DNA of 64,000 nucleotides from an uncultured Gemmatimonadaceae bacterium (GCA_963817955.1 CAWFQK010000009.1:64001-128000), one strand, 5' to 3'; shown: positions 1-64,000, counted from the stretch's first letter. Notes: a model not told the origin generated them from the sequence alone. Translations and numbers: made by a program.

Positions 1-62
1 CGCTCACGGCGGTGGCCCGTGATCGGATCGGCGTCGGTCGCGCGGTCATGCAGCGGTCACGG

Positions 63-2466
63 TCATTCAGCGGTCGCCCGGGGAACAGCGGGGAACTCGT
101 GCGGCAACGGGCCGGACAGGCTTGGTACCGTGCCGCGCCGGCTCGCGAGGCCGCGGAGAATCTTCTCCGGCGTGATCGGCAGTTCGGTCACGCGCACGCC
201 GCACGCGTCGTAGATCGCGTTGGCGATCGCGCCCAGCACGGGCAGCAGCGAGCCCTCGCCGATCTCCTTCGCGCCGAACGGACCGCGCGGCTCGAAGCTC
301 TCGACGGCGGCGGTGTGGATCTCCGGCGACGTCGCAGATCGTCGGAATGAGGTAGTCGTGCAGGTTCGCGATTCGAGAGCCGTCCGCCGGCGCCGACGAT
401 CGTGTCCTCGAGCAGCGTTTCTCCCAGTCCCATGATGATCGCGCCCTCCACCTGGCCGTGGAAGCGTCACCGGATTGATCACCGTGCCTGCGTCGCTGTA
501 ATCCGTGAAGCGGTCGACCGTGACGTAGCCGGTCTCGAGGTCGACGGTCACTTCGGCGATGGCGGTCGAGAAGCTGTACGCGGGCGAGGTGCCGACGGTG
601 CCTCCCTTGAACTCGCCGCCGAGGTGCTTGCGGCGGCGTGTACGACCCCGTGCCGACCACCGGGCCGCCTTCCGAGAACGCGAGCCGCGCCGCGGTCGGC
701 CCAGTCCATCCCCACCGACGGATGCTCGCGGACGAAGATGCGCCCATCGCGCGCCGCGAGGTGCCGCCGCGGTCGCAGCCGAGCTCGCGCGCCGCCACCT
801 CGCGCAGCTGCGCCGTGACGTCGCGCCGCCATCTTCACGGCGTTGCCCGCCCATCAGCGTGACGCGGCTCGAGTACGAGCCGAGGTCGAGCGGGCTGACC
901 GTGGTGTCGCAGTCGGCCATCCACACCCATTCGTACGGCACGCCGAGCTCCTCGGCGGCCATCTGCACGAGCACCGTGTCGGAGCCCTGGCCGATCTCGG
1001 CCGCCGCGATGTGCAGCGTAACGCCGGTGCCGTCCTCGTGCACGCGGATCATCGCGTTCGAGTGCGGGAATGTCCGAGCGGTAGATCGGGTAGCCCGCGC
1101 CCGACACGAATCCGCCGCACCCTACGCCGATCCCCTTGCCCGCCGGCAGCTGTCCCTTCTTCTCGGCCCAGCCGAGTCGCCTCGCGCGCCCGATCGAGCG
1201 TCTGCGATGAACTCGCACGACGAAATGTCGAGCGCGTTGCCGGTGCGCGTGTTCGGCTCCATCGCGTTCCGAAGCCGGATCTCGAACGGGATCGAGCCCG
1301 AGCTCCTCGGCCATCATGTCGAGCAGCGACTCGAACGCGAAGCGCGGCTGCGGCACGCCGTGGCCGCGGAACGCGCCGGAGGCGGGCAGGTTGGTGTAGA
1401 CGCGCGTGCCGTCGTACTTGTAGTTCGGAATCTTGTAGAGCGTCGGCAGCATCGAACCGGCGTAGTACGCGGTGATCACGCCGTACGACGTGTACGCTCC
1501 GCCGTCGAGCACCACGCGGTGCTCCACCGCGGTGATCGTGCCATCCTTCTTCACGCCGATCTTGAGATCGATGTACTGCTTGTGGCGGCCGCGGAAATGC
1601 CGGTACATCTCCTCGCGCGAGTACTCCATGCGCCACGGGACGGCCGGTGAGCCTGCGCGAGGATGGCCGCGCAGAAATCGAGCGGCGTGGCCTCGGCCTT
1701 GGCGCCGAACCCGCCGCCGACCGCCGGTCGGATCACGCGGATGTTGCCCATCGGGATGCCGAGCATACGCGACAGCGAGCGATGCAGGTAGTGTGGCGTC
1801 TGCGTGGACGACCAGAGCGTGAGACGCTCGCCGTGGTGCTCCCAGCGCGCGAGCGCCGCGTGCGGTTCCATCGGCGACTGGTACGTGCGGTTGCCGACGA
1901 AGCGCTGCTCGCGCACGAGGTCCGCCTCGGCGAATCCCGGCCTCGACGTCGCCGAAGTGCCAGTCCACGCGCGTGTTGATGTTGCCGGCATAGCGCGGCT
2001 TCTCGGGATGGATCACCGGCGCGCCTGGCGCCATCGCCGCCTCCGGGTCGAACACCGCGGGCAGTTCCTCGAACTCGACCTCGATGAGCGTCAGCGCGCG
2101 CTCGGCGGTCTCCTCGTCGATCGCGGCGACGGCGGCGATCTCGTCGCCCACGTAGCGCACGCGCTCCTTGGCGAGGATCTGCTCGTCCTCGCGCGCCGGA
2201 CTCACGCCGTACCACGCGTCCGGGCACGTCCGCCCCGGTGATCACCGCGAGCACGCCGGGCAGCGCGCGCGCCTTGCGACACATCGATGCGCCGTGATGA
2301 ATGCCGTGCGCGACCGGGCTGCCCGAGGATCTTGCCGACGAGCGTGTCTGGGAGCCGGATGTCAGCCGTGTACTTGGCGCGCCCCGTGACTTTGTCCGGC
2401 GCGTCGTACCGGGTTACCCGTGACCGACGACGCGTGATCGCGCTACTTGGTCGCGCTCTCCGTCAT
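63..2466 (-). CDS. hcrA: Xanthine-dehydrogenase-family molybdopterin-binding subunit, 4-hydroxybenzoyl-CoA reductase alpha-like; multiple frameshifts in this sequence
   Basis: Pieces in several frames: KVTGRAKYTAD, YQSPMEPH, GGGFGAK, GAFRGHGVPQ, AEIGQGSDT, DLGSYSSRVT, GPFGAKEIGE. Resembles HcrA as I recall it. Start approximate. Confidence 0.75.
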
Positions 2467-2965
2467 GCGCGTGCGGTGCGCGTCGAGCGGCGTCCGCTCG
2501 AAGTCCGAGCAACGTGCGACCGCCTTCAGCATCCGCGGATACGTGGCGCACCGGCAGAGGTTGCCGCGAGCGCGTCTGTGATTTCGTCGCGCGACGGATG
2601 CGGATTGTGGTCGATGAGCGCCTTGGAGGACATCAGCGCGCCGCTCGTGCAGTAGCCGCACTGCAGCGCCCCATGCTTGACGAACGACTTCTGCAGCGGA
2701 TGCAGTTCGCTGCCCTGCGACAGACCCTCGATCGTCGTGACTTCCGTTGCCCTCCGCCTCCGCGGCGAGCGTGAGACATGCCGCCGTCGCCTCGCCGTCG
2801 ATCTGCACCGTGCATGCGCCGCAGTCGCCGGTTCCACAGCCGCTTTTGGTGCCGGTGAGATCCAAGTTCGTCGCGCAGCGCGGCGAGCAGGGTCGTGTTG
2901 GGCTTCACCGCCAATGTGGCCGGCTGTCCGTTGACGGTCAGGTGAACGAGCCGCTCGCCGCTCAT
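2443..2965 (-). CDS. hcrC: 2x[2Fe-2S] small subunit of the molybdoenzyme (HcrC/CoxS-like), frameshifted
   Basis: GTKSGCGTGDCGACTV, LQCGYCTSG and GNLCRCATY motifs across frames. Confidence 0.8.
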
Positions 2966-3841
2966 GTGTGCCTCGTGTTGGCCGTGGCGCGTTTGGACGC
3001 GGATTCGAGCGCGCGGAACGCCAGCACCGCGATGATTTCACGCCGAAAGTCGGCTGATCCGCGGACGTCGCTGATCGGTCGCGCAGCGGCAACGCACGCC
3101 TGCGCCGCGCGTGAGAACAGCGCCTTGGAAGGTTGCTCGCCGCACGAGTATCGATGCGACTTCCGGCACCAGCATGGCGGTAGGTGCGACCGCGCCGAGT
3201 GCGACACGTGCGCCCACGATGCGGGGGCCGTCGAAGTCGAGACGAGCCGCGACGGACGCGACGGCAAGCGACATCCCGCGGCGCAGTCCGAACCGCTCGA
3301 AGCTCGTGCCGCTATTTGGCGGAGCCGACGGGAATCTCAGCTCCACGAGCAGCTCGCCGGGGGCGAGCACGGTGCGGCGCGCATCCACGAAGAACGCTCC
3401 GGCTGGAACCTGCCGCGTGCCATTCGCCGACGCGATGTGCAGCGTTGCGTCGCCGATCAATGCCGCGGGTGGCAGATCGGCGCACGACACGGCGCGACAG
3501 AAGTTGCCGCCCACCGTTGCTCGGCTGCGGACTTGCGGGCTGCCGATCGAGCGCGCGGCTTGGGCAAGTGCCGGAAGCCAACCCTCGACGAGCGGCGACC
3601 GCGCCAGCTCGGCCACGGTCGTGAGACTGCCAATCCGCAGCGCGTCATTCTCCACACTGATGCCGCGCAATGCCGCAATGTCGCGCAGAGCGATGAGGTC
3701 GACGGCCTGTTCCCGCCCACGCTGATAGTCGGGAATCAGCTCGGTGCCACCGGCGAGGAACACGGCGCTGCCGCCGAGCTGCTGTGCGAGTACGCAGGCG
3801 TCGCTCACGGTCGCCGGCCGATGGTACCGGAAATCGAGCAT
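2962..3841 (-). CDS. FAD-binding medium subunit of the molybdoenzyme (CoxM/HcrB-like, without the [4Fe-4S] insertion), frameshifted near the 3' end
   Basis: MLDFRYHRP, LAGGTEL, IGSPQVRSRATVGGNF, PISDVRGSADFRR. Confidence 0.8.
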
Positions 3842-3843
3842 CG

Positions 3844-4718
3844 TTAGGCCGGCACCGCGGTAGCAGCCGCCCGCCACGAGGGCGTCGTTTGTCCGAGCTT
3901 CTTGTAGCGGAAGCCGCCCCATATCGCGGCGCCGATCGCGCCCGCGAAGATAGCATCGGGATGCGTGATGACCTCACGGGACATGCCATCGCGATCGGCC
4001 TTTCTCGCCAGCGCATCGTGCAATGCGCCGAGCATGCCGACATCCGACGCCAGGCCTCCGCTCACGAACACCGCGCCGTCGAACTCGCAGCGATCGCAGG
4101 AGACGCACGAACCGTTCGGCCATGCTCTCATGCACGCCGCGCAGGATGTCGGCTGTGGTGATCCCGCGCGACACCATGTTGATCACGTCGGTCTCCGCGA
4201 GCACGGCACAGATCGAGCTCACCTTTTCCGGCTTCGTTGCCTCGAGCGACAGGGCTGCCGATCTCGTCGTGCGACACACCGAGGTAGCGGGCGATGTTCT
4301 CCAGGAACTGCCCCGATCCCGACGCGCACTGGCTCGTCATCTTGTAGTCCGAGCACGCGGCCGTGCTCGTCCATGGCGACGCGCCCGCGTGTGGAGCGCG
4401 CCGACGTCGAGCACCGCGCTGATGCCGGGCGCCAGGTACAGCGCACCGCGAGCGTGGGTCGTCATGCCGTAGAAATGTCCCGTTGCGAAGGGGACATCCG
4501 CGCCCTCGCCCGTGGTCGCCACGTAGTGGATGGCGTCCACGCCAGCCGGCGTCCACCGCCTGCCTCGAATACTTCATCCACCACCTTCGATGATCTCGCG
4601 GCGACGGAGCGCGGACCGACACATGGGCGAGCACGTATGTTCGTCCGTGCCGCCGGTGCGCATGACGGTCACTTTCACGGCCCCACTGCCGACGTCGATT
4701 CCCGCGGTCACGTGACAT
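3844..4718 (-). CDS. bcrD: Benzoyl-CoA reductase subunit D (ASKHA ATPase), frameshifted
   Basis: YVATTGEG, GHFYGMTTHARGALYL, YKMTSQCASGSGQFLENIARYLG, VSSICAVLAETDVINMVSRG, AGAIGAAIWG. Confidence 0.9.
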
Positions 4719-5996
4719 CAGGCCGCCATCCTCTTGGCGAAGAGAGCCGCGCCCAGGGCGCCGGTGTAGATGCTGTCGGGCGAAATATTGAGCTTGCGTC
4801 GCCGTAGTTCTCTTCCACCAGCTCACGGATGGCGCGCACGGCGGCGGGATTCTTGGCCACGCCGCCAGTAAACGTGAATTCGATCCGATCACGCCGCCCG
4901 ATCGTGCCAGCAGGCTCATAGCCCGCAGCACGATGGCGCGGTGCAATCCAGCGAGAATGTCCTCGCGCTTCTCGCCCAGCGATAGCCATTCGCGCAGTTC
5001 GGCGCCCGCGAACACGGTGCACGTGGAGTTGATCTTCACGCGCGCTTCGACTGTTCGGCAAGCGGGCCAAGCTCGTGGAGGCCGAGGTTCATCTCGTCGG
5101 CAATGTATCCGAGGTAGCGACCACAGCCCGGCGGCACAGCGGTCATTCATCTGGAAGCCCGTGACGATTCCGTCGGCATCTACCTGGATGGCCTTGGTGT
5201 CCTGGCCGCCGATATCGAGCACGGTCCGTGTATCCGGGAAGATCGCATGCGCTCCCAGCCCGTGACACAGGATCTCCGAGCGAATCTGCTCCTTGGGGAA
5301 GGGAAGGCGCGCGCGTCCATACCCCGTGCCAACCGTTGCGGCAGGTGTGAGGTCGGTCGTCACGGCGTATTCCACTGCGTCCGCGAGGGTGGCCGGTTTG
5401 CCGACACGTTCGAGTGCGTCCCCGATATGATCGCGGAAATCGAGGTCCAGTCGGCTCGTTCTCCGACGCGGATGATGCACTTGTCATACACGCCGAGGAG
5501 CCGGTCGTAGGTCACACCGCTGCGCGCCCGGCCGATCTGCTCCGCAATGCGCATGTACGCCGAGCCCGCCGCGTCGCGGAAGAAATCGGAACGCGCCACC
5601 GGTGGCTGCTTGAACCGGATCTCTTCTTCGTTGGCGATCGCTGCGCAGATTTCTTGAATTGCACCTCTGAGCGCCGACTGCGGCCCAGCGGGCATGGAGT
5701 GTTCGATTTCCTCGGCCAGGAGCTGCTCCAGACGACGAAGCTGGTGCAGGAACTGCTCCATCACGAATGCGCGGCGCAGGCTGTTCGACCGCCTGGCCGC
5801 CGTCTCGCCGGCCGCGACGCTGTTGAATGAGTCCGAACCGTGCGTTGATGAACGCTTCCGTCCGGGCGACCGCCGCCGCGAGATCGTAGTTCGATCGGGA
5901 GTTCGTGATGCCACGGCCGAGCATGAGGCCGTCTTCCCCGAGGATGACCGCCTTGGTGGTCGTCGAGCCCAGGTCGATGCCGATGACGCAGCTCAT
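4718..5996 (-). CDS. bcrA: Benzoyl-CoA reductase subunit A (ASKHA ATPase), frameshifted
   Basis: [98 protein letters not shown]. Confidence 0.9.
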
Positions 5997-7316
5997 GCGG
6001 TCACCACGGCGTCTTCATGCGGTGCTTGGACGGTCTGTCCGGCGCCGCGGCGCCGATTTCGATCATCTGGAAATAGCTCTCCAGTCGGTTCTTGATGTTC
6101 GCGTTCGAGAAGTAGCGCGGGATCGACGAGGTCGCTCTCGATGAACGCCCCCGGGATGCCGGTCCGCTTCTCGACCTCGCGCAGGATCATCAGCTGGCCC
6201 GCCGAGAACGAGTTGCACGACTTCACCGAATTGATGAGGAATCCGTCGGCCTCGTACTCGCGGATGTATCGCGAGATCATCTCGATCCGCGCCGGCAAGT
6301 TCAGATTGGTGTAGCACCCGCTGCAGTAGTCAGCGAGCGTGCCGAGCGGATCGGACGGATCATGGCGGAAGCCGAAGTCGTACGTGCCGCCCACCTTCGT
6401 GTAGGTGGACGCGACGACCACCGCCTTCTCGTCGGCGAACATCTTCCAGAAATCGCGGAAGTGCGTCCAATTGGGCGGGCCTTCCACCACGATGCGGTAC
6501 CGTTCGTCGTCGAGCGGGCCGTCGGGCACAATGGGTCCCAGCCCTGCCGCCATCCGCGCCTCGACCTCCTCGCGCAGGGCGCGATAGTACTCCACGCCTT
6601 CCTCGGTGCCACGGAACGCGCTGAAGATCGGGCCGACGTAATACACCGTACCGAAATAGCCATCGATGGGGCTCGGCTTGTGCTTTGCCGACTGCAGCAC
6701 GGCGACTCAGATCGTCTTCGGCGCGCGCGGCTGAGCATCAGGTTGTGACGCAGCTTTTCCTCGTCGTACGCGCGGCCGGTCACCTTCTCCAACGCGGGAA
6801 TCACCTCTTCGCGGAGCTGCCGGATCATGTACTCGCGGTGCTCCGGTTCCAGCTTGCCGTCGCCCTGATACGGGCACGTGGAAGAAGACCGTCGGGCAGT
6901 CGTATTCCTCCCGCAGCAGCTCGAACCACTTCATGAACGTGTAGCAGCCGGTGTACGAGAGCAGCAGGAGATCGGGCTTTGGCAGCTTGGTTCCCGCGGG
7001 CGAGATGTTGCCCGATCGCGCCATGCCGATATCACACTTGACGTACGCGCAGACGTCCTCGGAATGCCCCTCACGCTCGGCTTCGACGATGTAGTCGCCG
7101 GAGAGCTTGCGCATGCCCGATTGCAGTGCATTGATCTCCGGCAGCACCGGTAATGCACCAAACGAGCGAATCAGCTCGGTCAGATTGCCCGGCACGAACG
7201 TGTAGACCACGGGTTCGTCGATTCTCCGGCGCCTTTTCCAGCCGCTCGAAGTGGCGGGCGATCATCTCCTTTTGCAGGACCATCGAGCGGTCCTTGAGAA
7301 CCTCTTTCGGGGCCAT
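5993..7316 (-). CDS. bcrB: Benzoyl-CoA reductase subunit B, frameshifted
   Basis: [60 protein letters not shown]. Confidence 0.9.
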
Positions 7317-8483
7317 CAGACGGTCCCCGGTCCAGAGCTTGAGCGAATCGGCGAAGGTGCCGGCCTGCTCGCGAAATTGTTGAAACTGGCCGCTGTTCTC
7401 CGAGTACTTGAATGCGATACAGGGAAGCCCGGCCGCCTCTGCGCCATTGCGCAGCATGGGTTGGTCGAGCAACGCCGGATCACAGAAGCTGGGTGCCGCG
7501 AAGATCACGCCTTCGGCGTTGGCGGCCTGGACGCAGTGCTGCATCAGCCGGCGCTTGCCTTGCGGGTCGCGCTCATAGACGACCGACGTGCGCGTCTCTG
7601 TATTCACGAAGGCTTCGGCTAACGCGCGGAGTGGGTCGCCCTCCAGTGGCACTTCCCCGGTGAGGAAGCGCGTGCCGAGCACGAAATCGTCGTCGACAAC
7701 GTAGCAGCCCGCTCGTTCGATCGACTTGATGAGGCCGAGCGGCGGTTGCTCGCAGAAGGCGCCACTGATGACGACACGGCTGTTATCGCGCGGACGCCGG
7801 CGGTCTGTCTCGACGGCCGCCAAGTACCGTCGCGCCTGAGCGATGAACTCCTCGACGGGTACGACCTCGCCGGCGCGCAAGAGCAGGTAGAGCTCTTCCG
7901 TCGGCAGGTCCCACGGCCGCTCGCGCCGCGTGGCGTACAAGGCGCGGATGACGGTTCGCATCTCATTGTAGAGCGCGATGGAACGGCGCAGATCGTCGTC
8001 GCTCGGCACATGGCCCGAAACGGCGCCCAGATCGTTCACCAGGTGCCGCAACTCGGTGTCGTAGAAATCGACGGCGACGCCGGGCTGCGAGCCCTGCGGC
8101 ACGTCGATATACCGAACGTAAACGTCTGGGTACAACAGCTTCCACATTCCGGACAGGTTCCGGATGACGTCACACGTGGAGGGGAAGAGTACTGCCGAGA
8201 GCATCGACAACCGGCCGGATTGCGCGAGCTCGATGACCGAGCGAGGCAGGTGGCAGATGTACGATTGATAGAACGCGTCGCCGCGGATGATCTCGAGGCG
8301 GTCGCCACCGCCGTGAATGCCGACGGGCAGCATACCGCAGGCGTGGATGATCTCGCGTGGCACGTACACGGGGAGGTAGCCGCCCGCCTTCGCGCCCGGG
8401 TGATCGGCGAGCCAGCGATGAACGGCAGTGAACTCAAGATCCTCGTACCGCTCTCGCGCCCAGTCTACAACGGCAGTTCGCAA
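7316..8483 (-). CDS. bcrC: Benzoyl-CoA reductase subunit C
   Basis: YEDLEF, YLPVYVPREIIHA, GDAFYQSYICHLPRS, FPSTCDVIRNLSGMWKL, FCEQPPLGL, FCDPALLDQPM, FREQAGTFADSLKLW. Probable TTG start after GGAGGT. An indel near the stop runs it into bcrB in the ORF track. Confidence 0.9.
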
Positions 8484-8506
8484 GCGACCTCCGGAACATG
8501 TCTCTA

Positions 8507-8558
8507 TTTCGAACGAACGTTCGATCGTATATAATGCAACTGCCGCGACTGCTGTCAA
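8507..8558. promoter_or_regulatory. Overlapping divergent sigma70-type promoters with a palindromic operator
   Basis: Minus strand: TTGACA (8558-8553)-N16-CATTAT. Plus strand: TTTCGA-N17-TATAAT (8530-8535). Imperfect palindrome TTCGAACGAACGTTCGATCGTA at 8508-8529. Confidence 0.6.
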
Positions 8559-8636
8559 GAGTTCGCCGGCGGCCGGCGTCGTCCGGCCGCGCGCCGTGGG
8601 CACAGAAACGTCCGTCATGAACCGGAGGAGCGCGAC

Positions 8637-10667
8637 ATGAGCGTCCGCGTCAAGCACCTGACGATCGAACACGTCGGTGTCGTCGGTTCGGGCCAGATCG
8701 GGCCCGACATCGCCCTGCATTTCGCCAAAGCGCTGCACGAGCGCGGCGTCACCGTCACCGTTGTCGATGTCGCGCCGGAAGCGCTCGAGCGCGGCCGCGC
8801 GAAGCTCGAGCATAAAGTCGCCAAGGCGCGAGAGACCGGCGCGTTCACCCCTGCGGCTGCCGACGCCATTCAGGCCGCCGTCCAATTCACCACGGATTAC
8901 GAGGCGCTCCGCGGCGCCGACCTCGTGATCGAGGCCGCCACTGAAAATCTCGCGGTCAAGCGCCGCATCTTTGCGCAACTCGAGGCGCTGTGCGCCCCGA
9001 CCACCGTCCTCGCCTCCAACTCGTCACATATCGAACCGGCGCTCATTTTCGAGCAACTGCAGCACCGCGAACGTGCGCTGGTCGTTCACTATTTCTTCCC
9101 CGCCGAGCGCAACCCGCTGGTCGAGGTCGTGCCCGTGCCGGATCCGCGCGGCACCGATCCGGCGCTCACGGAAGCCATGATGGCGCTGTACGAGGAGATT
9201 GGCAAAGTGCCGATTCTCGTCGGCAGCAGATACGGCTACGCGGTGAATCCGGTGTTCGAGGGACTCTTCCTCGCCGCCGCGTTGGCTGTGGAAGAAGGGT
9301 TGGGCACAACCACGGAAGTGGACGCTGCCGCGCGCCATGCGCTCCGTCTCGGCATCGGGCCGTTCACCGCCATGAACCTCACTGGTGGCAATCCCATCAC
9401 GAGCCACGCGCTCGATGAGTACACCTCGCGAGTGGGTCCGTGGTTCCGAACGCCGCAACTCATGAAAGAGGCGATGGTCTCCGGTGCGCCGTGGACCGTG
9501 CCGAAACGCGATGAGAAGGTGGTGCTGCCGCCCGACCGCGAGCAACGGATTGCCGACAGCATGTTGGGCGCCTACTTCGGCATCTGCGGCGAGATCCTCG
9601 ACAGCGGCATCGTCTCGCTGTCCGATCTCGAACTTGGCGTGGAGACCGGCCTGGCCATGCGCGCGCCGTTCGCGTTCATGAACGACATTGGAGTGGCCCA
9701 CGCGCTGGAACTCGTCCAGTCATACGCCGCAGCGCACGAGGGATTTCCGGTTCCGCGCTGTCTCGTCGAGCAGGCGAAGGCTGGCACGCCGTTCCAGATC
9801 GACCGTGTCCTCCGTCGCGATATCGGCTCGGTCGCCGTCCTGACGATTCGCCGCCCGCAGGTGCTCAACGCGCTGAACGACGACGTCTACGCTGAGCTCC
9901 ATCGTCATTTCTTGGCGTTGCGCGACGACGCCCAAATCGACGGGGTGGTGCTGACGGGGTTTGGCACGAAAGCGTTCGTGTCTGGTGCCGACGTCAACTT
10001 CCTGGCGAACATCACGACCCCAGCTCACGGCGTGGCAACATCGGAACGCTCGAAGCTCGCGGGCGATCTCATCGAGAGTCTCGGGAAGCCTGTGATCTGT
10101 GCACTCAACGGCTTCGCGCTCGGCGGCGGAAACGAGCTCGCACTCTGCTGCTCGGCGCGCATGGTGAAGAAGGGGCTGTCTGTCGCGGTCTCACAGCCGG
10201 AGGCGAACCTCGGGATCGTACCGGGCGCCGGTGCGACGCAACGCTTGCCGCGGCTTGTCGGCGTCGAGCTTGCGGCGTCGATGCTGCGGACCGGCCGCTC
10301 GTTGTCCGGGTTGGAGGCCGTGGCGTGTGGACTGATTCGCGAGGAGGTGGACGGTGACTTGCTTGCTGCCGCGGTGACGCTGGCGCGCGACGCGGCCGCG
10401 GGACGGGTGAAACTCAAGACCGTCGATCCTCAGCCAGTTGGCGTGTTGCCGGCGCTGCCTGCTGTGGACCTCGGGCATCGCAGCCGCGCGATCGATGCAC
10501 TGATCTGTCGCGCCATTACCGAGGGCTGTCAGCGTCCGCTGCGCGAGGGGCTACGCTTCGAGTCGGAGATGTTCGGCGCCTGCTGTGCGACGGAGGACAT
10601 GCGCATCGGTGTCCGGACGTTCCAGGAGAGCGGACCGCGCGCCAAGGCAGCTTTTGTGCACCGGTGA
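8637..10667 (+). CDS. 3-hydroxyacyl-CoA dehydrogenase / enoyl-CoA hydratase fusion (dehydrogenase N-terminal)
   Basis: GSGQIG Rossmann motif, VIEAATEN, LASNSSH, then a crotonase domain with AFVSGADV, GFALGGGNEL, QPEANLGIVPGAGATQRLPRLVG. Confidence 0.9.
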   Translation: MSVRVKHLTIEHVGVVGSGQIGPDIALHFAKALHERGVTVTVVDVAPEALERGRAKLEHKVAKARETGAFTPAAADAIQAAVQFTTDYEALRGADLVIEAATENLAVKRRIFAQLEALCAPTTVLASNSSHIEPALIFEQLQHRERALVVHYFFPAERNPLVEVVPVPDPRGTDPALTEAMMALYEEIGKVPILVGSRYGYAVNPVFEGLFLAAALAVEEGLGTTTEVDAAARHALRLGIGPFTAMNLTGGNPITSHALDEYTSRVGPWFRTPQLMKEAMVSGAPWTVPKRDEKVVLPPDREQRIADSMLGAYFGICGEILDSGIVSLSDLELGVETGLAMRAPFAFMNDIGVAHALELVQSYAAAHEGFPVPRCLVEQAKAGTPFQIDRVLRRDIGSVAVLTIRRPQVLNALNDDVYAELHRHFLALRDDAQIDGVVLTGFGTKAFVSGADVNFLANITTPAHGVATSERSKLAGDLIESLGKPVICALNGFALGGGNELALCCSARMVKKGLSVAVSQPEANLGIVPGAGATQRLPRLVGVELAASMLRTGRSLSGLEAVACGLIREEVDGDLLAAAVTLARDAAAGRVKLKTVDPQPVGVLPALPAVDLGHRSRAIDALICRAITEGCQRPLREGLRFESEMFGACCATEDMRIGVRTFQESGPRAKAAFVHR

Positions 10668-10912
10668 CGGTGGGTTTGGCGATTGAGGTGCAAAAGTCGA
10701 TGCATTTCAATCGGGCAGGGTAGCTTGTGCCAAAGCTCGAACGGCTAGAGCTTCCATGTGCGGACAAAGCGGCTTAACGCTTCGCGAGCGAGCTCCACAG
10801 CACGTTTGCTGCCGATGTGGAGCGGAAGGTGCGTCATGAGGATCGGCCACCGCCAACTTCGGCGGCTGACGCCAGTAGTTACACACAACGTTTTCGCTTG
10901 GAGACCGGCACG

Positions 10913-11218
10913 ATGCGCACGAAAGGGACAGTGAAGTGGTTCAACAACGACAAGGGGTTCGGGTTCATCACCCCTGAGGACGGCAGCAAGGACCTGTTCG
11001 TCCATCATTCGGCCATCCAAGGCGGCGGTTTCAAGTCGCTCGACGAAGGCGAGAGTGTGGAGTTCGACGTCGTGCAGGGGCAGAAGGGACCGGCCGCTGA
11101 GAACGTGACGCGGCTCGGCGGCGGAACGCCTGGCGGCAGTGGTGGTGGTGGCGGCCGTGGTGAAGGCCGTGGTGGATACGGCGGTGGTGGCGGCGGCGGT
11201 CGCGGTCGCGGCTACTAA
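10913..11218 (+). CDS. csp: Cold-shock domain protein with Gly/Arg-rich tail
   Basis: [35 protein letters not shown] followed by [22 protein letters not shown]. Confidence 0.95.
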
Positions 11219-11238
11219 GCAGCCTCAAGCAATCACAG

Positions 11239-11276
11239 CCGGCCCCGGCGCTCGTTCACTCGAGCGCCGGGGCCGG
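11239..11276 (+). terminator. GC-rich hairpin after csp
   Basis: 16-bp stem CCGGCCCCGGCGCTCG / CGAGCGCCGGGGCCGG with a 6-nt loop; weak U tail. Confidence 0.65.
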
Positions 11277-11408
11277 TCTGCATTTCCGCAGGTCGTTGCA
11301 TTAGCGCAACAGACTGAAGCGTTCATGCGACGGAAAGCGTCGCCGACGGCACGACCCATGACGGCACCAAGCCTCGCATATTGAGAACGTCAGCAACGGG
11401 AGTGCCTG

Positions 11409-12599
11409 ATGGCCGGCAAGACGCGAACGATCGCAATTCTGACGGGTGGCGGCGATGTCCCGGGTCTCAACCCTGCAATTCGCGCCATCACGATCCGTGC
11501 ACTGCGCGAAGGGAATCGTGTCATCGGGATTCGGCGCGGATGGGCGGGCCTCGTGGATTACGTGCGCGACACGGGTGCGGACAATAGCGAGAACGTTCGC
11601 GATCTGTCGGAAGCGATCGTCAACCGCGCGGGACGCACTGGCGGGACGTTTCTGCACACGTCACGCACGCGGCCGAGCCACTTGCCGCGCGCTCGCGTGC
11701 CACAGCACATGACGGGGTACACGAACGAGATCAACGACGTCACGGTGGACGTGCTCAAGAATCTCGAGCACATCGGCGTCGACGTGTTGATTCCGATCGG
11801 TGGCGATGACACCCTCAGCTACGCCAAGCGGCTGCATGACGAGGGCGTGCACGTCGTCGCCATTCCGAAGACGATGGACAACGATGTCTACGGCACCGAC
11901 TACTGCATCGGATTCAGCACGTGCGTCACGCGCACGATCGAGTTGACGCACACCCTGCGCACATCGGCCGGATCACATGAGCGTTTTCTGGTGATCGAAG
12001 TGTTCGGCCGGTACGCGGGCTTCACCGCACTGCTCCCGACCATGGCGGGTGCAGCCGACCGTTGCGTCATCCCCGAGTACCCGGTGGACGTCGAGCATCT
12101 GTCGGAACTGATGACGTATGACCGCAACCGACACCCGAGCCACTATTCGGTTGTGCTCGTATCGGAGGGAGCGGGGCTCACGACGCAGCAGGGGATGAGC
12201 TTCGAGGGCGAGGAAAAGGACATGTTCGGGCATCGGAAGCTCGGCGGTATCGGTGACAAAGTCGCCGCGGCGCTCAAGGAGTACTCGCCGAAATTCAACA
12301 ATGGCCGTCGCATTGACGTGGTCAATCAGCGGCTCGGCTACCTCGTCCGCTCGGGCGATCCGGACGCGCTCGACTCCATCGTACCAATGGTGTTCGGCAA
12401 CCTCGCGTTGGATCTGATTCTCAAGAAGCAGTACGGGCGTCTGGTCAGCATCCACCGTGGTTTTTACGACAGCGTGCCCATCCAGAGCGTGACGTCGGAG
12501 AAGAAGGTGGTGAACGTGCCGAAGTACTACAGCACCGAGCGGCTGCGGCCGATCTATGAGTTCGAGGGTGCGCCGCTGTTCGTCATGACGAGCGACTGA
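11409..12599 (+). CDS. pfkA: 6-phosphofructokinase, likely PPi-dependent
   Basis: TGGGDVPGLN, GGTFLHTSR, IGGDDT, PKTMDND, EVFGRYAG, LGYLVRSG. Confidence 0.9.
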   Translation: MAGKTRTIAILTGGGDVPGLNPAIRAITIRALREGNRVIGIRRGWAGLVDYVRDTGADNSENVRDLSEAIVNRAGRTGGTFLHTSRTRPSHLPRARVPQHMTGYTNEINDVTVDVLKNLEHIGVDVLIPIGGDDTLSYAKRLHDEGVHVVAIPKTMDNDVYGTDYCIGFSTCVTRTIELTHTLRTSAGSHERFLVIEVFGRYAGFTALLPTMAGAADRCVIPEYPVDVEHLSELMTYDRNRHPSHYSVVLVSEGAGLTTQQGMSFEGEEKDMFGHRKLGGIGDKVAAALKEYSPKFNNGRRIDVVNQRLGYLVRSGDPDALDSIVPMVFGNLALDLILKKQYGRLVSIHRGFYDSVPIQSVTSEKKVVNVPKYYSTERLRPIYEFEGAPLFVMTSD

Positions 12600-12649
12600 T
12601 ACCGGTCGTGGGTTGCGCCGCCGGTGACCCGCCCGTACGTTGAAAAACG

Positions 12650-12730
12650 ATGGTCAATCGCGCGGCCGCCCACCCCTTCTTTTTTAGCAGCTTTCGGAGT
12701 TCCGGGAGCCGCTGGCGTGTGCACATCTAA
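12650..12730 (+). CDS. Phe-rich attenuator leader peptide MVNRAAAHPFFFSSFRSSGSRWRVHI (pheL-like)
   Basis: 26-codon ORF with TTC-TTT-TTT plus another TTT, directly upstream of a terminator and pheA. Too short for the ORF track. Confidence 0.8.
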   Translation: MVNRAAAHPFFFSSFRSSGSRWRVHI

Positions 12731-12757
12731 GTAGCTGAAATCCAAACGCCTCCAGAC

Positions 12758-12785
12758 GCTCCCGAAGAACTTCGGGAGCTTTTTT
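12758..12785 (+). terminator. Intrinsic terminator of the pheA attenuator
   Basis: Stem GCTCCCGAAG/CTTCGGGAGC followed by TTTTTT, 27 nt before the pheA ATG. The 5' arm can pair alternatively with CGGGAGC at 12703-12709. Confidence 0.85.
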
Positions 12786-12812
12786 GTATTCCCAAATCCG
12801 GATTTCCGTCCT

Positions 12813-13493
12813 ATGACTGCGTATCATCCCGGCAGCCTGGCCGCGGCGCCACGTTCCGCGGACGAGCCCGCCTTCCTCCCGCGCGTCGGATATCAGGGGG
12901 TCGCGGGCGCTTTCGGCGAAGACGCCGTTTGCCGCCGCTGGCAGGGTCGTGCACAGCCGCACCCTATGCGTACCTTCGGCGGCGTTCTCGATGCGCTGTC
13001 GAGCGGCGACGTCGAGTGGGCGGTCGTTCCGGTGTGGAATTCCGCCATCGGGCGCATCGCTTCGGCGTGGGACGCGCTCGATGAGCACGCCGAGGCCATC
13101 GTTTGCGTCGATGAGATCGACATGCCCGTGCAGCATTGCTTGCTCGCGCTTCCTGGATCGTCGATCGAAGACATCCGTTACGTGGGCAGTCACCCGGCGG
13201 CGCTCGCGCAGTGTGCCCAGTTGTTCGACGAACGCCGCGGCCTGATCGCCTGCGACGCATTCGATACGGCCGGCGCCGCGCTCGAGTTGTCGCGTCATGT
13301 CGATCGGGCATCGTTCGCCGAGCCGTGGTACGCCTGCCTGGAGGTCGACGGGCCTTCGCGTCTCGCAGTGATTGCCAGCGAGAGTGCTGCCCGCTGCTAT
13401 GGGTTGGCGGTTCTCGAACGGAGCGTGCAGGACGACGCGGAGAACGTCACGCGCTTCGCGGTCATTCGGGCCAGGGCAGGGACGCCATGTTGA
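12813..13493 (+). CDS. pheA: Prephenate dehydratase, catalytic domain only (no ACT domain)
   Basis: VGYQGVAGAFGEDA, VPVWNSAIG, SHPAALAQC, DTAGAA, QDDAENVTRFAVI, then stop. Confidence 0.85.
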   Translation: MTAYHPGSLAAAPRSADEPAFLPRVGYQGVAGAFGEDAVCRRWQGRAQPHPMRTFGGVLDALSSGDVEWAVVPVWNSAIGRIASAWDALDEHAEAIVCVDEIDMPVQHCLLALPGSSIEDIRYVGSHPAALAQCAQLFDERRGLIACDAFDTAGAALELSRHVDRASFAEPWYACLEVDGPSRLAVIASESAARCYGLAVLERSVQDDAENVTRFAVIRARAGTPC

Positions 13494-14677
13494 CCATTCG
13501 TCGTCACGTTGAGCCAGCGACGTCGGTGCTCTCGTTCGTTGCGGCCGCACGTTCCCTGGAGGAGCAGGGGAATCGAGTTGCCCGACTCGACATCGGCGAG
13601 CCACACTTCGCGACGGCCCCTCACATCATCGAGGCCGCCGCCGCGGCGATGCGAAACGGGCGCACGAAGTACGTGGCGCCGCAAGGCTTGCCGCTGCTTC
13701 GTCAGGCGATCGCGGAGTTCGCGGCCGTGCGCGGCCTGGATGCGTCGGCGCACGAAGTCGTCGTGTCGTCCGGCGTCAAACCGATGTTGGCGTATGTGCT
13801 GCTTGCCCTCGTGCAGCGGGGCGACGACGTGCTCGTTCCGGAGAGCGGGTACGCCGGCTATGCGGCGGCCGCACGATTGGCTGGAGCGTCCGCGCGAGGC
13901 TACCCGGTGGTTCCCTGCGGGGACGCCGTCCGTATTGATCTCGACGCGCTCGAGCGTTCGATCACGCCGGCAACACGCGTGCTCGTGCTCAATTCGCCGC
14001 ATAATCCCAGCGGTATGATCATCGATCGAGTGACGGTGTTCCGGCTCGCCGAAATCGCCGAGCAACACGATTTATGGATTGTGAGCGATGAGATCTATCA
14101 TGCGCTGACCTACGATGGCGGACCAGCGACGAGCATCGCGAGCGTGCCGGGAATGCGGCGGCGCACGATCGTGGTGGATGGATTCTCGAAGGCGTACGCC
14201 ATGACCGGTTGGCGGCTCGGGTTCGCTATTCTGCCGCCCGCGCTCGTCGCGACCATCACGAGCATCGTGGCCGATGCAGCGACGTGCACGCCGTCCTTCG
14301 TGCAGCATGCGGGCGTCGCGGCGTTGACGGGGCCGCAGGACTCCGTATACGACATGCGGCGCACGTACCGTGAGAATCGAGACCTGCTGGTTGGTCGGCT
14401 GCGCGCCATGCCGGGCGTTCGCATCGTGGCGCCTGCGGGGGCGCTCTACGCGTTCGCCGACGTCACGGACGTGATGAACAGGATGGGGACGACTTCGAGC
14501 GCCGCTGCCGCGATGGATCTCCTCGAACGCTATCGAGTCGCGTGCGTGCCGGGCACGGCCTTCGGGCCATGCGGAGCGGGGTACCTGCGCCTGTCCTTCG
14601 CCATTGCTGCCGATCAATTGGCGGGCGCAATTCTCTGCCTGGAGCAGTGGGCGCGGGACACGGGACATGAGATATGA
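13487..14677 (+). CDS. PLP-dependent class I/II aminotransferase (aspartate/aromatic/prephenate type)
   Basis: LDIGEPHF, NSPHNPSG, SDEIY, DGFSKAYAMTGWRLG, YLRLSFA; overlaps the pheA stop. Confidence 0.9.
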   Translation: MLTIRRHVEPATSVLSFVAAARSLEEQGNRVARLDIGEPHFATAPHIIEAAAAAMRNGRTKYVAPQGLPLLRQAIAEFAAVRGLDASAHEVVVSSGVKPMLAYVLLALVQRGDDVLVPESGYAGYAAAARLAGASARGYPVVPCGDAVRIDLDALERSITPATRVLVLNSPHNPSGMIIDRVTVFRLAEIAEQHDLWIVSDEIYHALTYDGGPATSIASVPGMRRRTIVVDGFSKAYAMTGWRLGFAILPPALVATITSIVADAATCTPSFVQHAGVAALTGPQDSVYDMRRTYRENRDLLVGRLRAMPGVRIVAPAGALYAFADVTDVMNRMGTTSSAAAAMDLLERYRVACVPGTAFGPCGAGYLRLSFAIAADQLAGAILCLEQWARDTGHEI

Positions 14678-14681
14678 GACA
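14654..14681 (+). repeat. Heptamer tandem repeat, degenerate
   Basis: CGGGACA CGGGACA TGAGATA TGAGACA spanning the aminotransferase stop. Confidence 0.6.
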
Positions 14682-14793
14682 ACGGGTGTCTGACAAAGAA
14701 CTATTAGCAGGGCAGGCAGCTCAGCCGGAGTAACTTTCTTCTGCATGGCGCCCGCCGCTGCACGCACCTCCCACCCGCGAACCGCCGGATACC

Positions 14794-16584
14794 GTGCCTC
14801 ACCATCATCTCGTCATCGCATGCGTACTGGGCGTGAGTTTCGCCGAGATCGCTGGCGCGCAGGCAGGTCCCGCGGTGGTCGATACCGTAGTGATCGTCGC
14901 GTCGCGAACGCACACCGGCGACAGCGGCAGGAGCGTCGACGTCATTTCGCGCGCGGACATTGCACGATCCGGGGCGCGGACGATCGCCGACGTGCTTGCC
15001 CAAGCGATGGACGTCGACGTCTCGCCCCGTTCATCCGCGCAGGCCGACGTTTCCATCCGTGGTAGCTCCGCCGAGCAAGTGGTGATTCTCGTTGACGGCG
15101 TTCGCATGTCGGATGTGCAATCCGCGCACTATGCAATGGATCTCGCGGTGCCGCTGGCGTCGGTCGAGCGGGTCGAAATCCTGCGCGGTGCGGGCTCGGC
15201 GCTCTATGGACCTGACGCGATTGGAGGCGTCATCAACATCGTGACGCGGCGAGATGCGCCATCGGTCGTGGGGGTGCGCGGCGGGAGCTTCGGTACCGTC
15301 GGCGGCTCCGTCGTCACCTCGTCCAAGGCGGATGGAGTCTCGATCGTGTCCAGTGCAGATTATGAGAAATCTGACGGGCATCGTGACGGAAGTGACTACC
15401 GTGACGGCCAGGGACGGGTGTCGCTTCTCGTGCCGACGGCGCGGGGGCTGATGCGGACCAATGTTGGCCTCGGCGTGCGCGACTTTGGCGCGGCTGACTT
15501 CTATGCGCCCTATAATTCGGTAGAACGTACGGCGACGACGACCGTGGACTCTCGTTGGGAAGGTGGAGTTGGGCCGTGGTCGGTGTCGCTTGGTGGCAAT
15601 ACGCGACGGCACCAGGATCACTACGTCTTGGTTCGCGGCGATCCGGCCCTGTATGAGAACCGACATGAGAGCTGGCAATCGGGCGGCGACGTCACCGCCC
15701 GGTCGATGGCGGGTCCGCTCGCCCTCGCGATCGGCGCCGAAGGCGTGCACGACCAGTTGTCCAGCGCGCGGCTTGGCGGCCGGCGCGAGTCGAGGCTTGG
15801 TGCGTTCGCCGAAGGCAGTCTTGGGTCAGCCTCCTCGGCCGAGGCGGATTTTGGGGTTCGTGGCGACCGCTCCTCCGCGTACGGAGCATTCTTTTCGCCA
15901 TCGCTGAGTGCGACCGCGCGCCTCAGCGACTGGCTGCAGCTGCGAACGAGCGGAGCCGGGGGTTTTCGCGCGCCCACATGGACCGAGCGTTACTACATAG
16001 ATCCATCGAATATCGGCGACCCGAATCTGCGGCCGGAGCGTTTCTGGACGGCCGACGCAGGCGCGCGCATCACGGCCTCTCGCCTGTCGGTGGACGTCGC
16101 GGCATTCAGGCGGCGCGCGACGAATCTCATCGATTGGGTACGACCTGCCGGCGCACCGAGCAGCATACCCTGGCAAACGATGAACGTCGGAGACGCGACG
16201 TACGACGGTCTCGAGCTGACGGCCAATCTCCCGCCGATCGCCGGAGTCGCCTACTCCGCCTTTGGCACCGGTCTCAAACTCGAGGCGTCTCCGGGTGATG
16301 CGCTGGTGGGGAAGTACGCGCTTCGTCCTATCACTCGGCAGATTGGACTCCGGGCGGCGCTCGCGCGGAGTGGACCACTCGACGCGCGGATCGACTTGTT
16401 GCACGCTCAGCGCGCGGGCGAGCGTGGATATGTCACGGGGAACGCGCGCCTCGCATGGGCCCGTGCCTCGTACCGTATCACGGCCGATGTCATGAACCTG
16501 ACGGACGCAGAATGGCTCGATGCGTCCGGAAAGATCGTCGCGAGCCGGGGCGTCTATATCGGTTTGGAGCGCGCGCTACCGTGA
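14794..16584 (+). CDS. TonB-dependent receptor (small, BtuB-like fold)
   Basis: Signal peptide, DTVVIVASR TonB box, plug motifs VILVDGVR and VERVEILRGAGSALYGPDAIGGVINIVTR, GFRAPT, NLRPE. Confidence 0.9.
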   Translation: MPHHHLVIACVLGVSFAEIAGAQAGPAVVDTVVIVASRTHTGDSGRSVDVISRADIARSGARTIADVLAQAMDVDVSPRSSAQADVSIRGSSAEQVVILVDGVRMSDVQSAHYAMDLAVPLASVERVEILRGAGSALYGPDAIGGVINIVTRRDAPSVVGVRGGSFGTVGGSVVTSSKADGVSIVSSADYEKSDGHRDGSDYRDGQGRVSLLVPTARGLMRTNVGLGVRDFGAADFYAPYNSVERTATTTVDSRWEGGVGPWSVSLGGNTRRHQDHYVLVRGDPALYENRHESWQSGGDVTARSMAGPLALAIGAEGVHDQLSSARLGGRRESRLGAFAEGSLGSASSAEADFGVRGDRSSAYGAFFSPSLSATARLSDWLQLRTSGAGGFRAPTWTERYYIDPSNIGDPNLRPERFWTADAGARITASRLSVDVAAFRRRATNLIDWVRPAGAPSSIPWQTMNVGDATYDGLELTANLPPIAGVAYSAFGTGLKLEASPGDALVGKYALRPITRQIGLRAALARSGPLDARIDLLHAQRAGERGYVTGNARLAWARASYRITADVMNLTDAEWLDASGKIVASRGVYIGLERALP

Positions 16585-16616
16585 GTACGAGGGCACGGCA
16601 ATAGCGTCAATCGGCG

Positions 16617-16665
16617 TGACAGGATATGACAAGAGTTGACACAAGCGCTCAGGAACGGCTAGAAT
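16617..16665 (+). promoter_or_regulatory. Promoter TTGACA-N18-TAGAAT with three TGACA direct repeats at 10-bp period
   Basis: TGACA at 16617, 16627 and 16637; the third lies in the -35 (16636-16641); TAGAAT at 16660-16665. Confidence 0.7.
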
Positions 16666-16682
16666 AACCACGCCTCCCTGTC

Positions 16683-17405
16683 TTGTGTCGATTGCCAGAC
16701 CTCCTGAGCCCCAAACAACTCGCCGAGTACCTCCAACTCTCGCAACGGACGATCTACCGTCTGTTGGAGCGTGGTGGCATTCCAGCCGTCAAGGTCGGCG
16801 GCCAGTGGCGCTTTCGAAAAGCCGCCGTCGACGAGTGGCTCGATGTCAGCATGCAGCGTCTCGATGTCGCGTCGCTGCGGGTACTCGAGGACGATGTCGA
16901 GCACCGCATGCCGCCGCCGCCGCTCGCCGATCTCCTGGATCCGACCAACGCGCGAATCGTCGTACCGGTGACTGGTGCGGCCGAGCGGGCCGATGTCGTT
17001 CGTTCGTTCATCGCGCAGGTTCACTTTCCCGAGCCGGTCTCGCCGGACCTTGTCGCCGATCGGGTGCTCGAGCGCGAGGAAATGTGCAGCACGGCTCTCA
17101 CCGACGGCGTTGCGCTGTTACACACACCGCGCAGCCGGCCGCGTGTGCTCGCGTCGCATGACCTGATCGCGATCGGACGCCTGCAGGCGCCAATTGATTT
17201 CAGCGCGATCGACGGCAGTCCGACTGACACATTCATTCTCCTGCTCGCCCGCAGCGAACGCGATCAGCTCGCCCTGCTCGCCAAACTCGCGCGCCTGTGC
17301 CGCGAGCCGGGTTTTCTCGCGGCTCTGCACGATGCGCACGGCGCGAACGACGCGTTGGCGCTGATCCGCACCACCGAACACCGTCTTTTCTCGGGCGCGC
17401 GCTGA
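16683..17405 (+). CDS. Excisionase-like HTH + PTS EIIA-domain regulator (copy 1)
   Basis: LLSPKQLAEYLQLSQRTIYRL..GIPAVKVGGQWRF; C-terminal REEMCSTALTDGVALLH, IDFSAIDG. Confidence 0.9.
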   Translation: MCRLPDLLSPKQLAEYLQLSQRTIYRLLERGGIPAVKVGGQWRFRKAAVDEWLDVSMQRLDVASLRVLEDDVEHRMPPPPLADLLDPTNARIVVPVTGAAERADVVRSFIAQVHFPEPVSPDLVADRVLEREEMCSTALTDGVALLHTPRSRPRVLASHDLIAIGRLQAPIDFSAIDGSPTDTFILLLARSERDQLALLAKLARLCREPGFLAALHDAHGANDALALIRTTEHRLFSGAR

Positions 17406-17420
17406 CGGCGCGCCGTACTC

Positions 17421-18140
17421 ATGCATCTGACTCTCCGACAAGCTGCTTCTTACCTGAACGTGACCGAGCGGACGGTTCGCAAATGGATCACGACGCGCGG
17501 ACTGCCTGCTCATCTGATCAACGAGCGCCTGCACTGCAACGCAATCGAGTTGTGGGAATGGGCCGTGGAAAACGGTATCGCGGTCTCAAAGGGATTGCTC
17601 GAACAGGCGCGCGGTGCGCCGGACGAGATTCCGCCGCTGTCACAATTGCTTGCGATGGGTGGCATTCACCGTGACGTCGGCGGCGGCGCGAAGTCGGACG
17701 TGCTGCGTGGGCTCGTCGGCGTGTTGCCGCTGCCGGCGGAGGTCGACCGGGAATTTCTCGTGACGGTGCTCGAGGCCCGTGAGGCGATGGGGTCGACGGG
17801 GATCGGCGATGGCATCGCGATTCCGCACGTACGCAATCCGATTCTGCTACACGTCGACCATCCATTCATCGCGCTGGCACTGCTCCGGCACCCCGTGGAG
17901 TTTGATGCGCTCGACGGAAAACCGGTCCATGCGTTATTCGCCGTCGTCAGCCCGAATGTGCCGGCGCACCTTCGCATACTCTCGCAGCTTGGCTACGCGC
18001 TGCGTGATCCAGAGCTCAGAGGACTGCTGCGCAGCGCGGCGCCCAGCGCCGCAATCCTGGCGCGCGTCGTCGCGCTCGAGTCGTCGGCAGGGGCATCGAG
18101 TCGGGCGGCGGCGACGGTCCCTGCCGTGAGGAACGGGTGA
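17421..18140 (+). CDS. Excisionase-like HTH + PTS EIIA-domain regulator (copy 2)
   Basis: LTLRQAASYLNVTERTVRKWI; REAMGSTGIGDGIAIPHVRNP, VEFDALDGKPV, HLRILSQL. Confidence 0.9.
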   Translation: MHLTLRQAASYLNVTERTVRKWITTRGLPAHLINERLHCNAIELWEWAVENGIAVSKGLLEQARGAPDEIPPLSQLLAMGGIHRDVGGGAKSDVLRGLVGVLPLPAEVDREFLVTVLEAREAMGSTGIGDGIAIPHVRNPILLHVDHPFIALALLRHPVEFDALDGKPVHALFAVVSPNVPAHLRILSQLGYALRDPELRGLLRSAAPSAAILARVVALESSAGASSRAAATVPAVRNG

Positions 18141-20104
18141 ACGCACTCGGTGTCGCGCTCCTCGCATGGGGACTTAGTGCGGTGGCGGCGCTCTCGGCGC
18201 GGCGATGGCAGGGTGCACCCGCGGTGGGCGCGGCGGGCGCGGTGATCGGCGGCATTGCCGCTGCCGCTTCCGCCATTGGCGCGCTGAGTACCGGGGTATC
18301 GGAACACTGGACGACGCCATGGACCCTGCCGGGTGGCGCACTCTCGTTTCGCCTCGACGCGCTTGCCTCGGTCTTTCTCCTGCCGATCGCGGTCGTTGGT
18401 GCGCTCTGCGCGGTTTACGGCGTTGCCTACCTCCGGCAGCACGCGCATGGTCGTCCAATGGGGGGATCGTTCGCCGCGTACAATCTTCTGCTCGTCAGCA
18501 TGGCGGTCGTCGTCACAGCGGACGATGTGCTGCTGCTCCTGGTCGCCTGGGAGTTGATGACGCTGAGTTCGTGGGCACTCGTGGTGAGCGACCACGACGC
18601 ACCGGCAGTGCGCGCGGCGGGGTTGCAGTATCTCATCGCCGGGCATCTCGCGACGGTGGCGCTCCTGTTGCTCGGCGTTCTGCTCGCGAGCGCGAGCGGC
18701 ACATTTGCGATCTCTGCTCTCGCGGCGCCAGCAGCGATGACGGCCCGCGCTGCGTTGCCGGCTGGGTTGCTGTTCCTTCTGGCCCTCGTTGGGTTCGGCA
18801 CCAAGGCCGGCATCGTACCGATGCATGTGTGGTTACCGGATGCACATCCTGCGGCTCCGTCGCACGTATCGGCGCTGATGTCGGCGGTGATGATCACGAT
18901 GGGCTTCTACGGGTTCGCGCGCTTTGTTCCACTTCTTGGAGATCCATCGCCGTGGTGGGCGTACCTCCTGATGACCCTCGGCGCGGCCGGTGCCATCGGA
19001 GGCATCGTGTTCGGCATCGCGCAGCGCGATGTGAAGCGAACGCTTGCGTATTCGACGGTGGAGAACGCCGGCATCATCACGATGGCCATGGGTCTGGGCG
19101 TGCTCGGCACCTCGCTTCATGCGCCGTTGCTCGCCGGGCTCGCGTGGACGGCGGCGCTGCTGCACCTCTGGAATCACGCGTTGGCCAAAGCACTGCTCTT
19201 TCTTGGTTTCGGGGCCATTGCGCAGAGCGTCGGCAGCCGAAGCCTCGATGCAATGGGCGGGCTGCTGCGCAAATGGCCCACAGTAGGCGGCCTGCTCGTC
19301 ATCGGTGCCGTGGCGATCGCGTCGCTGCCCGGCCTCAACGTCTTTGCGAGCGAGTGGCTGCTCTTGCGCGCGCTGTTTGCCGGTGTGACCACGTTGACTG
19401 GTGGGTCGCAGATCGCACTGCTCGGCGGCGTCGTTGCGCTCGCGCTCACCGGTGCGATCAGCGTCGCGTGCTTCACACGGCTTGTCGGACTCGGACTGCT
19501 CGGCACACCGCGAAGCGCGGCAGTCGAGGCAGCGCCGGAGCCGGGATGGACGATGCGCGGGCCGCTCCTCGTGCTCGGCGGCAGCTGCATCGGGATCGCG
19601 GCGGTGCCGGCGCGTGTGACTGCTGCTCTCACTGACGCGGTGCACATTGTTGCGCCGAGTGCCGACGTCAGTATCGTTGCCGAAATCCTCCAGCCGCTGG
19701 CGGTGCTGCTTCCGCTGCTGATCGGGGCGATCGTGGTGCTCGTCGCGCTGCGCGAGCTCGCCGTACGACATGCGCTGCGACGTGATGGTGCAACGTGGGG
19801 GTGCGGGTATCCCGAACCGACCGCCCGTATGCAATACACGTCTACGTCCTTTGGCGAGCCGCTGACTCGCGTGTTTCAGCCGATGCTGCGCACCGACTCG
19901 CGCGCAACGACGACCGCGTGGTGGTCGGAGACTCCTGACCGCGTTCTGATGCAACTCTACATGCCGATGGTCGATGCCGTTCGACGGGCGGGGCAGAGAA
20001 TCCGGTCCCTGCATTCGCCGCGTGTCACACGCTCGCTGTTCTATGTGGTCGCGACCGTACTCGTTCTCATTGCGCTCCTCTTCCGCCCGGGGGGTGGACG
20101 GTGA
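18137..20104 (+). CDS. Ehr/hydrogenase-4 antiporter-like membrane subunit (HyfB/NuoL family), copy 1
   Basis: Multi-TM; AWELMTLSS, GFGTKAGIVPMHVWLPDAHPAAPSHVSALMS, LAYSTVEN, TWGCGY. Confidence 0.9.
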   Translation: MNALGVALLAWGLSAVAALSARRWQGAPAVGAAGAVIGGIAAAASAIGALSTGVSEHWTTPWTLPGGALSFRLDALASVFLLPIAVVGALCAVYGVAYLRQHAHGRPMGGSFAAYNLLLVSMAVVVTADDVLLLLVAWELMTLSSWALVVSDHDAPAVRAAGLQYLIAGHLATVALLLLGVLLASASGTFAISALAAPAAMTARAALPAGLLFLLALVGFGTKAGIVPMHVWLPDAHPAAPSHVSALMSAVMITMGFYGFARFVPLLGDPSPWWAYLLMTLGAAGAIGGIVFGIAQRDVKRTLAYSTVENAGIITMAMGLGVLGTSLHAPLLAGLAWTAALLHLWNHALAKALLFLGFGAIAQSVGSRSLDAMGGLLRKWPTVGGLLVIGAVAIASLPGLNVFASEWLLLRALFAGVTTLTGGSQIALLGGVVALALTGAISVACFTRLVGLGLLGTPRSAAVEAAPEPGWTMRGPLLVLGGSCIGIAAVPARVTAALTDAVHIVAPSADVSIVAEILQPLAVLLPLLIGAIVVLVALRELAVRHALRRDGATWGCGYPEPTARMQYTSTSFGEPLTRVFQPMLRTDSRATTTAWWSETPDRVLMQLYMPMVDAVRRAGQRIRSLHSPRVTRSLFYVVATVLVLIALLFRPGGGR

Positions 20105-22071
20105 ACCTGCTCGCGCTCGGCTTGATGACAATCCTGCTGGCGGGGATTGCGGCCATTGCCGGCGCGAGGCTGGGCGTATTTAGAGGACTCGTCATTATCG
20201 GCTGCGTCGTGGGCATGGTGCCGGTCCTTCGCGTGCTGCGTGGCGCACCGGCGCTCGCCGTGAGCCTTGGCGCATCAGGTCCGGTTGGCGAGTGGGTGTT
20301 CGGGCTGGACGCGCTGTCGGCGTTGTTTCTCGTTGCCATCTTTGCGGTTGGTGCGGCGTGCGCGGTCTACGGAACCGTCTACCTCGCGCCAGTCCCACGC
20401 AATGGAGACAGTCATTCGCGGGGTGTCGTCGCGGCGCACGGCCTGATCGCGCTTCTCGTGGTCTCCCTGGCGCTCGTCGTCACCATCCGCTCGGCCATGG
20501 CGTTCCTCATGGCTTGGGAAGTAATGGCCGTCGTGTCGTATTTCCTCGTGGTCGTCGAATCCGACAAAGCCGCGGTCCGCCGGGCCGGCATGATCTATAT
20601 CGTTGCAACGCACACCGGGCTGCTCGCGCTTTTTGGTATGTTCGCATGGTGGGGGAAGTATGCCGCAGACCTGACCTTCACGTCTCTGGCCGCGGCGGCG
20701 CCGCGGCTTCCAGCCGGCGGCGCGGCGGTACTCGTGCTCGCGCTCATCGGCTTCGGGCTCAAGGCGGGCCTCGTACCGCTGCATTTCTGGCTTCCCGAGG
20801 CGCACGCCGCTTCCCCATCGCACGTGTCGGCGATCATGTCGGGTGTCGTGATCAAGATGGGCATCTACGGCCTGCTCCGCGTAATCGCGTTGATGGGCGT
20901 GGTGCCGGCGTGGTGGGCGTGGCTCCTCCTTGGCTTTGGAATGCTGTCGGGCGTGCTCGGCGTCGTGTGGGCCCTGGCGCAGCACGACATCAAGCGTCTG
21001 CTCGCCTTTCATAGTGTCGAGAACATCGGGATCATCCTGCTCGGCATGGGAATCGGGGCGCTGGGCCTCGCGTACGGCCATCCGGCGGTGGCGTTGTTGG
21101 GCTTCGCGGGCGCGACGCTGCACACACTCAATCACGCACTGTTCAAGAGCTTGCTCTTTCTGGGGGCCGGCTCGGTGATTCACGCAACGGGAACCCGCGA
21201 TATCGAACGGCTCGGCGGAGTCGCTCGGCGAATGCCGCAAACCGCGACCACGTTCCTCCTCGCGTCGGCGGCGATCGTGGGATTACCGCCGCTGAACGGA
21301 TTCGTCAGCGAGTGGATCGTATATCGTGCGATGTTGCGGATCGGACTCGTGGCCGACGTAAGTCGTCTGGCGGTTCTGTCGGCGCTTGCGCTCGCCCTCA
21401 TCGGCGGTCTGGCGCTCGCCTGCTTCGCGAAGGTGATTGGAACTATCTACCTTGGCACGCCGCGCGATATCTCAGTGGAGTCGAAGCACGAGTCCCCGCC
21501 AGGAATGACGCGTCCGCTCATTGGTCTCGCGGCGGGATGCGCCGTTATCGGCCTGCTGCCCGTGCTCGTGTTGCCGTCGATTCTGCGTGTCGCGGAGGTG
21601 ATGGCGGGCGCGATAGGAGCGGCTGACCCGGCGTCCGAAGCGCTTGTTCTGGCGTCGGGTACCGCGATGACGTGGCTGGCGTGTGGCTTGACGCTACTGG
21701 TGGCGTTGGTCTGGGCGGTGCGCGCCGCGTTTCCTCGCGATCGCGAGACCCTGGGGCCGACGTGGGGGTGCGGCTATCCCGGCGCGACGGCGCGCATGCA
21801 GTACTCGGCGTCGTCCTTCGCCGCGCCCGTACTGACGGTCTTCGTCGCAGTCGCCGGCGTACACGCGCATCGCACGCCGCGCTCCTTCGCGACGCACGCC
21901 GTCGACCCAATGCTAGACGATGCCGTTCGTCCGGTATGGCATCGGCTCAAAGCCGTCGCCGATGGCCTGCGGCCGATTCTTCAACGCGGCCGGCTCTCCT
22001 CCTATCTGCTTTACATCGTAGCAGCCTTGATGGCCGTGCTGCTCTATCTCCTGTTCGGCGGAGCTTCCTGA
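20101..22071 (+). CDS. hyfB: Ehr/hydrogenase-4 antiporter-like membrane subunit (HyfB family), copy 2
   Basis: AWEVMAVVS, KAGLVPLHFWLPEAH, LLAFHSVENIG, NHALFKSLLFLGAG, GLPPLNGFVSEW, TWGCGY. Confidence 0.9.
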   Translation: MNLLALGLMTILLAGIAAIAGARLGVFRGLVIIGCVVGMVPVLRVLRGAPALAVSLGASGPVGEWVFGLDALSALFLVAIFAVGAACAVYGTVYLAPVPRNGDSHSRGVVAAHGLIALLVVSLALVVTIRSAMAFLMAWEVMAVVSYFLVVVESDKAAVRRAGMIYIVATHTGLLALFGMFAWWGKYAADLTFTSLAAAAPRLPAGGAAVLVLALIGFGLKAGLVPLHFWLPEAHAASPSHVSAIMSGVVIKMGIYGLLRVIALMGVVPAWWAWLLLGFGMLSGVLGVVWALAQHDIKRLLAFHSVENIGIILLGMGIGALGLAYGHPAVALLGFAGATLHTLNHALFKSLLFLGAGSVIHATGTRDIERLGGVARRMPQTATTFLLASAAIVGLPPLNGFVSEWIVYRAMLRIGLVADVSRLAVLSALALALIGGLALACFAKVIGTIYLGTPRDISVESKHESPPGMTRPLIGLAAGCAVIGLLPVLVLPSILRVAEVMAGAIGAADPASEALVLASGTAMTWLACGLTLLVALVWAVRAAFPRDRETLGPTWGCGYPGATARMQYSASSFAAPVLTVFVAVAGVHAHRTPRSFATHAVDPMLDDAVRPVWHRLKAVADGLRPILQRGRLSSYLLYIVAALMAVLLYLLFGGAS

Positions 22072-22982
22072 TGACGATAGGCGCGCTGGCCGCGCTCGCG
22101 GTGCTATTGGTGTTCGCTCCGGCCATGCCGGGTATCGCGACGCGGACCAAGTCGTTGCTCACCGGGCGCCGAGGCGCGCCGGTGATGCAGCTCTACTACG
22201 ATTTGTGGAAATTGGTGCGCAAGGGAACTGTCTACAGCACCACGATCACCTGGGTGTTCCGCGCCGGGCCGCTGATCGTGCTCGCGTCGTTGTTCGTCGC
22301 GATCCTGTTTCTGCCGCTCGACGGCCAGAGCGCACTCGCGCACTTTGCCGGAGACCTGGTGGCGTTTGCCGCGCTGCTCGCACTCGGCCGCTTCGCGTTG
22401 GTGCTCGCCGGACTCGACACCGGTTCGAGCTTCGAGGGGATGGGCGCGAGCCGAGAGGTGATGGTCGCGACGTTCGCCGAGCCGACGCTGTTTCTTTGCT
22501 TTCTGGCGCTGGTGCTGGCCACGGGCGATCTGTCGCTGAGCGGCATGTTCGGCGCTCCGCTCGCGGCGGCCTGGCCGCATGCGGCGGCGTCGCTCACGCT
22601 CGTGGGCTTGAGTCTCTTCGTGCTCCTCCTCGCCGAGAACTCGCGTGTGCCGGTGGATGACCCGGCAACGCACCTCGAGTTGACGATGATCCACGAAGTG
22701 ATCGTGCTCGATCATAGCGGGCCGGATCTCGCCGTCGTGCTGTATGGAAGCGCGCTCAAGATGTCGGTGTTCTCGGCCTTGATCGTATGCCTGTTCGTGC
22801 CGCGCGCCGGCGTGACGCCTGCTGTCGCGATCGCCGTGCTCGTCGTGGGGCTCGCTGCGGTGGCCGCGATTGTGGGCGTTGTGGAATCGGTGATGGCGCG
22901 AGTACGGATGACGCGTATCCCGCAACTGCTCGTCGCCGCGGCGGCGCTCGCGGCGTTCGGGATCATTCTTCTGCTGCGCTGA
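22071..22982 (+). CDS. hycD: HycD/HyfC (NuoH-like) membrane subunit
   Basis: GRRGAPVMQLYYDLWKL, LDTGSSFEGMGASRE, ENSRVPVDDPATHLELTMIHEV. TGA/ATG overlap. Confidence 0.9.
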   Translation: MTIGALAALAVLLVFAPAMPGIATRTKSLLTGRRGAPVMQLYYDLWKLVRKGTVYSTTITWVFRAGPLIVLASLFVAILFLPLDGQSALAHFAGDLVAFAALLALGRFALVLAGLDTGSSFEGMGASREVMVATFAEPTLFLCFLALVLATGDLSLSGMFGAPLAAAWPHAAASLTLVGLSLFVLLLAENSRVPVDDPATHLELTMIHEVIVLDHSGPDLAVVLYGSALKMSVFSALIVCLFVPRAGVTPAVAIAVLVVGLAAVAAIVGVVESVMARVRMTRIPQLLVAAAALAAFGIILLLR

Positions 22983-23686
22983 TGATGATGATGACTCCGT
23001 TCACCTTTCCGGTGGCAGTGGGTGACGCCGCACGGGCGCTTCCCATATCCCAGACCGCGCCCGAGTTGGTGCTGCTGCTGGTCGTGCTGACTGACTTTGC
23101 CGTGCTCGGTAGCACGCGCCTCAGCACCTGTATTCGCGCCCTTGCGGTTCAGGGGTTTCTCCTCGGGATGCTGCCGTTGTTGCTCGCGCCGAGTTTGTCG
23201 GTGCACGTCTCGGTGCTGGCGGTGGGGACTGTGGCGGTGAAGGGCGTCGCGTTGCCCTGGTTCCTGCGATGGGCCATTCGCGAGGCGTCGGTGCGGCGTG
23301 AAGTGGAGCCCATGGTGGGCTTCATCGCATCGCTGCTGCTGGGCGCGGCAGCGGTTGGACTTGCATTCGCCATTGCCGCGCGGCTGCCGCTGCCCGCTTT
23401 GAGCACCGAGCTCCTCGTGCCGGTGTCGCTCGCCACCGTGATGATTGGCTTCGTCGTACTCACCACGCGCCGCAAGGCGGTGACCCAGGTGGTCGGCTAC
23501 CTGATGCTCGAGAACGGCATCTACCTCTTTGGGCTGACGCAAACGGAGAGCGTGCCCTTTCTCCTCGAAGCCGGCGTGCTGCTCGACATCTTCGTTGGCG
23601 TGTTCATCATGGGCATCGTCGTCTTTCACATCAATCGTGAATTTGACTCAATCGACTCAACGCGTCTCACGGAGCTGAGCGACTGA
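22982..23686 (+). CDS. hyfE: HyfE-like membrane subunit
   Basis: Hydrophobic; RRKAVTQVVGYLMLENGI, EAGVLLDIFV, INREFDSID. Confidence 0.85.
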   Translation: MMMMTPFTFPVAVGDAARALPISQTAPELVLLLVVLTDFAVLGSTRLSTCIRALAVQGFLLGMLPLLLAPSLSVHVSVLAVGTVAVKGVALPWFLRWAIREASVRREVEPMVGFIASLLLGAAAVGLAFAIAARLPLPALSTELLVPVSLATVMIGFVVLTTRRKAVTQVVGYLMLENGIYLFGLTQTESVPFLLEAGVLLDIFVGVFIMGIVVFHINREFDSIDSTRLTELSD

Positions 23687-25131
23687 TGCGGCTTCTGCTC
23701 CTCTGCGTGCTGCCGCTCCTCGGAGCGATCGCGGCGGGTGTCCTTCCCGGCGGTCGTGCACGGGTGGCGATTGCACGGCTGGCTGTTCTTGTCGGCGTGG
23801 CGCTCGTTCACACCGCCATCGTTGCGTCGATCTGGATTGCGCCGCCGCCGCCAATGCTCGGTGGCTGGCTCGCCGCCGATGCGCTCGGCCTCATCGTGCT
23901 CACGCTCACGAGTGTGCTGTTCGTGCTCACGGCGCTCTACTCCATCGGATATCTACAGCGCGAAACCCCCCGTGGCGGTCGGTTCTTCGTCAGTGCGATG
24001 CTCGTGTTCCTTGGCGCGACGACGGTGGTGTCCGTCAGTCAGCATCTCGCGATGTTGTGGGTTGGCATGGAGGCAACGACGCTCGCTGTGGCGCCGCTGA
24101 TCTATCATCGCCACGACCGCCGTTCGCTCGAAGCGGTGTGGAAGTACCTCCTGATCTCGTCGGTCGGCATTGCGCTCGCCCTGCTCGGCACGTTCTTCCT
24201 CGCCAGCTCGCAGGGCGAAGGCGCGGGCCGGCCGCTGGTGCTCACTGATCTTCTCGCCCATGCGCGGATGCTTCATCCCGCGTGGTTGCGCGCCGCATTC
24301 CTGTTCCTCCTCGTCGGCTTCGGAACGAAGATGGGGCTCGCACCCATGCATACGTGGAAGCCGGATACATACGGCGAAGCGCCGAGTCACGTCAGCGGCT
24401 TGATGGCCGGCGCGCTGACGAGCTGCGCGTTCCTCGGTGTCGCGCGCATCACGGAAGTCGTGATGGCGGCGGGTCTGGGCGCATTCGCGCGGCCGGTGCT
24501 GATCGGCTTCGGCCTGTTGTCGCTCGTCGTCGCGGCGGCGTTTGTGATCGGGCAGAACGACGTCAAACGGCTGCTGGCGTACTCGAGCGTCGAGCATATG
24601 GGATTGTTGGTACTCGGGCTGGGACTTGGGGGCGTCGGTGCGTACGGCAGCGTGCTGCACATTCTCAACAATGGACTCACCAAAGGTTGGATGTTTCTCG
24701 TCGTCGGAAACGTCGTGCTGGCGAGTGGCAGCTCCGTCGCCGCGGCGAATCGCGGTCTGCTGCGCCGGCTACCTGTGTCCGGCACGCTGCTCGTGCTGGG
24801 GTTGTTCGCCGTCACGGGCTCACCGCCATTTGGAACCTTTCTCAGTGAATTCACGATCCTGCGCGCTGCCGTGAACGGCGATCACGTCTGGATCGCGGTG
24901 ATCACGCTGCTGCTGCTGGCGGTGATCTTCGTCGGCATGGGGGCGCTCGTGCTCGATATGGCGCTCGGGTCGCCGGAACCCGATACCGAACCGATGCGCG
25001 AGAGCGGCTGGTTGATTCTCGGACCGATCGTCCTCGCGGCCGCGGTGCTCGTGCTCGGTGTCTACATTCCCGGACCGCTACACGAAACGCTAGCACGAGC
25101 CGCCGTCGCGCTCGGAGGGACGGCACCGTGA
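23686..25131 (+). CDS. hyfF: HyfF-like antiporter-type membrane subunit
   Basis: WVGMEATTL, SLEAVWKYLLISSVG, GFGTKMGLAPMHTWKPD, KRLLAYSSVEHMG, GSPPFGTFLSE. Confidence 0.9.
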   Translation: MRLLLLCVLPLLGAIAAGVLPGGRARVAIARLAVLVGVALVHTAIVASIWIAPPPPMLGGWLAADALGLIVLTLTSVLFVLTALYSIGYLQRETPRGGRFFVSAMLVFLGATTVVSVSQHLAMLWVGMEATTLAVAPLIYHRHDRRSLEAVWKYLLISSVGIALALLGTFFLASSQGEGAGRPLVLTDLLAHARMLHPAWLRAAFLFLLVGFGTKMGLAPMHTWKPDTYGEAPSHVSGLMAGALTSCAFLGVARITEVVMAAGLGAFARPVLIGFGLLSLVVAAAFVIGQNDVKRLLAYSSVEHMGLLVLGLGLGGVGAYGSVLHILNNGLTKGWMFLVVGNVVLASGSSVAAANRGLLRRLPVSGTLLVLGLFAVTGSPPFGTFLSEFTILRAAVNGDHVWIAVITLLLLAVIFVGMGALVLDMALGSPEPDTEPMRESGWLILGPIVLAAAVLVLGVYIPGPLHETLARAAVALGGTAP

Positions 25132-26666
25132 CCGCACTGTCCAATACGGCCGCGACGAGCGGTTTCGACGCCCTCGGCCTCCGGAACCGCCGCGCGGTGC
25201 CGCTCAGTGCCGTTCCCGTAGAATCCCCGGAGCGATTCCGCGAGACAGTCATCGCCGCCACCGTTGCTGGCTGGCGTATCGCGGCGCTGTTCGGTGTTCC
25301 TGAAGATGGAGATCTCACGCGAATCCTCGTGATTCTCGCCGACGACGCGCACGGAGAGCTGGGGGCGACCAGCACCCTCGTCGGAGATCGCTATCCGGCC
25401 CTCACGCCGGACTGTCCCGAGGCGCATGCGTTCGAGCGGGAAATTGCTGAGCAGTGCGCGGTGATCCCCGAGGGACATCCCTGGCTCAAGCCGCTGCGTC
25501 GGCATCTGCCCGATCATCGCGTGGCGAACCGCACGAACGTGGTGCTCAACCCGGCGTCGTATCCATTCTTTCGTGTCGAGGGCGAGGAGGTGCACGAAGT
25601 TGCCGTCGGCCCGGTGCATGCGGGCATCATCGAGCCCGGACATTTCCGTTTTCAGGCGCATGGCGAGGAAATTCTATTCCTCGAGATCATGCTCGGGTAC
25701 CAGCATCGTGGTGTCGAGCGTCTGCTCGAAACGGTTGACGCCGCGCGGGCGGTGCTCGTCGCAGAATCGATCGCCGGGGATAGCGTCATCGCGCACGTCG
25801 GCGCGTACTGCGGGGCGATCGAGGCACTGTCGCGCACGCGCAAGACACCGTACGCGCAGACCATCCGCGGAATGGCGCTGGAACTTGAACGAATGGCGAA
25901 TCACATCGGCGATCTTGGCGCGATCAGCGGCGATGTGGCGTTCCAGCCGGCGGCGGCCTTCTTCGGCCGCATGCGCGGAGAATGTCTCAATCTGCTGATG
26001 ACACTATCCGGCAATCGGTACGGTCGCGGCCTCGTGCGGCCAGGCGGCGTCGCGTTCGATCTCCCACCCGCAATGGTGGCCGACATGCACGGACGGCTCG
26101 AGCGGCTGCGCGACGAGCTGGATCCGATCGCGGCCTTGCTGTTCGGCAGCGCGTCCGTGCAGGCGCGACTCGAGGGAGTGGGGGTGGTGACGCGGCAGCA
26201 GGTCCTGGAGCTTGGGCTTGTCGGTCCGGTTGCGCGGGCATGCGAAGTATCGCGCGACGTTCGGCAGGATCATCCGTACGGCATTTTCCGCTTTGCGCAC
26301 GTCCCGATTGCTACGGCGTGGGCGGGCGACGTCCATGCGCGAGCGCTCGTGCGCTGGCATGAGGTGCGACGCTCCCTGGCATTCGTCCTCGACCAGCTCG
26401 CGGCCCTGCCGAAGGGTGCGTTGCGCGTCGGCATCGGCGCCCTGCGGCCGAACGAGATGGTGGTGGCGATGCAGGAAGGCTGGCGTGGCGAAATCGTGCA
26501 CGTCGTAATCACCGACGATCGCGGCGGTATTCGCCGCCACAAAGTCGTCGACGCATCGTTCCACAACTGGTCAGCCGTGGCACAGGCGCTCCCCGGCAAT
26601 CAGATCTCTGATTTCCCGCTCTGCAACAAGAGCTTCAACCTGTCGTATGCTGGCCATGATCTCTGA
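25128..26666 (+). CDS. Ehr large subunit (HycE/NuoCD-like) lacking NiFe-binding CxxC motifs
   Basis: AFEREIAE, EVAVGPVHAGIIEPGHFRF, GYQHRG; ESIAGD at the L1 RxCGxC position; C-terminus DFPLCNKSFNLSYAGHDL instead of DPCxxC. Confidence 0.9.
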   Translation: MTALSNTAATSGFDALGLRNRRAVPLSAVPVESPERFRETVIAATVAGWRIAALFGVPEDGDLTRILVILADDAHGELGATSTLVGDRYPALTPDCPEAHAFEREIAEQCAVIPEGHPWLKPLRRHLPDHRVANRTNVVLNPASYPFFRVEGEEVHEVAVGPVHAGIIEPGHFRFQAHGEEILFLEIMLGYQHRGVERLLETVDAARAVLVAESIAGDSVIAHVGAYCGAIEALSRTRKTPYAQTIRGMALELERMANHIGDLGAISGDVAFQPAAAFFGRMRGECLNLLMTLSGNRYGRGLVRPGGVAFDLPPAMVADMHGRLERLRDELDPIAALLFGSASVQARLEGVGVVTRQQVLELGLVGPVARACEVSRDVRQDHPYGIFRFAHVPIATAWAGDVHARALVRWHEVRRSLAFVLDQLAALPKGALRVGIGALRPNEMVVAMQEGWRGEIVHVVITDDRGGIRRHKVVDASFHNWSAVAQALPGNQISDFPLCNKSFNLSYAGHDL

Positions 26667-26701
26667 TCGTCTCCTTCCTCCGCCTCGCGCGGGCCATCTC
26701 C

Positions 26702-27511
26702 ATGTTTGAGCTATTGCGTGCGCGCCTGCAGCAGGGCACACGCACGTCTTCATATCCCGATGGTGGCGACGCGCTACCGGCCCGATTTCGTGGATTGCCT
26801 GTCGTCGATCCAACGCCCTGCACCGGATCGAATGAAGTCCCGTCATCGCTCGTGACGTCGGCGCCCGACGGGCGCGCGGTGCTCGACGTCGGCGCCTGTT
26901 TGTTCAGCCCCGAAGAGGCTGCCTGCACGACGGCCGGCAGGGTCGTATTCACGCGCGACTATCGCATGGCAACGTCCACGCGCGACGGCCTCGTTTCGGC
27001 CAGCGGGGAAGTGGAGCTCGCGCACGCGCTCGACGCCCGTATGAAATCCATGTTTGGCCGCGCGCTCCGACTGCGGTCGGTCGTGGCGGGGAGTTGTGGT
27101 GGATGCGAAGCCGAGTTGCAGGCGCTCAGCAACGTCGTGTTCGATCTCGCTCGGTTCGGCATCCAGTTCGTGGCTTCGCCGCGCCACGCCGATGGGATCG
27201 TCGTGACCGGCGCGCTGAGTCGCAACATGCGGGTTGCCCTCGAAAAGACGTTCGAGGCCATGCCGGCGCCGAGTCTCGTGATCGCGGTGGGAGCATGCGC
27301 CATCTCCGGCGGTCCGTTTCGCGGTAGCGACGCCGTGGCGAACGGGATGCCGTTGGACTGGCCGGTCGATCTCTACGTTCCCGGATGTCCGCCGCATCCA
27401 CTGACCATGCTGGACGGACTGCTGCGACTGCTCGATCGGTTGCCGCCGGAGCGCGTGGCGCCGGCGCGCGAGCGCTCGGAATCGGGGATCGCAGCTCAGA
27501 GCCCGGGCTGA
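26702..27511 (+). CDS. Ehr small subunit (HycG/NuoB-like) with N-terminal degenerate ferredoxin-like domain
   Basis: GSCGGCEAE, FVASPRHADG, GACAISGG, VPGCPPHP; N-terminal RFRGLP..LDVGACLF. Confidence 0.88.
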   Translation: MFELLRARLQQGTRTSSYPDGGDALPARFRGLPVVDPTPCTGSNEVPSSLVTSAPDGRAVLDVGACLFSPEEAACTTAGRVVFTRDYRMATSTRDGLVSASGEVELAHALDARMKSMFGRALRLRSVVAGSCGGCEAELQALSNVVFDLARFGIQFVASPRHADGIVVTGALSRNMRVALEKTFEAMPAPSLVIAVGACAISGGPFRGSDAVANGMPLDWPVDLYVPGCPPHPLTMLDGLLRLLDRLPPERVAPARERSESGIAAQSPG

Positions 27512-30500
27512 GCCACGACTCCCGCGCCGAGTGTGACGATGACGGTGTGCGCCGCGCCGTCATCCAACAACACGATTGTGCGGTCTGCTGCCACAGCCCC
27601 GTCAACGGTAACGCCGCTGACCCCTCGGCAGACACCGTCCGGGTTGCGCACCTCGATCGCATACGTGCTGGCGCCGTAGGTATACCCGATCGTGAACTGC
27701 TGCCACGCGGCGGGAATGCACGGATCGATCTCGAGGCGATCGCCGCGCTTCGCGAAGCCAAGCATGCCTTCCAGCGCGACGCGGTAGCTCCAACTCGCCG
27801 AGCCGGTGTACCACGTCCAACCACCGCGGCCCTCCTGGCCGGCCGCCGAATATACGTCTGCCGCGACTACGTAGGGTTCGACCTTGTACCGTTCCGCGTC
27901 GGCAGGCGTGCGGGTGTGCGACAGTGGGTTGAGCATGCTCATGAGCTCACCGGCCAAATTCCCATCGCCCAGTTGTGCCATCGCCAGCACCGTCCAGAGG
28001 GCTGCGTGGGTGTACTGCGCGCCGTTTTCCCGTACGCCGGGTACGTACCCTTTGATGTACCCCGGATCACGCTCTGACCGGTTGAACGGCGGCGTCAGTA
28101 ACAGAATGATGCGCTCATCGTTACGAACCAGTCGCTGGTTGACAGCCTGCATGGCGGCACGTGCACGGACCGGATCGGCCGCGCCGGACAACACGGCCCA
28201 ACTCTGGGCAATCGCGTCGATCTGGCATTCGGGATCGGCGGATGTGCCAAGCGGCGCGCCGTCGTCGAAATAGGCGCGCCGATACCAGCCACCATCCCAG
28301 CTCGTGCGTTCCACCGCGGCCACATATGAGTTGGACTGAGCCAGGAAGCGCGCCGCGGTGTCGGCGTCGCCGCGCGCTGTAGCGTGGGCGGCAAATCGGC
28401 GGAGCGTTGTCGCGAGGAACCACGCGAGCCAGACGCTTTCCCCCTTGCCGTGCACACCGACGCGATTCAGACCGTCGTTCCAATCCCCCGACCCGATGAG
28501 CGGTAATCCATGCTCGCCGGATGTGCACGCATGATCGAGCGCCCGAACGCAATGCTCGTAGATGGTGCCGGTCTCGCCACTGTCTGTCGGCTTGTCGTAC
28601 ACCTCTTGCTCGCCGGGGGCAAGCAGTCGCATGGCGAGGTACGGCGCGCGCGCGTCCCAGAACGCGGCATCGCCGGTGATCTGCACGTAGTGATCTGCGA
28701 CGAACGGCAGCCAGGCGAGATCGTCGGAGAAACGCGTGCGGATGCCGCGACCAGACGGCTCGTGCCACCAATGTTGCACATCGCCCTCGAGGAACTGCCG
28801 CCCCGCGGCACGAATCAGATGGGCGCGCGCAAGTTCCGCGTCGGCGTAGACGAATGCCATGCAATCCTGCAACTGGTCGCGAAACCCGTACGCGCCGCTC
28901 GACTGATACAACGCCGAGCGCGCCCACATCCGGCATGAGAGCGCCTGGTACAGGGACCAGCGGTTGAACAGTGCATTGAACTCGGTATCCGGCGTCTGCA
29001 CGCGAATGACCGACAGGCGCTTGTCCCACGCCGCCGTTGCCTCCTGCATGGACCCCTCGGCCGCAGCCGGCGCTCCATGACGTCCGATCAATGCACGTGC
29101 GTCGTCGTCGCTCTGTGCGGCACCGAGCAGGACGACGACCATGCGCGTCTCGCCCGGCTCGAGTGTGATGTTGCATCGCAGCGCCGCGCACGGGTCGTGC
29201 CCGACGCCCGTGGCACCGGACAGTCGATCCTGGCGCATGCCGAGGGGCGTCGTCAGATCGCCATTGCGGCCGATGAAGTGATCGCGGCGCGCCGTGTAGC
29301 TCGTGGGCGTTTCACTGATCCATGAAAACGCCACGCGCGTCGTGAAATCGGGTGCGTAGAAGTTCTGGGCGAGGATTGCGCCCGACGCCGCATCGTGTCG
29401 CGTGTGAAGCTGATGTCGTGTGTGCTCACGTTCGGCGCCGAGCGTCAACTCGACATAACTGGTCAGCGAGAATCGCCGTGGCGTGCTGCCACCATTCGTG
29501 ATGCGCAGACGCGCGATCTTGACGGGATCGGCAAGCGGCACCGCGAGCGTCAGCTCGGTCTCGATATCGCCGCGCTCGTGGACGAACCGCGTCATTCCCG
29601 GAGCGTGTGTGACGGTGTACTCCGGCGCATTCGCTCCCATGGCGCAAGCCGGGCCGGGCGTGGGCGTCCAGACGACTCCACTGGCGAGGTCGCGCAGATA
29701 GAGTACTTCACCGCATGGGTCGGACACCGGGTCGTTGAACCAGGGCGTCAATCGGAAGAAATAGCTGTTTTCTGCCCACGTGAAACCGCCGCCACGTTCG
29801 GTGACGCAAAATCCAAACGACGGATTCGCGATGACGTTCGCCCAAGGCGCCGGTGGCACGCGGCCGCCCGCCACGCTCATCGCGAAATCGTCGGCCTCGG
29901 TCAGCGCGCCGTATCCGTTCGCGTACGTGGCCGGGACGCGCGCCGGCCGATGGGTGGCGAGCACCGTCTGCAGGACCGGCTCCATGGCAGCTACGCGCGG
30001 CTCGGGACGCGCGTGTGACGCAGCGTGGCTGAGAACGTTCGCGGCCACGATTGCACCGAGACCCACGCCGTCACACGACAAATGGATGCGCGCAGTCGTT
30101 CGCAGCAGTGCAGTGTCTTCTGGTGACAGGACGTCCGCTCGCCGAATGAACACGCCGCCAGGCTGCTCGAGCACACCGCCCTCGCTCGACGCCATCGCCA
30201 TGGTGACGAGTTGATCGTGCAATTCCTGGGCGTACGAATGCGGCTTCGCGTTCAGAATGACGAGGTCGGAACGAACGCCCTTCATGCGCCAGTAGTTGTG
30301 GGCCACCAGTAGTTGCCTGACGCTTGACAGGCCGGCCTCCGCTCTGACGGTTGCGAGGACGATCGGCCAATCGCCGGAAATCCCCTGCGCCCACAGTGCC
30401 GTCTGGCCGCGGGTGACGGCGGCCCGCTCGCTTTCCGGCGCGCGCAGCGCTTCGTGTGGGTAGATGAGGGCTCCGGCCAACTCGTGATACAAGGCGACAT

Positions 30501-33500
30501 CGGCGGGGGCGATGGCGAGATCGCGCAGTTCGATCTCCGCCTCGGTGCGCGACAGACTCAGCGCTCGCTCGGCCGCCGCGATCTCGCGATATCGATCCGC
30601 CAGTTGCAGCGCCGCCTCGCGGCTGCCGGCGACCGCTGTCGTAAAGGCCACCGCCGCCGACCGCCGAGGCTCGATGCGTATGCGAACGCGGAGCGCCACA
30701 ATCGGATCGAGAACCGCACCGACGGTACCGGACAGCGTCGCGTTCGCGTCGAGCGCGCGCGGCGCATGAATCGTTCGTCCGCGTCCCAGAAAGTGCGCGC
30801 GGTCCGTTTCATAGCTCACCTCGCCAACCCGTTCTGGTCCGGTGGCCACCACGTGCGCACACCAGGGCCGTGCCTCATCGTTCGAACGCGGCCGACGCGT
30901 CGCGAGGAGTGTCGCTCCCGGCACCCACTCCGTTTCGACGAAGAGTTTCTGAAATGCCTGATGGGCGCGGTCGGCGTCGGCGGGGCACAGGACGACCTCG
31001 CCGTAACTCGTGAGTTCGATCTCGCGCGTGACGTGCGAGCGGTTCACGAGCGTCACGCGCCGGACCTCGGCCTGTTCGCTCGCAATGACGACGATCTCGG
31101 TGTGCGTATCCACCCCGCCGTCGCGCCGCGTGAACGTGACGCGATCGGTCGCAAAGGTCGCGCGATACGACGATGGTAGCGCGCGCACTGGTTGATGCGC
31201 CACGGACCAGATGGTACGGGCGGTGAGATCCTTGACGTAGATCCACTGGCCACTGTCGTCCTGTGTCGCGTCCGCTCGCCACCGGATCACGTCCATGCCG
31301 TTCGCGCGGCTCTGTCCGGAGCCTGAGTTCGTGAGGAGCACGCTGTACCCGTTGCTTCCGAGCAGTCCCACGTGCGGCTCGGGCGTGTCGGGCGTATCGA
31401 CTTCGTGCACGAAGATCTGCATGCGCGTGGCGCCTTCCGCGCTGCGCACCGGTTCGTCCGTTTGCGACGGACGCGGCACGTAGCGGCGCGGGATGCGTTC
31501 GTCGAGCAAGAGGGCCGCGGCGCGCACCATGGCATCAGCCATGAAACGCCGCTGCCAGATTCCTTCCGTCTCCGTCTCACGCAGACTCAGAGCGTTGTCC
31601 AACGCGACGAGGCTCATACCCACGTGATGCGCCATGAAGGTACGCACGACCGCAACGCGCTGGTCAGGCCCGATGCGCGTATAATCGAGCGCGTCGTAGA
31701 AACCGTATTGACCGAGGGCACCCTGCCGCTCCAACTCGGCGAAATTGCGCAACGCCGCGTGGGCATCGACCGTGGCGGCCAGCGCCGTCGCATACGGCGC
31801 CACCACGAGTTCGCTCGCCAGGCCGCGCTTGAGCGCGAGGTCCGGAATGCCGAATGCGCGATACTGATACGTGTCGTGCCGGTCCCGGACGTTGTATGCG
31901 GATTCGGAGACGCCCCACGGAGTGCCCCGCGCGTGTCCGTAAACGATCTGGCGGTGAACCGCGGCGTGACAGGTTTGATCGAGCAGCGAGAACGGCCGCG
32001 GCGGCATGACCAGCAGCGGCATGAGATACTCGAACATGCTCCCGCTCCACGACACGAGCGCGGTGGCACCATCCACCACAGTGAGCGAGCGGCCGAGTCG
32101 AAACCAGTGCTCGGTGGGCGCATCGCCCTTCGCGATGGCGAGGAAACTCGCCAGGCGCGACTCCGACGCGAGCAAATCGTATGACGATTCGTCCAGCTTA
32201 CCGGTTCGCGCATCGTACCCGATCGCAAACAGCCGACGCTGCGGGTCGTAGACGAGTTGGAAGTCCATTGCGGTCGCCATGTCGCGTGCGCGCCGCGCGA
32301 GCGCGTCCAGCCGATCGACCAGTGTCGCCGCGCCAGCCGACGCGCGGGCCGCCGTTCGTAGCGGCGTGCGAGCTTCCGTTTCGGCGTCGAGTTCCAGTGC
32401 GGTGAGTTCGGCGGCAGCCGCTTCCAGTCGCTGACGCGCCCACACGGTCGCGGCGGCCGTCTCGGGCGAGTTCGCGCTCGCGGTGGCACGCCGTCGCAGG
32501 TCGAGCGTTGCGCCGTGGTAGGCTAACAGCCGTTCCCCAACCCACGGAGCGCGTCCGCTGCCGCCGTCGGCGGGGCGACTACCGTACTGGATGCCCTCGG
32601 CGTCGAGCGCTGCCCAGAGCCGTGCGTCGTCCACGGGACCATCCGCCATTCCCAGGCAGCCTTGCGCGACGGCGACGAGATGGCCGGCGAGATTCCCTGA
32701 ATCTACCGTCGACACGTACGGAGGATCGAGCACGCGCAAGTCGCTCAGGTCATACCAATTGAAGAAGTGTCCGCGCAGGCGCGACATCCGATCCAACGCG
32801 TCGAACGCGCGTTCCAGACGGTCGAGCGTCTCGCCGCGCGTGAGGATTCCGAGGTCGCACGCCGACATCGTGGCCAACAGCTGTAGTCCGATGTTCGTTG
32901 GCGACGTGCGCGAGGCGATGATCGGTTCGGGAGTCTCCTGGAAATTGTCGGGAACGAGCCAGTGTGTCTCGGCCGTGACAAAACGATCGAAATAGCGCCA
33001 GTGACGGAGCGCGTACCGGAGAGCGGTTTGGCGCTGGTCGGCATCGAGCGACCGATCGCGCCGCAGCAGGGGCGCGCTCAGGGCGATCGCCACCTCCGGC
33101 GCGAGCAACCATGCGACGGCCAGGCCGGCGAAGCCAGCCGTCGATGCCAACTGCGCGGCTCCGTGAATGGCAACGGATGTTGCGTGCCAGGCGACGAGCG
33201 ACATGATTGTGCCGCCGAGGAGCGTTGCGGGCCACATGCGTTGCCAGACTGATCGTCTGCTGTGGCCGGTCGTTCGCTCGGTCTGCGATGCCGTCTGCCA
33301 CTCGAGCATTCGGCGGTGGCGCAGGACCCGGACGATGCTGCGCACGATCGCGTCGCCCGCGAGCAGCGCCTGATCCGGCAGCAGGATCACGGCCAGGCCG
33401 AGTTGTTCGATGGCGCGCGATGCATCGCCGCCAAGCGCGACATAGTAGGGCCGCCAGCTATGTCCGCGCGGTGGGCGCAACGCCGCGAACAGGAGCGGCG

Positions 33501-36054
33501 CGATCCACGGCGTGCTCAGCGCAGCGAGCGCGGCCGCGGTCCACATGAATCCCGGGCCTGGCAAGACGGTCCAGCCGGCGACAAGCCACACGAGTAGCGC
33601 AATGGGATTCAGGCTGCGTCGCATGTTGTCAGCAATCTTCCATCGCGACAGCAGAGATAGCGGATTCGGATTCGAGCCAGACGCTCCGGGAACACGCCGC
33701 TTGAGCCAGGGCAAGAGCTGCCAGTCGCCGCGTACCCAGCGGTGCGTGCGCCGGGTAGACGTGAGATAGCGCGTCGGATAATCATCGAATACTTCCACGT
33801 CCGTCACGAGCCCAGCCCGCGCGAACGTACCCTCGATGAGATCGTGGCTGAGCAGCGTGTTCTCGGGAAAGCGCCCCGCCGTGGCGCGGCGAAACACGTC
33901 CACGTCGTAAATGCCCTTTCCGGTGAAAGTCCCCTCGCCGAACAGATCCTGGTAGACGTCCGACACCGCGGTGGTATACGGGTCCACACCGGGATGGCCC
34001 GCGTACACGGAGGCAAAGCGCGACTCGCTTGCGCTGGCAAGCGACACGCTCACGCGCGGCTGCAGAATGCCGTAGCCGCGAACGACACGTCCGCGCGCTG
34101 GATCGTACTCTGCCCGATTGAGTGGATGGGCGATGGTGCCGATGAGCGCCGCGGCCGCGCCACGCGGCAACATCGTATCGGAATCCAGCGTGATGACGTA
34201 TCGAACGCTGCGTAACCACGGCACTTCACCTTCGACGACGGGAAAGGCGTGGTCGTCCTCGTCGCGGATGAACGCGTTGAAATCAACGAGCTTGCCGCGC
34301 TTTCGTTCCCATCCCATCCAGATGCCATCGGCGGAATTCCACCGGCGATGGCGGTGGAGCAGATAGAACGGAGGTCCCGCCTCGCTCTGGCCGGCGTCTC
34401 CGCCGTACGCGACGTTCAAGGCGCGAATCCCGTCTACTGCCGCCGCGACAATCTCGTCATCTCCTGGCAAGGTCTCGGACGGTGCATCGAGCAGATCCGT
34501 GAGCATCGCGAATCGCATCTGCGGGTCGCGATTCGCCAGGTACTGGACTTCGATATGTTCGAGCGCATGCCGCACGGCATCGACGCTCCCGACGAGCAGG
34601 GGAACGACGACCGCCGTTCGGTCGCGCGCCGGCACGGCGTGCTCGTAATCGAGCCGGGGAAGTCGATCCGGTGGGACGAGGATCATCACGGCCTGATGCA
34701 CGAGTGCGATCGCGGCATCCGCGGCCGGAAGGAACGCGAGAACGAGCGCGCCGAGCAGCCATGTCGCACGCGCGTGCGTGGTCGGCGCCAGGCTGAGCGG
34801 CATCACGAGGACGACGAGTGCCAACGCCGTTGCGATGACCAGGGCGCCGAAGTAGACATGGTCAGGATGTGCCAACAGCCACTCGGTCACACGGCGCGTC
34901 ATCGGATTGCGGTAGCCAACCGCGCCCTCGAACGTCCGGCGACCCTCGTCCACGAGATGGTAGCCGATGTGCGCCTCTCGAGCATCGACGCCTATCGTCG
35001 CGGCGGCAGTGTGTGCGGCTTGGATGGCTGCGGCGGCGACCGCGGGTTCCGCCTTCCCAGCTCCTTTGGCAATCCGTTCCACTGCATGGCGGTAGTGGTC
35101 GCGCGTGGCGCGCGCCATGTCCGCATAGATGCCGGCAGGATCACCGCGCAGGACTGCCTCGGTCGCGCTGACGCTCTCTACGAACGCGGTCCAGTCGATG
35201 CTCGTTACGGATCGCAGGCTGGTGATCGAGTTGGCCATCACCAGCTGCGTGCGTGCCAATTCCTGCACGGACCGCTGCGCCGCGTCTTCCACCGACATGA
35301 CATCTTCGGCGACCCATTGCTCGAGCCACAACAGCGGGGTGAAATCGGCTCGCCGGCTCCGGATCTGCTGCAGGAACCGGGTGAGAAACGCCGGCGTGAG
35401 CGCGGGCCCGTGGTGGACGAACGCCGTCAACTCATGGATCGCATCCTCGCTCGGTTGTGTGCCCAGGAGGCGCAACACCCATTGATCGGCGACGGTGCGG
35501 TCGACGACGTCGCGCGCCGCGCGGAGCGCCATCTGCCGAACATTGTCGAGGAATCCCAGACGTAACATGGCCGGAATCGCCCAGAGCTCGCCCATTGTCA
35601 GCGGCGTCACGCGCTGGTAGTGCTCGATCATGAGCTTGACGCTTGCTTCATCGAGGCGCCCGTCGGTGTGGGCGATCAGCTCGATGATGATTTCATAAAT
35701 GCGCGGGTATCCCGCCAACACGTCGTCGCCGGCGAGCTTCGGGAGCTCCTGGTAATAGCCAGCCGGAAGCGTCGCCCGAATTTCCGGAACCTGCTCCTGC
35801 ACGACGAAGAAGTTGTCGAGCAACCAGGCGCCGGCGGGGCTCACGTCGTCGCCGGCAGCCGCGGCGCCGCCGAGCAAGTCGCACGCCGCGATCAGCTCAC
35901 GTTCCGTGGCCTCCAGTCGCGAGAGGAGCGGCCCGCGTTTGCGACGTTTGAACCAGCCCGGCTGTGGCGTCACGGCAATCGTATGCCGACGCGCAAGTGT
36001 TCGCGCGTGCTCGGCTAGCTGGCGCGCGCCGAACAATTGTCCGTGGGGCAGCAT
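27496..36054 (-). CDS. Cyclic beta-1,2-glucan synthase (Cgs/NdvB/ChvB type) with C-terminal GH94 phosphorylase
   Basis: 2852 aa; WLLDNF, WMGWERKRGKL, YVITLDSDT, LLSHDLIEG, RWVRGDWQLLPW, TM block, RTSPTNIG, DLLASESRL, YQSSGAYGFRDQLQD, GDWNDG, GVRENGAQYTH, GGWTWYTGSA. Confidence 0.93.
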   Translation of the reverse strand: MLPHGQLFGARQLAEHARTLARRHTIAVTPQPGWFKRRKRGPLLSRLEATERELIAACDLLGGAAAAGDDVSPAGAWLLDNFFVVQEQVPEIRATLPAGYYQELPKLAGDDVLAGYPRIYEIIIELIAHTDGRLDEASVKLMIEHYQRVTPLTMGELWAIPAMLRLGFLDNVRQMALRAARDVVDRTVADQWVLRLLGTQPSEDAIHELTAFVHHGPALTPAFLTRFLQQIRSRRADFTPLLWLEQWVAEDVMSVEDAAQRSVQELARTQLVMANSITSLRSVTSIDWTAFVESVSATEAVLRGDPAGIYADMARATRDHYRHAVERIAKGAGKAEPAVAAAAIQAAHTAAATIGVDAREAHIGYHLVDEGRRTFEGAVGYRNPMTRRVTEWLLAHPDHVYFGALVIATALALVVLVMPLSLAPTTHARATWLLGALVLAFLPAADAAIALVHQAVMILVPPDRLPRLDYEHAVPARDRTAVVVPLLVGSVDAVRHALEHIEVQYLANRDPQMRFAMLTDLLDAPSETLPGDDEIVAAAVDGIRALNVAYGGDAGQSEAGPPFYLLHRHRRWNSADGIWMGWERKRGKLVDFNAFIRDEDDHAFPVVEGEVPWLRSVRYVITLDSDTMLPRGAAAALIGTIAHPLNRAEYDPARGRVVRGYGILQPRVSVSLASASESRFASVYAGHPGVDPYTTAVSDVYQDLFGEGTFTGKGIYDVDVFRRATAGRFPENTLLSHDLIEGTFARAGLVTDVEVFDDYPTRYLTSTRRTHRWVRGDWQLLPWLKRRVPGASGSNPNPLSLLSRWKIADNMRRSLNPIALLVWLVAGWTVLPGPGFMWTAAALAALSTPWIAPLLFAALRPPRGHSWRPYYVALGGDASRAIEQLGLAVILLPDQALLAGDAIVRSIVRVLRHRRMLEWQTASQTERTTGHSRRSVWQRMWPATLLGGTIMSLVAWHATSVAIHGAAQLASTAGFAGLAVAWLLAPEVAIALSAPLLRRDRSLDADQRQTALRYALRHWRYFDRFVTAETHWLVPDNFQETPEPIIASRTSPTNIGLQLLATMSACDLGILTRGETLDRLERAFDALDRMSRLRGHFFNWYDLSDLRVLDPPYVSTVDSGNLAGHLVAVAQGCLGMADGPVDDARLWAALDAEGIQYGSRPADGGSGRAPWVGERLLAYHGATLDLRRRATASANSPETAAATVWARQRLEAAAAELTALELDAETEARTPLRTAARASAGAATLVDRLDALARRARDMATAMDFQLVYDPQRRLFAIGYDARTGKLDESSYDLLASESRLASFLAIAKGDAPTEHWFRLGRSLTVVDGATALVSWSGSMFEYLMPLLVMPPRPFSLLDQTCHAAVHRQIVYGHARGTPWGVSESAYNVRDRHDTYQYRAFGIPDLALKRGLASELVVAPYATALAATVDAHAALRNFAELERQGALGQYGFYDALDYTRIGPDQRVAVVRTFMAHHVGMSLVALDNALSLRETETEGIWQRRFMADAMVRAAALLLDERIPRRYVPRPSQTDEPVRSAEGATRMQIFVHEVDTPDTPEPHVGLLGSNGYSVLLTNSGSGQSRANGMDVIRWRADATQDDSGQWIYVKDLTARTIWSVAHQPVRALPSSYRATFATDRVTFTRRDGGVDTHTEIVVIASEQAEVRRVTLVNRSHVTREIELTSYGEVVLCPADADRAHQAFQKLFVETEWVPGATLLATRRPRSNDEARPWCAHVVATGPERVGEVSYETDRAHFLGRGRTIHAPRALDANATLSGTVGAVLDPIVALRVRIRIEPRRSAAVAFTTAVAGSREAALQLADRYREIAAAERALSLSRTEAEIELRDLAIAPADVALYHELAGALIYPHEALRAPESERAAVTRGQTALWAQGISGDWPIVLATVRAEAGLSSVRQLLVAHNYWRMKGVRSDLVILNAKPHSYAQELHDQLVTMAMASSEGGVLEQPGGVFIRRADVLSPEDTALLRTTARIHLSCDGVGLGAIVAANVLSHAASHARPEPRVAAMEPVLQTVLATHRPARVPATYANGYGALTEADDFAMSVAGGRVPPAPWANVIANPSFGFCVTERGGGFTWAENSYFFRLTPWFNDPVSDPCGEVLYLRDLASGVVWTPTPGPACAMGANAPEYTVTHAPGMTRFVHERGDIETELTLAVPLADPVKIARLRITNGGSTPRRFSLTSYVELTLGAEREHTRHQLHTRHDAASGAILAQNFYAPDFTTRVAFSWISETPTSYTARRDHFIGRNGDLTTPLGMRQDRLSGATGVGHDPCAALRCNITLEPGETRMVVVLLGAAQSDDDARALIGRHGAPAAAEGSMQEATAAWDKRLSVIRVQTPDTEFNALFNRWSLYQALSCRMWARSALYQSSGAYGFRDQLQDCMAFVYADAELARAHLIRAAGRQFLEGDVQHWWHEPSGRGIRTRFSDDLAWLPFVADHYVQITGDAAFWDARAPYLAMRLLAPGEQEVYDKPTDSGETGTIYEHCVRALDHACTSGEHGLPLIGSGDWNDGLNRVGVHGKGESVWLAWFLATTLRRFAAHATARGDADTAARFLAQSNSYVAAVERTSWDGGWYRRAYFDDGAPLGTSADPECQIDAIAQSWAVLSGAADPVRARAAMQAVNQRLVRNDERIILLLTPPFNRSERDPGYIKGYVPGVRENGAQYTHAALWTVLAMAQLGDGNLAGELMSMLNPLSHTRTPADAERYKVEPYVVAADVYSAAGQEGRGGWTWYTGSASWSYRVALEGMLGFAKRGDRLEIDPCIPAAWQQFTIGYTYGASTYAIEVRNPDGVCRGVSGVTVDGAVAADRTIVLLDDGAAHTVIVTLGAGVVAQPGL

Positions 36055-36247
36055 CGCATGCTCCTGGAAATGAGAACTCGCCGCACGCCGGTCGCGCAGC
36101 TGACCGCGCGATCGGTGGACGGCGAATGCGGGCGCCTGTCGACGTGTTCCGCAGTCTAATGCATGACGTCTGGCCCAGGCACTCCCGAGGCACGCCGAAT
36201 GAGTCTTCTAATACTCTTGTGATAACCGGCGAACGCGCGATGCCGCG

Positions 36248-36613
36248 TTACGGATCCGTCGGCTGCGCCACCGCGGGCCCGATGCAATCGTGCATGAGCT
36301 GAACGAGCATCCGTGACTGGGGGCCGCCAGTCAGTGCGCTGTCGTTCTCGGCGTCCAGCCGGGCGGGATGATTGACCACGCACTCTTCGAAGGTGCGTGC
36401 GATCGCTTCCGGCGTCGACCCGGCGGCGAGCATTTGCTGCGCGACCATGCTCGCAATGGTCTGGAGGCCCGTGCGGGCGCCGAAGGTCCCATGAATCGCC
36501 CGGGCGATCTGATTCGACAGCCGACGCGCCGCGGCGTCGGACAGGGCCGCCGGACGAACAACCTCAGCGTGCTGCGAAACCAGCACGCTGCGTGTATTTA
36601 ACCCTCGATCCAT
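36248..36613 (-). CDS. Hypothetical protein
   Basis: Open frame filling the gap between the response regulator and cgs; no motif recognised. Confidence 0.45.
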   Translation of the reverse strand: MDRGLNTRSVLVSQHAEVVRPAALSDAAARRLSNQIARAIHGTFGARTGLQTIASMVAQQMLAAGSTPEAIARTFEECVVNHPARLDAENDSALTGGPQSRMLVQLMHDCIGPAVAQPTDP

Positions 36614-36738
36614 TCGTGCCCTCCGTACTCCAGTTACCTGAAACGTAGCCGGAAGCCGGCACGGCCGCTCGATATCGAGGAGATGACGTCGCTGGTAAAT
36701 GGCCGTGGACGATCCGAAAACGACCTGAGGCGCAGCGC

Positions 36739-37128
36739 CTATCTCGCTCCGCTGTTCCGCTGCTTCGGCATGAGCCAATGCTTCACTTCTGCCACGAGCG
36801 CCATAGGCGAGAAGGGCTTGTTCAAGTAGGTGGTGCAGCCGCTCGCCAGCGCCGCGCGCCGAGCACCATCGGTTTGCAGCCCGCTGATCGCGATGATCGG
36901 AATGTGCTTCGTAGCATCGGCATCGCTGAGAAGCTTGGCGACGTCGAGGCCGCTCATGGTCGGTAGCATCAGGTCGAGCAGCACGATGTCCGGTGGATCC
37001 GCGAATGCGAGATTCGCCGCCTCGAGACCGTCGGTTGCTTCGACTACCGTCAGGCCGTTCAGGCGCAGCACGTCAGCGAGCAGCCGGAGCTGCTCGACAT
37101 CATCTTCGGCGATCAGAACACGGCTCAT
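36739..37128 (-). CDS. Single-domain response regulator (receiver)
   Basis: VLIAEDD, IVLLDLMLPTMSG, IPIIAISG, YLNKPFS. Confidence 0.92.
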   Translation of the reverse strand: MSRVLIAEDDVEQLRLLADVLRLNGLTVVEATDGLEAANLAFADPPDIVLLDLMLPTMSGLDVAKLLSDADATKHIPIIAISGLQTDGARRAALASGCTTYLNKPFSPMALVAEVKHWLMPKQRNSGAR

Positions 37129-37200
37129 CGGCTACGGTCGAAGCTAGAGGTTCCTCTCGACAGAGAAACTAACGCAAATGTTTCTATCGCGAAGAAGCCG

Positions 37201-37232
37201 TGTCTCGTATCCCGTGTCCCGTGTCCCGTGTC
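37201..37232 (-). repeat. Heptamer tandem repeat (reverse orientation)
   Basis: TGTCTCG TATCCCG TGTCCCG TGTCCCG TGTC next to the ROK kinase stop. Confidence 0.75.
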
Positions 37233-37233
37233 G

Positions 37234-38130
37234 CTACCCTGCCGGCCAGAGCCATGCTGCGCCACGTACGCCGCTCGCGTCACCGTGCATTGCGCGCACC
37301 ACCGTGGTAAGCACCGCATCGGAGAACACGTAGCGTGGCAGCCGCGACACGACGGCGTCTGCCAGTCCGTAGATGTTCGACATCCCGCCGCCGAGGACGA
37401 TCACGTCAGGGTCGAGCACGTTGATGACGGTCGCGAGGCCACGCGCCAGACGATCGTGGTACCGCGACAGCGCCGCCGCCGCGTTCTCGTCTCCGTGCTC
37501 CGCGGCGAGAACGATTTCCTGCGACGTCCACGCCCGTCCGGTCACGCGCTCATGCTCCGCGACGAAGCCGGGGCCGGACAACCAGCTTTCGATGCAGCCG
37601 CGTCGTCCGCAGTAGCACTCGGGTCCGGGATGCTCCTCTGCGGTCTGCCACGGCAGCGGGTTATGTCCCCATTCACCGGCGATGAGGTTGACGCCCTCGA
37701 TGCAGCGACCCTCGATGACGATGCCGCCGCCCACGCCCGTGCCGAGAATCACGCCGAATACAACGCGCGCGGCGGTGGCGGCTCCGTCGCCTGCCTCGGA
37801 GAGCACGAAGCAGTTCGCGTCGTTCATCAGCCGTACGGGACGTGCGAGCCGCCGTTCGACATCGTGGCCGAGTGGTTGGCCGATCAGCCAGACCGAATTC
37901 GCGTTCTTCACCAGTCCCGTGGCCGGCGTGATGACGCCTGGAATGCCGATGCCCACCGTCCCGCGCTGGCCTGTTTCCCGCTCGAGGCGAGCGACGAGAT
38001 CTGTGATGGCATCCAGTGTGGCCTCGTACGCGCGTGGTGTGCTCACCCGCCGACGGGCCAGGATCTCACCCGATGCGGACAGTGCGATGCCTTCGATTTT
38101 CGTCCCGCCGAGGTCGATGCCGATACGCAT
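37234..38130 (-). CDS. mak: ROK-family sugar kinase (fructokinase Mak-like)
   Basis: MRIGIDLGGTKIE, NDANCFVLSEA, ILGTGVGGG, AGEWGHNPLPW, CYCGRRGCIE, HGDASGVRGAAWLW. Confidence 0.9.
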   Translation of the reverse strand: MRIGIDLGGTKIEGIALSASGEILARRRVSTPRAYEATLDAITDLVARLERETGQRGTVGIGIPGVITPATGLVKNANSVWLIGQPLGHDVERRLARPVRLMNDANCFVLSEAGDGAATAARVVFGVILGTGVGGGIVIEGRCIEGVNLIAGEWGHNPLPWQTAEEHPGPECYCGRRGCIESWLSGPGFVAEHERVTGRAWTSQEIVLAAEHGDENAAAALSRYHDRLARGLATVINVLDPDVIVLGGGMSNIYGLADAVVSRLPRYVFSDAVLTTVVRAMHGDASGVRGAAWLWPAG

Positions 38131-38230
38131 GCATAGCGAATCTATCGCCATCGCCAACGTACTCGCGGTGCGCGTCTTGCCAAATGCTGCACTCGCTATT
38201 CGCAATCACGTGTTTCCAGAGGAGGATCGC

Positions 38231-38842
38231 GTGTACGCCACCAGCATGGTGCGGATGCTCGCCGGCATGGCTGCTGGCGCGCTCACCGCCGGTTGCAGCG
38301 CCTACGGCCGCACGCAGAGTGCAACAGGCACGGTCCCCGTCACTCCGAGCGTGTTCGTCACACTGATCCCGGCGCTACCGCAGCGTGATCTGGCTCTGCT
38401 GAACCGCATGAGCGACGGCAACATCCTGCAGCACGTCGCGATGAGTGATTCCCTGGAAATCGTAATGGCTCAAATGGCGCTCCGGCGAACGCACGACACC
38501 GGGGTGTCCTCGTTCGCCAGAATGCTCATTGCCGACCACTCGATGAATCTGCAGGACGGCCAGATCCTCGCGCGACAGACCGGGATCACTCCGACCACTG
38601 CCCCCGGGGATACGAGCGGTATCATGTTGTTCCGATTGCTGCATGTGCTCAACGAGGATTCCACAGACTTCAATCAGGTGTTCTTGCGCTCGCAGGTTCA
38701 GCTGCACCAGCGGGAACTTGCCGAATTGCAGACGCTGCAAGACGTCGCGCGGGACCAGGACGTGCGCGAGCACGTCGCCGCAACCATCCCGGTCATCCGG
38801 AAGCACTTGGCGCGTGCAATGGATTTGGTTGCGGCGAAATAG
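38231..38842 (+). CDS. DUF4142-type lipoprotein (ferritin-like)
   Basis: GGAGG RBS, lipobox LTAGC, EIVMAQMA..FARMLIADH..IPVIRKHL. Confidence 0.75.
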   Translation: MYATSMVRMLAGMAAGALTAGCSAYGRTQSATGTVPVTPSVFVTLIPALPQRDLALLNRMSDGNILQHVAMSDSLEIVMAQMALRRTHDTGVSSFARMLIADHSMNLQDGQILARQTGITPTTAPGDTSGIMLFRLLHVLNEDSTDFNQVFLRSQVQLHQRELAELQTLQDVARDQDVREHVAATIPVIRKHLARAMDLVAAK

Positions 38843-38972
38843 GCGATCGGCGAGCAACCAGCAACCGTTACTCGTCATCGGTTTGTGGCGCACTCGACGG
38901 GGAAACGTGGCCCGCGGCACGTCGCGCGGTGCGTGACTTGCCCCACGAGCCAGCATTCCCTCAGGAGGACAC

Positions 38973-39611
38973 ATGTATCAGAAGCTCGCGCTCGTATTCG
39001 GCGGCGTGCTCGCCGCCGCAGGCTGTGCGCAAACGACTCACGTGGAGTCTGCCGGTGAAGTTGCCCCGGCAATGCCCGTCACGCGCAACTATGTGCCCGC
39101 CGGCACGGCGATGAACATCCGCCTCAACCAATCGCTGGGGACACGGTCGAGCCGCGAAGGAGACGCATTCACGGCTACGGTCATCGATCCAGTCATCGCC
39201 CAGGACGGTTCCGTGGCCGTGCCCGCGGGCGCGACCCTCTCCGGACACGTCACGGGTTTGCATACGAGCAATATTCCGGGCGAGCAGTCCATCATCCGGC
39301 TCAATTTCGACGACATCACCCTGCGTAACCGGACCTATCCGTTCGGGGCAAGCATCTCGAACGTCACCGTCCAGAATCAGCCAACGAATGCGCCGGCCAA
39401 CCCGACGCGCGGCGCCGTCACTGGCGCAGCCGCCGGTGCCGTGCTCGGCGCGATTGTCAGCGGCGGGGAGCTCAGCAAGATCCTTACGGGCGGTCTGCTC
39501 GGCGCAGCGGCCGGTACGGTGATCTCGATGGGGCAGGGCGGCACACAATCGGTGATTCCGGCGGGATCGATGATGACTATTCGCTCATCACAGCCGGTCT
39601 CGATCCGGTGA
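38973..39611 (+). CDS. Lipoprotein with TrbI-like beta region and glycine zipper
   Basis: Lipobox AAGC; VPAGTAMNIRLNQSL, GDAFTATV; GAAAGAVLGAIVSGG..GGLLGAAAG. Confidence 0.75.
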   Translation: MYQKLALVFGGVLAAAGCAQTTHVESAGEVAPAMPVTRNYVPAGTAMNIRLNQSLGTRSSREGDAFTATVIDPVIAQDGSVAVPAGATLSGHVTGLHTSNIPGEQSIIRLNFDDITLRNRTYPFGASISNVTVQNQPTNAPANPTRGAVTGAAAGAVLGAIVSGGELSKILTGGLLGAAAGTVISMGQGGTQSVIPAGSMMTIRSSQPVSIR

Positions 39612-39612
39612 G

Positions 39613-40698
39613 TTAGGGCGTCGGCACGCTCCATTTGCCGGGCGTCGGAAGAACCGGCGCAACGTTCACCAGCGTTGCCCGCGGCCACATCGACGGCACG
39701 CCACGAATGAATGTGACGAGGCCGTCGATGGGCGCGCGGATCTCACCCGTGGGCCGTCCGACGAAATCTGTCGTGCGGCCCACGAGCTGACCCTTCTTCA
39801 CGCGTGTGTCGCGCGCCACGAGCGGGAAGAAGACCCCCGCGCCGTCAGCAGCGACGCGCGCGCCGGCACCAGAGAGCCAGACAGGGCGCTGCACCGGCGT
39901 CACCTTGCGCGGCAACATGGTGAGTTGGCCAAGCACATTGAGTGATCCGTCGACGAGAGCCGTGAGGTCGGCCGGCGCCACGACGCCGGAGCGTCCCGCT
40001 TCCGCCACGAGAATCGTCTTGCCTCGGACGAGCGCCTGTCCGGAAAGCGATCGACTCGCCGTCGGGCTGTTCGGATCCACGTCCGTCACGATGATGTGAT
40101 CCAGCCCAAATGCCTTCGCGAGCGCGAGCCCCGCGGAATCCTGCCGCGCCCGTCCTCCGCGGAACCAGTAGCTGTATGGCCGCAAGTCTTCGTCGAGATC
40201 GCCGCCGTGCAGATCCACGACGATATCTGACGGCCCCACGATCTTCTCTGTGATGGCCGCGAGCGCGCGCTGCGTCTGTGATCCATTCACATCGCCGGGA
40301 TAGCTCGAGTTCATCCCCTTGCGGTCGATCGGGTTCACGTGTGGCGTCATGCTGAGGAATGAGGCGACGTTGACCAGAGGCACGACGATGACGGTTCCGG
40401 AAAGCGTGCGGGCGTCGATCCGCCCGATCAGCTTCTGCATGGCGATGATCGAGCTGTACTCCGTACCGTGGCTTCCCGCCACGAACGCCACGGTCGGGCC
40501 CGGGCGTATGCCGCGAATGACGGCAACGGCGATCTGCAACGCCGAGTCGGAGCCCGCTGGGATGTCGATGGAGCCGTAAGCCGTGGTGCCGGGTGCAGCC
40601 GTCGCTGATCCGACGGTGAACGACGTGGTCTGCTGGGCCGTGAGTACGGGGGCGGCCACGAAGACGGCGACTGTAGCGCGAAGGACTAGTCGAAGCAT
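39613..40698 (-). CDS. M14-like succinylglutamate desuccinylase/aspartoacylase family protein, secreted
   Basis: Signal peptide; AGSHGTEY, MNSSYPG, VVDLHGGD, AEAG. Confidence 0.85.
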   Translation of the reverse strand: MLRLVLRATVAVFVAAPVLTAQQTTSFTVGSATAAPGTTAYGSIDIPAGSDSALQIAVAVIRGIRPGPTVAFVAGSHGTEYSSIIAMQKLIGRIDARTLSGTVIVVPLVNVASFLSMTPHVNPIDRKGMNSSYPGDVNGSQTQRALAAITEKIVGPSDIVVDLHGGDLDEDLRPYSYWFRGGRARQDSAGLALAKAFGLDHIIVTDVDPNSPTASRSLSGQALVRGKTILVAEAGRSGVVAPADLTALVDGSLNVLGQLTMLPRKVTPVQRPVWLSGAGARVAADGAGVFFPLVARDTRVKKGQLVGRTTDFVGRPTGEIRAPIDGLVTFIRGVPSMWPRATLVNVAPVLPTPGKWSVPTP

Positions 40699-40788
40699 GA
40701 TTCTCTCGGTGGGGGCGTGGCGAGAGGATACCACGCGAGGCGCGCGAGCGACAGGTCGCCGCGTTGGCGACATGACCCAGCAAACAGA

Positions 40789-40809
40789 CCCCCGGCCTGT
40801 GGCCGGGGG
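40789..40809 (-). terminator. Hairpin terminator downstream of the cupredoxin gene
   Basis: CCCCCGGCC-TGT-GGCCGGGGG, followed by TCTGTTT on the minus strand. Confidence 0.55.
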
Positions 40810-40833
40810 CGGTACGCGCAATCCGAGACGCGA

Positions 40834-41715
40834 TCAGCTGATGGTGAATTCCTTCACCATACCGTGCATCAGGTGCGGCTTACCGTCTTTGCTATCCGGT
40901 ACGAAGCAGACGAAGGCATAGTGACCGGCGGTGAGATCGACGGTCGTGAACTCCGGGGCCATGCCCGGCTCAACCGCTGTGATCCCGCCGATCGCATCCC
41001 CCGGCGGCGGCCCGTTCATCTTGTCGTACCACGCCTCCAAGTCCTTCACCGTTTTGCCCGGCGCAAAGCGGATGATCTCCATCTCGTGCATCTGCGGGCC
41101 CTTATTCGTGACCTCAATGGTGTGTTTGCCGCGCGTGAGCGCGCCCTTCAAGTCGAAGTTGTAATCGACGAGTGAAACCCTGACGTCGGCCTTGGGCAGC
41201 GCAGGCAGCGCCGCAACGGCGTTCGGGGCGGCGGTCACGGTGAATGGCCGTACCATGCCTTTGGCGAAGTGCGGCACATGCGCAGGGAAGTCAACCATGC
41301 AGATGAGCGCGTACCGGCCCGGTGTCAGCTTGAGCTCCGCGTCTGATTCGGCGCCCGGATTCGGCGCGTTTGGTCCACCGACGAACACGGCCCAGGCCGG
41401 CGGCGGTCCCGGGTTCTTCAATGCGGCCTCGAAATCCTGAACGGTCTTTCCACTGCCGAGACGGACGATCTGCAGATGGTGCAGGTTCGGACCATCATTC
41501 ACGAAGTGAAATGTGGTCCACCCTGCGCTGATGGAATCCGGCGCGTCGAATGCGAAGTCCTTGGCGTGGATCGTGGCGATGCGCGTCGCCGGGTCGAAGC
41601 TGGCTTGTGACACGCTGCCCGCGGCGGTGCCTGCGTTCTGGTTCGCGGTCCCCTTTGGGCTACACGCGCACAGGACAGCCGCCACGGCGAGGAGCGCCCC
41701 GAATGGTCGGTTCAT
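40834..41715 (-). CDS. Lipoprotein with two cupredoxin-like domains
   Basis: Lipobox LCAC; two repeats of N-x-G..H..G-x-Y-x3-C..PH-x3-GM. Confidence 0.75.
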   Translation of the reverse strand: MNRPFGALLAVAAVLCACSPKGTANQNAGTAAGSVSQASFDPATRIATIHAKDFAFDAPDSISAGWTTFHFVNDGPNLHHLQIVRLGSGKTVQDFEAALKNPGPPPAWAVFVGGPNAPNPGAESDAELKLTPGRYALICMVDFPAHVPHFAKGMVRPFTVTAAPNAVAALPALPKADVRVSLVDYNFDLKGALTRGKHTIEVTNKGPQMHEMEIIRFAPGKTVKDLEAWYDKMNGPPPGDAIGGITAVEPGMAPEFTTVDLTAGHYAFVCFVPDSKDGKPHLMHGMVKEFTIS

Positions 41716-41927
41716 GAAGCCTCTCGATGGTGTTGGTGAATTGCAGAGCGTGAACATGGGCATCTCTGCAAGAACAGAGCGCGGCTACCAGGCATTCGAC
41801 AGCCGCGCTCGTCGTGTACGCCGTGATGCCTATCCGAGCCGACCGGCGGGGCGACCGCTACGGAGCAGCCAGCGACATCCAGCCGGTCAACGTCCAGGAG
41901 TCGAATGTCCGCTTCACCGTCCGTGAT

Positions 41928-42629
41928 CTACGTGACGCTCACCAGATCCACGTACGCAAACCGTCCGTCTCTCAGTACTCGCTCGCCGACATCGTAGCAA
42001 ATGGGCGTCGTGAAGATCGGTCCGTCGGCAACAAAGGTGTGAAACTCCCCACGTTCCCCGCACGGATCGACCCCGGCTGGCAACTCTTCGAGCAATGCTT
42101 CGTCGAACGCGCGCCCCGAGAATGCGCCGTCGAGTTGCGTGGTATCGACGCATACGAGGCGCGCCTCGAATCCCGCCGCGATGAACTCGCGCGCCAGCGC
42201 GTCCGTCGGAGTCCCCCAAATCGGGAAGAGGCCGGCGAACCCGAGTGGGGCGAGGCGTTCCTCTCGATAACGGCGCACCTCCTCCAGGAAGAGATCTCCG
42301 TAGGCGATCCGTCTGACCGCGGGGTAGCGGCCGCGAAGTTCGCCGAGGGCCACCGCGACCGCGGCGTCGTATGTCGCGTTGTCGCACTGAGGCTGCAACA
42401 CGATCTCGTGTAAAGGCAGGCCGATCGACTGCGCCTGCGCGGTGAGCAGCGAGCGGCGAACACCATGGATGCTAATGCGGTCGTATCCTGCGGTGACCGC
42501 CGTCAGGAGCGCGACGACCTTGAATGATGCGTCGGCGCAAAGCGCCGCGAGGGCAAGAGCGCTATCCTTGCCGCCGCTCCAGCTCAGCACCACCTGTTCG
42601 GCGCCAGACGGCTCGGGGGGATGGTTCAT
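41928..42629 (-). CDS. PP-loop ATPase, diphthine-ammonia ligase (MJ0570)-like family
   Basis: SWSGGKDSA, HGVRRSLL, GDLFLEEVRRYRE, VDPCGERGEFHTFV. Confidence 0.88.
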   Translation of the reverse strand: MNHPPEPSGAEQVVLSWSGGKDSALALAALCADASFKVVALLTAVTAGYDRISIHGVRRSLLTAQAQSIGLPLHEIVLQPQCDNATYDAAVAVALGELRGRYPAVRRIAYGDLFLEEVRRYREERLAPLGFAGLFPIWGTPTDALAREFIAAGFEARLVCVDTTQLDGAFSGRAFDEALLEELPAGVDPCGERGEFHTFVADGPIFTTPICYDVGERVLRDGRFAYVDLVSVT

Positions 42630-42700
42630 GCGCGGAATATCACCATCCTGCCACTCGGTCACCACCGCCATTGGTTGCCGGCGGCGTGCGGTGCGGGTAT

Positions 42701-42720
42701 CATTCAGTTCATACTGAATG
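42701..42720. promoter_or_regulatory. Inverted-repeat operator upstream of the GbsR/MarR regulator
   Basis: CATTCAGT-TCAT-ACTGAATG, perfect 8-bp arms, AT-rich in a GC-rich background. Confidence 0.7.
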
Positions 42721-42774
42721 CTCTGAAAGTCGGGAGTGTGCAGGTGCGCCCGCAGTTCCCACAAGGAGTTTGGT

Positions 42775-43266
42775 ATGGACCGCGTCCAGCGGGAGTTCAT
42801 CGATCGGATGGGCCAGGCGGCCGAGACCGACGGCATGTCCCCGATCGCCAGCCGCCTGTTCGCGCTCCTGCTGTTGAGCGCCGAGCCGCGATCGCTCGAC
42901 GAGCTCGCCGATGAGCTCCAGGTCAGCAAGGCCAGCATCAGCACCGATGCCCGCCGCTTGCTCGAGCGCGGTGCGGTCGAGCGGGTCTCCCGGCCCGCCG
43001 ATCGCCGCGACTACTACCAACTCGCGCCCAACTTCTTTGCCGCCGTCATTCGCGCGCGCATTGCACGCTGGCGCCGCATTCAGGAAATCGCGGACGTGAT
43101 GCGCGAGACGACGCACTTGGCACCGGCGGTGCGTGAGCGGCTGGCGGAAATCGACGATGTCCACGCGGCGGTCATCGACCCGTTCGGCGAGGCGCTCACC
43201 GCGTGGGAGCAAAGCGCGCGACGCCGCTCGACGAAAGCGGCCGCGCGCCGTGGCCGCACGGCATAA
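42775..43266 (+). CDS. GbsR/MarR-family transcriptional regulator
   Basis: GMSPIASRLFALLLL..SLDELADELQVSKASISTDARRL..ADRRDYY; AAGGAG RBS. Confidence 0.88.
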   Translation: MDRVQREFIDRMGQAAETDGMSPIASRLFALLLLSAEPRSLDELADELQVSKASISTDARRLLERGAVERVSRPADRRDYYQLAPNFFAAVIRARIARWRRIQEIADVMRETTHLAPAVRERLAEIDDVHAAVIDPFGEALTAWEQSARRRSTKAAARRGRTA

Positions 43267-43277
43267 GGACAATTGTC

Positions 43278-44894
43278 GTGGCGCAGCCGGTAGCCCTCGA
43301 AGACGAGATCACCTCCGCCGAGCGGGGCGCCAGACCACCAATCCGGTCCGACGAAGGAGATCCGCATAAATACCTCATCGCATTTGCGGTCGTCCTCGCG
43401 TCGTTGATCCAGGTCATCGATAGTTCGATCGTCAACGTCGCCCTCCCGGACATGATGGGGAATCTCGGGGCCGGCCTCGACGAGATTGCCTGGGTTTCCA
43501 CGGGCTATATCCTGGCGAGCGTCATCATCATTCCGCTCACCGGGTGGCTGGGCTCGTTCTTTGGGCGCAAGCGCTATTTCGTCGGCTCCATCGTGTTGTT
43601 CACCGCGGCCAGCTTCATGTGCGGGGCGTCGCATTCGCTGGGCATGCTCGTGCTCTGGCGCATCGTCCAGGGACTTGGCGGCGGCGCGCTCATGACGGTC
43701 TCGCAGGCCGTGCTGTTCGAATCGTTTCCACGGCGCGAGGCCGGGACGGCAATGGCGCTGTTCGGCCTCGGTGTGATGGTTGGCCCCACCATTGGACCGA
43801 CGCTCGGTGGCTGGATTACCGACAACTACGGCTGGCCGTGGATCTTCTACATCAATCTGCCGGTCGGCGTGCTCGCTGCCATCATGATTGCGAGCTACGT
43901 GCACGATCCCGAGCACCAGAAGAAACCCCCGACCATCGACTACCAGGGCATTGCGCTGCTCGCCATGAGCGTTGGCGCGCTGCAGTACCTGCTCGAGCAC
44001 GGCCAGCGCGATGACTGGTTCGATTCGCGCCTCATCATCTGGCTCGCGGTCATTGGCGTCGTTGGCGGTGCCGTCTTGCTCTGGCGCGAGCTGACCACAG
44101 AGCATCCCGTGATCGACTTTCGCGTCATGAAGCACCGGCAGATGTGGGTCGGCACCATCCTCGGCGTCGTCATGGGCGTCGGCTTGTATGCGATGTCGTT
44201 CACCCTGCCGGTGTTTCTCCAGAATAATTTGCACATGACTGCCCAGCAAACGGGCATCGCGCTGCTGCCCGGAGCGCTCGCGACGGCCGTGTCCATGGCC
44301 GTCGTGGGACGACTGACGAATCGGTTTGATCCGCGTTTGCTGATCACGCTCGGCGCGCTCGTGTTCGCGGCGGCCGCCTGGGAATTGTCGCGCATCACCG
44401 GCCAGAGCGGGCGAGAAGACTTCTTCTGGCCGTTGATCCTCCGCGGGGTCGGACTGGGATTGATGTTCGTGCCGCTCACCACTGTGACCCTCGCCGAGCT
44501 GTCGCCGCGGGAGATGCCACAGGGGGCCGGCTTGTACAATTTCTTCCGTCAACTTGGCGGCTCATTCGGCATTGCCGGAATCGCGACCCTGCTCGGGCGC
44601 TACACGGTGCAGCTTCGCACGACGCTCGGCAATCATGTGTTGGTTGGCGACCCGATCGCCATGTCGCGTCTCAATTCGTTGACCGCCGGGATGATGGCGC
44701 GCGGCGCGGACGCCTGGACCGCTCGACAGCGCGCCTTGACCATCCTGGACCGCCAACTCCTGGGGCAGGCGAGCGTGATCGCGTACAGCCGTATTTATGT
44801 CCTGAGTGCGATGGTCATGCTTGCGCTCATACCCTTGCTGCTCCTCGTGCGGCAGACCAAAGGCTCGGGCGGCGGACAAGCGATCGTGGAGTGA
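43278..44894 (+). CDS. DHA2 (EmrB/QacA) MFS efflux permease
   Basis: IDSSIVNVALPDM, WVSTGYILA, RIVQGLGGG, GPTLGGWI..WPWIFYINLPVG, NFFRQLGGSFG. Confidence 0.92.
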   Translation: MAQPVALEDEITSAERGARPPIRSDEGDPHKYLIAFAVVLASLIQVIDSSIVNVALPDMMGNLGAGLDEIAWVSTGYILASVIIIPLTGWLGSFFGRKRYFVGSIVLFTAASFMCGASHSLGMLVLWRIVQGLGGGALMTVSQAVLFESFPRREAGTAMALFGLGVMVGPTIGPTLGGWITDNYGWPWIFYINLPVGVLAAIMIASYVHDPEHQKKPPTIDYQGIALLAMSVGALQYLLEHGQRDDWFDSRLIIWLAVIGVVGGAVLLWRELTTEHPVIDFRVMKHRQMWVGTILGVVMGVGLYAMSFTLPVFLQNNLHMTAQQTGIALLPGALATAVSMAVVGRLTNRFDPRLLITLGALVFAAAAWELSRITGQSGREDFFWPLILRGVGLGLMFVPLTTVTLAELSPREMPQGAGLYNFFRQLGGSFGIAGIATLLGRYTVQLRTTLGNHVLVGDPIAMSRLNSLTAGMMARGADAWTARQRALTILDRQLLGQASVIAYSRIYVLSAMVMLALIPLLLLVRQTKGSGGGQAIVE

Positions 44895-45000
44895 GTGCGC
44901 ATCCGCGATGACGCAGGATGTAGATAGGCAAACCTGCCTTGAGGGAGCCCTATCCGTGGCGTAGCTTCTCCGCGACTCGTCTCCCGCTGCCCGCCTCCAC

Positions 45001-45846
45001 ATGGACACTACATCGATCGAAATTCGCCCGCTCGTCACCCACGCCGAGATGCATGCGTGCGTCGAGTTGCAGCGCGATACGTGGGGCGACAGCTTCAGTG
45101 ACGTCGTGCCGATCAGCATTCTGCAGGTTTCGCAACGCATCGGCGGCGTAGCTGCCGGCGCCTTTGCCGAGTCGGGCGCGCTGCTCGGATTCGTATTTGG
45201 GCTGACCGGCGTCGAGCACGGTCGCGTCGTCCACTGGTCCGACATGTTGGCGGTGTGCCCGGCGGCGCGGAACATCGGATTGGGACGTCGCCTCAAGGAG
45301 CACCAACGCAGGGTAGTCCGTGAGCTCGGCGGCGCCGTGATTTACTGGACCTACGATCCCCTTGTGGCACGCAACGCCCATCTGAATTTCAACAGACTGG
45401 GCGTGCGGCTCACCGAGTATGTCCAGAACATGTACGGTATCACGGATAGCGCGTTGCACGGCGGTATCGCGACGGACCGTCTCATCGTTGCGTGGCCGAC
45501 GCACGACGACGAAATCGACAAACACCTTGCGGAGTCCAACCGCGCGCTCGCGTCGGCGGATTGCCAGCAGTCACCCATCGCGTCGGAATCATGGATCGCC
45601 GGCGCGTCGGGCGCCGCTATTCTTCCGCATTGCGTGCGTGTGCAGGTCCCGGCAAATGCGGAGCGTTTGATCGCGGAATCGCCCGGTGAAGCGGAAACCT
45701 GGCGGCATGCCGTGCGCACCGGCTTACAGTGGGGACTCGCAGCCGGCTACACGGTCGCGGCGTTTGCCGCGGACGACCGTTCCGGCGGCGGCTACTACCT
45801 GATGACCCGGGCATCGCGCACATCACAGACGCTCACGCGCTCATGA
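45001..45846 (+). CDS. GNAT-family acyltransferase (putative amino-acid N-succinyltransferase)
   Basis: HWSDMLAV, GLGRRLKEHQR, WTYDPLVARNAHLNFNRLG, TDRLIVAW; overlaps the NSAR/OSBS gene. Confidence 0.8.
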   Translation: MDTTSIEIRPLVTHAEMHACVELQRDTWGDSFSDVVPISILQVSQRIGGVAAGAFAESGALLGFVFGLTGVEHGRVVHWSDMLAVCPAARNIGLGRRLKEHQRRVVRELGGAVIYWTYDPLVARNAHLNFNRLGVRLTEYVQNMYGITDSALHGGIATDRLIVAWPTHDDEIDKHLAESNRALASADCQQSPIASESWIAGASGAAILPHCVRVQVPANAERLIAESPGEAETWRHAVRTGLQWGLAAGYTVAAFAADDRSGGGYYLMTRASRTSQTLTRS

Positions 45847-46973
45847 CCTTGCATATCGAACGAATCACCTGTCGGGAAATTCGGCTGCCGCTCAAGGAGC
45901 CGTTTCGTATCTCGTCCGGTGTGATCAGCGATCGGCGCATTTGCCTGCTCGAGCTGACCGACGCTGACGGCGTGATCGGATGGTCGGAATGCGTGGCTGG
46001 AGAAACCCCGAACTACAGTGCCGAGACGATCGATACCGCATGGCACGCGATGAAGGAGTGGCTCATTCCGCGAGTCATCGGCCGGGAGTTCGCGCGCCCT
46101 GACGATGTCTTCGCCGCGCTCGATGAGAACATCTGTGGCCACAACATGGCAAAGGCGGCGATCGAGATGGGCTGTTGGGACGTCGAGGCTCGCCGCCAGC
46201 AAGTGTCGTTGTCCCGGCTGCTCGGGGGCACGCGCGAGGCCGTTGCCACCGGAATATCGATTGGCATTCAGACGGACCCCAATGCGCTGGCGCAGCGCGC
46301 ACGACAGGCATACGACTTGGGCTACGGCAAGATCAAAGTGAAGATCAAACCGGGGGCGGACATCGACTATGTTCGCGCGGTCCGCACCGAGCTTGGTCCT
46401 GCGGTCCAGCTCATGGCCGACGCAAACTCCGCCTACACCCTCGCCGATGCCGATCATCTCGCCGGCCTCGATGCCTTTGATCTGATCATGATCGAGCAGC
46501 CGTTGGACCGCGACGACCTGCTGCGCCACGCCGAATTGCAGCGCCGGCTCTCGACGCCCATTTGCCTGGATGAGTCCATCATCAGCGTCGCCCGCGCCGA
46601 GGACATGATCGCGTTGCGCAGCGGTCGCATCATCAACATCAAGCCCGGGCGGGTCGGCGGTTTTATGGTTTCCAAAGGCATTCACGATCTTTGCGGACGT
46701 ACCGGAATTCCCGTCTGGTGCGGCGGCATGCTCGAAAGCGGTATTGGTCGTGCGCACAATGTGGCGCTTGCGTCGCTCCCGTTCTTCTCGCTTCCCGGCG
46801 ATCTGTCTCCAAGCGGGCGATACTGGGAGCGTGACATCGTGACACCGGAATGGACAATGGACGCCGCTGGCATGGTGCGTGTTCCAGTTGAGAGGCCGGG
46901 ATTTGGCGTGACAGTCGACGTCGATCGCGTGGAGGACCTCACAGTTCGACGCGAGTCGTTCGGGCAGCGGTAA
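45843..46973 (+). CDS. menC: NSAR/OSBS enolase-superfamily enzyme (o-succinylbenzoate synthase / N-succinylamino-acid racemase)
   Basis: KIKVKIKPG, MADANSAY, IEQPL, CLDESI, NIKPGRVGG, WCGGMLESGIGRAHN, LPGDLS. Confidence 0.9.
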   Translation: MTLHIERITCREIRLPLKEPFRISSGVISDRRICLLELTDADGVIGWSECVAGETPNYSAETIDTAWHAMKEWLIPRVIGREFARPDDVFAALDENICGHNMAKAAIEMGCWDVEARRQQVSLSRLLGGTREAVATGISIGIQTDPNALAQRARQAYDLGYGKIKVKIKPGADIDYVRAVRTELGPAVQLMADANSAYTLADADHLAGLDAFDLIMIEQPLDRDDLLRHAELQRRLSTPICLDESIISVARAEDMIALRSGRIINIKPGRVGGFMVSKGIHDLCGRTGIPVWCGGMLESGIGRAHNVALASLPFFSLPGDLSPSGRYWERDIVTPEWTMDAAGMVRVPVERPGFGVTVDVDRVEDLTVRRESFGQR

Positions 46974-47049
46974 CCTGACGACGTGCGGAACCTACCCCAT
47001 TGCCGGGGTAAGGATACCGTTCCCGCGCGCCCTTCCTCTTATTGAGGTC

Positions 47050-49338
47050 ATGTCCATTCGTCATCACACGCGCTGGTGGTCGTTCGCCCTTCTGGGCGGT
47101 ATGGGCACTCTTGTCGCGTGCAGGAACGATGGCATCGCGCCGTCGAATGCGCCGCCGGCTAACATCGAGGTAGCCGGTACGCTGTCGCGCACCGCGGTTG
47201 TTGGCGTGAGCATTCCCGGCGCGCTGGCCGTGAAAGTGACCGACGCCAACGGGCGGCCGGTGGTCAACACCGCCGTCGCTCTCGCTGTGACGCTCGGGAA
47301 CGGATCGACGAGTCCACGGGTTGCCCTCACTGACGCGAACGGGCTGGCGACGGCCATGTGGACACTCGGCACCATCGTAGGCGTCAACGAAGTCACGGCG
47401 AGCGTGACCGGCGTCGACGCACAGATCAAGTTCGAAGCGACCGGCACGGCTGGACCTGTCTCGACGATCGCGTTTGCGCCGCCAAGTGCCCGCCTGCTGG
47501 TCACCGTCGATTCCACCCGCATCACGGCGCAGAGCCTCGACTCGTTCGGCAATGTCACGTCGCCCGCGCCCACGTTCACGGTGCGCGATCCCACGTTGGT
47601 CTCTATCGACTCGCTCGGCGTCATTCGCGCGCTCAGGCGTGGAGCCGGCACGTACGTAATTGCCACGGCGGGAGCGACGAGGGACAGCGCCCTGGTCACC
47701 GTGCTCGCCCCGGGGCAATCCCCGTGTACCGCAGTCGCGAACCCCGTCGATCTCGCGATCGGTCAGGTCGTGACGGACGTCTCAGGCGTCGGTTTCTGTG
47801 TCCGCGGATCGACCGACAGCGCTGAGTTTGCCCTGATTCCGTACTACAACTCCGGCGTGCCGAGTGCGAGTGCGCAGATCGGGGTGCTCGGCCAGGGCCT
47901 TTCGCCCCTGCCGCTGCCGTCACCAGCCGCGCTGTACCCGTCGATGACGGTGCGTCCGGTGTTCCCGCCGCTCATTCCGGATGACGCGTTCGAATCACGC
48001 TTACGCGATCGCGAACGCATCGAGGCTGCCAAACGAATGCCTGGTGGCGTGCCGCTGAGCGCGCGCCGCGATTTCCTGCCAGGGAAAGCAACCACGCCTG
48101 TAGTGCCCGCGATCGGCGACGTGATGAAGCTCAACGTCAATGCGATGGACTTTTGCGACAACCCGGACTTCCGTCTCGGCCGCGTGGTGGCGATCAGCGA
48201 CAGGGCGATCGTCGTGGCTGATACGGCGAATCCGCCAGGCGGCTTCACCGCAGCGGAGTATCAGTCGATTGCCGTCACCTTCGACACGCTCGTCGACCCC
48301 GTGGATCGTGGTGCGTTCGGCTCTCCGACGGACATCGACAACAACGGCCACGTGATCATGTTCTTCACCCGCGCGGTGAACGAGATGACGCCCTCGGGCG
48401 CGAACAGCGTGGTCCTCGGCTTCTTCTATCAGCGAGACCTGTATCCCAAGACGGCCTCGCCGGGGCCATGCGCGGGCAGCAACACCGGCGAACTGTTCTA
48501 CCTCATGGTGCCGGATGCGGCTGGCGTCGTCAACCAGAATCCGCGGTCGAAGGCGCAAGTGGTGTCGTTTACGAATGGCACGGTAGCGCATGAGTATCAG
48601 CACCTGATCAATGCGTCGCGGCGCATGTACGTGAACGGGGGCGGCACGAACTTCGAGGAGAAATGGCTCGATGAAGGGCTGGCCCACACTGCGGAAGAGC
48701 TGAATTTCTTCCGTGCGTCCGGCCGGACGCCGCGCTCCAATATCGACGCATCCGCCTTTAACGATCCGAAGTTCCTTGACGCCTTCTCGACATTCGAGCT
48801 CAACAATTTTCGGCGATATCAGACTTACCTTGTGCTTCCCGAAACACAGTCGCCGATCGGCTTCGACATGTTTGACGACGATTTACCAACGCGCGGCGCC
48901 ATCTGGAATTTCTTGCGATTTGCCGCCGATCACCTGGCGGTGGGCCAGGAGAACACGTTCTGGTACAACCTCGTGAACTCCAAGACGTCGGGGATCGCGA
49001 ACCTGACGAGCGCGCTCGGCGTGGCGCCCAACTCGCTGCTGCGTGACTGGGTTGTGTCGGTGTTCCTCGACGACAACGCGCCGAATGTCGATCCTCGTTT
49101 TCAGCAGCCGAGCTGGAATCTGCGTAGCGCCCTCACGGGCAGCGGCGTATCGTTGGAGTATCCGCTGGCGACGCATATCCTCAGCGATAACGTGGTGTCG
49201 AGCACGACTCTCTGGGGCAACGCCGGGTCGTTCTTTCGTTTTTCGGTAGCGAAAGGACAGGAGGCGTTGCTGACTGTGACGTCTGGCGGCCAGACTCTGC
49301 CGTCGACGGTGCAGCTCGCTATTGTCCGTGTCCGCTAA
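47050..49338 (+). CDS. Lipoprotein with Ig-like domains and an HExxH zinc-metallopeptidase domain
   Basis: Lipobox LVAC; Ig-like VKVTDANGRPV..TDANGLA..WTLG; TVAHEYQHLIN..WLDEGLAH. Confidence 0.8.
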   Translation: MSIRHHTRWWSFALLGGMGTLVACRNDGIAPSNAPPANIEVAGTLSRTAVVGVSIPGALAVKVTDANGRPVVNTAVALAVTLGNGSTSPRVALTDANGLATAMWTLGTIVGVNEVTASVTGVDAQIKFEATGTAGPVSTIAFAPPSARLLVTVDSTRITAQSLDSFGNVTSPAPTFTVRDPTLVSIDSLGVIRALRRGAGTYVIATAGATRDSALVTVLAPGQSPCTAVANPVDLAIGQVVTDVSGVGFCVRGSTDSAEFALIPYYNSGVPSASAQIGVLGQGLSPLPLPSPAALYPSMTVRPVFPPLIPDDAFESRLRDRERIEAAKRMPGGVPLSARRDFLPGKATTPVVPAIGDVMKLNVNAMDFCDNPDFRLGRVVAISDRAIVVADTANPPGGFTAAEYQSIAVTFDTLVDPVDRGAFGSPTDIDNNGHVIMFFTRAVNEMTPSGANSVVLGFFYQRDLYPKTASPGPCAGSNTGELFYLMVPDAAGVVNQNPRSKAQVVSFTNGTVAHEYQHLINASRRMYVNGGGTNFEEKWLDEGLAHTAEELNFFRASGRTPRSNIDASAFNDPKFLDAFSTFELNNFRRYQTYLVLPETQSPIGFDMFDDDLPTRGAIWNFLRFAADHLAVGQENTFWYNLVNSKTSGIANLTSALGVAPNSLLRDWVVSVFLDDNAPNVDPRFQQPSWNLRSALTGSGVSLEYPLATHILSDNVVSSTTLWGNAGSFFRFSVAKGQEALLTVTSGGQTLPSTVQLAIVRVR

Positions 49339-49404
49339 TCGCAAATGCAAATCCTGCGCGGTCCGATTGGGCGACCGCGACATCTCAACACCTTTCCAAA
49401 CACC

Positions 49405-49863
49405 ATGAAACGCCTGCTTCTTCTCGCGACGGCACTCACGTTGGCCGGCTGCAACCTCAACACCAGTGCGCCACCCGCCGACAATCCGAGCGATCCGGCG
49501 ACGGAAACGTTTGCTTCGAGCCTGAACGTCAACATCTCGACGATGACGAAGACGCAGAATGGCGTCTATTATAGGGACCTAGTGGTCGGGTCCGGCGCGA
49601 CGCTCACCGGGTCACCATCGGTGTTGTTCACTTATGCCGGATTCCTCAAGACCGGCAGTCTGTTTGGGCAAGAGCAAATAACGACTCCAATGCCGCTGTC
49701 GGCGCTCGTGTTCGGCGTGCAGGAGGGCATGCAAGGCATGAAGGAGGGTGGTGAGCGCCTCATGGTGATTCCGTCTGCGCTCGGCTATGGACCCAATCAG
49801 GTCAGTACCATTCCGGCGAACTCGACGCTGATATTCGACATCCGGCTCGACCAGATCCCGTAG
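49405..49863 (+). CDS. FKBP-type peptidyl-prolyl isomerase lipoprotein
   Basis: Lipobox LAGC; GMKEGGERLMVIPSALGYG..IPANSTLIFDI. Confidence 0.9.
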   Translation: MKRLLLLATALTLAGCNLNTSAPPADNPSDPATETFASSLNVNISTMTKTQNGVYYRDLVVGSGATLTGSPSVLFTYAGFLKTGSLFGQEQITTPMPLSALVFGVQEGMQGMKEGGERLMVIPSALGYGPNQVSTIPANSTLIFDIRLDQIP

Positions 49864-49878
49864 CTTCGCGCTGACGCG

Positions 49879-49896
49879 CGAGACACGGGACACGAC
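49879..49896 (+). repeat. Short heptamer repeat remnant
   Basis: CGAGACA CGGGACA CGAC just before the ligase ATG. Confidence 0.5.
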
Positions 49897-51906
49897 ATGA
49901 CCGAGCAGCCCGTCTGGACCCCATCACCCGAACAGGTCGCGCGGGCAAACCTGACTCGGTTCATTGAGCAGGTGCGCCGCATCGGTGCGCGTACCGCGTC
50001 GGTCACCGACGTTGAATCGTTGTACGCCTGGTCGGTGCGGGATCTGGAGTTGTTCTGGACAGAGGTGCGGCGATTCTGTGGGGTGATCACCGGCCCGCGC
50101 GATCCATCCATCGCCTGTGAGCGCGTGCTGATTGGACGCGACCGCGTCGCGCCGCCCGATCCGGAGGTCGGGCCGAGGTGGTTCGTCGGCACGCGCCTGA
50201 ATTTCGCCGAGAATCTGCTCCGGTACCGCGACGAGCGCGAAGCGATCGTCTTCTGGAACGAACTCGGGGCGCAGCGCCGGCTGACGTTTGCGGAGTTGTA
50301 CGATGAGGTTGCTCGTCTCGCAGTGGCGCTACGTGGCATGGGTGTTCAGGCGGGCGATCGCGTCGCCGGCTTCATGCCCAACCTGCCGGAGACGGTGATT
50401 GCCATGTTGGCCACCACGAGCCTCGGCGCGATCTGGTCGTCCTGCTCGCCGGATTTTGGCGCGAACGGCGTGCTCGACCGGTTCGGTCAGATCCAGCCGC
50501 GCGTGCTGTTCTGCGCCGATGCGTACCGCTACGGCGGACGGGAGATTGATTGTCTCGCCCGCGTTCGCGAGATCGCCGAACGCATTCCGCAGATCGAGCG
50601 CGTCGTCGTCGTACCATACCGCTCCGCCGACCCTCACATTGCATCGGTGCGAAACGCGGTGCTCTGGCAAGATTTCGCGCCGATCGCCGATCGTCCACCG
50701 TCCATCACCTTCGAGCATCTCCCGTTCGATCATCCGCTGTACATCCTGTACTCGTCGGGCACGACCGGACTGCCGAAGTGCATGGTGCATGGCGCCGGCG
50801 GCACACTGCTTCAGCATCTCAAGGAGCTGGTGCTGCACACCGACCTCACTCGCGACGATCGCATCTTCTACTTCACCACCTGTGGGTGGATGATGTGGAA
50901 CTGGCTCGTGTCGAGCCTCGCGGTGGGCGCGACGTTGGTGCTGTACGATGGCGCGCCGCTCATTCCTCACCGGCCCGTGCTGTGGGACATGGCCGCAAAG
51001 GAACGTGTCACCGTGTTCGGCACGAGCGCCAAGTGGATTGCTCTTCAGGAAAAAGCAGGACTGCACCCGCGTGAAACACACGATCTGAGCGCGCTCACAT
51101 CCATGCTGTCCACGGGCAGTCCGCTCGCCGCGAGCAGTTACGATTACGTGTACGCTCACGTGAAACCCAGCGTTCGTCTGAGCAGCATCAGCGGCGGCAC
51201 GGACATCATCTCCTGTTTTGCGCTTGGCAACCCGATCGGTCCCGTCTATCGCGGCGAGTTGCAGATGCGCGGTCTGGGGATGAAGGTCGACATCTTCGAT
51301 GACGATGGCCACTCGGTCGCGGGCCGGCCGGGAGAGCTCGTGTGCACCGCACCGTTTCCCAGCATGCCGGTGGCGTTCTGGAATGATCCCGATGGCGCGA
51401 AGTACCGGGCGGCGTACTTCGAGCGATATCCCAATGTCTGGTGTCATGGCGATTGGGCCGAGCTCACCGAGCACGGCGGCCTGATCATCACCGGCCGGAG
51501 CGACGCCACGCTCAATCCTGGTGGTGTGCGCATCGGCACTGCCGAGATCTACCGGCAAGTGGAGCAGCTTCCGGAGATCGTGGAGAGTGTCGTGATCGGC
51601 CAGGAGATCGCCAGCTCTGCGGGCCCCGACGTTCGCATTGTCCTCTTCGTGCGATTGGCGGATGGCGTGAGCCTTTCCGACGAGATCAAGGAGCGGATTC
51701 GATCTCAGATCCGGGCGAACGCGAGTCCGCACCACGTGCCCAAGAAGATCGTGCAGGTCGCCGACATTCCGCGCACGATCAGCGGCAAGATCACCGAGCT
51801 CGCGGTGCGCGACGTCGTGCATGGCCGCGCCGTCAGGAACACGGACGCGCTCGCCAACCCGCAGGCACTCGATCTGTTCCGTAACCTCGCGGAGCTCGCG
51901 ACCTGA
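49897..51906 (+). CDS. Acetoacetate-CoA ligase
   Basis: LNFAENLL, GAIWSSCSPDFG, YSSGTTGLPKCMVH, FTTCGWMMWNWLVS, SISGGTDI, GRSDATLNPGGVRIGTAEIY. Confidence 0.93.
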   Translation: MTEQPVWTPSPEQVARANLTRFIEQVRRIGARTASVTDVESLYAWSVRDLELFWTEVRRFCGVITGPRDPSIACERVLIGRDRVAPPDPEVGPRWFVGTRLNFAENLLRYRDEREAIVFWNELGAQRRLTFAELYDEVARLAVALRGMGVQAGDRVAGFMPNLPETVIAMLATTSLGAIWSSCSPDFGANGVLDRFGQIQPRVLFCADAYRYGGREIDCLARVREIAERIPQIERVVVVPYRSADPHIASVRNAVLWQDFAPIADRPPSITFEHLPFDHPLYILYSSGTTGLPKCMVHGAGGTLLQHLKELVLHTDLTRDDRIFYFTTCGWMMWNWLVSSLAVGATLVLYDGAPLIPHRPVLWDMAAKERVTVFGTSAKWIALQEKAGLHPRETHDLSALTSMLSTGSPLAASSYDYVYAHVKPSVRLSSISGGTDIISCFALGNPIGPVYRGELQMRGLGMKVDIFDDDGHSVAGRPGELVCTAPFPSMPVAFWNDPDGAKYRAAYFERYPNVWCHGDWAELTEHGGLIITGRSDATLNPGGVRIGTAEIYRQVEQLPEIVESVVIGQEIASSAGPDVRIVLFVRLADGVSLSDEIKERIRSQIRANASPHHVPKKIVQVADIPRTISGKITELAVRDVVHGRAVRNTDALANPQALDLFRNLAELAT

Positions 51907-52025
51907 TTCAGCCCGGCAGTCGCACTGTTTGACCTGGCCTCGCGTGGCGCTAGCATTTCGTGAGCGGCCGTGCCGCAGCCGATGTCGGGGCGAGGCCGAG
52001 AGACGACTCTAGCAGCGGAGATTCC

Positions 52026-53156
<1,131 letters not shown>

Positions 53157-53157
<1 letters not shown>

Positions 53158-54357
53158 TGCCCATCTACCACACGCTCGGAGAGATCCCGCGAAAGCGGCA
53201 CACGTCTTTCCGGCAACCCGAACGGCGCGCTCTATGCCGAGGAGTTGATGGGACACGAGGGCTTCACGGGGACGTCGTCGCTGCTCTACCACATGCATCC
53301 GCCGACGACGGTGAAGTCGGCGCGCCGGATCCGCGACGATGGCGTATGAAGCCGATCCGGACCGCACGCTGAGGCACCGGCATTTCCTCACGGCGCGCGC
53401 GCGCAAGGGCGGGAGCCCGACGCTCGATCGCACCCGATGCTGTTCAACGACGACGTCGCGATGCTCTACGTGGAGCCCGACGAGCAGGACGAGCATTTCT
53501 ATCGGAACGCGCAGTGCGATGAGGTGGTGTACGTGGCGAAGGGCGCTGGGACGCTCGAGTCGGTGTTCGGTGACTTGCCGTTCTGGCGAAGGCGACTATC
53601 TCGTCATCCATCGCGGCATCCTCCATCGGTACCGGTTCGACATGTCGAAGGAGCAGCCGAAGCTGCTCGTCATGGAGAGCCGCGGCCACGTGCGTACGCC
53701 GAAGCGCTACCGCAATGAGTTCGGCCAGCTCATGGAAGGCGCGCCGTATTCCGAGCGCGACATTCCGCGCGCCCGCTGTTGCTCACTACGCACGACGAGA
53801 TGGGCGACTTCCGTCTCTTCGTGAAGCAGTACGACGGCATCAACGAGTTCATGCTCGACCATCATCCGTTCGACGTGGTGGGCTGGGACGGGTACTTCTA
53901 CCCGTGGGCCTTCAACATCCACGACTTCGAGCCGATCGTCGGCCGCGTCCATCAGCCGCCGCCCGTGCACCAGACGTTTCCAGGGCGACGGGTTCGTCGT
54001 CTGCTCGTTCTGTCCGCGGCCATACGACTTCGATCCGAGCGCCGTGCCCGCGCCCTACAACCACAGCAACGTGGATTCAGACGAAGTGCTGTACTACGCG
54101 TCGAGCGAGTTCATGAGCCGTAAGGGCATCGAGTTCGGCAGCGATCACCCACCATCCCGACGGGATTCCGCACGGGCCCCATCCCGGGCCGCGCCGAGGC
54201 ATCGATCGGCGCGAAGGGCACGAACGAGCTCGCCGTGATGATGGACAGCTTCCGGCCACTCAAGGTCGCCAAGCAGGCGCTCGCATTCGAGGATCCGAAC
54301 TACTACAAGAGTTGGATCGACGAGCAGTACACTGGATTCAATCCGCCCACCACGTAG
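53157..54357 (+). CDS. hmgA: Homogentisate 1,2-dioxygenase, frameshifted
   Basis: MPIYHTLGEIPRKRHT, HHPFDVVGWDGY, HQPPPVHQTF, CSFCPR, PYNHSNVDSDEVLYY, ELAVMMDSFRPL. Confidence 0.88.
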
Positions 54358-54378
54358 CGTGAGCAGCTGTCATGGTGA

Positions 54379-54411
54379 CGGGACACGGGACACGGGACAC
54401 GGGACACGAGA
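54379..54411 (+). repeat. Heptamer tandem repeat (CGGGACA)x4 between convergent genes
   Basis: Four perfect CGGGACA units plus CGAGA. Confidence 0.85.
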
Positions 54412-54422
54412 ACTGAGCAGGA

Positions 54423-55070
54423 TCACCCGAACTGACGCGTGAATTCCTCGAAGCGCGCGCGAAGGTCCGCCAATTCGCCGCGCAGCCCCTCGACCATTGC
54501 TTCGAGCGCGGCAATCCGCTCATCGCCGCCCGGAATGCGAACTGCCCGAGGAGCAATCGTGGTGCGATCCTCGGCTACCGCGTCCCCTGATAGCCGGTGC
54601 GCGTACCGCGCCTCCTTCTGTCCCGGGCGTATCGCCAACTGCACCACGAGCTCTCGCGCAACCAACGACGCCAAAGTCTCCTCGATGTCGGCCACGCTCG
54701 CAAACTCGGCGAGCCGGCCCGTCCTTCCCTTGATCTCGCCCGCTGTCTGGGGCCCGCGCAGCATCAGCACGCACATCACTGCCAGCGCAGGTGCGTCGAG
54801 ATTCATCGCATCCGTCATGAGATGCTGGTACTTCATGACGCGCGAATCGCTGCGGTGGATGGCGCGGACGAGTGAGTGCTGCCGCAGGTTATTGATCGCC
54901 CACCGCACGGCGTCTTCGCCCAATTCCATGACCGGGTCGCGGTTGGACGACTGGTTGCACGCGTTCACCAGCGCATTCAGCGACAGCGGATAGGCGTCCG
55001 GTGTCGTGGACTCCTTCTCGATGAGGGAACCGAGAATACGGACTTCGACATCGGTGAGTATGAGCGGCAT
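54423..55070 (-). CDS. yceH: YceH/DUF480 family protein
   Basis: EVRILGSLIEKESTTPDAYPLSLNALVNACNQSSNRDPVM, LMLRGPQTAGE, PGQKEARYAH. Confidence 0.9.
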   Translation of the reverse strand: MPLILTDVEVRILGSLIEKESTTPDAYPLSLNALVNACNQSSNRDPVMELGEDAVRWAINNLRQHSLVRAIHRSDSRVMKYQHLMTDAMNLDAPALAVMCVLMLRGPQTAGEIKGRTGRLAEFASVADIEETLASLVARELVVQLAIRPGQKEARYAHRLSGDAVAEDRTTIAPRAVRIPGGDERIAALEAMVEGLRGELADLRARFEEFTRQFG

Positions 55071-55083
55071 GGAGAGAAAGTAA

Positions 55084-55128
55084 CGAGAGACGGGAGACGA
55101 GACACGGGAGACGTCTCCCGTCTCCCGT
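55084..55128. repeat. Heptamer repeats in inverted arrangement forming a hairpin
   Basis: CGAGAGA CGGGAGA CGAGACA CGGGAGA CG TCTCCCG TCTCCCG. Confidence 0.8.
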
Positions 55129-55133
55129 CAGCG

Positions 55134-57972
55134 TTACTCCGCCGCCAACAGCATCTCGAGCTCCTCCCGCCCGATCTTCGCCAGCACGCCCTGATCCGCG
55201 CCGAGAATCGCGTCGGCAAGTGCGCGCTTGGATGCCTGCAACTCCAGCACCTTCTCTTCGATCGTCGCTCGCGCCACGAGTCGCGTTGCGATCACGCGCC
55301 GCGTCTGGCCGATGCGATGCGCGCGGTCGATCGCCTGCGCTTCGACAGCCGGATTCCACCAGGGGTCGAGGAGGTACACGTAGTCTGCCGCCGTCAGATT
55401 GAGTCCGTGGCCGCCGGCCTTCAGGCTCACGAGGAACAGCGGCGGCCCGTCCGCGGCCTGAAAATGGTCCACGCGTTGTTCGCGGTCGCGCGTCTGGCCG
55501 TCCAGGTACTCATACGGAATGCCCGCCGCGTCGAGGCGCCAGCGAACGAGGGCGAGAAAGCTCGTGAACTGCGAGAACACCACGGCCTTATGACCTTCGG
55601 CGACGATCTCCTCGAGTGCCGGCACCAGCGCATCGAGCTTCGCGCTCGGCAAATGCACCCTGGTCGAGTCGGCGAGTACCGGGTGGCAGGCTGCCTGGCG
55701 CAGGCGGAGGAGTGCCTCCAGGATGTGCATGCGCGCGCCGCCGATGCCAATTTGATCAACGCGATCGAACACCGTCGCCCGAGTCTGGACGAGCAGATCC
55801 ATGTAGAACTTACGCTGCGGCGGTGTGAGATCCACGTACAGTGTTTGCTCAATGCGTTCAGGCAGCTCGGGTGTCACCTGCTCTTTGGTGCGGCGCAGGA
55901 TGACGGGCCGGAGCGCCCGCTTCAGAATTTCCCGCCCCGCGAGCCGGTCATCCACCGTCGGGTCCGATGCCAGGTCCGCCATGAGCCCGAACGTCGAGGC
56001 GGCGCCGAGCATACCGGGATTCAAGAACTCGATCAAGCTCCAGAGCTCCTGTAGCCGGTTCTCGATCGGCGTGCCGCTGAGCGCGAGGCGATGCCGCGCG
56101 CGCAGCAGGCGCGCGGCCTTGGCGGATCCCGTGTTGGGGTTCTTGATCGCCTGTGCCTCGTCGAGGATGGCATACTCGAACTCGATGCCGCTGAGATCCA
56201 CGATGTCGCGTCGCAGTGTGCCGTACGTCGTGAGCACCACGTCCACGGCACTCGGGTCGATCTCGCTGATGCGCCGCCGCGCGTTACTGAAGTCGATCAG
56301 CCTGAGCGATGGCGTGAATCGCGACGCCTCGCGCGCCCAATTGAAGACCAGCGAACGGGGCACGACGATGATCGAAGGCCGTCGCGCGTGGCTCTCGTTA
56401 TCTCCGGCGGCAGATACACGCAACGAGTCGAGTAGCGCGAGCACCTGCACGGTCTTCCCCAGGCCCATGTCGTCGGCCAAACAGCCGCCCAGTCCGAACT
56501 CGCGCAGGAACTGCAACCAGCCGAGCCCCTCTCGTTGGTATTCGCGGAGTGTTCCGACGAAGCTCGGCGCGGCATCTATGGGTGACACGCCGCTGAAGTC
56601 GTGGATCCGGGTCCGTGCTGTCTGGAACGTTTCATCGACCGATGCCTCCGGCATGGTCGTGAGCAGCGCGTCGAGCAGGCCAACCTGTGACCGTGTGAAT
56701 CGCGTCACGTTCGCCAACGACGATCCGGCGGCGAGCACCGGTCCGAGGCGTGACAGCCACTCCAGGGGGAGCAGCCCGACACTGCCATCGGAGAGAGTCA
56801 CCGTTGTCTGCCGCCTGCGCAGCGCATCCAGCAGGGCAGGGAGTGGCGCGACGACGCCGTCATATTCCACCACCAAGTCGAGATCGAACCAATCGATACC
56901 CGAACGCACCTCGGCGCGCGTCGCACCCGGCGTGCGGTATCGGATGCCGGCTCGCGTCGAGGCCCCACCCCTCGCGGACGAGCTCCACGACGAGCGGGGC
57001 GAGCTTGTTCTTCGGGATCGTGAGCCGCGCGGAATTCGGCGTGAAGTCCAGAGGTTCGCGTGCGCCGGAGGCCATGAGCCGATTCCGCGCTTCACGCTCT
57101 GCCTCACGATCCCGGCGGTACAACGTGAGGTGTCCCTTGTCGAAAACGGTTTCGTGTGGATGATCGCTTTGGATCCGCACGGTCCCATACTGAAACCCCA
57201 ACACCAGTGCCGGTGGAGGCTTCCTCCAGGGCGACGGATCGGGTGTGATCGAGAGCCACGGCCGCGGCGAGCCCTGCTGCTCTGCGATGGAGATATCGTC
57301 CGGGAGCGCAATGACCGGCGGATGCGGGAGTGCGTACAACGTCTCGAGCAGATCGGGCAATTCCCCTTCGGCAAGCGGCACTCGCGGCACCGCACGCAGG
57401 GTAGCGGCAATCATGAATGCGCCGCCGTGGTCGAAGCGGGCGAACGTATCGTCTACATAAAGCACGCCTGAGGGGTGAAGCACGAGCGGCGTGGAGAGCG
57501 CCATCGTTTCGTCATCGCGCGACAGGGCGCCGCTGAGGATGCCTGCTCCTGTTTCGTCTCGGTGGACGCGGAGCTCGAGTCGCCAGGGCTCACCGGCGTC
57601 CCAGCCTGCGGCCTTGCGCTGCCGGTCGCTAGCGGACAGCTGAAGATGACATCGACCGGTGGCGCATATGGCGGCGAGCGTCGTGTCGAACGCTCTGTCG
57701 CGGAGCATGAAACTCGACGTCATCGGCGTTCTGCCCGACCGATATTCGTCGATGCGGGGGCCGAGCAGCAACCGCGCGATGTCGCGGTCTGCGGGATCGG
57801 GCGCGGCGAGCCAGGCGTCGGCGCTGAGGCGAAGCGGGGGCGAGTCGGGCGATGCGTGGCCGGGCGTGACCGTTTCGGTCGTTACTTCCACGCAGAGCCC
57901 CTCGGCGTGCGAGCGGGCGGCGGGATCGACGACGTAGATCAGCCGGACATTTTCCGGGAAGGGATCCGGCAT
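55134..57972 (-). CDS. SNF2-family (DEAD/DEAH-like) helicase, one frameshift near 56950
   Basis: LREYQREGLGWL, CLADDMGLGKT, LDEAQAIKN, LSGTPIENRL, VFSQFT, SLKAGGHGLNLTAAD, QAIDRAHRIGQ; N-terminal part lies in the 56860..58020 frame. Confidence 0.88.
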
Positions 57973-57985
57973 GCATGGAAGATAA

Positions 57986-58025
57986 TAGACACGAGACACG
58001 GGACACGAGACACGAGACACGGGAT
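57986..58025 (+). repeat. Heptamer tandem repeat in a divergent promoter region
   Basis: TAGACA CGAGACA CGGGACA CGAGACA CGAGACA CGGGA. Confidence 0.85.
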
Positions 58026-58074
58026 GCCTGTCATCATTCTGGCTGCTGGGCGAGGTCTACTGTAACTTTGTCTC

Positions 58075-59256
58075 ATGCCCTCCATCCTTTCTCCAGAGAA
58101 GTCGCTCTCGCTCGTGCCCGATCTCGCGCGCACCACGAATCCATCGGTGTGGGTCTACCGATTCAAGCATCCGCAGCAGGCATGGACACTCAGCATTGCG
58201 ACGCACGCCGAGCCGGGGTCGGACAAACTCTCGCTCGGCGGCTTTCGTATTGCGCCGCGGGAGCGGACGGACGCGGTGGGATTCGATCCGGATCGTGAGG
58301 CCGTTGGTCTTGCGATGGGAATGGAGGAGAAGGTCTACTGGTCGCGACTCATCGACGTCGGAGGGCCGCTCGCGCGGCGGGACATGAGCCGCATCGTGGG
58401 TGGAAAATGCGTCCTCAACCCCACCGCCGACTCGCGCGTGGGACAACCGCGCGATTTCGAGATGCTCGATTGGGCCATCGAGTGCTTTCGCGCCTTCGAA
58501 TCGAAGGCGGGTGTGCGCCTCACGACCGGCCAGGATCTCGGGCATGGTTGCATGTCCGACGGAAAGACTCAATCGCTCGACTATCTGAGCGAGCGCTTTG
58601 CCGGCAGTGTTCGCGCCGACACGTCGAAGCCGACCGGAGAAGGGAACTACTTCGTACTCCAGGGCATGCTACGTGGCGTCGGGATTCCGATCGAGCGCGC
58701 AACGGTGGGGCTCATTGGCGTGGGCAACATCGGCCAGCACATGTTCGAACGCCTGAATGCGGTTGGGGCCCGGGTCATCGCTGTCGAAGCGCGCGAAGAT
58801 CGCCGCGCGCCGCTCATTGCCGCCGGACACGTCGCCTGGCCCGCCACGCAGAAAGCCCAACTGCTCCGGCAGCCGATCGACGCACTCGTCGTCAACGCTG
58901 CTGGAGGCTCTCTCGATTCGGCCACCATCAACCAGTGCGTGGCGAACCCGCGACTCAAGGTGATCTGCGGTTCCGAGAACCTCGTCATGCCGAACGCTGA
59001 TGACGCCACCCGTCTGCGCATCGCAAAGAAATCGTATTGCCCCACGGAGCTCGGCGGCATGATGGGCTATCTCACCGCGGTAGAAGAGTTCCTTGCGCAC
59101 CTGGAGCACGTGCCATTCGACGTACGCGCACTGTACGAAGCCGCGAAGCTTCTCGAGCCGGCGGCGTACCGCGCTACGGCGCTCCAGGAGCAACGCTCGT
59201 ATGCGATCAGTTTCGAAGACGCGATACGCTCGATATTCGGTCCCGGCGTGGTCTGA
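58075..59256 (+). CDS. Divergent Glu/Leu/Phe/Val dehydrogenase-family protein
   Basis: SLGGFRI, LAMGMEEK, VGGKCVL, TTGQDLG, DTSKPTGEG, GVGNIG, ICGSEN. Confidence 0.7.
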   Translation: MPSILSPEKSLSLVPDLARTTNPSVWVYRFKHPQQAWTLSIATHAEPGSDKLSLGGFRIAPRERTDAVGFDPDREAVGLAMGMEEKVYWSRLIDVGGPLARRDMSRIVGGKCVLNPTADSRVGQPRDFEMLDWAIECFRAFESKAGVRLTTGQDLGHGCMSDGKTQSLDYLSERFAGSVRADTSKPTGEGNYFVLQGMLRGVGIPIERATVGLIGVGNIGQHMFERLNAVGARVIAVEAREDRRAPLIAAGHVAWPATQKAQLLRQPIDALVVNAAGGSLDSATINQCVANPRLKVICGSENLVMPNADDATRLRIAKKSYCPTELGGMMGYLTAVEEFLAHLEHVPFDVRALYEAAKLLEPAAYRATALQEQRSYAISFEDAIRSIFGPGVV

Positions 59257-59259
59257 TCG

Positions 59260-60039
59260 TCACGCCCGCGACGCGAAAGCCGCGATCGCGCTACGGGTGT
59301 AGTCCGAGAGCACGAGTGTGCCGCTCATCGCGGCGCGCTCTTCGAGAAGGCGCGGCCACGCATCGGTTCCTCGCCACGTCATGCGCTTGATGCGCGCCAC
59401 GGCGTCAGGATTCGCCGCGGCGACCGAGCGTGCGATCCCATCTACGGCACGGTCGAGCGCATCGACGTCATCTACGACTCGCGCGTACAAGCCGTGACGC
59501 TCGCCCCATGAGGCGTCGCGCCACTCGGTGTCGATCGTCATCGCGGCGAACGGGCCCCCGCCGATCTTGCGCTCGATCACCGGCCCCACTACGAATGGAC
59601 CAATGCCGATCGCGAGCTCGCTCAGTCGCAGCGACGCCTGCTGCGTCGCGATGGCATAGTCCGACGCCGCCACCAACCCGACGCCGCCCCCCACCGCCTT
59701 GCCGTGAACCCGCGTCACGATGGCCTTGGGGCAACTCGTCATGGCGATGATGACACGCGCAAACCCCATGAAGAATTCCTTGCCGGCCGCGCGATTGGCG
59801 ATCGCCGTGAGCTCGTCGAACGACGCACCGGCGCAGAACGCGCCTGTGCCGTAGCTGCGGAGCACGATCACGCGCACGTCGTCGCGCGTGGCGAGGGCGT
59901 TGATTTCGTGCGCCAGCGCGGCGAGCACCGTTGCCGGAAGCGAGTTGCTCTTCGGATGACCGAACGCCACGTCGGCCACGCCGTCGATCACAAAGGTCGA
60001 CACCATGCCGCTGGGCGCGAGAGCGGGATGTGCGGTCAT
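59260..60039 (-). CDS. Enoyl-CoA hydratase/isomerase family protein
   Basis: AFCAGASFDEL, GKAVGGGVGLVAASDY, LSELAIGIGPFV. Confidence 0.9.
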   Translation of the reverse strand: MTAHPALAPSGMVSTFVIDGVADVAFGHPKSNSLPATVLAALAHEINALATRDDVRVIVLRSYGTGAFCAGASFDELTAIANRAAGKEFFMGFARVIIAMTSCPKAIVTRVHGKAVGGGVGLVAASDYAIATQQASLRLSELAIGIGPFVVGPVIERKIGGGPFAAMTIDTEWRDASWGERHGLYARVVDDVDALDRAVDGIARSVAAANPDAVARIKRMTWRGTDAWPRLLEERAAMSGTLVLSDYTRSAIAAFASRA

Positions 60040-60064
60040 GGTGTGCAACGACGCGTGCATGCCA

Positions 60065-60794
60065 TCACTGGCCGAGGTGGACGCGCAAGCCGGCGCGGAA
60101 AGCGCCGAGCGTCGTATTCTTGAGCACATCGCAGCCGCTCTGAGTGCAGGCGCCGCCCGGCGTCGGCAGTCCCTGCGCGAGACCGGTGAATGCGTAGGTG
60201 TACGTCGCTTCTCCGAAAATCGCAGTTCGGCCGGCGATCTGGCGATCCACACCAGTGCTGATGTTAAAGGTCGCGCCCGTGCGACGCTGCTGTGACGTGG
60301 TGGACGTCGAACCGTTCGACGTGTAGGTCACTGTGCCGGGTTGAAAACTCAGAAAACCAAACCCGGCATTCACAAAGGGCATGACGTATGGCGACGGAAT
60401 TCTGACGCGCAGATTGGCGGCGATGGAGAAGACCTGTGCAGACGACCCGCTCGCCGACGTCGCTGCTGCCCCCCCCGTCGGCGTCCGGAAGTCGGAGAGG
60501 AACTGCGGTGCGTTCAGTGGCAGCCTCGCGTAATCCATGCTCAACCCAAAGCCGCTCAGGCTCACGTCACGCGATCCGCTTCCCCAGTTTTCCCACACCA
60601 GGCTGACCGCGTTGCCCCGGTCCCATTCGCGCAGGGTGCCCTGTGGATGCAGGGGAGAGGTTACGCCGGCCGACACGCGCAGGTAGTCGCCCCCGGTGAG
60701 CCCCCCGGCCATGTCTCTGGCATCCTGCGCGCGTGCGACCTGGAGCGGACGCGATCGATACAAGCAGTGGCACGAATAACAGACGAGCACGCAT
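60065..60794 (-). CDS. Outer-membrane beta-barrel-like exported protein; probable frameshift in the signal peptide
   Basis: Alternating beta-strand pattern, MPFVNAGFG, C-terminal FRAGLRVHLG; signal-like MRARLLFVPLLVSIASA in the adjacent frame. Confidence 0.6.
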
Positions 60795-60910
60795 TCGACC
60801 TCGACGGTAATGGACCGAACTGGAATCTATTCGGGCGCGTCTGCTGGCGACTAGATTGCGAGCACGAGCCCACGGCGGTTGCGGCAGTTTCTTGACGCGG
60901 AGTCCAGGCC

Positions 60911-61879
60911 ATGGCCAACCAATCGGTTGAAAGTGCTCCGACGGCAGAGGATTCCGCGCAGATCGCGGAATTCGAGGCACGGATTGCCCGCGGTGACAGC
61001 ATCGAGCCCAAGGACTGGATGCCGGTGCGCTACCGCAAGCAGCTCATTCGGATGATGTCGCAACATGCGCATTCCGAAGTCGTGGGCATGCTGCCGGAAG
61101 GCAACTGGATCACGAGGGCGCCGAGCCTGCGGCGCAAGGCGGCGCTCATCGCCAAGGTGCAGGACGAGGCCGGCCACGGTCTGTACATCTACTGCGCCAC
61201 GGAGACGCTCGGCGTCGATCGCCAACAGCTGATCGAGCAACTACTCGCCGGCACGGCGAAGTACTCCAGCATCTTCAACTATCCCACCTTGTCGTGGGCG
61301 GACATTGGCTGCATTGGCTGGTTCGTGGATGGGGCGGCGATCGTCAATCAGACGATGTTGGCGCATGCGAGCTACGGACCGTACGCGCGTGCGATGGTGC
61401 GGATCTGCAAGGAAGAGAACTTCCACAAGCGTCAGGGCTACGAGATCATGGCGACGCTGGCCAGCGGCACGCCCGAGCAGCGTGACATGGCACAGGGCGC
61501 GGTGAATCGGTGGTGGTGGCCGTCACTCATGATGTTCGGCCCGCCCGACAGCCAATCGTCGAATTCTGACGAGCTGATGCGGTGGGGCGTGAAGAAGAAG
61601 AGCAATGACGAGCTCCGACAGCGATTCGTCGACCTGACCGTTCGGCAGGCCAAGGCGATCAACGTCACCCTTCCTGATCCTCACCTCACGTACAACGAGG
61701 AGACGGAGCACTGGGATTTCGGCCCGATAGACTGGGACGAGTTCAGGCGCGTGGTTCAGGGCGATGGACCGTGCAACCGCGAGCGCCTGGCGGCGCGCCG
61801 CCAGGCACACGCCGACGGGGAGTGGGTGCGCTTGGCCGCCGTGGCGTACGCCGACAAACATCACCAGGAACGACGATGA
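60911..61879 (+). CDS. paaA: Phenylacetyl-CoA epoxidase subunit A
   Basis: [67 protein letters not shown]. Confidence 0.96.
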
Positions 61880-62178
61880 ACGACGCGAGGACTGCCGACT
61901 CCCAGTGGCCGCTCTGGGAGGTCTTCCTGCAGCCGCCCAAGGGGGCGGCACACGAGCACGCCGGCAGCGTGCACGCCGTCACCGCGGAGCAGGCGCTCCA
62001 GAACGCGCGCGACGTATACGCTCGCCGCGGCGAGACCGTGAACATCTGGGTGGTGCCGAGCGCGGCGATCACCGCATCGACGCCCGAGGACATGGGGCCA
62101 TTCTTCGACCCGGGAAACGACAAGCCGTACCGGCACCCGCAGTTCTACAAGGTGCCCCGTGGGGTAAAAGTATTCTAA
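61876..62178 (+). CDS. paaB: Phenylacetyl-CoA epoxidase subunit B
   Basis: [42 protein letters not shown]. Confidence 0.95.
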
Positions 62179-62196
62179 TGCAAAGGTCCATACGCC

Positions 62197-62949
62197 ATGT
62201 CTGACGCCTCGGTCGCCTATCTGCTGCGGCTTGCCGACGACCGTCTGGTGCTCGGCCACCGGCTGTCGGAGTGGTGCGGTCACGGCCCCATCCTGGAGGA
62301 GGACATCGCGCTCGCCAACATGGCGCTCGATCTGATCGGCAATGCCACGTTGCTGTTCACCGTGGCCGGCGAGTGCGAGGGGCGCGGGCGGAACGAGGAC
62401 GCGCTGGCCTACCTCCGCGACGCTGTCGACTTTCGCAATGCCTTGATCGTCGAGCTTCCGAAGGGTGACTTCGGCTTCACGATCGTGCGCCAGTACCTGT
62501 TCAGCGTCTATTCGCTCCTGCAGATGGAGGCCCTGCAGCGCAGCACGAATGCTGATCTCGGGGGAATCGCGGCCAAGGCGGTGAAGGAAGCGCGGTACCA
62601 CGTGCGGCACACGGCCCAGTGGGTGGTCACGCTCGGCGACGGCACCGCGGATAGTCACACCCGAGCACAGAACGCGCTCGATGATCTGTGGCGATACACC
62701 GGTGAGCTGTTCATGACGGACGTCGTGGATCAGGAGGCTGCGAGCTCGGGGCTCGGCATTGATCCAGCGACCCTTGCCCAGGCCTGGCGCGCACAGGTGG
62801 AGGATGTCCTGCAGCGCGCTACGCTGACCATTCCGAACGTCAGCTACATGCAGCGCGGCGGACGCGACGGGTTGCACACTGAGCATCTCGGGCACCTGTT
62901 GGCGGAGATGCAGATCGTTGCTCGCTCGCATCCTGGGGCGGCTTGGTGA
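62197..62949 (+). CDS. paaC: Phenylacetyl-CoA epoxidase subunit C
   Basis: LVLGHRLSEWCGHGPILEEDIAL, KAVKEARYH, LGDGT, GLHTEHLGHLLAEMQ..HPGAAW. Confidence 0.95.
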   Translation: MSDASVAYLLRLADDRLVLGHRLSEWCGHGPILEEDIALANMALDLIGNATLLFTVAGECEGRGRNEDALAYLRDAVDFRNALIVELPKGDFGFTIVRQYLFSVYSLLQMEALQRSTNADLGGIAAKAVKEARYHVRHTAQWVVTLGDGTADSHTRAQNALDDLWRYTGELFMTDVVDQEAASSGLGIDPATLAQAWRAQVEDVLQRATLTIPNVSYMQRGGRDGLHTEHLGHLLAEMQIVARSHPGAAW

Positions 62950-63452
62950 CGACCCACGACGTGCCGTCGCGTGGCGATCTGTTCGAGATCCTCGACGCCG
63001 TGAAGGATCCTGAAGTGCCTGTGATCAGCATTGTGGAACTGGGCATTGTGCGAGACGCCCAGGCGACACAGGCGGGCGTGGAGGTTACGGTGACGCCCAC
63101 GTATTCCGGGTGTCCGGCCATGCGAGAGATCGAGACGGAGATCCGCCGCGTGCTCCAGGAGCAGGGGTTTGGCCCGGTGACGATTCGGACGGTGTACTCG
63201 CCGGCCTGGACTACGGATTGGATAGGCGCCGCGGCGCGGGAGAAGCTCGAGTCCTACGGCATTGCGCCGCCCCGCCCGGTGGACGCTTCTGACGAGTTGG
63301 TCACCATTGGCCGACGGGTGGCGCCGCCTCGCTGTCCATACTGCAAATCGACGCAGACCGTGCGGCAAAGCGAGTTCGGGTCGACGGCCTGCAAGGCGAT
63401 CTGGCTCTGTCGCGACTGCCGTCAGCCGTTCGAGGAGTTCAAGGCGATCTGA
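62946..63452 (+). CDS. paaD: Phenylacetyl-CoA epoxidase subunit D (PaaD/PaaJ)
   Basis: DPEVPVISIVELGIVR, TPTYSGCPAM, PAWTTDWI, CPYC..FGSTACKA..CRDCRQPFEEFK. Confidence 0.95.
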   Translation: MTTHDVPSRGDLFEILDAVKDPEVPVISIVELGIVRDAQATQAGVEVTVTPTYSGCPAMREIETEIRRVLQEQGFGPVTIRTVYSPAWTTDWIGAAAREKLESYGIAPPRPVDASDELVTIGRRVAPPRCPYCKSTQTVRQSEFGSTACKAIWLCRDCRQPFEEFKAI

Positions 63453-63465
63453 CGGCGGTGGTCCA

Positions 63466-63918
63466 TCACCGCTGCAATGGCAGCGTCGTGGTCTCCTTCA
63501 CGGTCGTCAAGGCGATCGACGTGCGCGCCCGCGCCACTCCGTATTTGTCCTTGAGCGTGTTCGTCAGGAACCGCTCCAGGTCTCCGGTCGTCCGGCAGCG
63601 CACCTTCAGCAAATAGTCGTCGTCGCCGGCAATGTGGTGGCATTCCACCACTTGCTCGTGCCTGGCAATGCCCTTGAGGAACGCCGGCCGGTGAGCCGGA
63701 TCGCCGAGCGTGACGTGCACGAAGGCGAGCAGGGGCAACCCGAGCGCATCGGGATTGGCGATCGCACGATATCCAACGATGATCGCGTGCTCCTCGAGCT
63801 TGCGCACGCGCTCCGCCGCCGCAGGCGGCGAGAGCGCGAGCGCCTCACCGACCTCCGTCCACGGAGCGCGGCCCCGCTCCATCAGCAGTGCGAGCGCCTT
63901 GTAATCCAAATCATCCAT
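63466..63918 (-). CDS. Lrp/AsnC-family transcriptional regulator
   Basis: MDDLDYKAL..LSPPAAAERVRKLEE..VVECHHIAGDDDYLLKV. Confidence 0.93.
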   Translation of the reverse strand: MDDLDYKALALLMERGRAPWTEVGEALALSPPAAAERVRKLEEHAIIVGYRAIANPDALGLPLLAFVHVTLGDPAHRPAFLKGIARHEQVVECHHIAGDDDYLLKVRCRTTGDLERFLTNTLKDKYGVARARTSIALTTVKETTTLPLQR

Positions 63919-63946
63919 GGGTTCTCACCTTTGACAAACTCGTCCA

Positions 63947-63975
63947 TTGACGATCAATACCGTTGATAGTAAAGT
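63947..63975 (+). promoter_or_regulatory. Putative sigma70 promoter divergent from lrp
   Basis: TTGACG-N17-TAAAGT with the inverted repeat ATCAA-N5-TTGAT in the spacer; target gene is outside the window. Confidence 0.5.
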
Positions 63976-64000
63976 TCCGACATGAAGTAACGAACTATTC

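Follow-up and report, generated by a model that had tools for sequence, protein, structure and literature searches.

What does a hydrogenase-like membrane complex do once its large subunit has lost the metal-binding cysteines of hydrogenases, and what decides when it is made? The question is raised by nine genes in the window, the whole 64,000 nt stretch of DNA analysed here, from an uncultured Gemmatimonadaceae bacterium. They resemble those for Ehr complexes, a group spread over many phyla to which no substrate has been assigned since it received its name; the founding papers are reportedly those of Coppi in 2005 and Marreiros in 2013. As Ehr complexes stand between membrane hydrogenases and complex I, their chemistry bears on the origin of respiratory proton pumps. 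The value of this window lies in the leads that it provides rather than in a discovery.

Ehr stands for Ech- or energy-converting-hydrogenase-related complexes, and their function is described as unknown in the available text of three papers (PMC6349859, PMC10284858 and PMC7894505). The initial annotation called the system in the window uncharacterised. This holds for the substrate, but the available texts also report mutant phenotypes for Hyq in Azorhizobium caulinodans (PMC3357923) and detection of the Geobacter Ehr subunits by proteomics (PMC7894505).

Gene content and relatives of the operon

The operon consists of nine tightly coupled genes on the + strand, all intact, that span 16683-27511. 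The features of the region are:

16617..16641, + strand: three TGACA direct repeats with exact 10-bp spacing (16617, 16627, 16637), candidate operator
16636..16665, + strand: sigma-70-like candidate promoter, a consensus match by sequence (TTGACA 16636-16641, 18 nt spacer, TAGAAT 16660-16665)
16683-17405, + strand: A1, HTH_17 and EIIA_2 protein of the A1-type subfamily, TTG start, 240 aa
17421-18140, + strand: A2, HTH_17 and PtsN-like EIIA_2 protein, 239 aa, GIAIPH motif with His136
18137-20104, + strand: B1, HyfB/NuoL-like antiporter-type subunit, 655 aa, divergent extra copy
20101-22071, + strand: B2, HyfB/NuoL-like antiporter-type subunit, 656 aa
22071-22982, + strand: D, HycD/NuoH-like membrane subunit, 303 aa
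22982-23686, + strand: E, HyfE-like membrane subunit with a NuoK-like C-terminal part, 234 aa
23686-25131, + strand: F, HyfF/NuoM/N-like antiporter-type subunit, 481 aa
25128-26666, + strand: L, NuoC/NuoD-like large subunit without NiFe ligands, 512 aa
26702-27511, + strand: S, NuoB-like small subunit with an N-terminal HycF-like remnant, 269 aa

Adjacent genes overlap by 4 nt at the A2/B1, B1/B2 and F/L junctions and by 1 nt at the B2/D, D/E and E/F junctions, with gaps of 15 nt between A1 and A2 and 35 nt between L and S. From this arrangement, which agrees with the initial annotation in the number, coupling and types of the genes, we infer that all nine are co-transcribed as one operon. No gene starts at 16617, the start given in that annotation: a TAA at 16665-16667 closes the A1 frame, and 16617 is the beginning of the first TGACA repeat.

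Pfam matches were HTH_17 and PTS_EIIA_2 in A1 and A2, Proton_antipo_M in B1, B2 and F, NADHdh in D, Complex1_49kDa in L and Oxidored_q6 in S, while Oxidored_q2 in E scored under the cut-off. The best NCBIfam models were HyfB, HyfE, HyfF, NuoD and NuoB, with every score below the equivalog cut-off. Thus, the Ehr gene set (NuoL-like, NuoH-like, HyfE-like, NuoM/N-like, large and small subunits) is present in a single cluster, and the order B-D-E-F-L-S recurs in Geobacter and many others among 80 related loci.

Upstream of the operon is a gene for a TonB-dependent receptor, and downstream a giant GH94 gene is convergent with S and overlaps it by 16 nt. As claimed previously, maturation, formate dehydrogenase and NADH-input genes are absent from the flanks, where hyp, hyc, HycB/HyfA, FdhF, HycI, formate dehydrogenase and NuoEFG genes were looked for. 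Flavoprotein, formate dehydrogenase and hyp families were likewise found in 0/43 same-strand ORFs downstream of S in related loci, in a Pfam survey that took 43 of 58 candidate ORFs. A genuine NiFe hydrogenase and HypD/Hyp maturation genes are encoded elsewhere in the genome, on another contig.

The Ehr of Geobacter sulfurreducens (GSU0739-GSU0745) matches the window operon in its six subunit types and their order, and its large subunit also lacks NiFe cysteines. The window operon differs from it in having a second HyfB-like gene and, at its head, two HTH-EIIA genes. In two Geobacter-type loci (L028 and L046) L is approximately 50% identical to the window L; GSU0743 itself lies outside these alignments. 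The second relative, Hyq (hyqRBCEFGI), could be compared by description only. According to the available text of PMC3357923 it has the same six-subunit core, with HyqG a 504 aa NuoC::NuoD fusion that lacks CxxC motifs and HyqI a NuoB-like protein with four cysteines, as in the window S. From the cysteine numbering given there, HyqI seems to lack an N-terminal half-ferredoxin domain, and the operon regulator HyqR, which is called a transcriptional activator, is not an HTH-EIIA protein.

Large subunit, small subunit and membrane arm

The CxxC motifs L1 and L2, which ligate Ni and Fe in group 4 [NiFe] hydrogenases, are not present in L. The four cysteines of Escherichia coli HycE (C241, C244, C531 and C534) align with A216, S219, S506 and G509, as had been claimed, and this lack of NiFe ligands in L sets the complex apart from standard [NiFe] hydrogenases. 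When 111 representatives of 440-600 aa, drawn from the best 150 matches, were placed in a FastTree phylogeny with HycE and HyfG as references (Mbx, Mbh and Ech references were left out), the 104 cysteine-less sequences, namely the window L and 103/111 representatives, formed one clade with a support of 0.969. The eight representatives that retain all four cysteines (CCCC), HycE and HyfG fell outside it. The phylogeny proposed as a check on the Ehr assignment therefore separates L from the cysteine-bearing hydrogenases, and together with the gene set and order it upholds that assignment. On these sequence comparisons, the complex is a member of the known Ehr/Hyq family, NiFe-less relatives of group 4 hydrogenases.

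L carries the conserved motifs ExIxGDxxxAH and FPLCNKSFNLSYxGxDL, and a polar pocket is conserved. Its C-terminal end, L512, aligns (when the alignments are extended) with HycE R537, which we take to be the endopeptidase processing site, and there is no C-terminal extension. The tyrosine of the DRIEYLGG motif in E. coli NuoCD, presumably the residue of NuoD that binds the quinone head, aligns with Gly217. The best solved-structure matches of L are among E. coli Hyf/Hyc (PDB 7z0s). Hyf and Hyc share the architecture of the membrane arm and gave the best NCBIfam or structure matches for L, B1, B2, E and F. The window complex differs from both in lacking all four NiFe cysteines, and from Hyc in that all that corresponds to HycF is a domain without a cluster, fused to S.

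This N-terminal part of S, an addition to the earlier description of the locus, is a HycF-like half-ferredoxin remnant from which the cluster cysteines have gone (V46, S69, E72 and T76). Across this order of Gemmatimonadota, S is without three of the four ferredoxin-type cysteines. Residues 69 and 72 are no longer cysteine in 16/16 further f1/f2 genomes, nor is residue 46 in any of the 13 further f1/f2 genomes with an uncut N-terminus, and the family alignment likewise has replacements in 6/6 Gemmatimonadota S subunits. These cysteines are retained in 4/4 f3/f10 genomes and, unlike in the window S, in the Geobacter-type loci. The NuoB-like part of S keeps C132, C135, C199 and C229, which align with cysteines of HycG and HyfI and comprise the four ligands of the N2-type [4Fe-4S] cluster of complex I. 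The same four are found in 57/61 S subunits of the family and in 18/18 complete further Gemmatimonadota S subunits. However, in an actinomycetal locus (L072) and in L052 the N2-type ligands, not the ferredoxin-type ones, have been lost despite an intact series of genes. Because some lineages outside this order are without the N2-type site, an unbroken electron wire is not a general feature of the Ehr family. A ferredoxin-type cluster that is dispensable throughout one order of Gemmatimonadota, and an N2-type cluster that is so elsewhere, narrow the possible role of the peripheral arm.

In the membrane arm, B1, B2 and F retain the channel positions of NuoL/M/N (TM5 Glu, TM7 Lys, TM8 His/Lys and TM12 Glu). 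A tree of B proteins showed lineage-specific duplications, with B1 on a long branch together with B1 of L014 and B2 grouped with the single B of L011. Co-duplication of A1 with B1 was considered and rejected: by gene counts inferred from A2-to-L distances, one genome (G016) has A1 and A2 with one B, and another (G146) one A with two B.

HTH-EIIA proteins at the head of the operon

A1 and A2 match HTH_17 with 66.5 and 28.8 bits, respectively (cut-off 27). Among the A-like ORFs tested, HTH_17 was found in 20/20 and EIIA_2 in 18/20, and the HTH_17 core residues are conserved. Matches to the NCBIfam model 'excise' and to MADS1 raised the possibility of a mobile element or excisionase; the fusion of this HTH_17 to EIIA, and its conservation in the leading genes of a metabolic operon, led us to reject it. 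In A2 the EIIA domain is PtsN-like. Its profile matched E. coli PtsN (1a6j, E 9e-24) ahead of a mannitol EIIA (5e-8), with the GIAIPH histidine aligned, and an AF2 model (pLDDT 90.4) had PtsN structures as its best Foldseek matches (TM 0.72-0.75, normalised to target). A2 thus has the type 2 EIIA fold and the histidine in the G-I-A-I-P-H context that characterise PtsN, and His136 of the GiAiPH motif is invariant in 31/31 A2-type sequences. The active-site region of A1 reads VALLH. Whereas EIIA-Ntr (PtsN) is a stand-alone single domain of ~150-160 aa, A1 (240 aa) and A2 (239 aa) add the N-terminal HTH_17 domain.

An A2-type gene lies inside the Ehr cluster in 43/80 loci from 11 named bacterial groups, and in 41 of the 80 the gene that immediately follows it is HyfB-like. 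In 22/30 such pairs the two genes overlap or are no more than 4 nt apart. A2 adjoins the B gene even in L028 and L046, where the two genes run divergently to the main operon, and in Verrucomicrobiota it sits between two B genes. When 151 Gemmatimonadota genomes were searched, an A gene was found in 25/26 that bear Ehr, and in 22 of these it shares contig and strand with L and lies 5.6-7.8 kb upstream of it. A1-type orthologs are found in Gemmatimonadales genomes and also behind S in L072. The survey of neighbourhoods suggested earlier thus finds the regulators co-conserved with Ehr, an A2-type gene leading the operon across many phyla. Neither result that the initial annotation named as refuting its reading was obtained, since L is without Ni ligands and stands apart from the cysteine-bearing hydrogenases and the A2-type gene is conserved with Ehr. 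A literature search that covered few subscription journals found no paper joining EIIA or PtsN with Ehr.

The A2-type gene is missing from 15 loci with enough upstream sequence, and Geothrix paludis has Ehr and no A-like gene genome-wide at E <= 1e-8; A2 is therefore not obligatory. Paralogs of A adjoin a gene for a CLC channel, a stand-alone EIIA or an ECF sigma factor, and this placement beside unrelated genes fits a family of transcription factors. As Geothrix lacks A2 and paralogs stand beside other genes, we read A2 as a putative PTS-responsive transcription factor and not as a subunit.

The three TGACA repeats overlap the -35 hexamer of the candidate promoter. In relatives, TGNCA-N5/6-TGNCA repeats around a TTGACA were found upstream of A1, in 5/27 upstream regions compared with a mean of 0.33/27 in random windows. 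The pattern is missing ahead of the first regulator gene in the other 22/27 Gemmatimonadota loci scored, which include two A1-led loci (L099 and L100) and every A2-only locus. A sigma-54 promoter upstream of A1 was rejected, as the TGGCA-type repeats in relatives, judged by eye, do not fit GG-N10-GC spacing. A search for sequencing runs that contain the sequence returned three soil DNA runs, in which it had small shares, and no RNA run was among them.

The genome also encodes HPr, Enzyme I and a stand-alone PtsN-like protein. The Enzyme I gene directly follows that for HPr, and as both lie behind a mannose-family EIID gene, the donor is expected to be the general PTS; a PtsP/NPr branch was not evident in the genome. 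Enzyme I is present as two overlapping frames in this assembly.

Proposed function and its alternatives

We consider it likely on balance that the genes form a self-contained Ehr/Hyq-type operon for an ion-moving membrane arm that is not wired to any soluble electron donor, under PTS-responsive regulation by A1 and A2. The complex I-like arm would consist of D, E and the three subunits with intact channel residues, B1, B2 and F, capped by L and S, and the remaining redox site would be one N2-type [4Fe-4S] site next to the conserved polar pocket in L. Protons or another cation would pass through B1, B2 and F, and this transport would be linked to an event where L, S and D meet, with the single cluster taking part. 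A1 and A2, as predicted transcription factors, would be phosphorylated by HPr on the conserved histidine of the PtsN-like EIIA domain and bind the GACA-core direct repeats at the promoter, so that production of the complex would be timed by the PEP/PTS state of the cell. That such a DNA-binding regulator accompanies the operon across phyla predicts the PTS phosphorylation state as a condition for expression, and the pairing may offer a way to learn when Ehr is used. Several observations count against this proposal. The kept N2-type cysteines argue that some redox or cluster-dependent step matters, and the absence of the TGNCA pattern from 22/27 loci speaks against the regulator-operator part. 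The split Enzyme I could mean that the phosphorelay is broken here, or could be an assembly error. The Hyq mutant data (available text of PMC3357923) point to a link with H2 that the proposal leaves unexplained.

A redox-driven pump, in which electrons from a soluble or membrane donor pass via S to an acceptor such as quinone in the L/S/D cavity and drive complex I-like proton pumping, is possible but less probable. The N2-type cysteines, present in 57/61 family members and all complete Gemmatimonadota S subunits, would serve it well, as would the intact antiporter channels, the conserved motifs of the L pocket and the presence of NuoH-, NuoD- and NuoB-like parts, whose counterparts in complex I build the quinone cavity. 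However, this whole order has lost the ferredoxin-type cluster by which electrons would be passed on from the donor, L072 and L052 have lost the N2-type ligands with the gene series intact, and electron-input genes are neither adjacent nor downstream of S in 43 tested loci. Compared with complex I, the N2-type cysteines are kept, but NuoEFG are not adjacent and the presumed quinone-binding tyrosine is Gly217. With the ferredoxin-type cluster gone here and the N2-type cluster gone in other lineages, the case for a redox module is weaker than the initial annotation took it to be; the Ehr identity and the co-conservation of the regulators both stand. Far less probable is a cysteine-less 'endo-hydrogenase' of the kind proposed for Hyq, in which H2 would be oxidised or produced at an unconventional site in L, with quinone as the partner for electron exchange. 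Hyq has the same six subunit types and a HyqG without CxxC, its hyqBCEFGI deletion mutants produced approximately ten times more H2 in N2-fixing cultures, and it has been linked to H2 recycling; elsewhere, the genome studied here does encode a true NiFe hydrogenase and Hyp maturation proteins. Against this, L lacks the metal-binding cysteines and hyp genes are not adjacent. The available text of PMC3357923 itself reports no cell-free assay and deems a NiFe site unlikely, the phenotype is tied to H2 from nitrogenase, and Hyq was likened to the window complex by description and not by sequence.

PtsN acts by binding other proteins, and A1 and A2 might, instead of or besides being transcription factors, be peripheral partners that dock on a HyfB-like subunit, in the way that EIIA-Ntr binds TrkA or KdpD, and gate the pump by their phosphorylation state. 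The adjacency of A2 and B, even in the divergent pairs, would also fit such a direct partnership, as would their close spacing and the PtsN-like EIIA part. We nevertheless regard docking as improbable, given the HTH_17 domain in all 20 A-like ORFs tested, with its conserved core, the loci and the Geothrix genome that lack the gene, and the paralogs beside unrelated genes. Prediction of an A2+B2 complex from 31-row alignments, run without controls, scored 0.00 and gave no answer. A broader and more tentative extension of the proposed ion-moving arm, which we hold to be rather doubtful, is that Ehr complexes are ion-transport machines that do not need electron flow, with the remaining cluster and pocket acting as a sensor or gate and the PtsN-like regulator tying them to the carbon and energy state of the cell. 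Its basis is that lineages appear to have cut the Fe-S wire in different places, the Gemmatimonadales at the ferredoxin-type cluster and Actinomycetota and Opitutae lineages at the N2-type cluster, while the membrane arm and the L pocket were kept. The regulators may play the same role alongside the carriers (SulP, CLC, Na/Ca exchanger and SBF) that repeatedly adjoin them.

Gene content of the operon and its place in the Ehr family

The operon lies in a 4.5 Mb Gemmatimonadaceae-type genome and consists of nine open frames on the forward strand (16683-27511), designated A1, A2, B1, B2, D, E, F, L and S in order. The initial annotation had started it at 16617, where there is no start codon; the A1 frame is open only from 16668, and three TGACA repeats begin at 16617. 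Gaps of 15 and 35 nt separate A1 from A2 and L from S, and the other successive genes overlap by 4, 4, 1, 1, 1 and 4 nt. Pfam domains are HTH_17 and PTS_EIIA_2 in both A1 and A2, Proton_antipo_M in B1, B2 and F, NADHdh in D, Oxidored_q2 (a weak match) in E, Complex1_49kDa in L and Oxidored_q6 in S. The top NCBIfam models for the subunits were HyfB, HyfE, HyfF, NuoD and NuoB, and as all scores fell below the equivalog cut-off, the operon proteins are relatives rather than equivalents of Hyf and Nuo subunits. The 5' flank holds a TonB-dependent receptor gene, while the S gene is convergent with, and overlaps by 16 nt, the following gene:

27496-36054, minus strand: GH94 gene (2852 aa) with GH94 supersandwich, GH94 catalytic and glucoamylase-like domains, resembling cyclic beta-1,2-glucan synthase

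When one genome per species was scanned, at least 598 related loci were found, and the best 80 of these, which include Planctomycetota, Verrucomicrobiota, Geobacter and relatives, Acidobacteriota, Spirochaetota and others, have the gene order B-D-E-F-L-S in common. Loci with this order belong to the Ehr family, which two publications say lacks NiFe ligands and has an unknown function (PMC6349859, PMC10284858). All subunits of the Geobacter sulfurreducens complex (GSU0739-45) have been seen by proteomics, and their role is stated to have 'never been investigated' (PMC7894505). The Hyq complex of Azorhizobium is a homologous six-gene complex with a large subunit that lacks CxxC motifs; hyq deletion mutants are reported to evolve approximately 10 times more H2, and there is no cell-free assay for the complex (PMC3357923). 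A Geobacteraceae locus (L046, 4867-12289 and 13248-20566) and a Verrucomicrobiota locus (L060, 2-2340, 2262-9998 and 9824-12274) each carry a pair of Ehr-like gene series in a span of no more than 21 kb.

Metal sites and channel residues

The closest solved structure to L is Escherichia coli HycE (7z0s_E, E 2.4e-45). The structure-match alignment and a separate alignment agree that the four NiFe cysteines of HycE correspond to A216, S219, S506 and G509, and L is not a hydrogenase subunit. Its C-terminus coincides with that of mature HycE, as set by the HycE processing site, and the NuoD Tyr position is Gly. A search over 1.84 billion cluster representatives returned 838 proteins at E <= 1e-30. 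When 111 of the best 150 were aligned (440-600 aa; the other 39 were left out as fragments or fusions), the four cysteines were complete in eight and incomplete in 103. In a FastTree phylogeny rooted on E. coli NuoCD, the window's L and the 103 cysteine-less sequences form a single clade (support 0.969) that excludes the eight all-cysteine sequences, HycE and HyfG. Across 40 sequences, this cysteine-less family has the distinctive conserved motifs ExIxGDxxxAH and FPLCNKSFNLSYxGxDL, and its invariant or near-invariant residues include E213, G217, D218, N500, K501, S502, S506, Y507, G509, D511 and L512. The predicted pocket of L has E213, D218, H223, N500, K501, S502, S506, Y507 and D511 along its walls.

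The source genome does have a true [NiFe] hydrogenase, with HypD, on a contig other than that of the Ehr operon and unrelated to it:

G000:C4:1480178-1481725: true [NiFe] hydrogenase large subunit (PF00374, 783 bits)
G000:C4:1486679-1487716: HypD, beside the [NiFe] hydrogenase gene

Flavoprotein, formate dehydrogenase and hyp families were matched by none of the 43 ORFs downstream of S (of 58 candidates) compared with Pfam.

The first 100 residues of S match the first half of HycF, and the C-terminal part is NuoB-like, with Cys 132, 135, 199 and 229 aligned with Cys of HycG and HyfI. These NuoB-type Cys were complete in 57 of 61 family S subunits (the window's and 60 locus ORFs). The ferredoxin-type Cys (46, 66, 69 and 72), which would hold one cluster, were complete in 52, ambiguous in two and lost from seven. 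Six of the seven are Gemmatimonadota sequences, including that of the window (V46, S69, E72). Among 20 further Gemmatimonadota genomes, a sample that has at least one genome (G068, locus L014) in common with the 61-sequence survey, Cys 69 and 72 were absent from 16/16 genomes of the window's own and sister families, with three S sequences cut at the N-terminus, and the ferredoxin-type set was kept in 4/4 genomes of two other families (f3 and f10). The NuoB-type Cys were complete in 18/18 further S subunits uncut by a contig end. Judged from these residues, the electron wire is cut in the window's lineage. The converse loss, of the NuoB-type Cys with the N-terminal six kept, was found at four loci, with the gene series intact in L072 (Actinomycetota) and L052 (Opitutae) and the locus apparently broken in L026 and L043. 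As the Fe-S sites have been lost differently across lineages, no Fe-S site is universal in the Ehr family.

Alignment with E. coli NuoL/M/N, HycC and HyfB/D/F revealed that the TM5 Glu, TM7 Lys, TM8 His/Lys and one TM12 Glu, the last placed as in NuoM and HyfB, are all kept in B1, B2 and F. The residues at the aligned positions are consistent with the E. coli numbering of these channel residues. The pump part of the complex looks functional. For the Ehr family as a whole, we tentatively raise the rather unlikely possibility that the peripheral arm is no longer a wire, and that something happening where L, S and D meet would instead drive or gate ion movement through the antiporter-like subunits, or be otherwise coupled to it.

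The HTH-EIIA proteins and their predicted promoters

An A gene is found within the Ehr cluster in 43 of the 80 loci, from 11 named groups by record title, and in 41 of these a HyfB-like gene is directly 3'. It is absent from 15 loci for which 1.3 kb or more of upstream sequence is available, and the other 22 are cut or ambiguous. Of 20 A-like ORFs scanned, all have HTH_17 and 18 have EIIA_2, while neither domain was detected in upstream ORFs of A-less loci (0/27). Close homologs of A2 (68-88% identity) are present in large numbers of Gemmatimonadota contigs. Among 151 Gemmatimonadota genomes, L was found in 26 (E <= 1e-60) and an A-like match in 38 (E <= 1e-10); 25 of the 26 with L also have A, the exception being an unpublished genome (G057) in which the match to L is weak. 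In 22 genomes, A and L share a contig and a strand, with A 5.6-7.8 kb upstream, and an A2-type gene followed by a HyfB-like gene was seen in 24 of the 30 loci returned for A. The A1-type genes are a separate subfamily with a distinct HTH sequence. The A1-A2 tandem also occurs in G076, G016, G125, G068, G137, G110, G144 and G053, and in loci L007 and L072 (Actinomycetota) the A1-type gene is behind S, not ahead of the operon.

The EIIA part of A2 is PtsN-like: the family profile matched E. coli PtsN (1a6j) with an E of 9e-24, in an alignment that pairs the GIAIPH histidine, versus 5e-8 for mannitol EIIA, and PtsN structures were the best matches to an AF2 model (pLDDT 90.4). His136 is invariant in 31/31 A2-type sequences, and conservation is also seen in the HTH core.

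Whether these proteins are regulators or obligate subunits of the complex was considered. That the A2 stop and B start overlap or are <= 4 nt apart in 22/30 pairs, and that the pair stays joined in Geobacter-type loci though divergent from the main operon, weakens the transcription factor reading. However, a transcription factor is favoured because the Ehr-bearing genome of Geothrix paludis lacks any A-like gene at E <= 1e-8, because phased TGNCA repeats surround the TTGACA -35 box of the predicted promoter of A1-led operons, and because full-length A paralogs adjoin other genes. These are a stand-alone EIIA gene (Planctomycetota), an ECF sigma factor gene (Verrucomicrobiota) and, in the Ehr-less Gemmatimonadota genomes G009 and G006, a CLC gene:

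L111 1441-2241 and 3-1355, minus strand: HTH_17+EIIA_2 paralog, then CLC-type chloride channel gene; no Ehr match in the genome
L112 1444-2154 and 2262-3608, plus strand: HTH_17+EIIA_2 paralog, then CLC-type chloride channel gene; no Ehr match in the genome

We are fairly confident that the operon encodes a complex of the Ehr family and that its regulators are dedicated PTS-type transcription factors.

The TGNCA pattern was found in five of 27 upstream regions scored, all five A1-led (random windows, mean 0.33 of 27; shuffles, 0.12), and is also visible by eye in locus L095. In operons of family f10 with A2 only (L104-L109), ATGTC(C/T) was seen by eye approximately 11 nt apart, approximately 20-70 nt ahead of the A2-type gene and directly 3' of a TTGACA / TAnnnT promoter-like pair; it has a GACA/TGTC core in common with the window's TGACA repeats. 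Upstream of an A1 gene in Gemmatimonadales (L099 ~650-780, G110:C249), a 7-nt unit, CTGTCCT, is present in approximately 10 copies.

PTS genes and neighbouring carriers

In the source genome, a mannose-family EIID gene is followed by the genes for HPr and Enzyme I, and a PtsN-like protein that stands alone and a fusion of EIIA with CBS are also encoded. The Enzyme I coding sequence is broken in two, with the N-terminal domain in one frame and the mobile and PEP-binding domains in the other, owing to a frameshift or to an error in the assembly.

L092 114-1499 and 1387-1884, contig C4, minus strand: Enzyme I in two overlapping frames, directly after HPr and EIID
L090 1483-2364, contig C4: EIIA_2 (weak) fused to CBS domains, directly after succinyl-CoA ligase genes

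Ion or solute carriers account for four of the 19 same-strand neighbours just upstream of an A2-type gene. Together with the A-like paralogs ahead of CLC genes, they give a weak hint that the role may be in ion homeostasis.

Carrier genes just upstream of an A2-type gene
L023 2579-4378: SulP with STAS (Omnitrophota)
L063 2330-4237: SulP with STAS (Verrucomicrobiota)
L017 2986-4026: Na/Ca exchanger (Sedimentisphaerales)
L073 2888-3952: SBF carrier (Bacteroidota)
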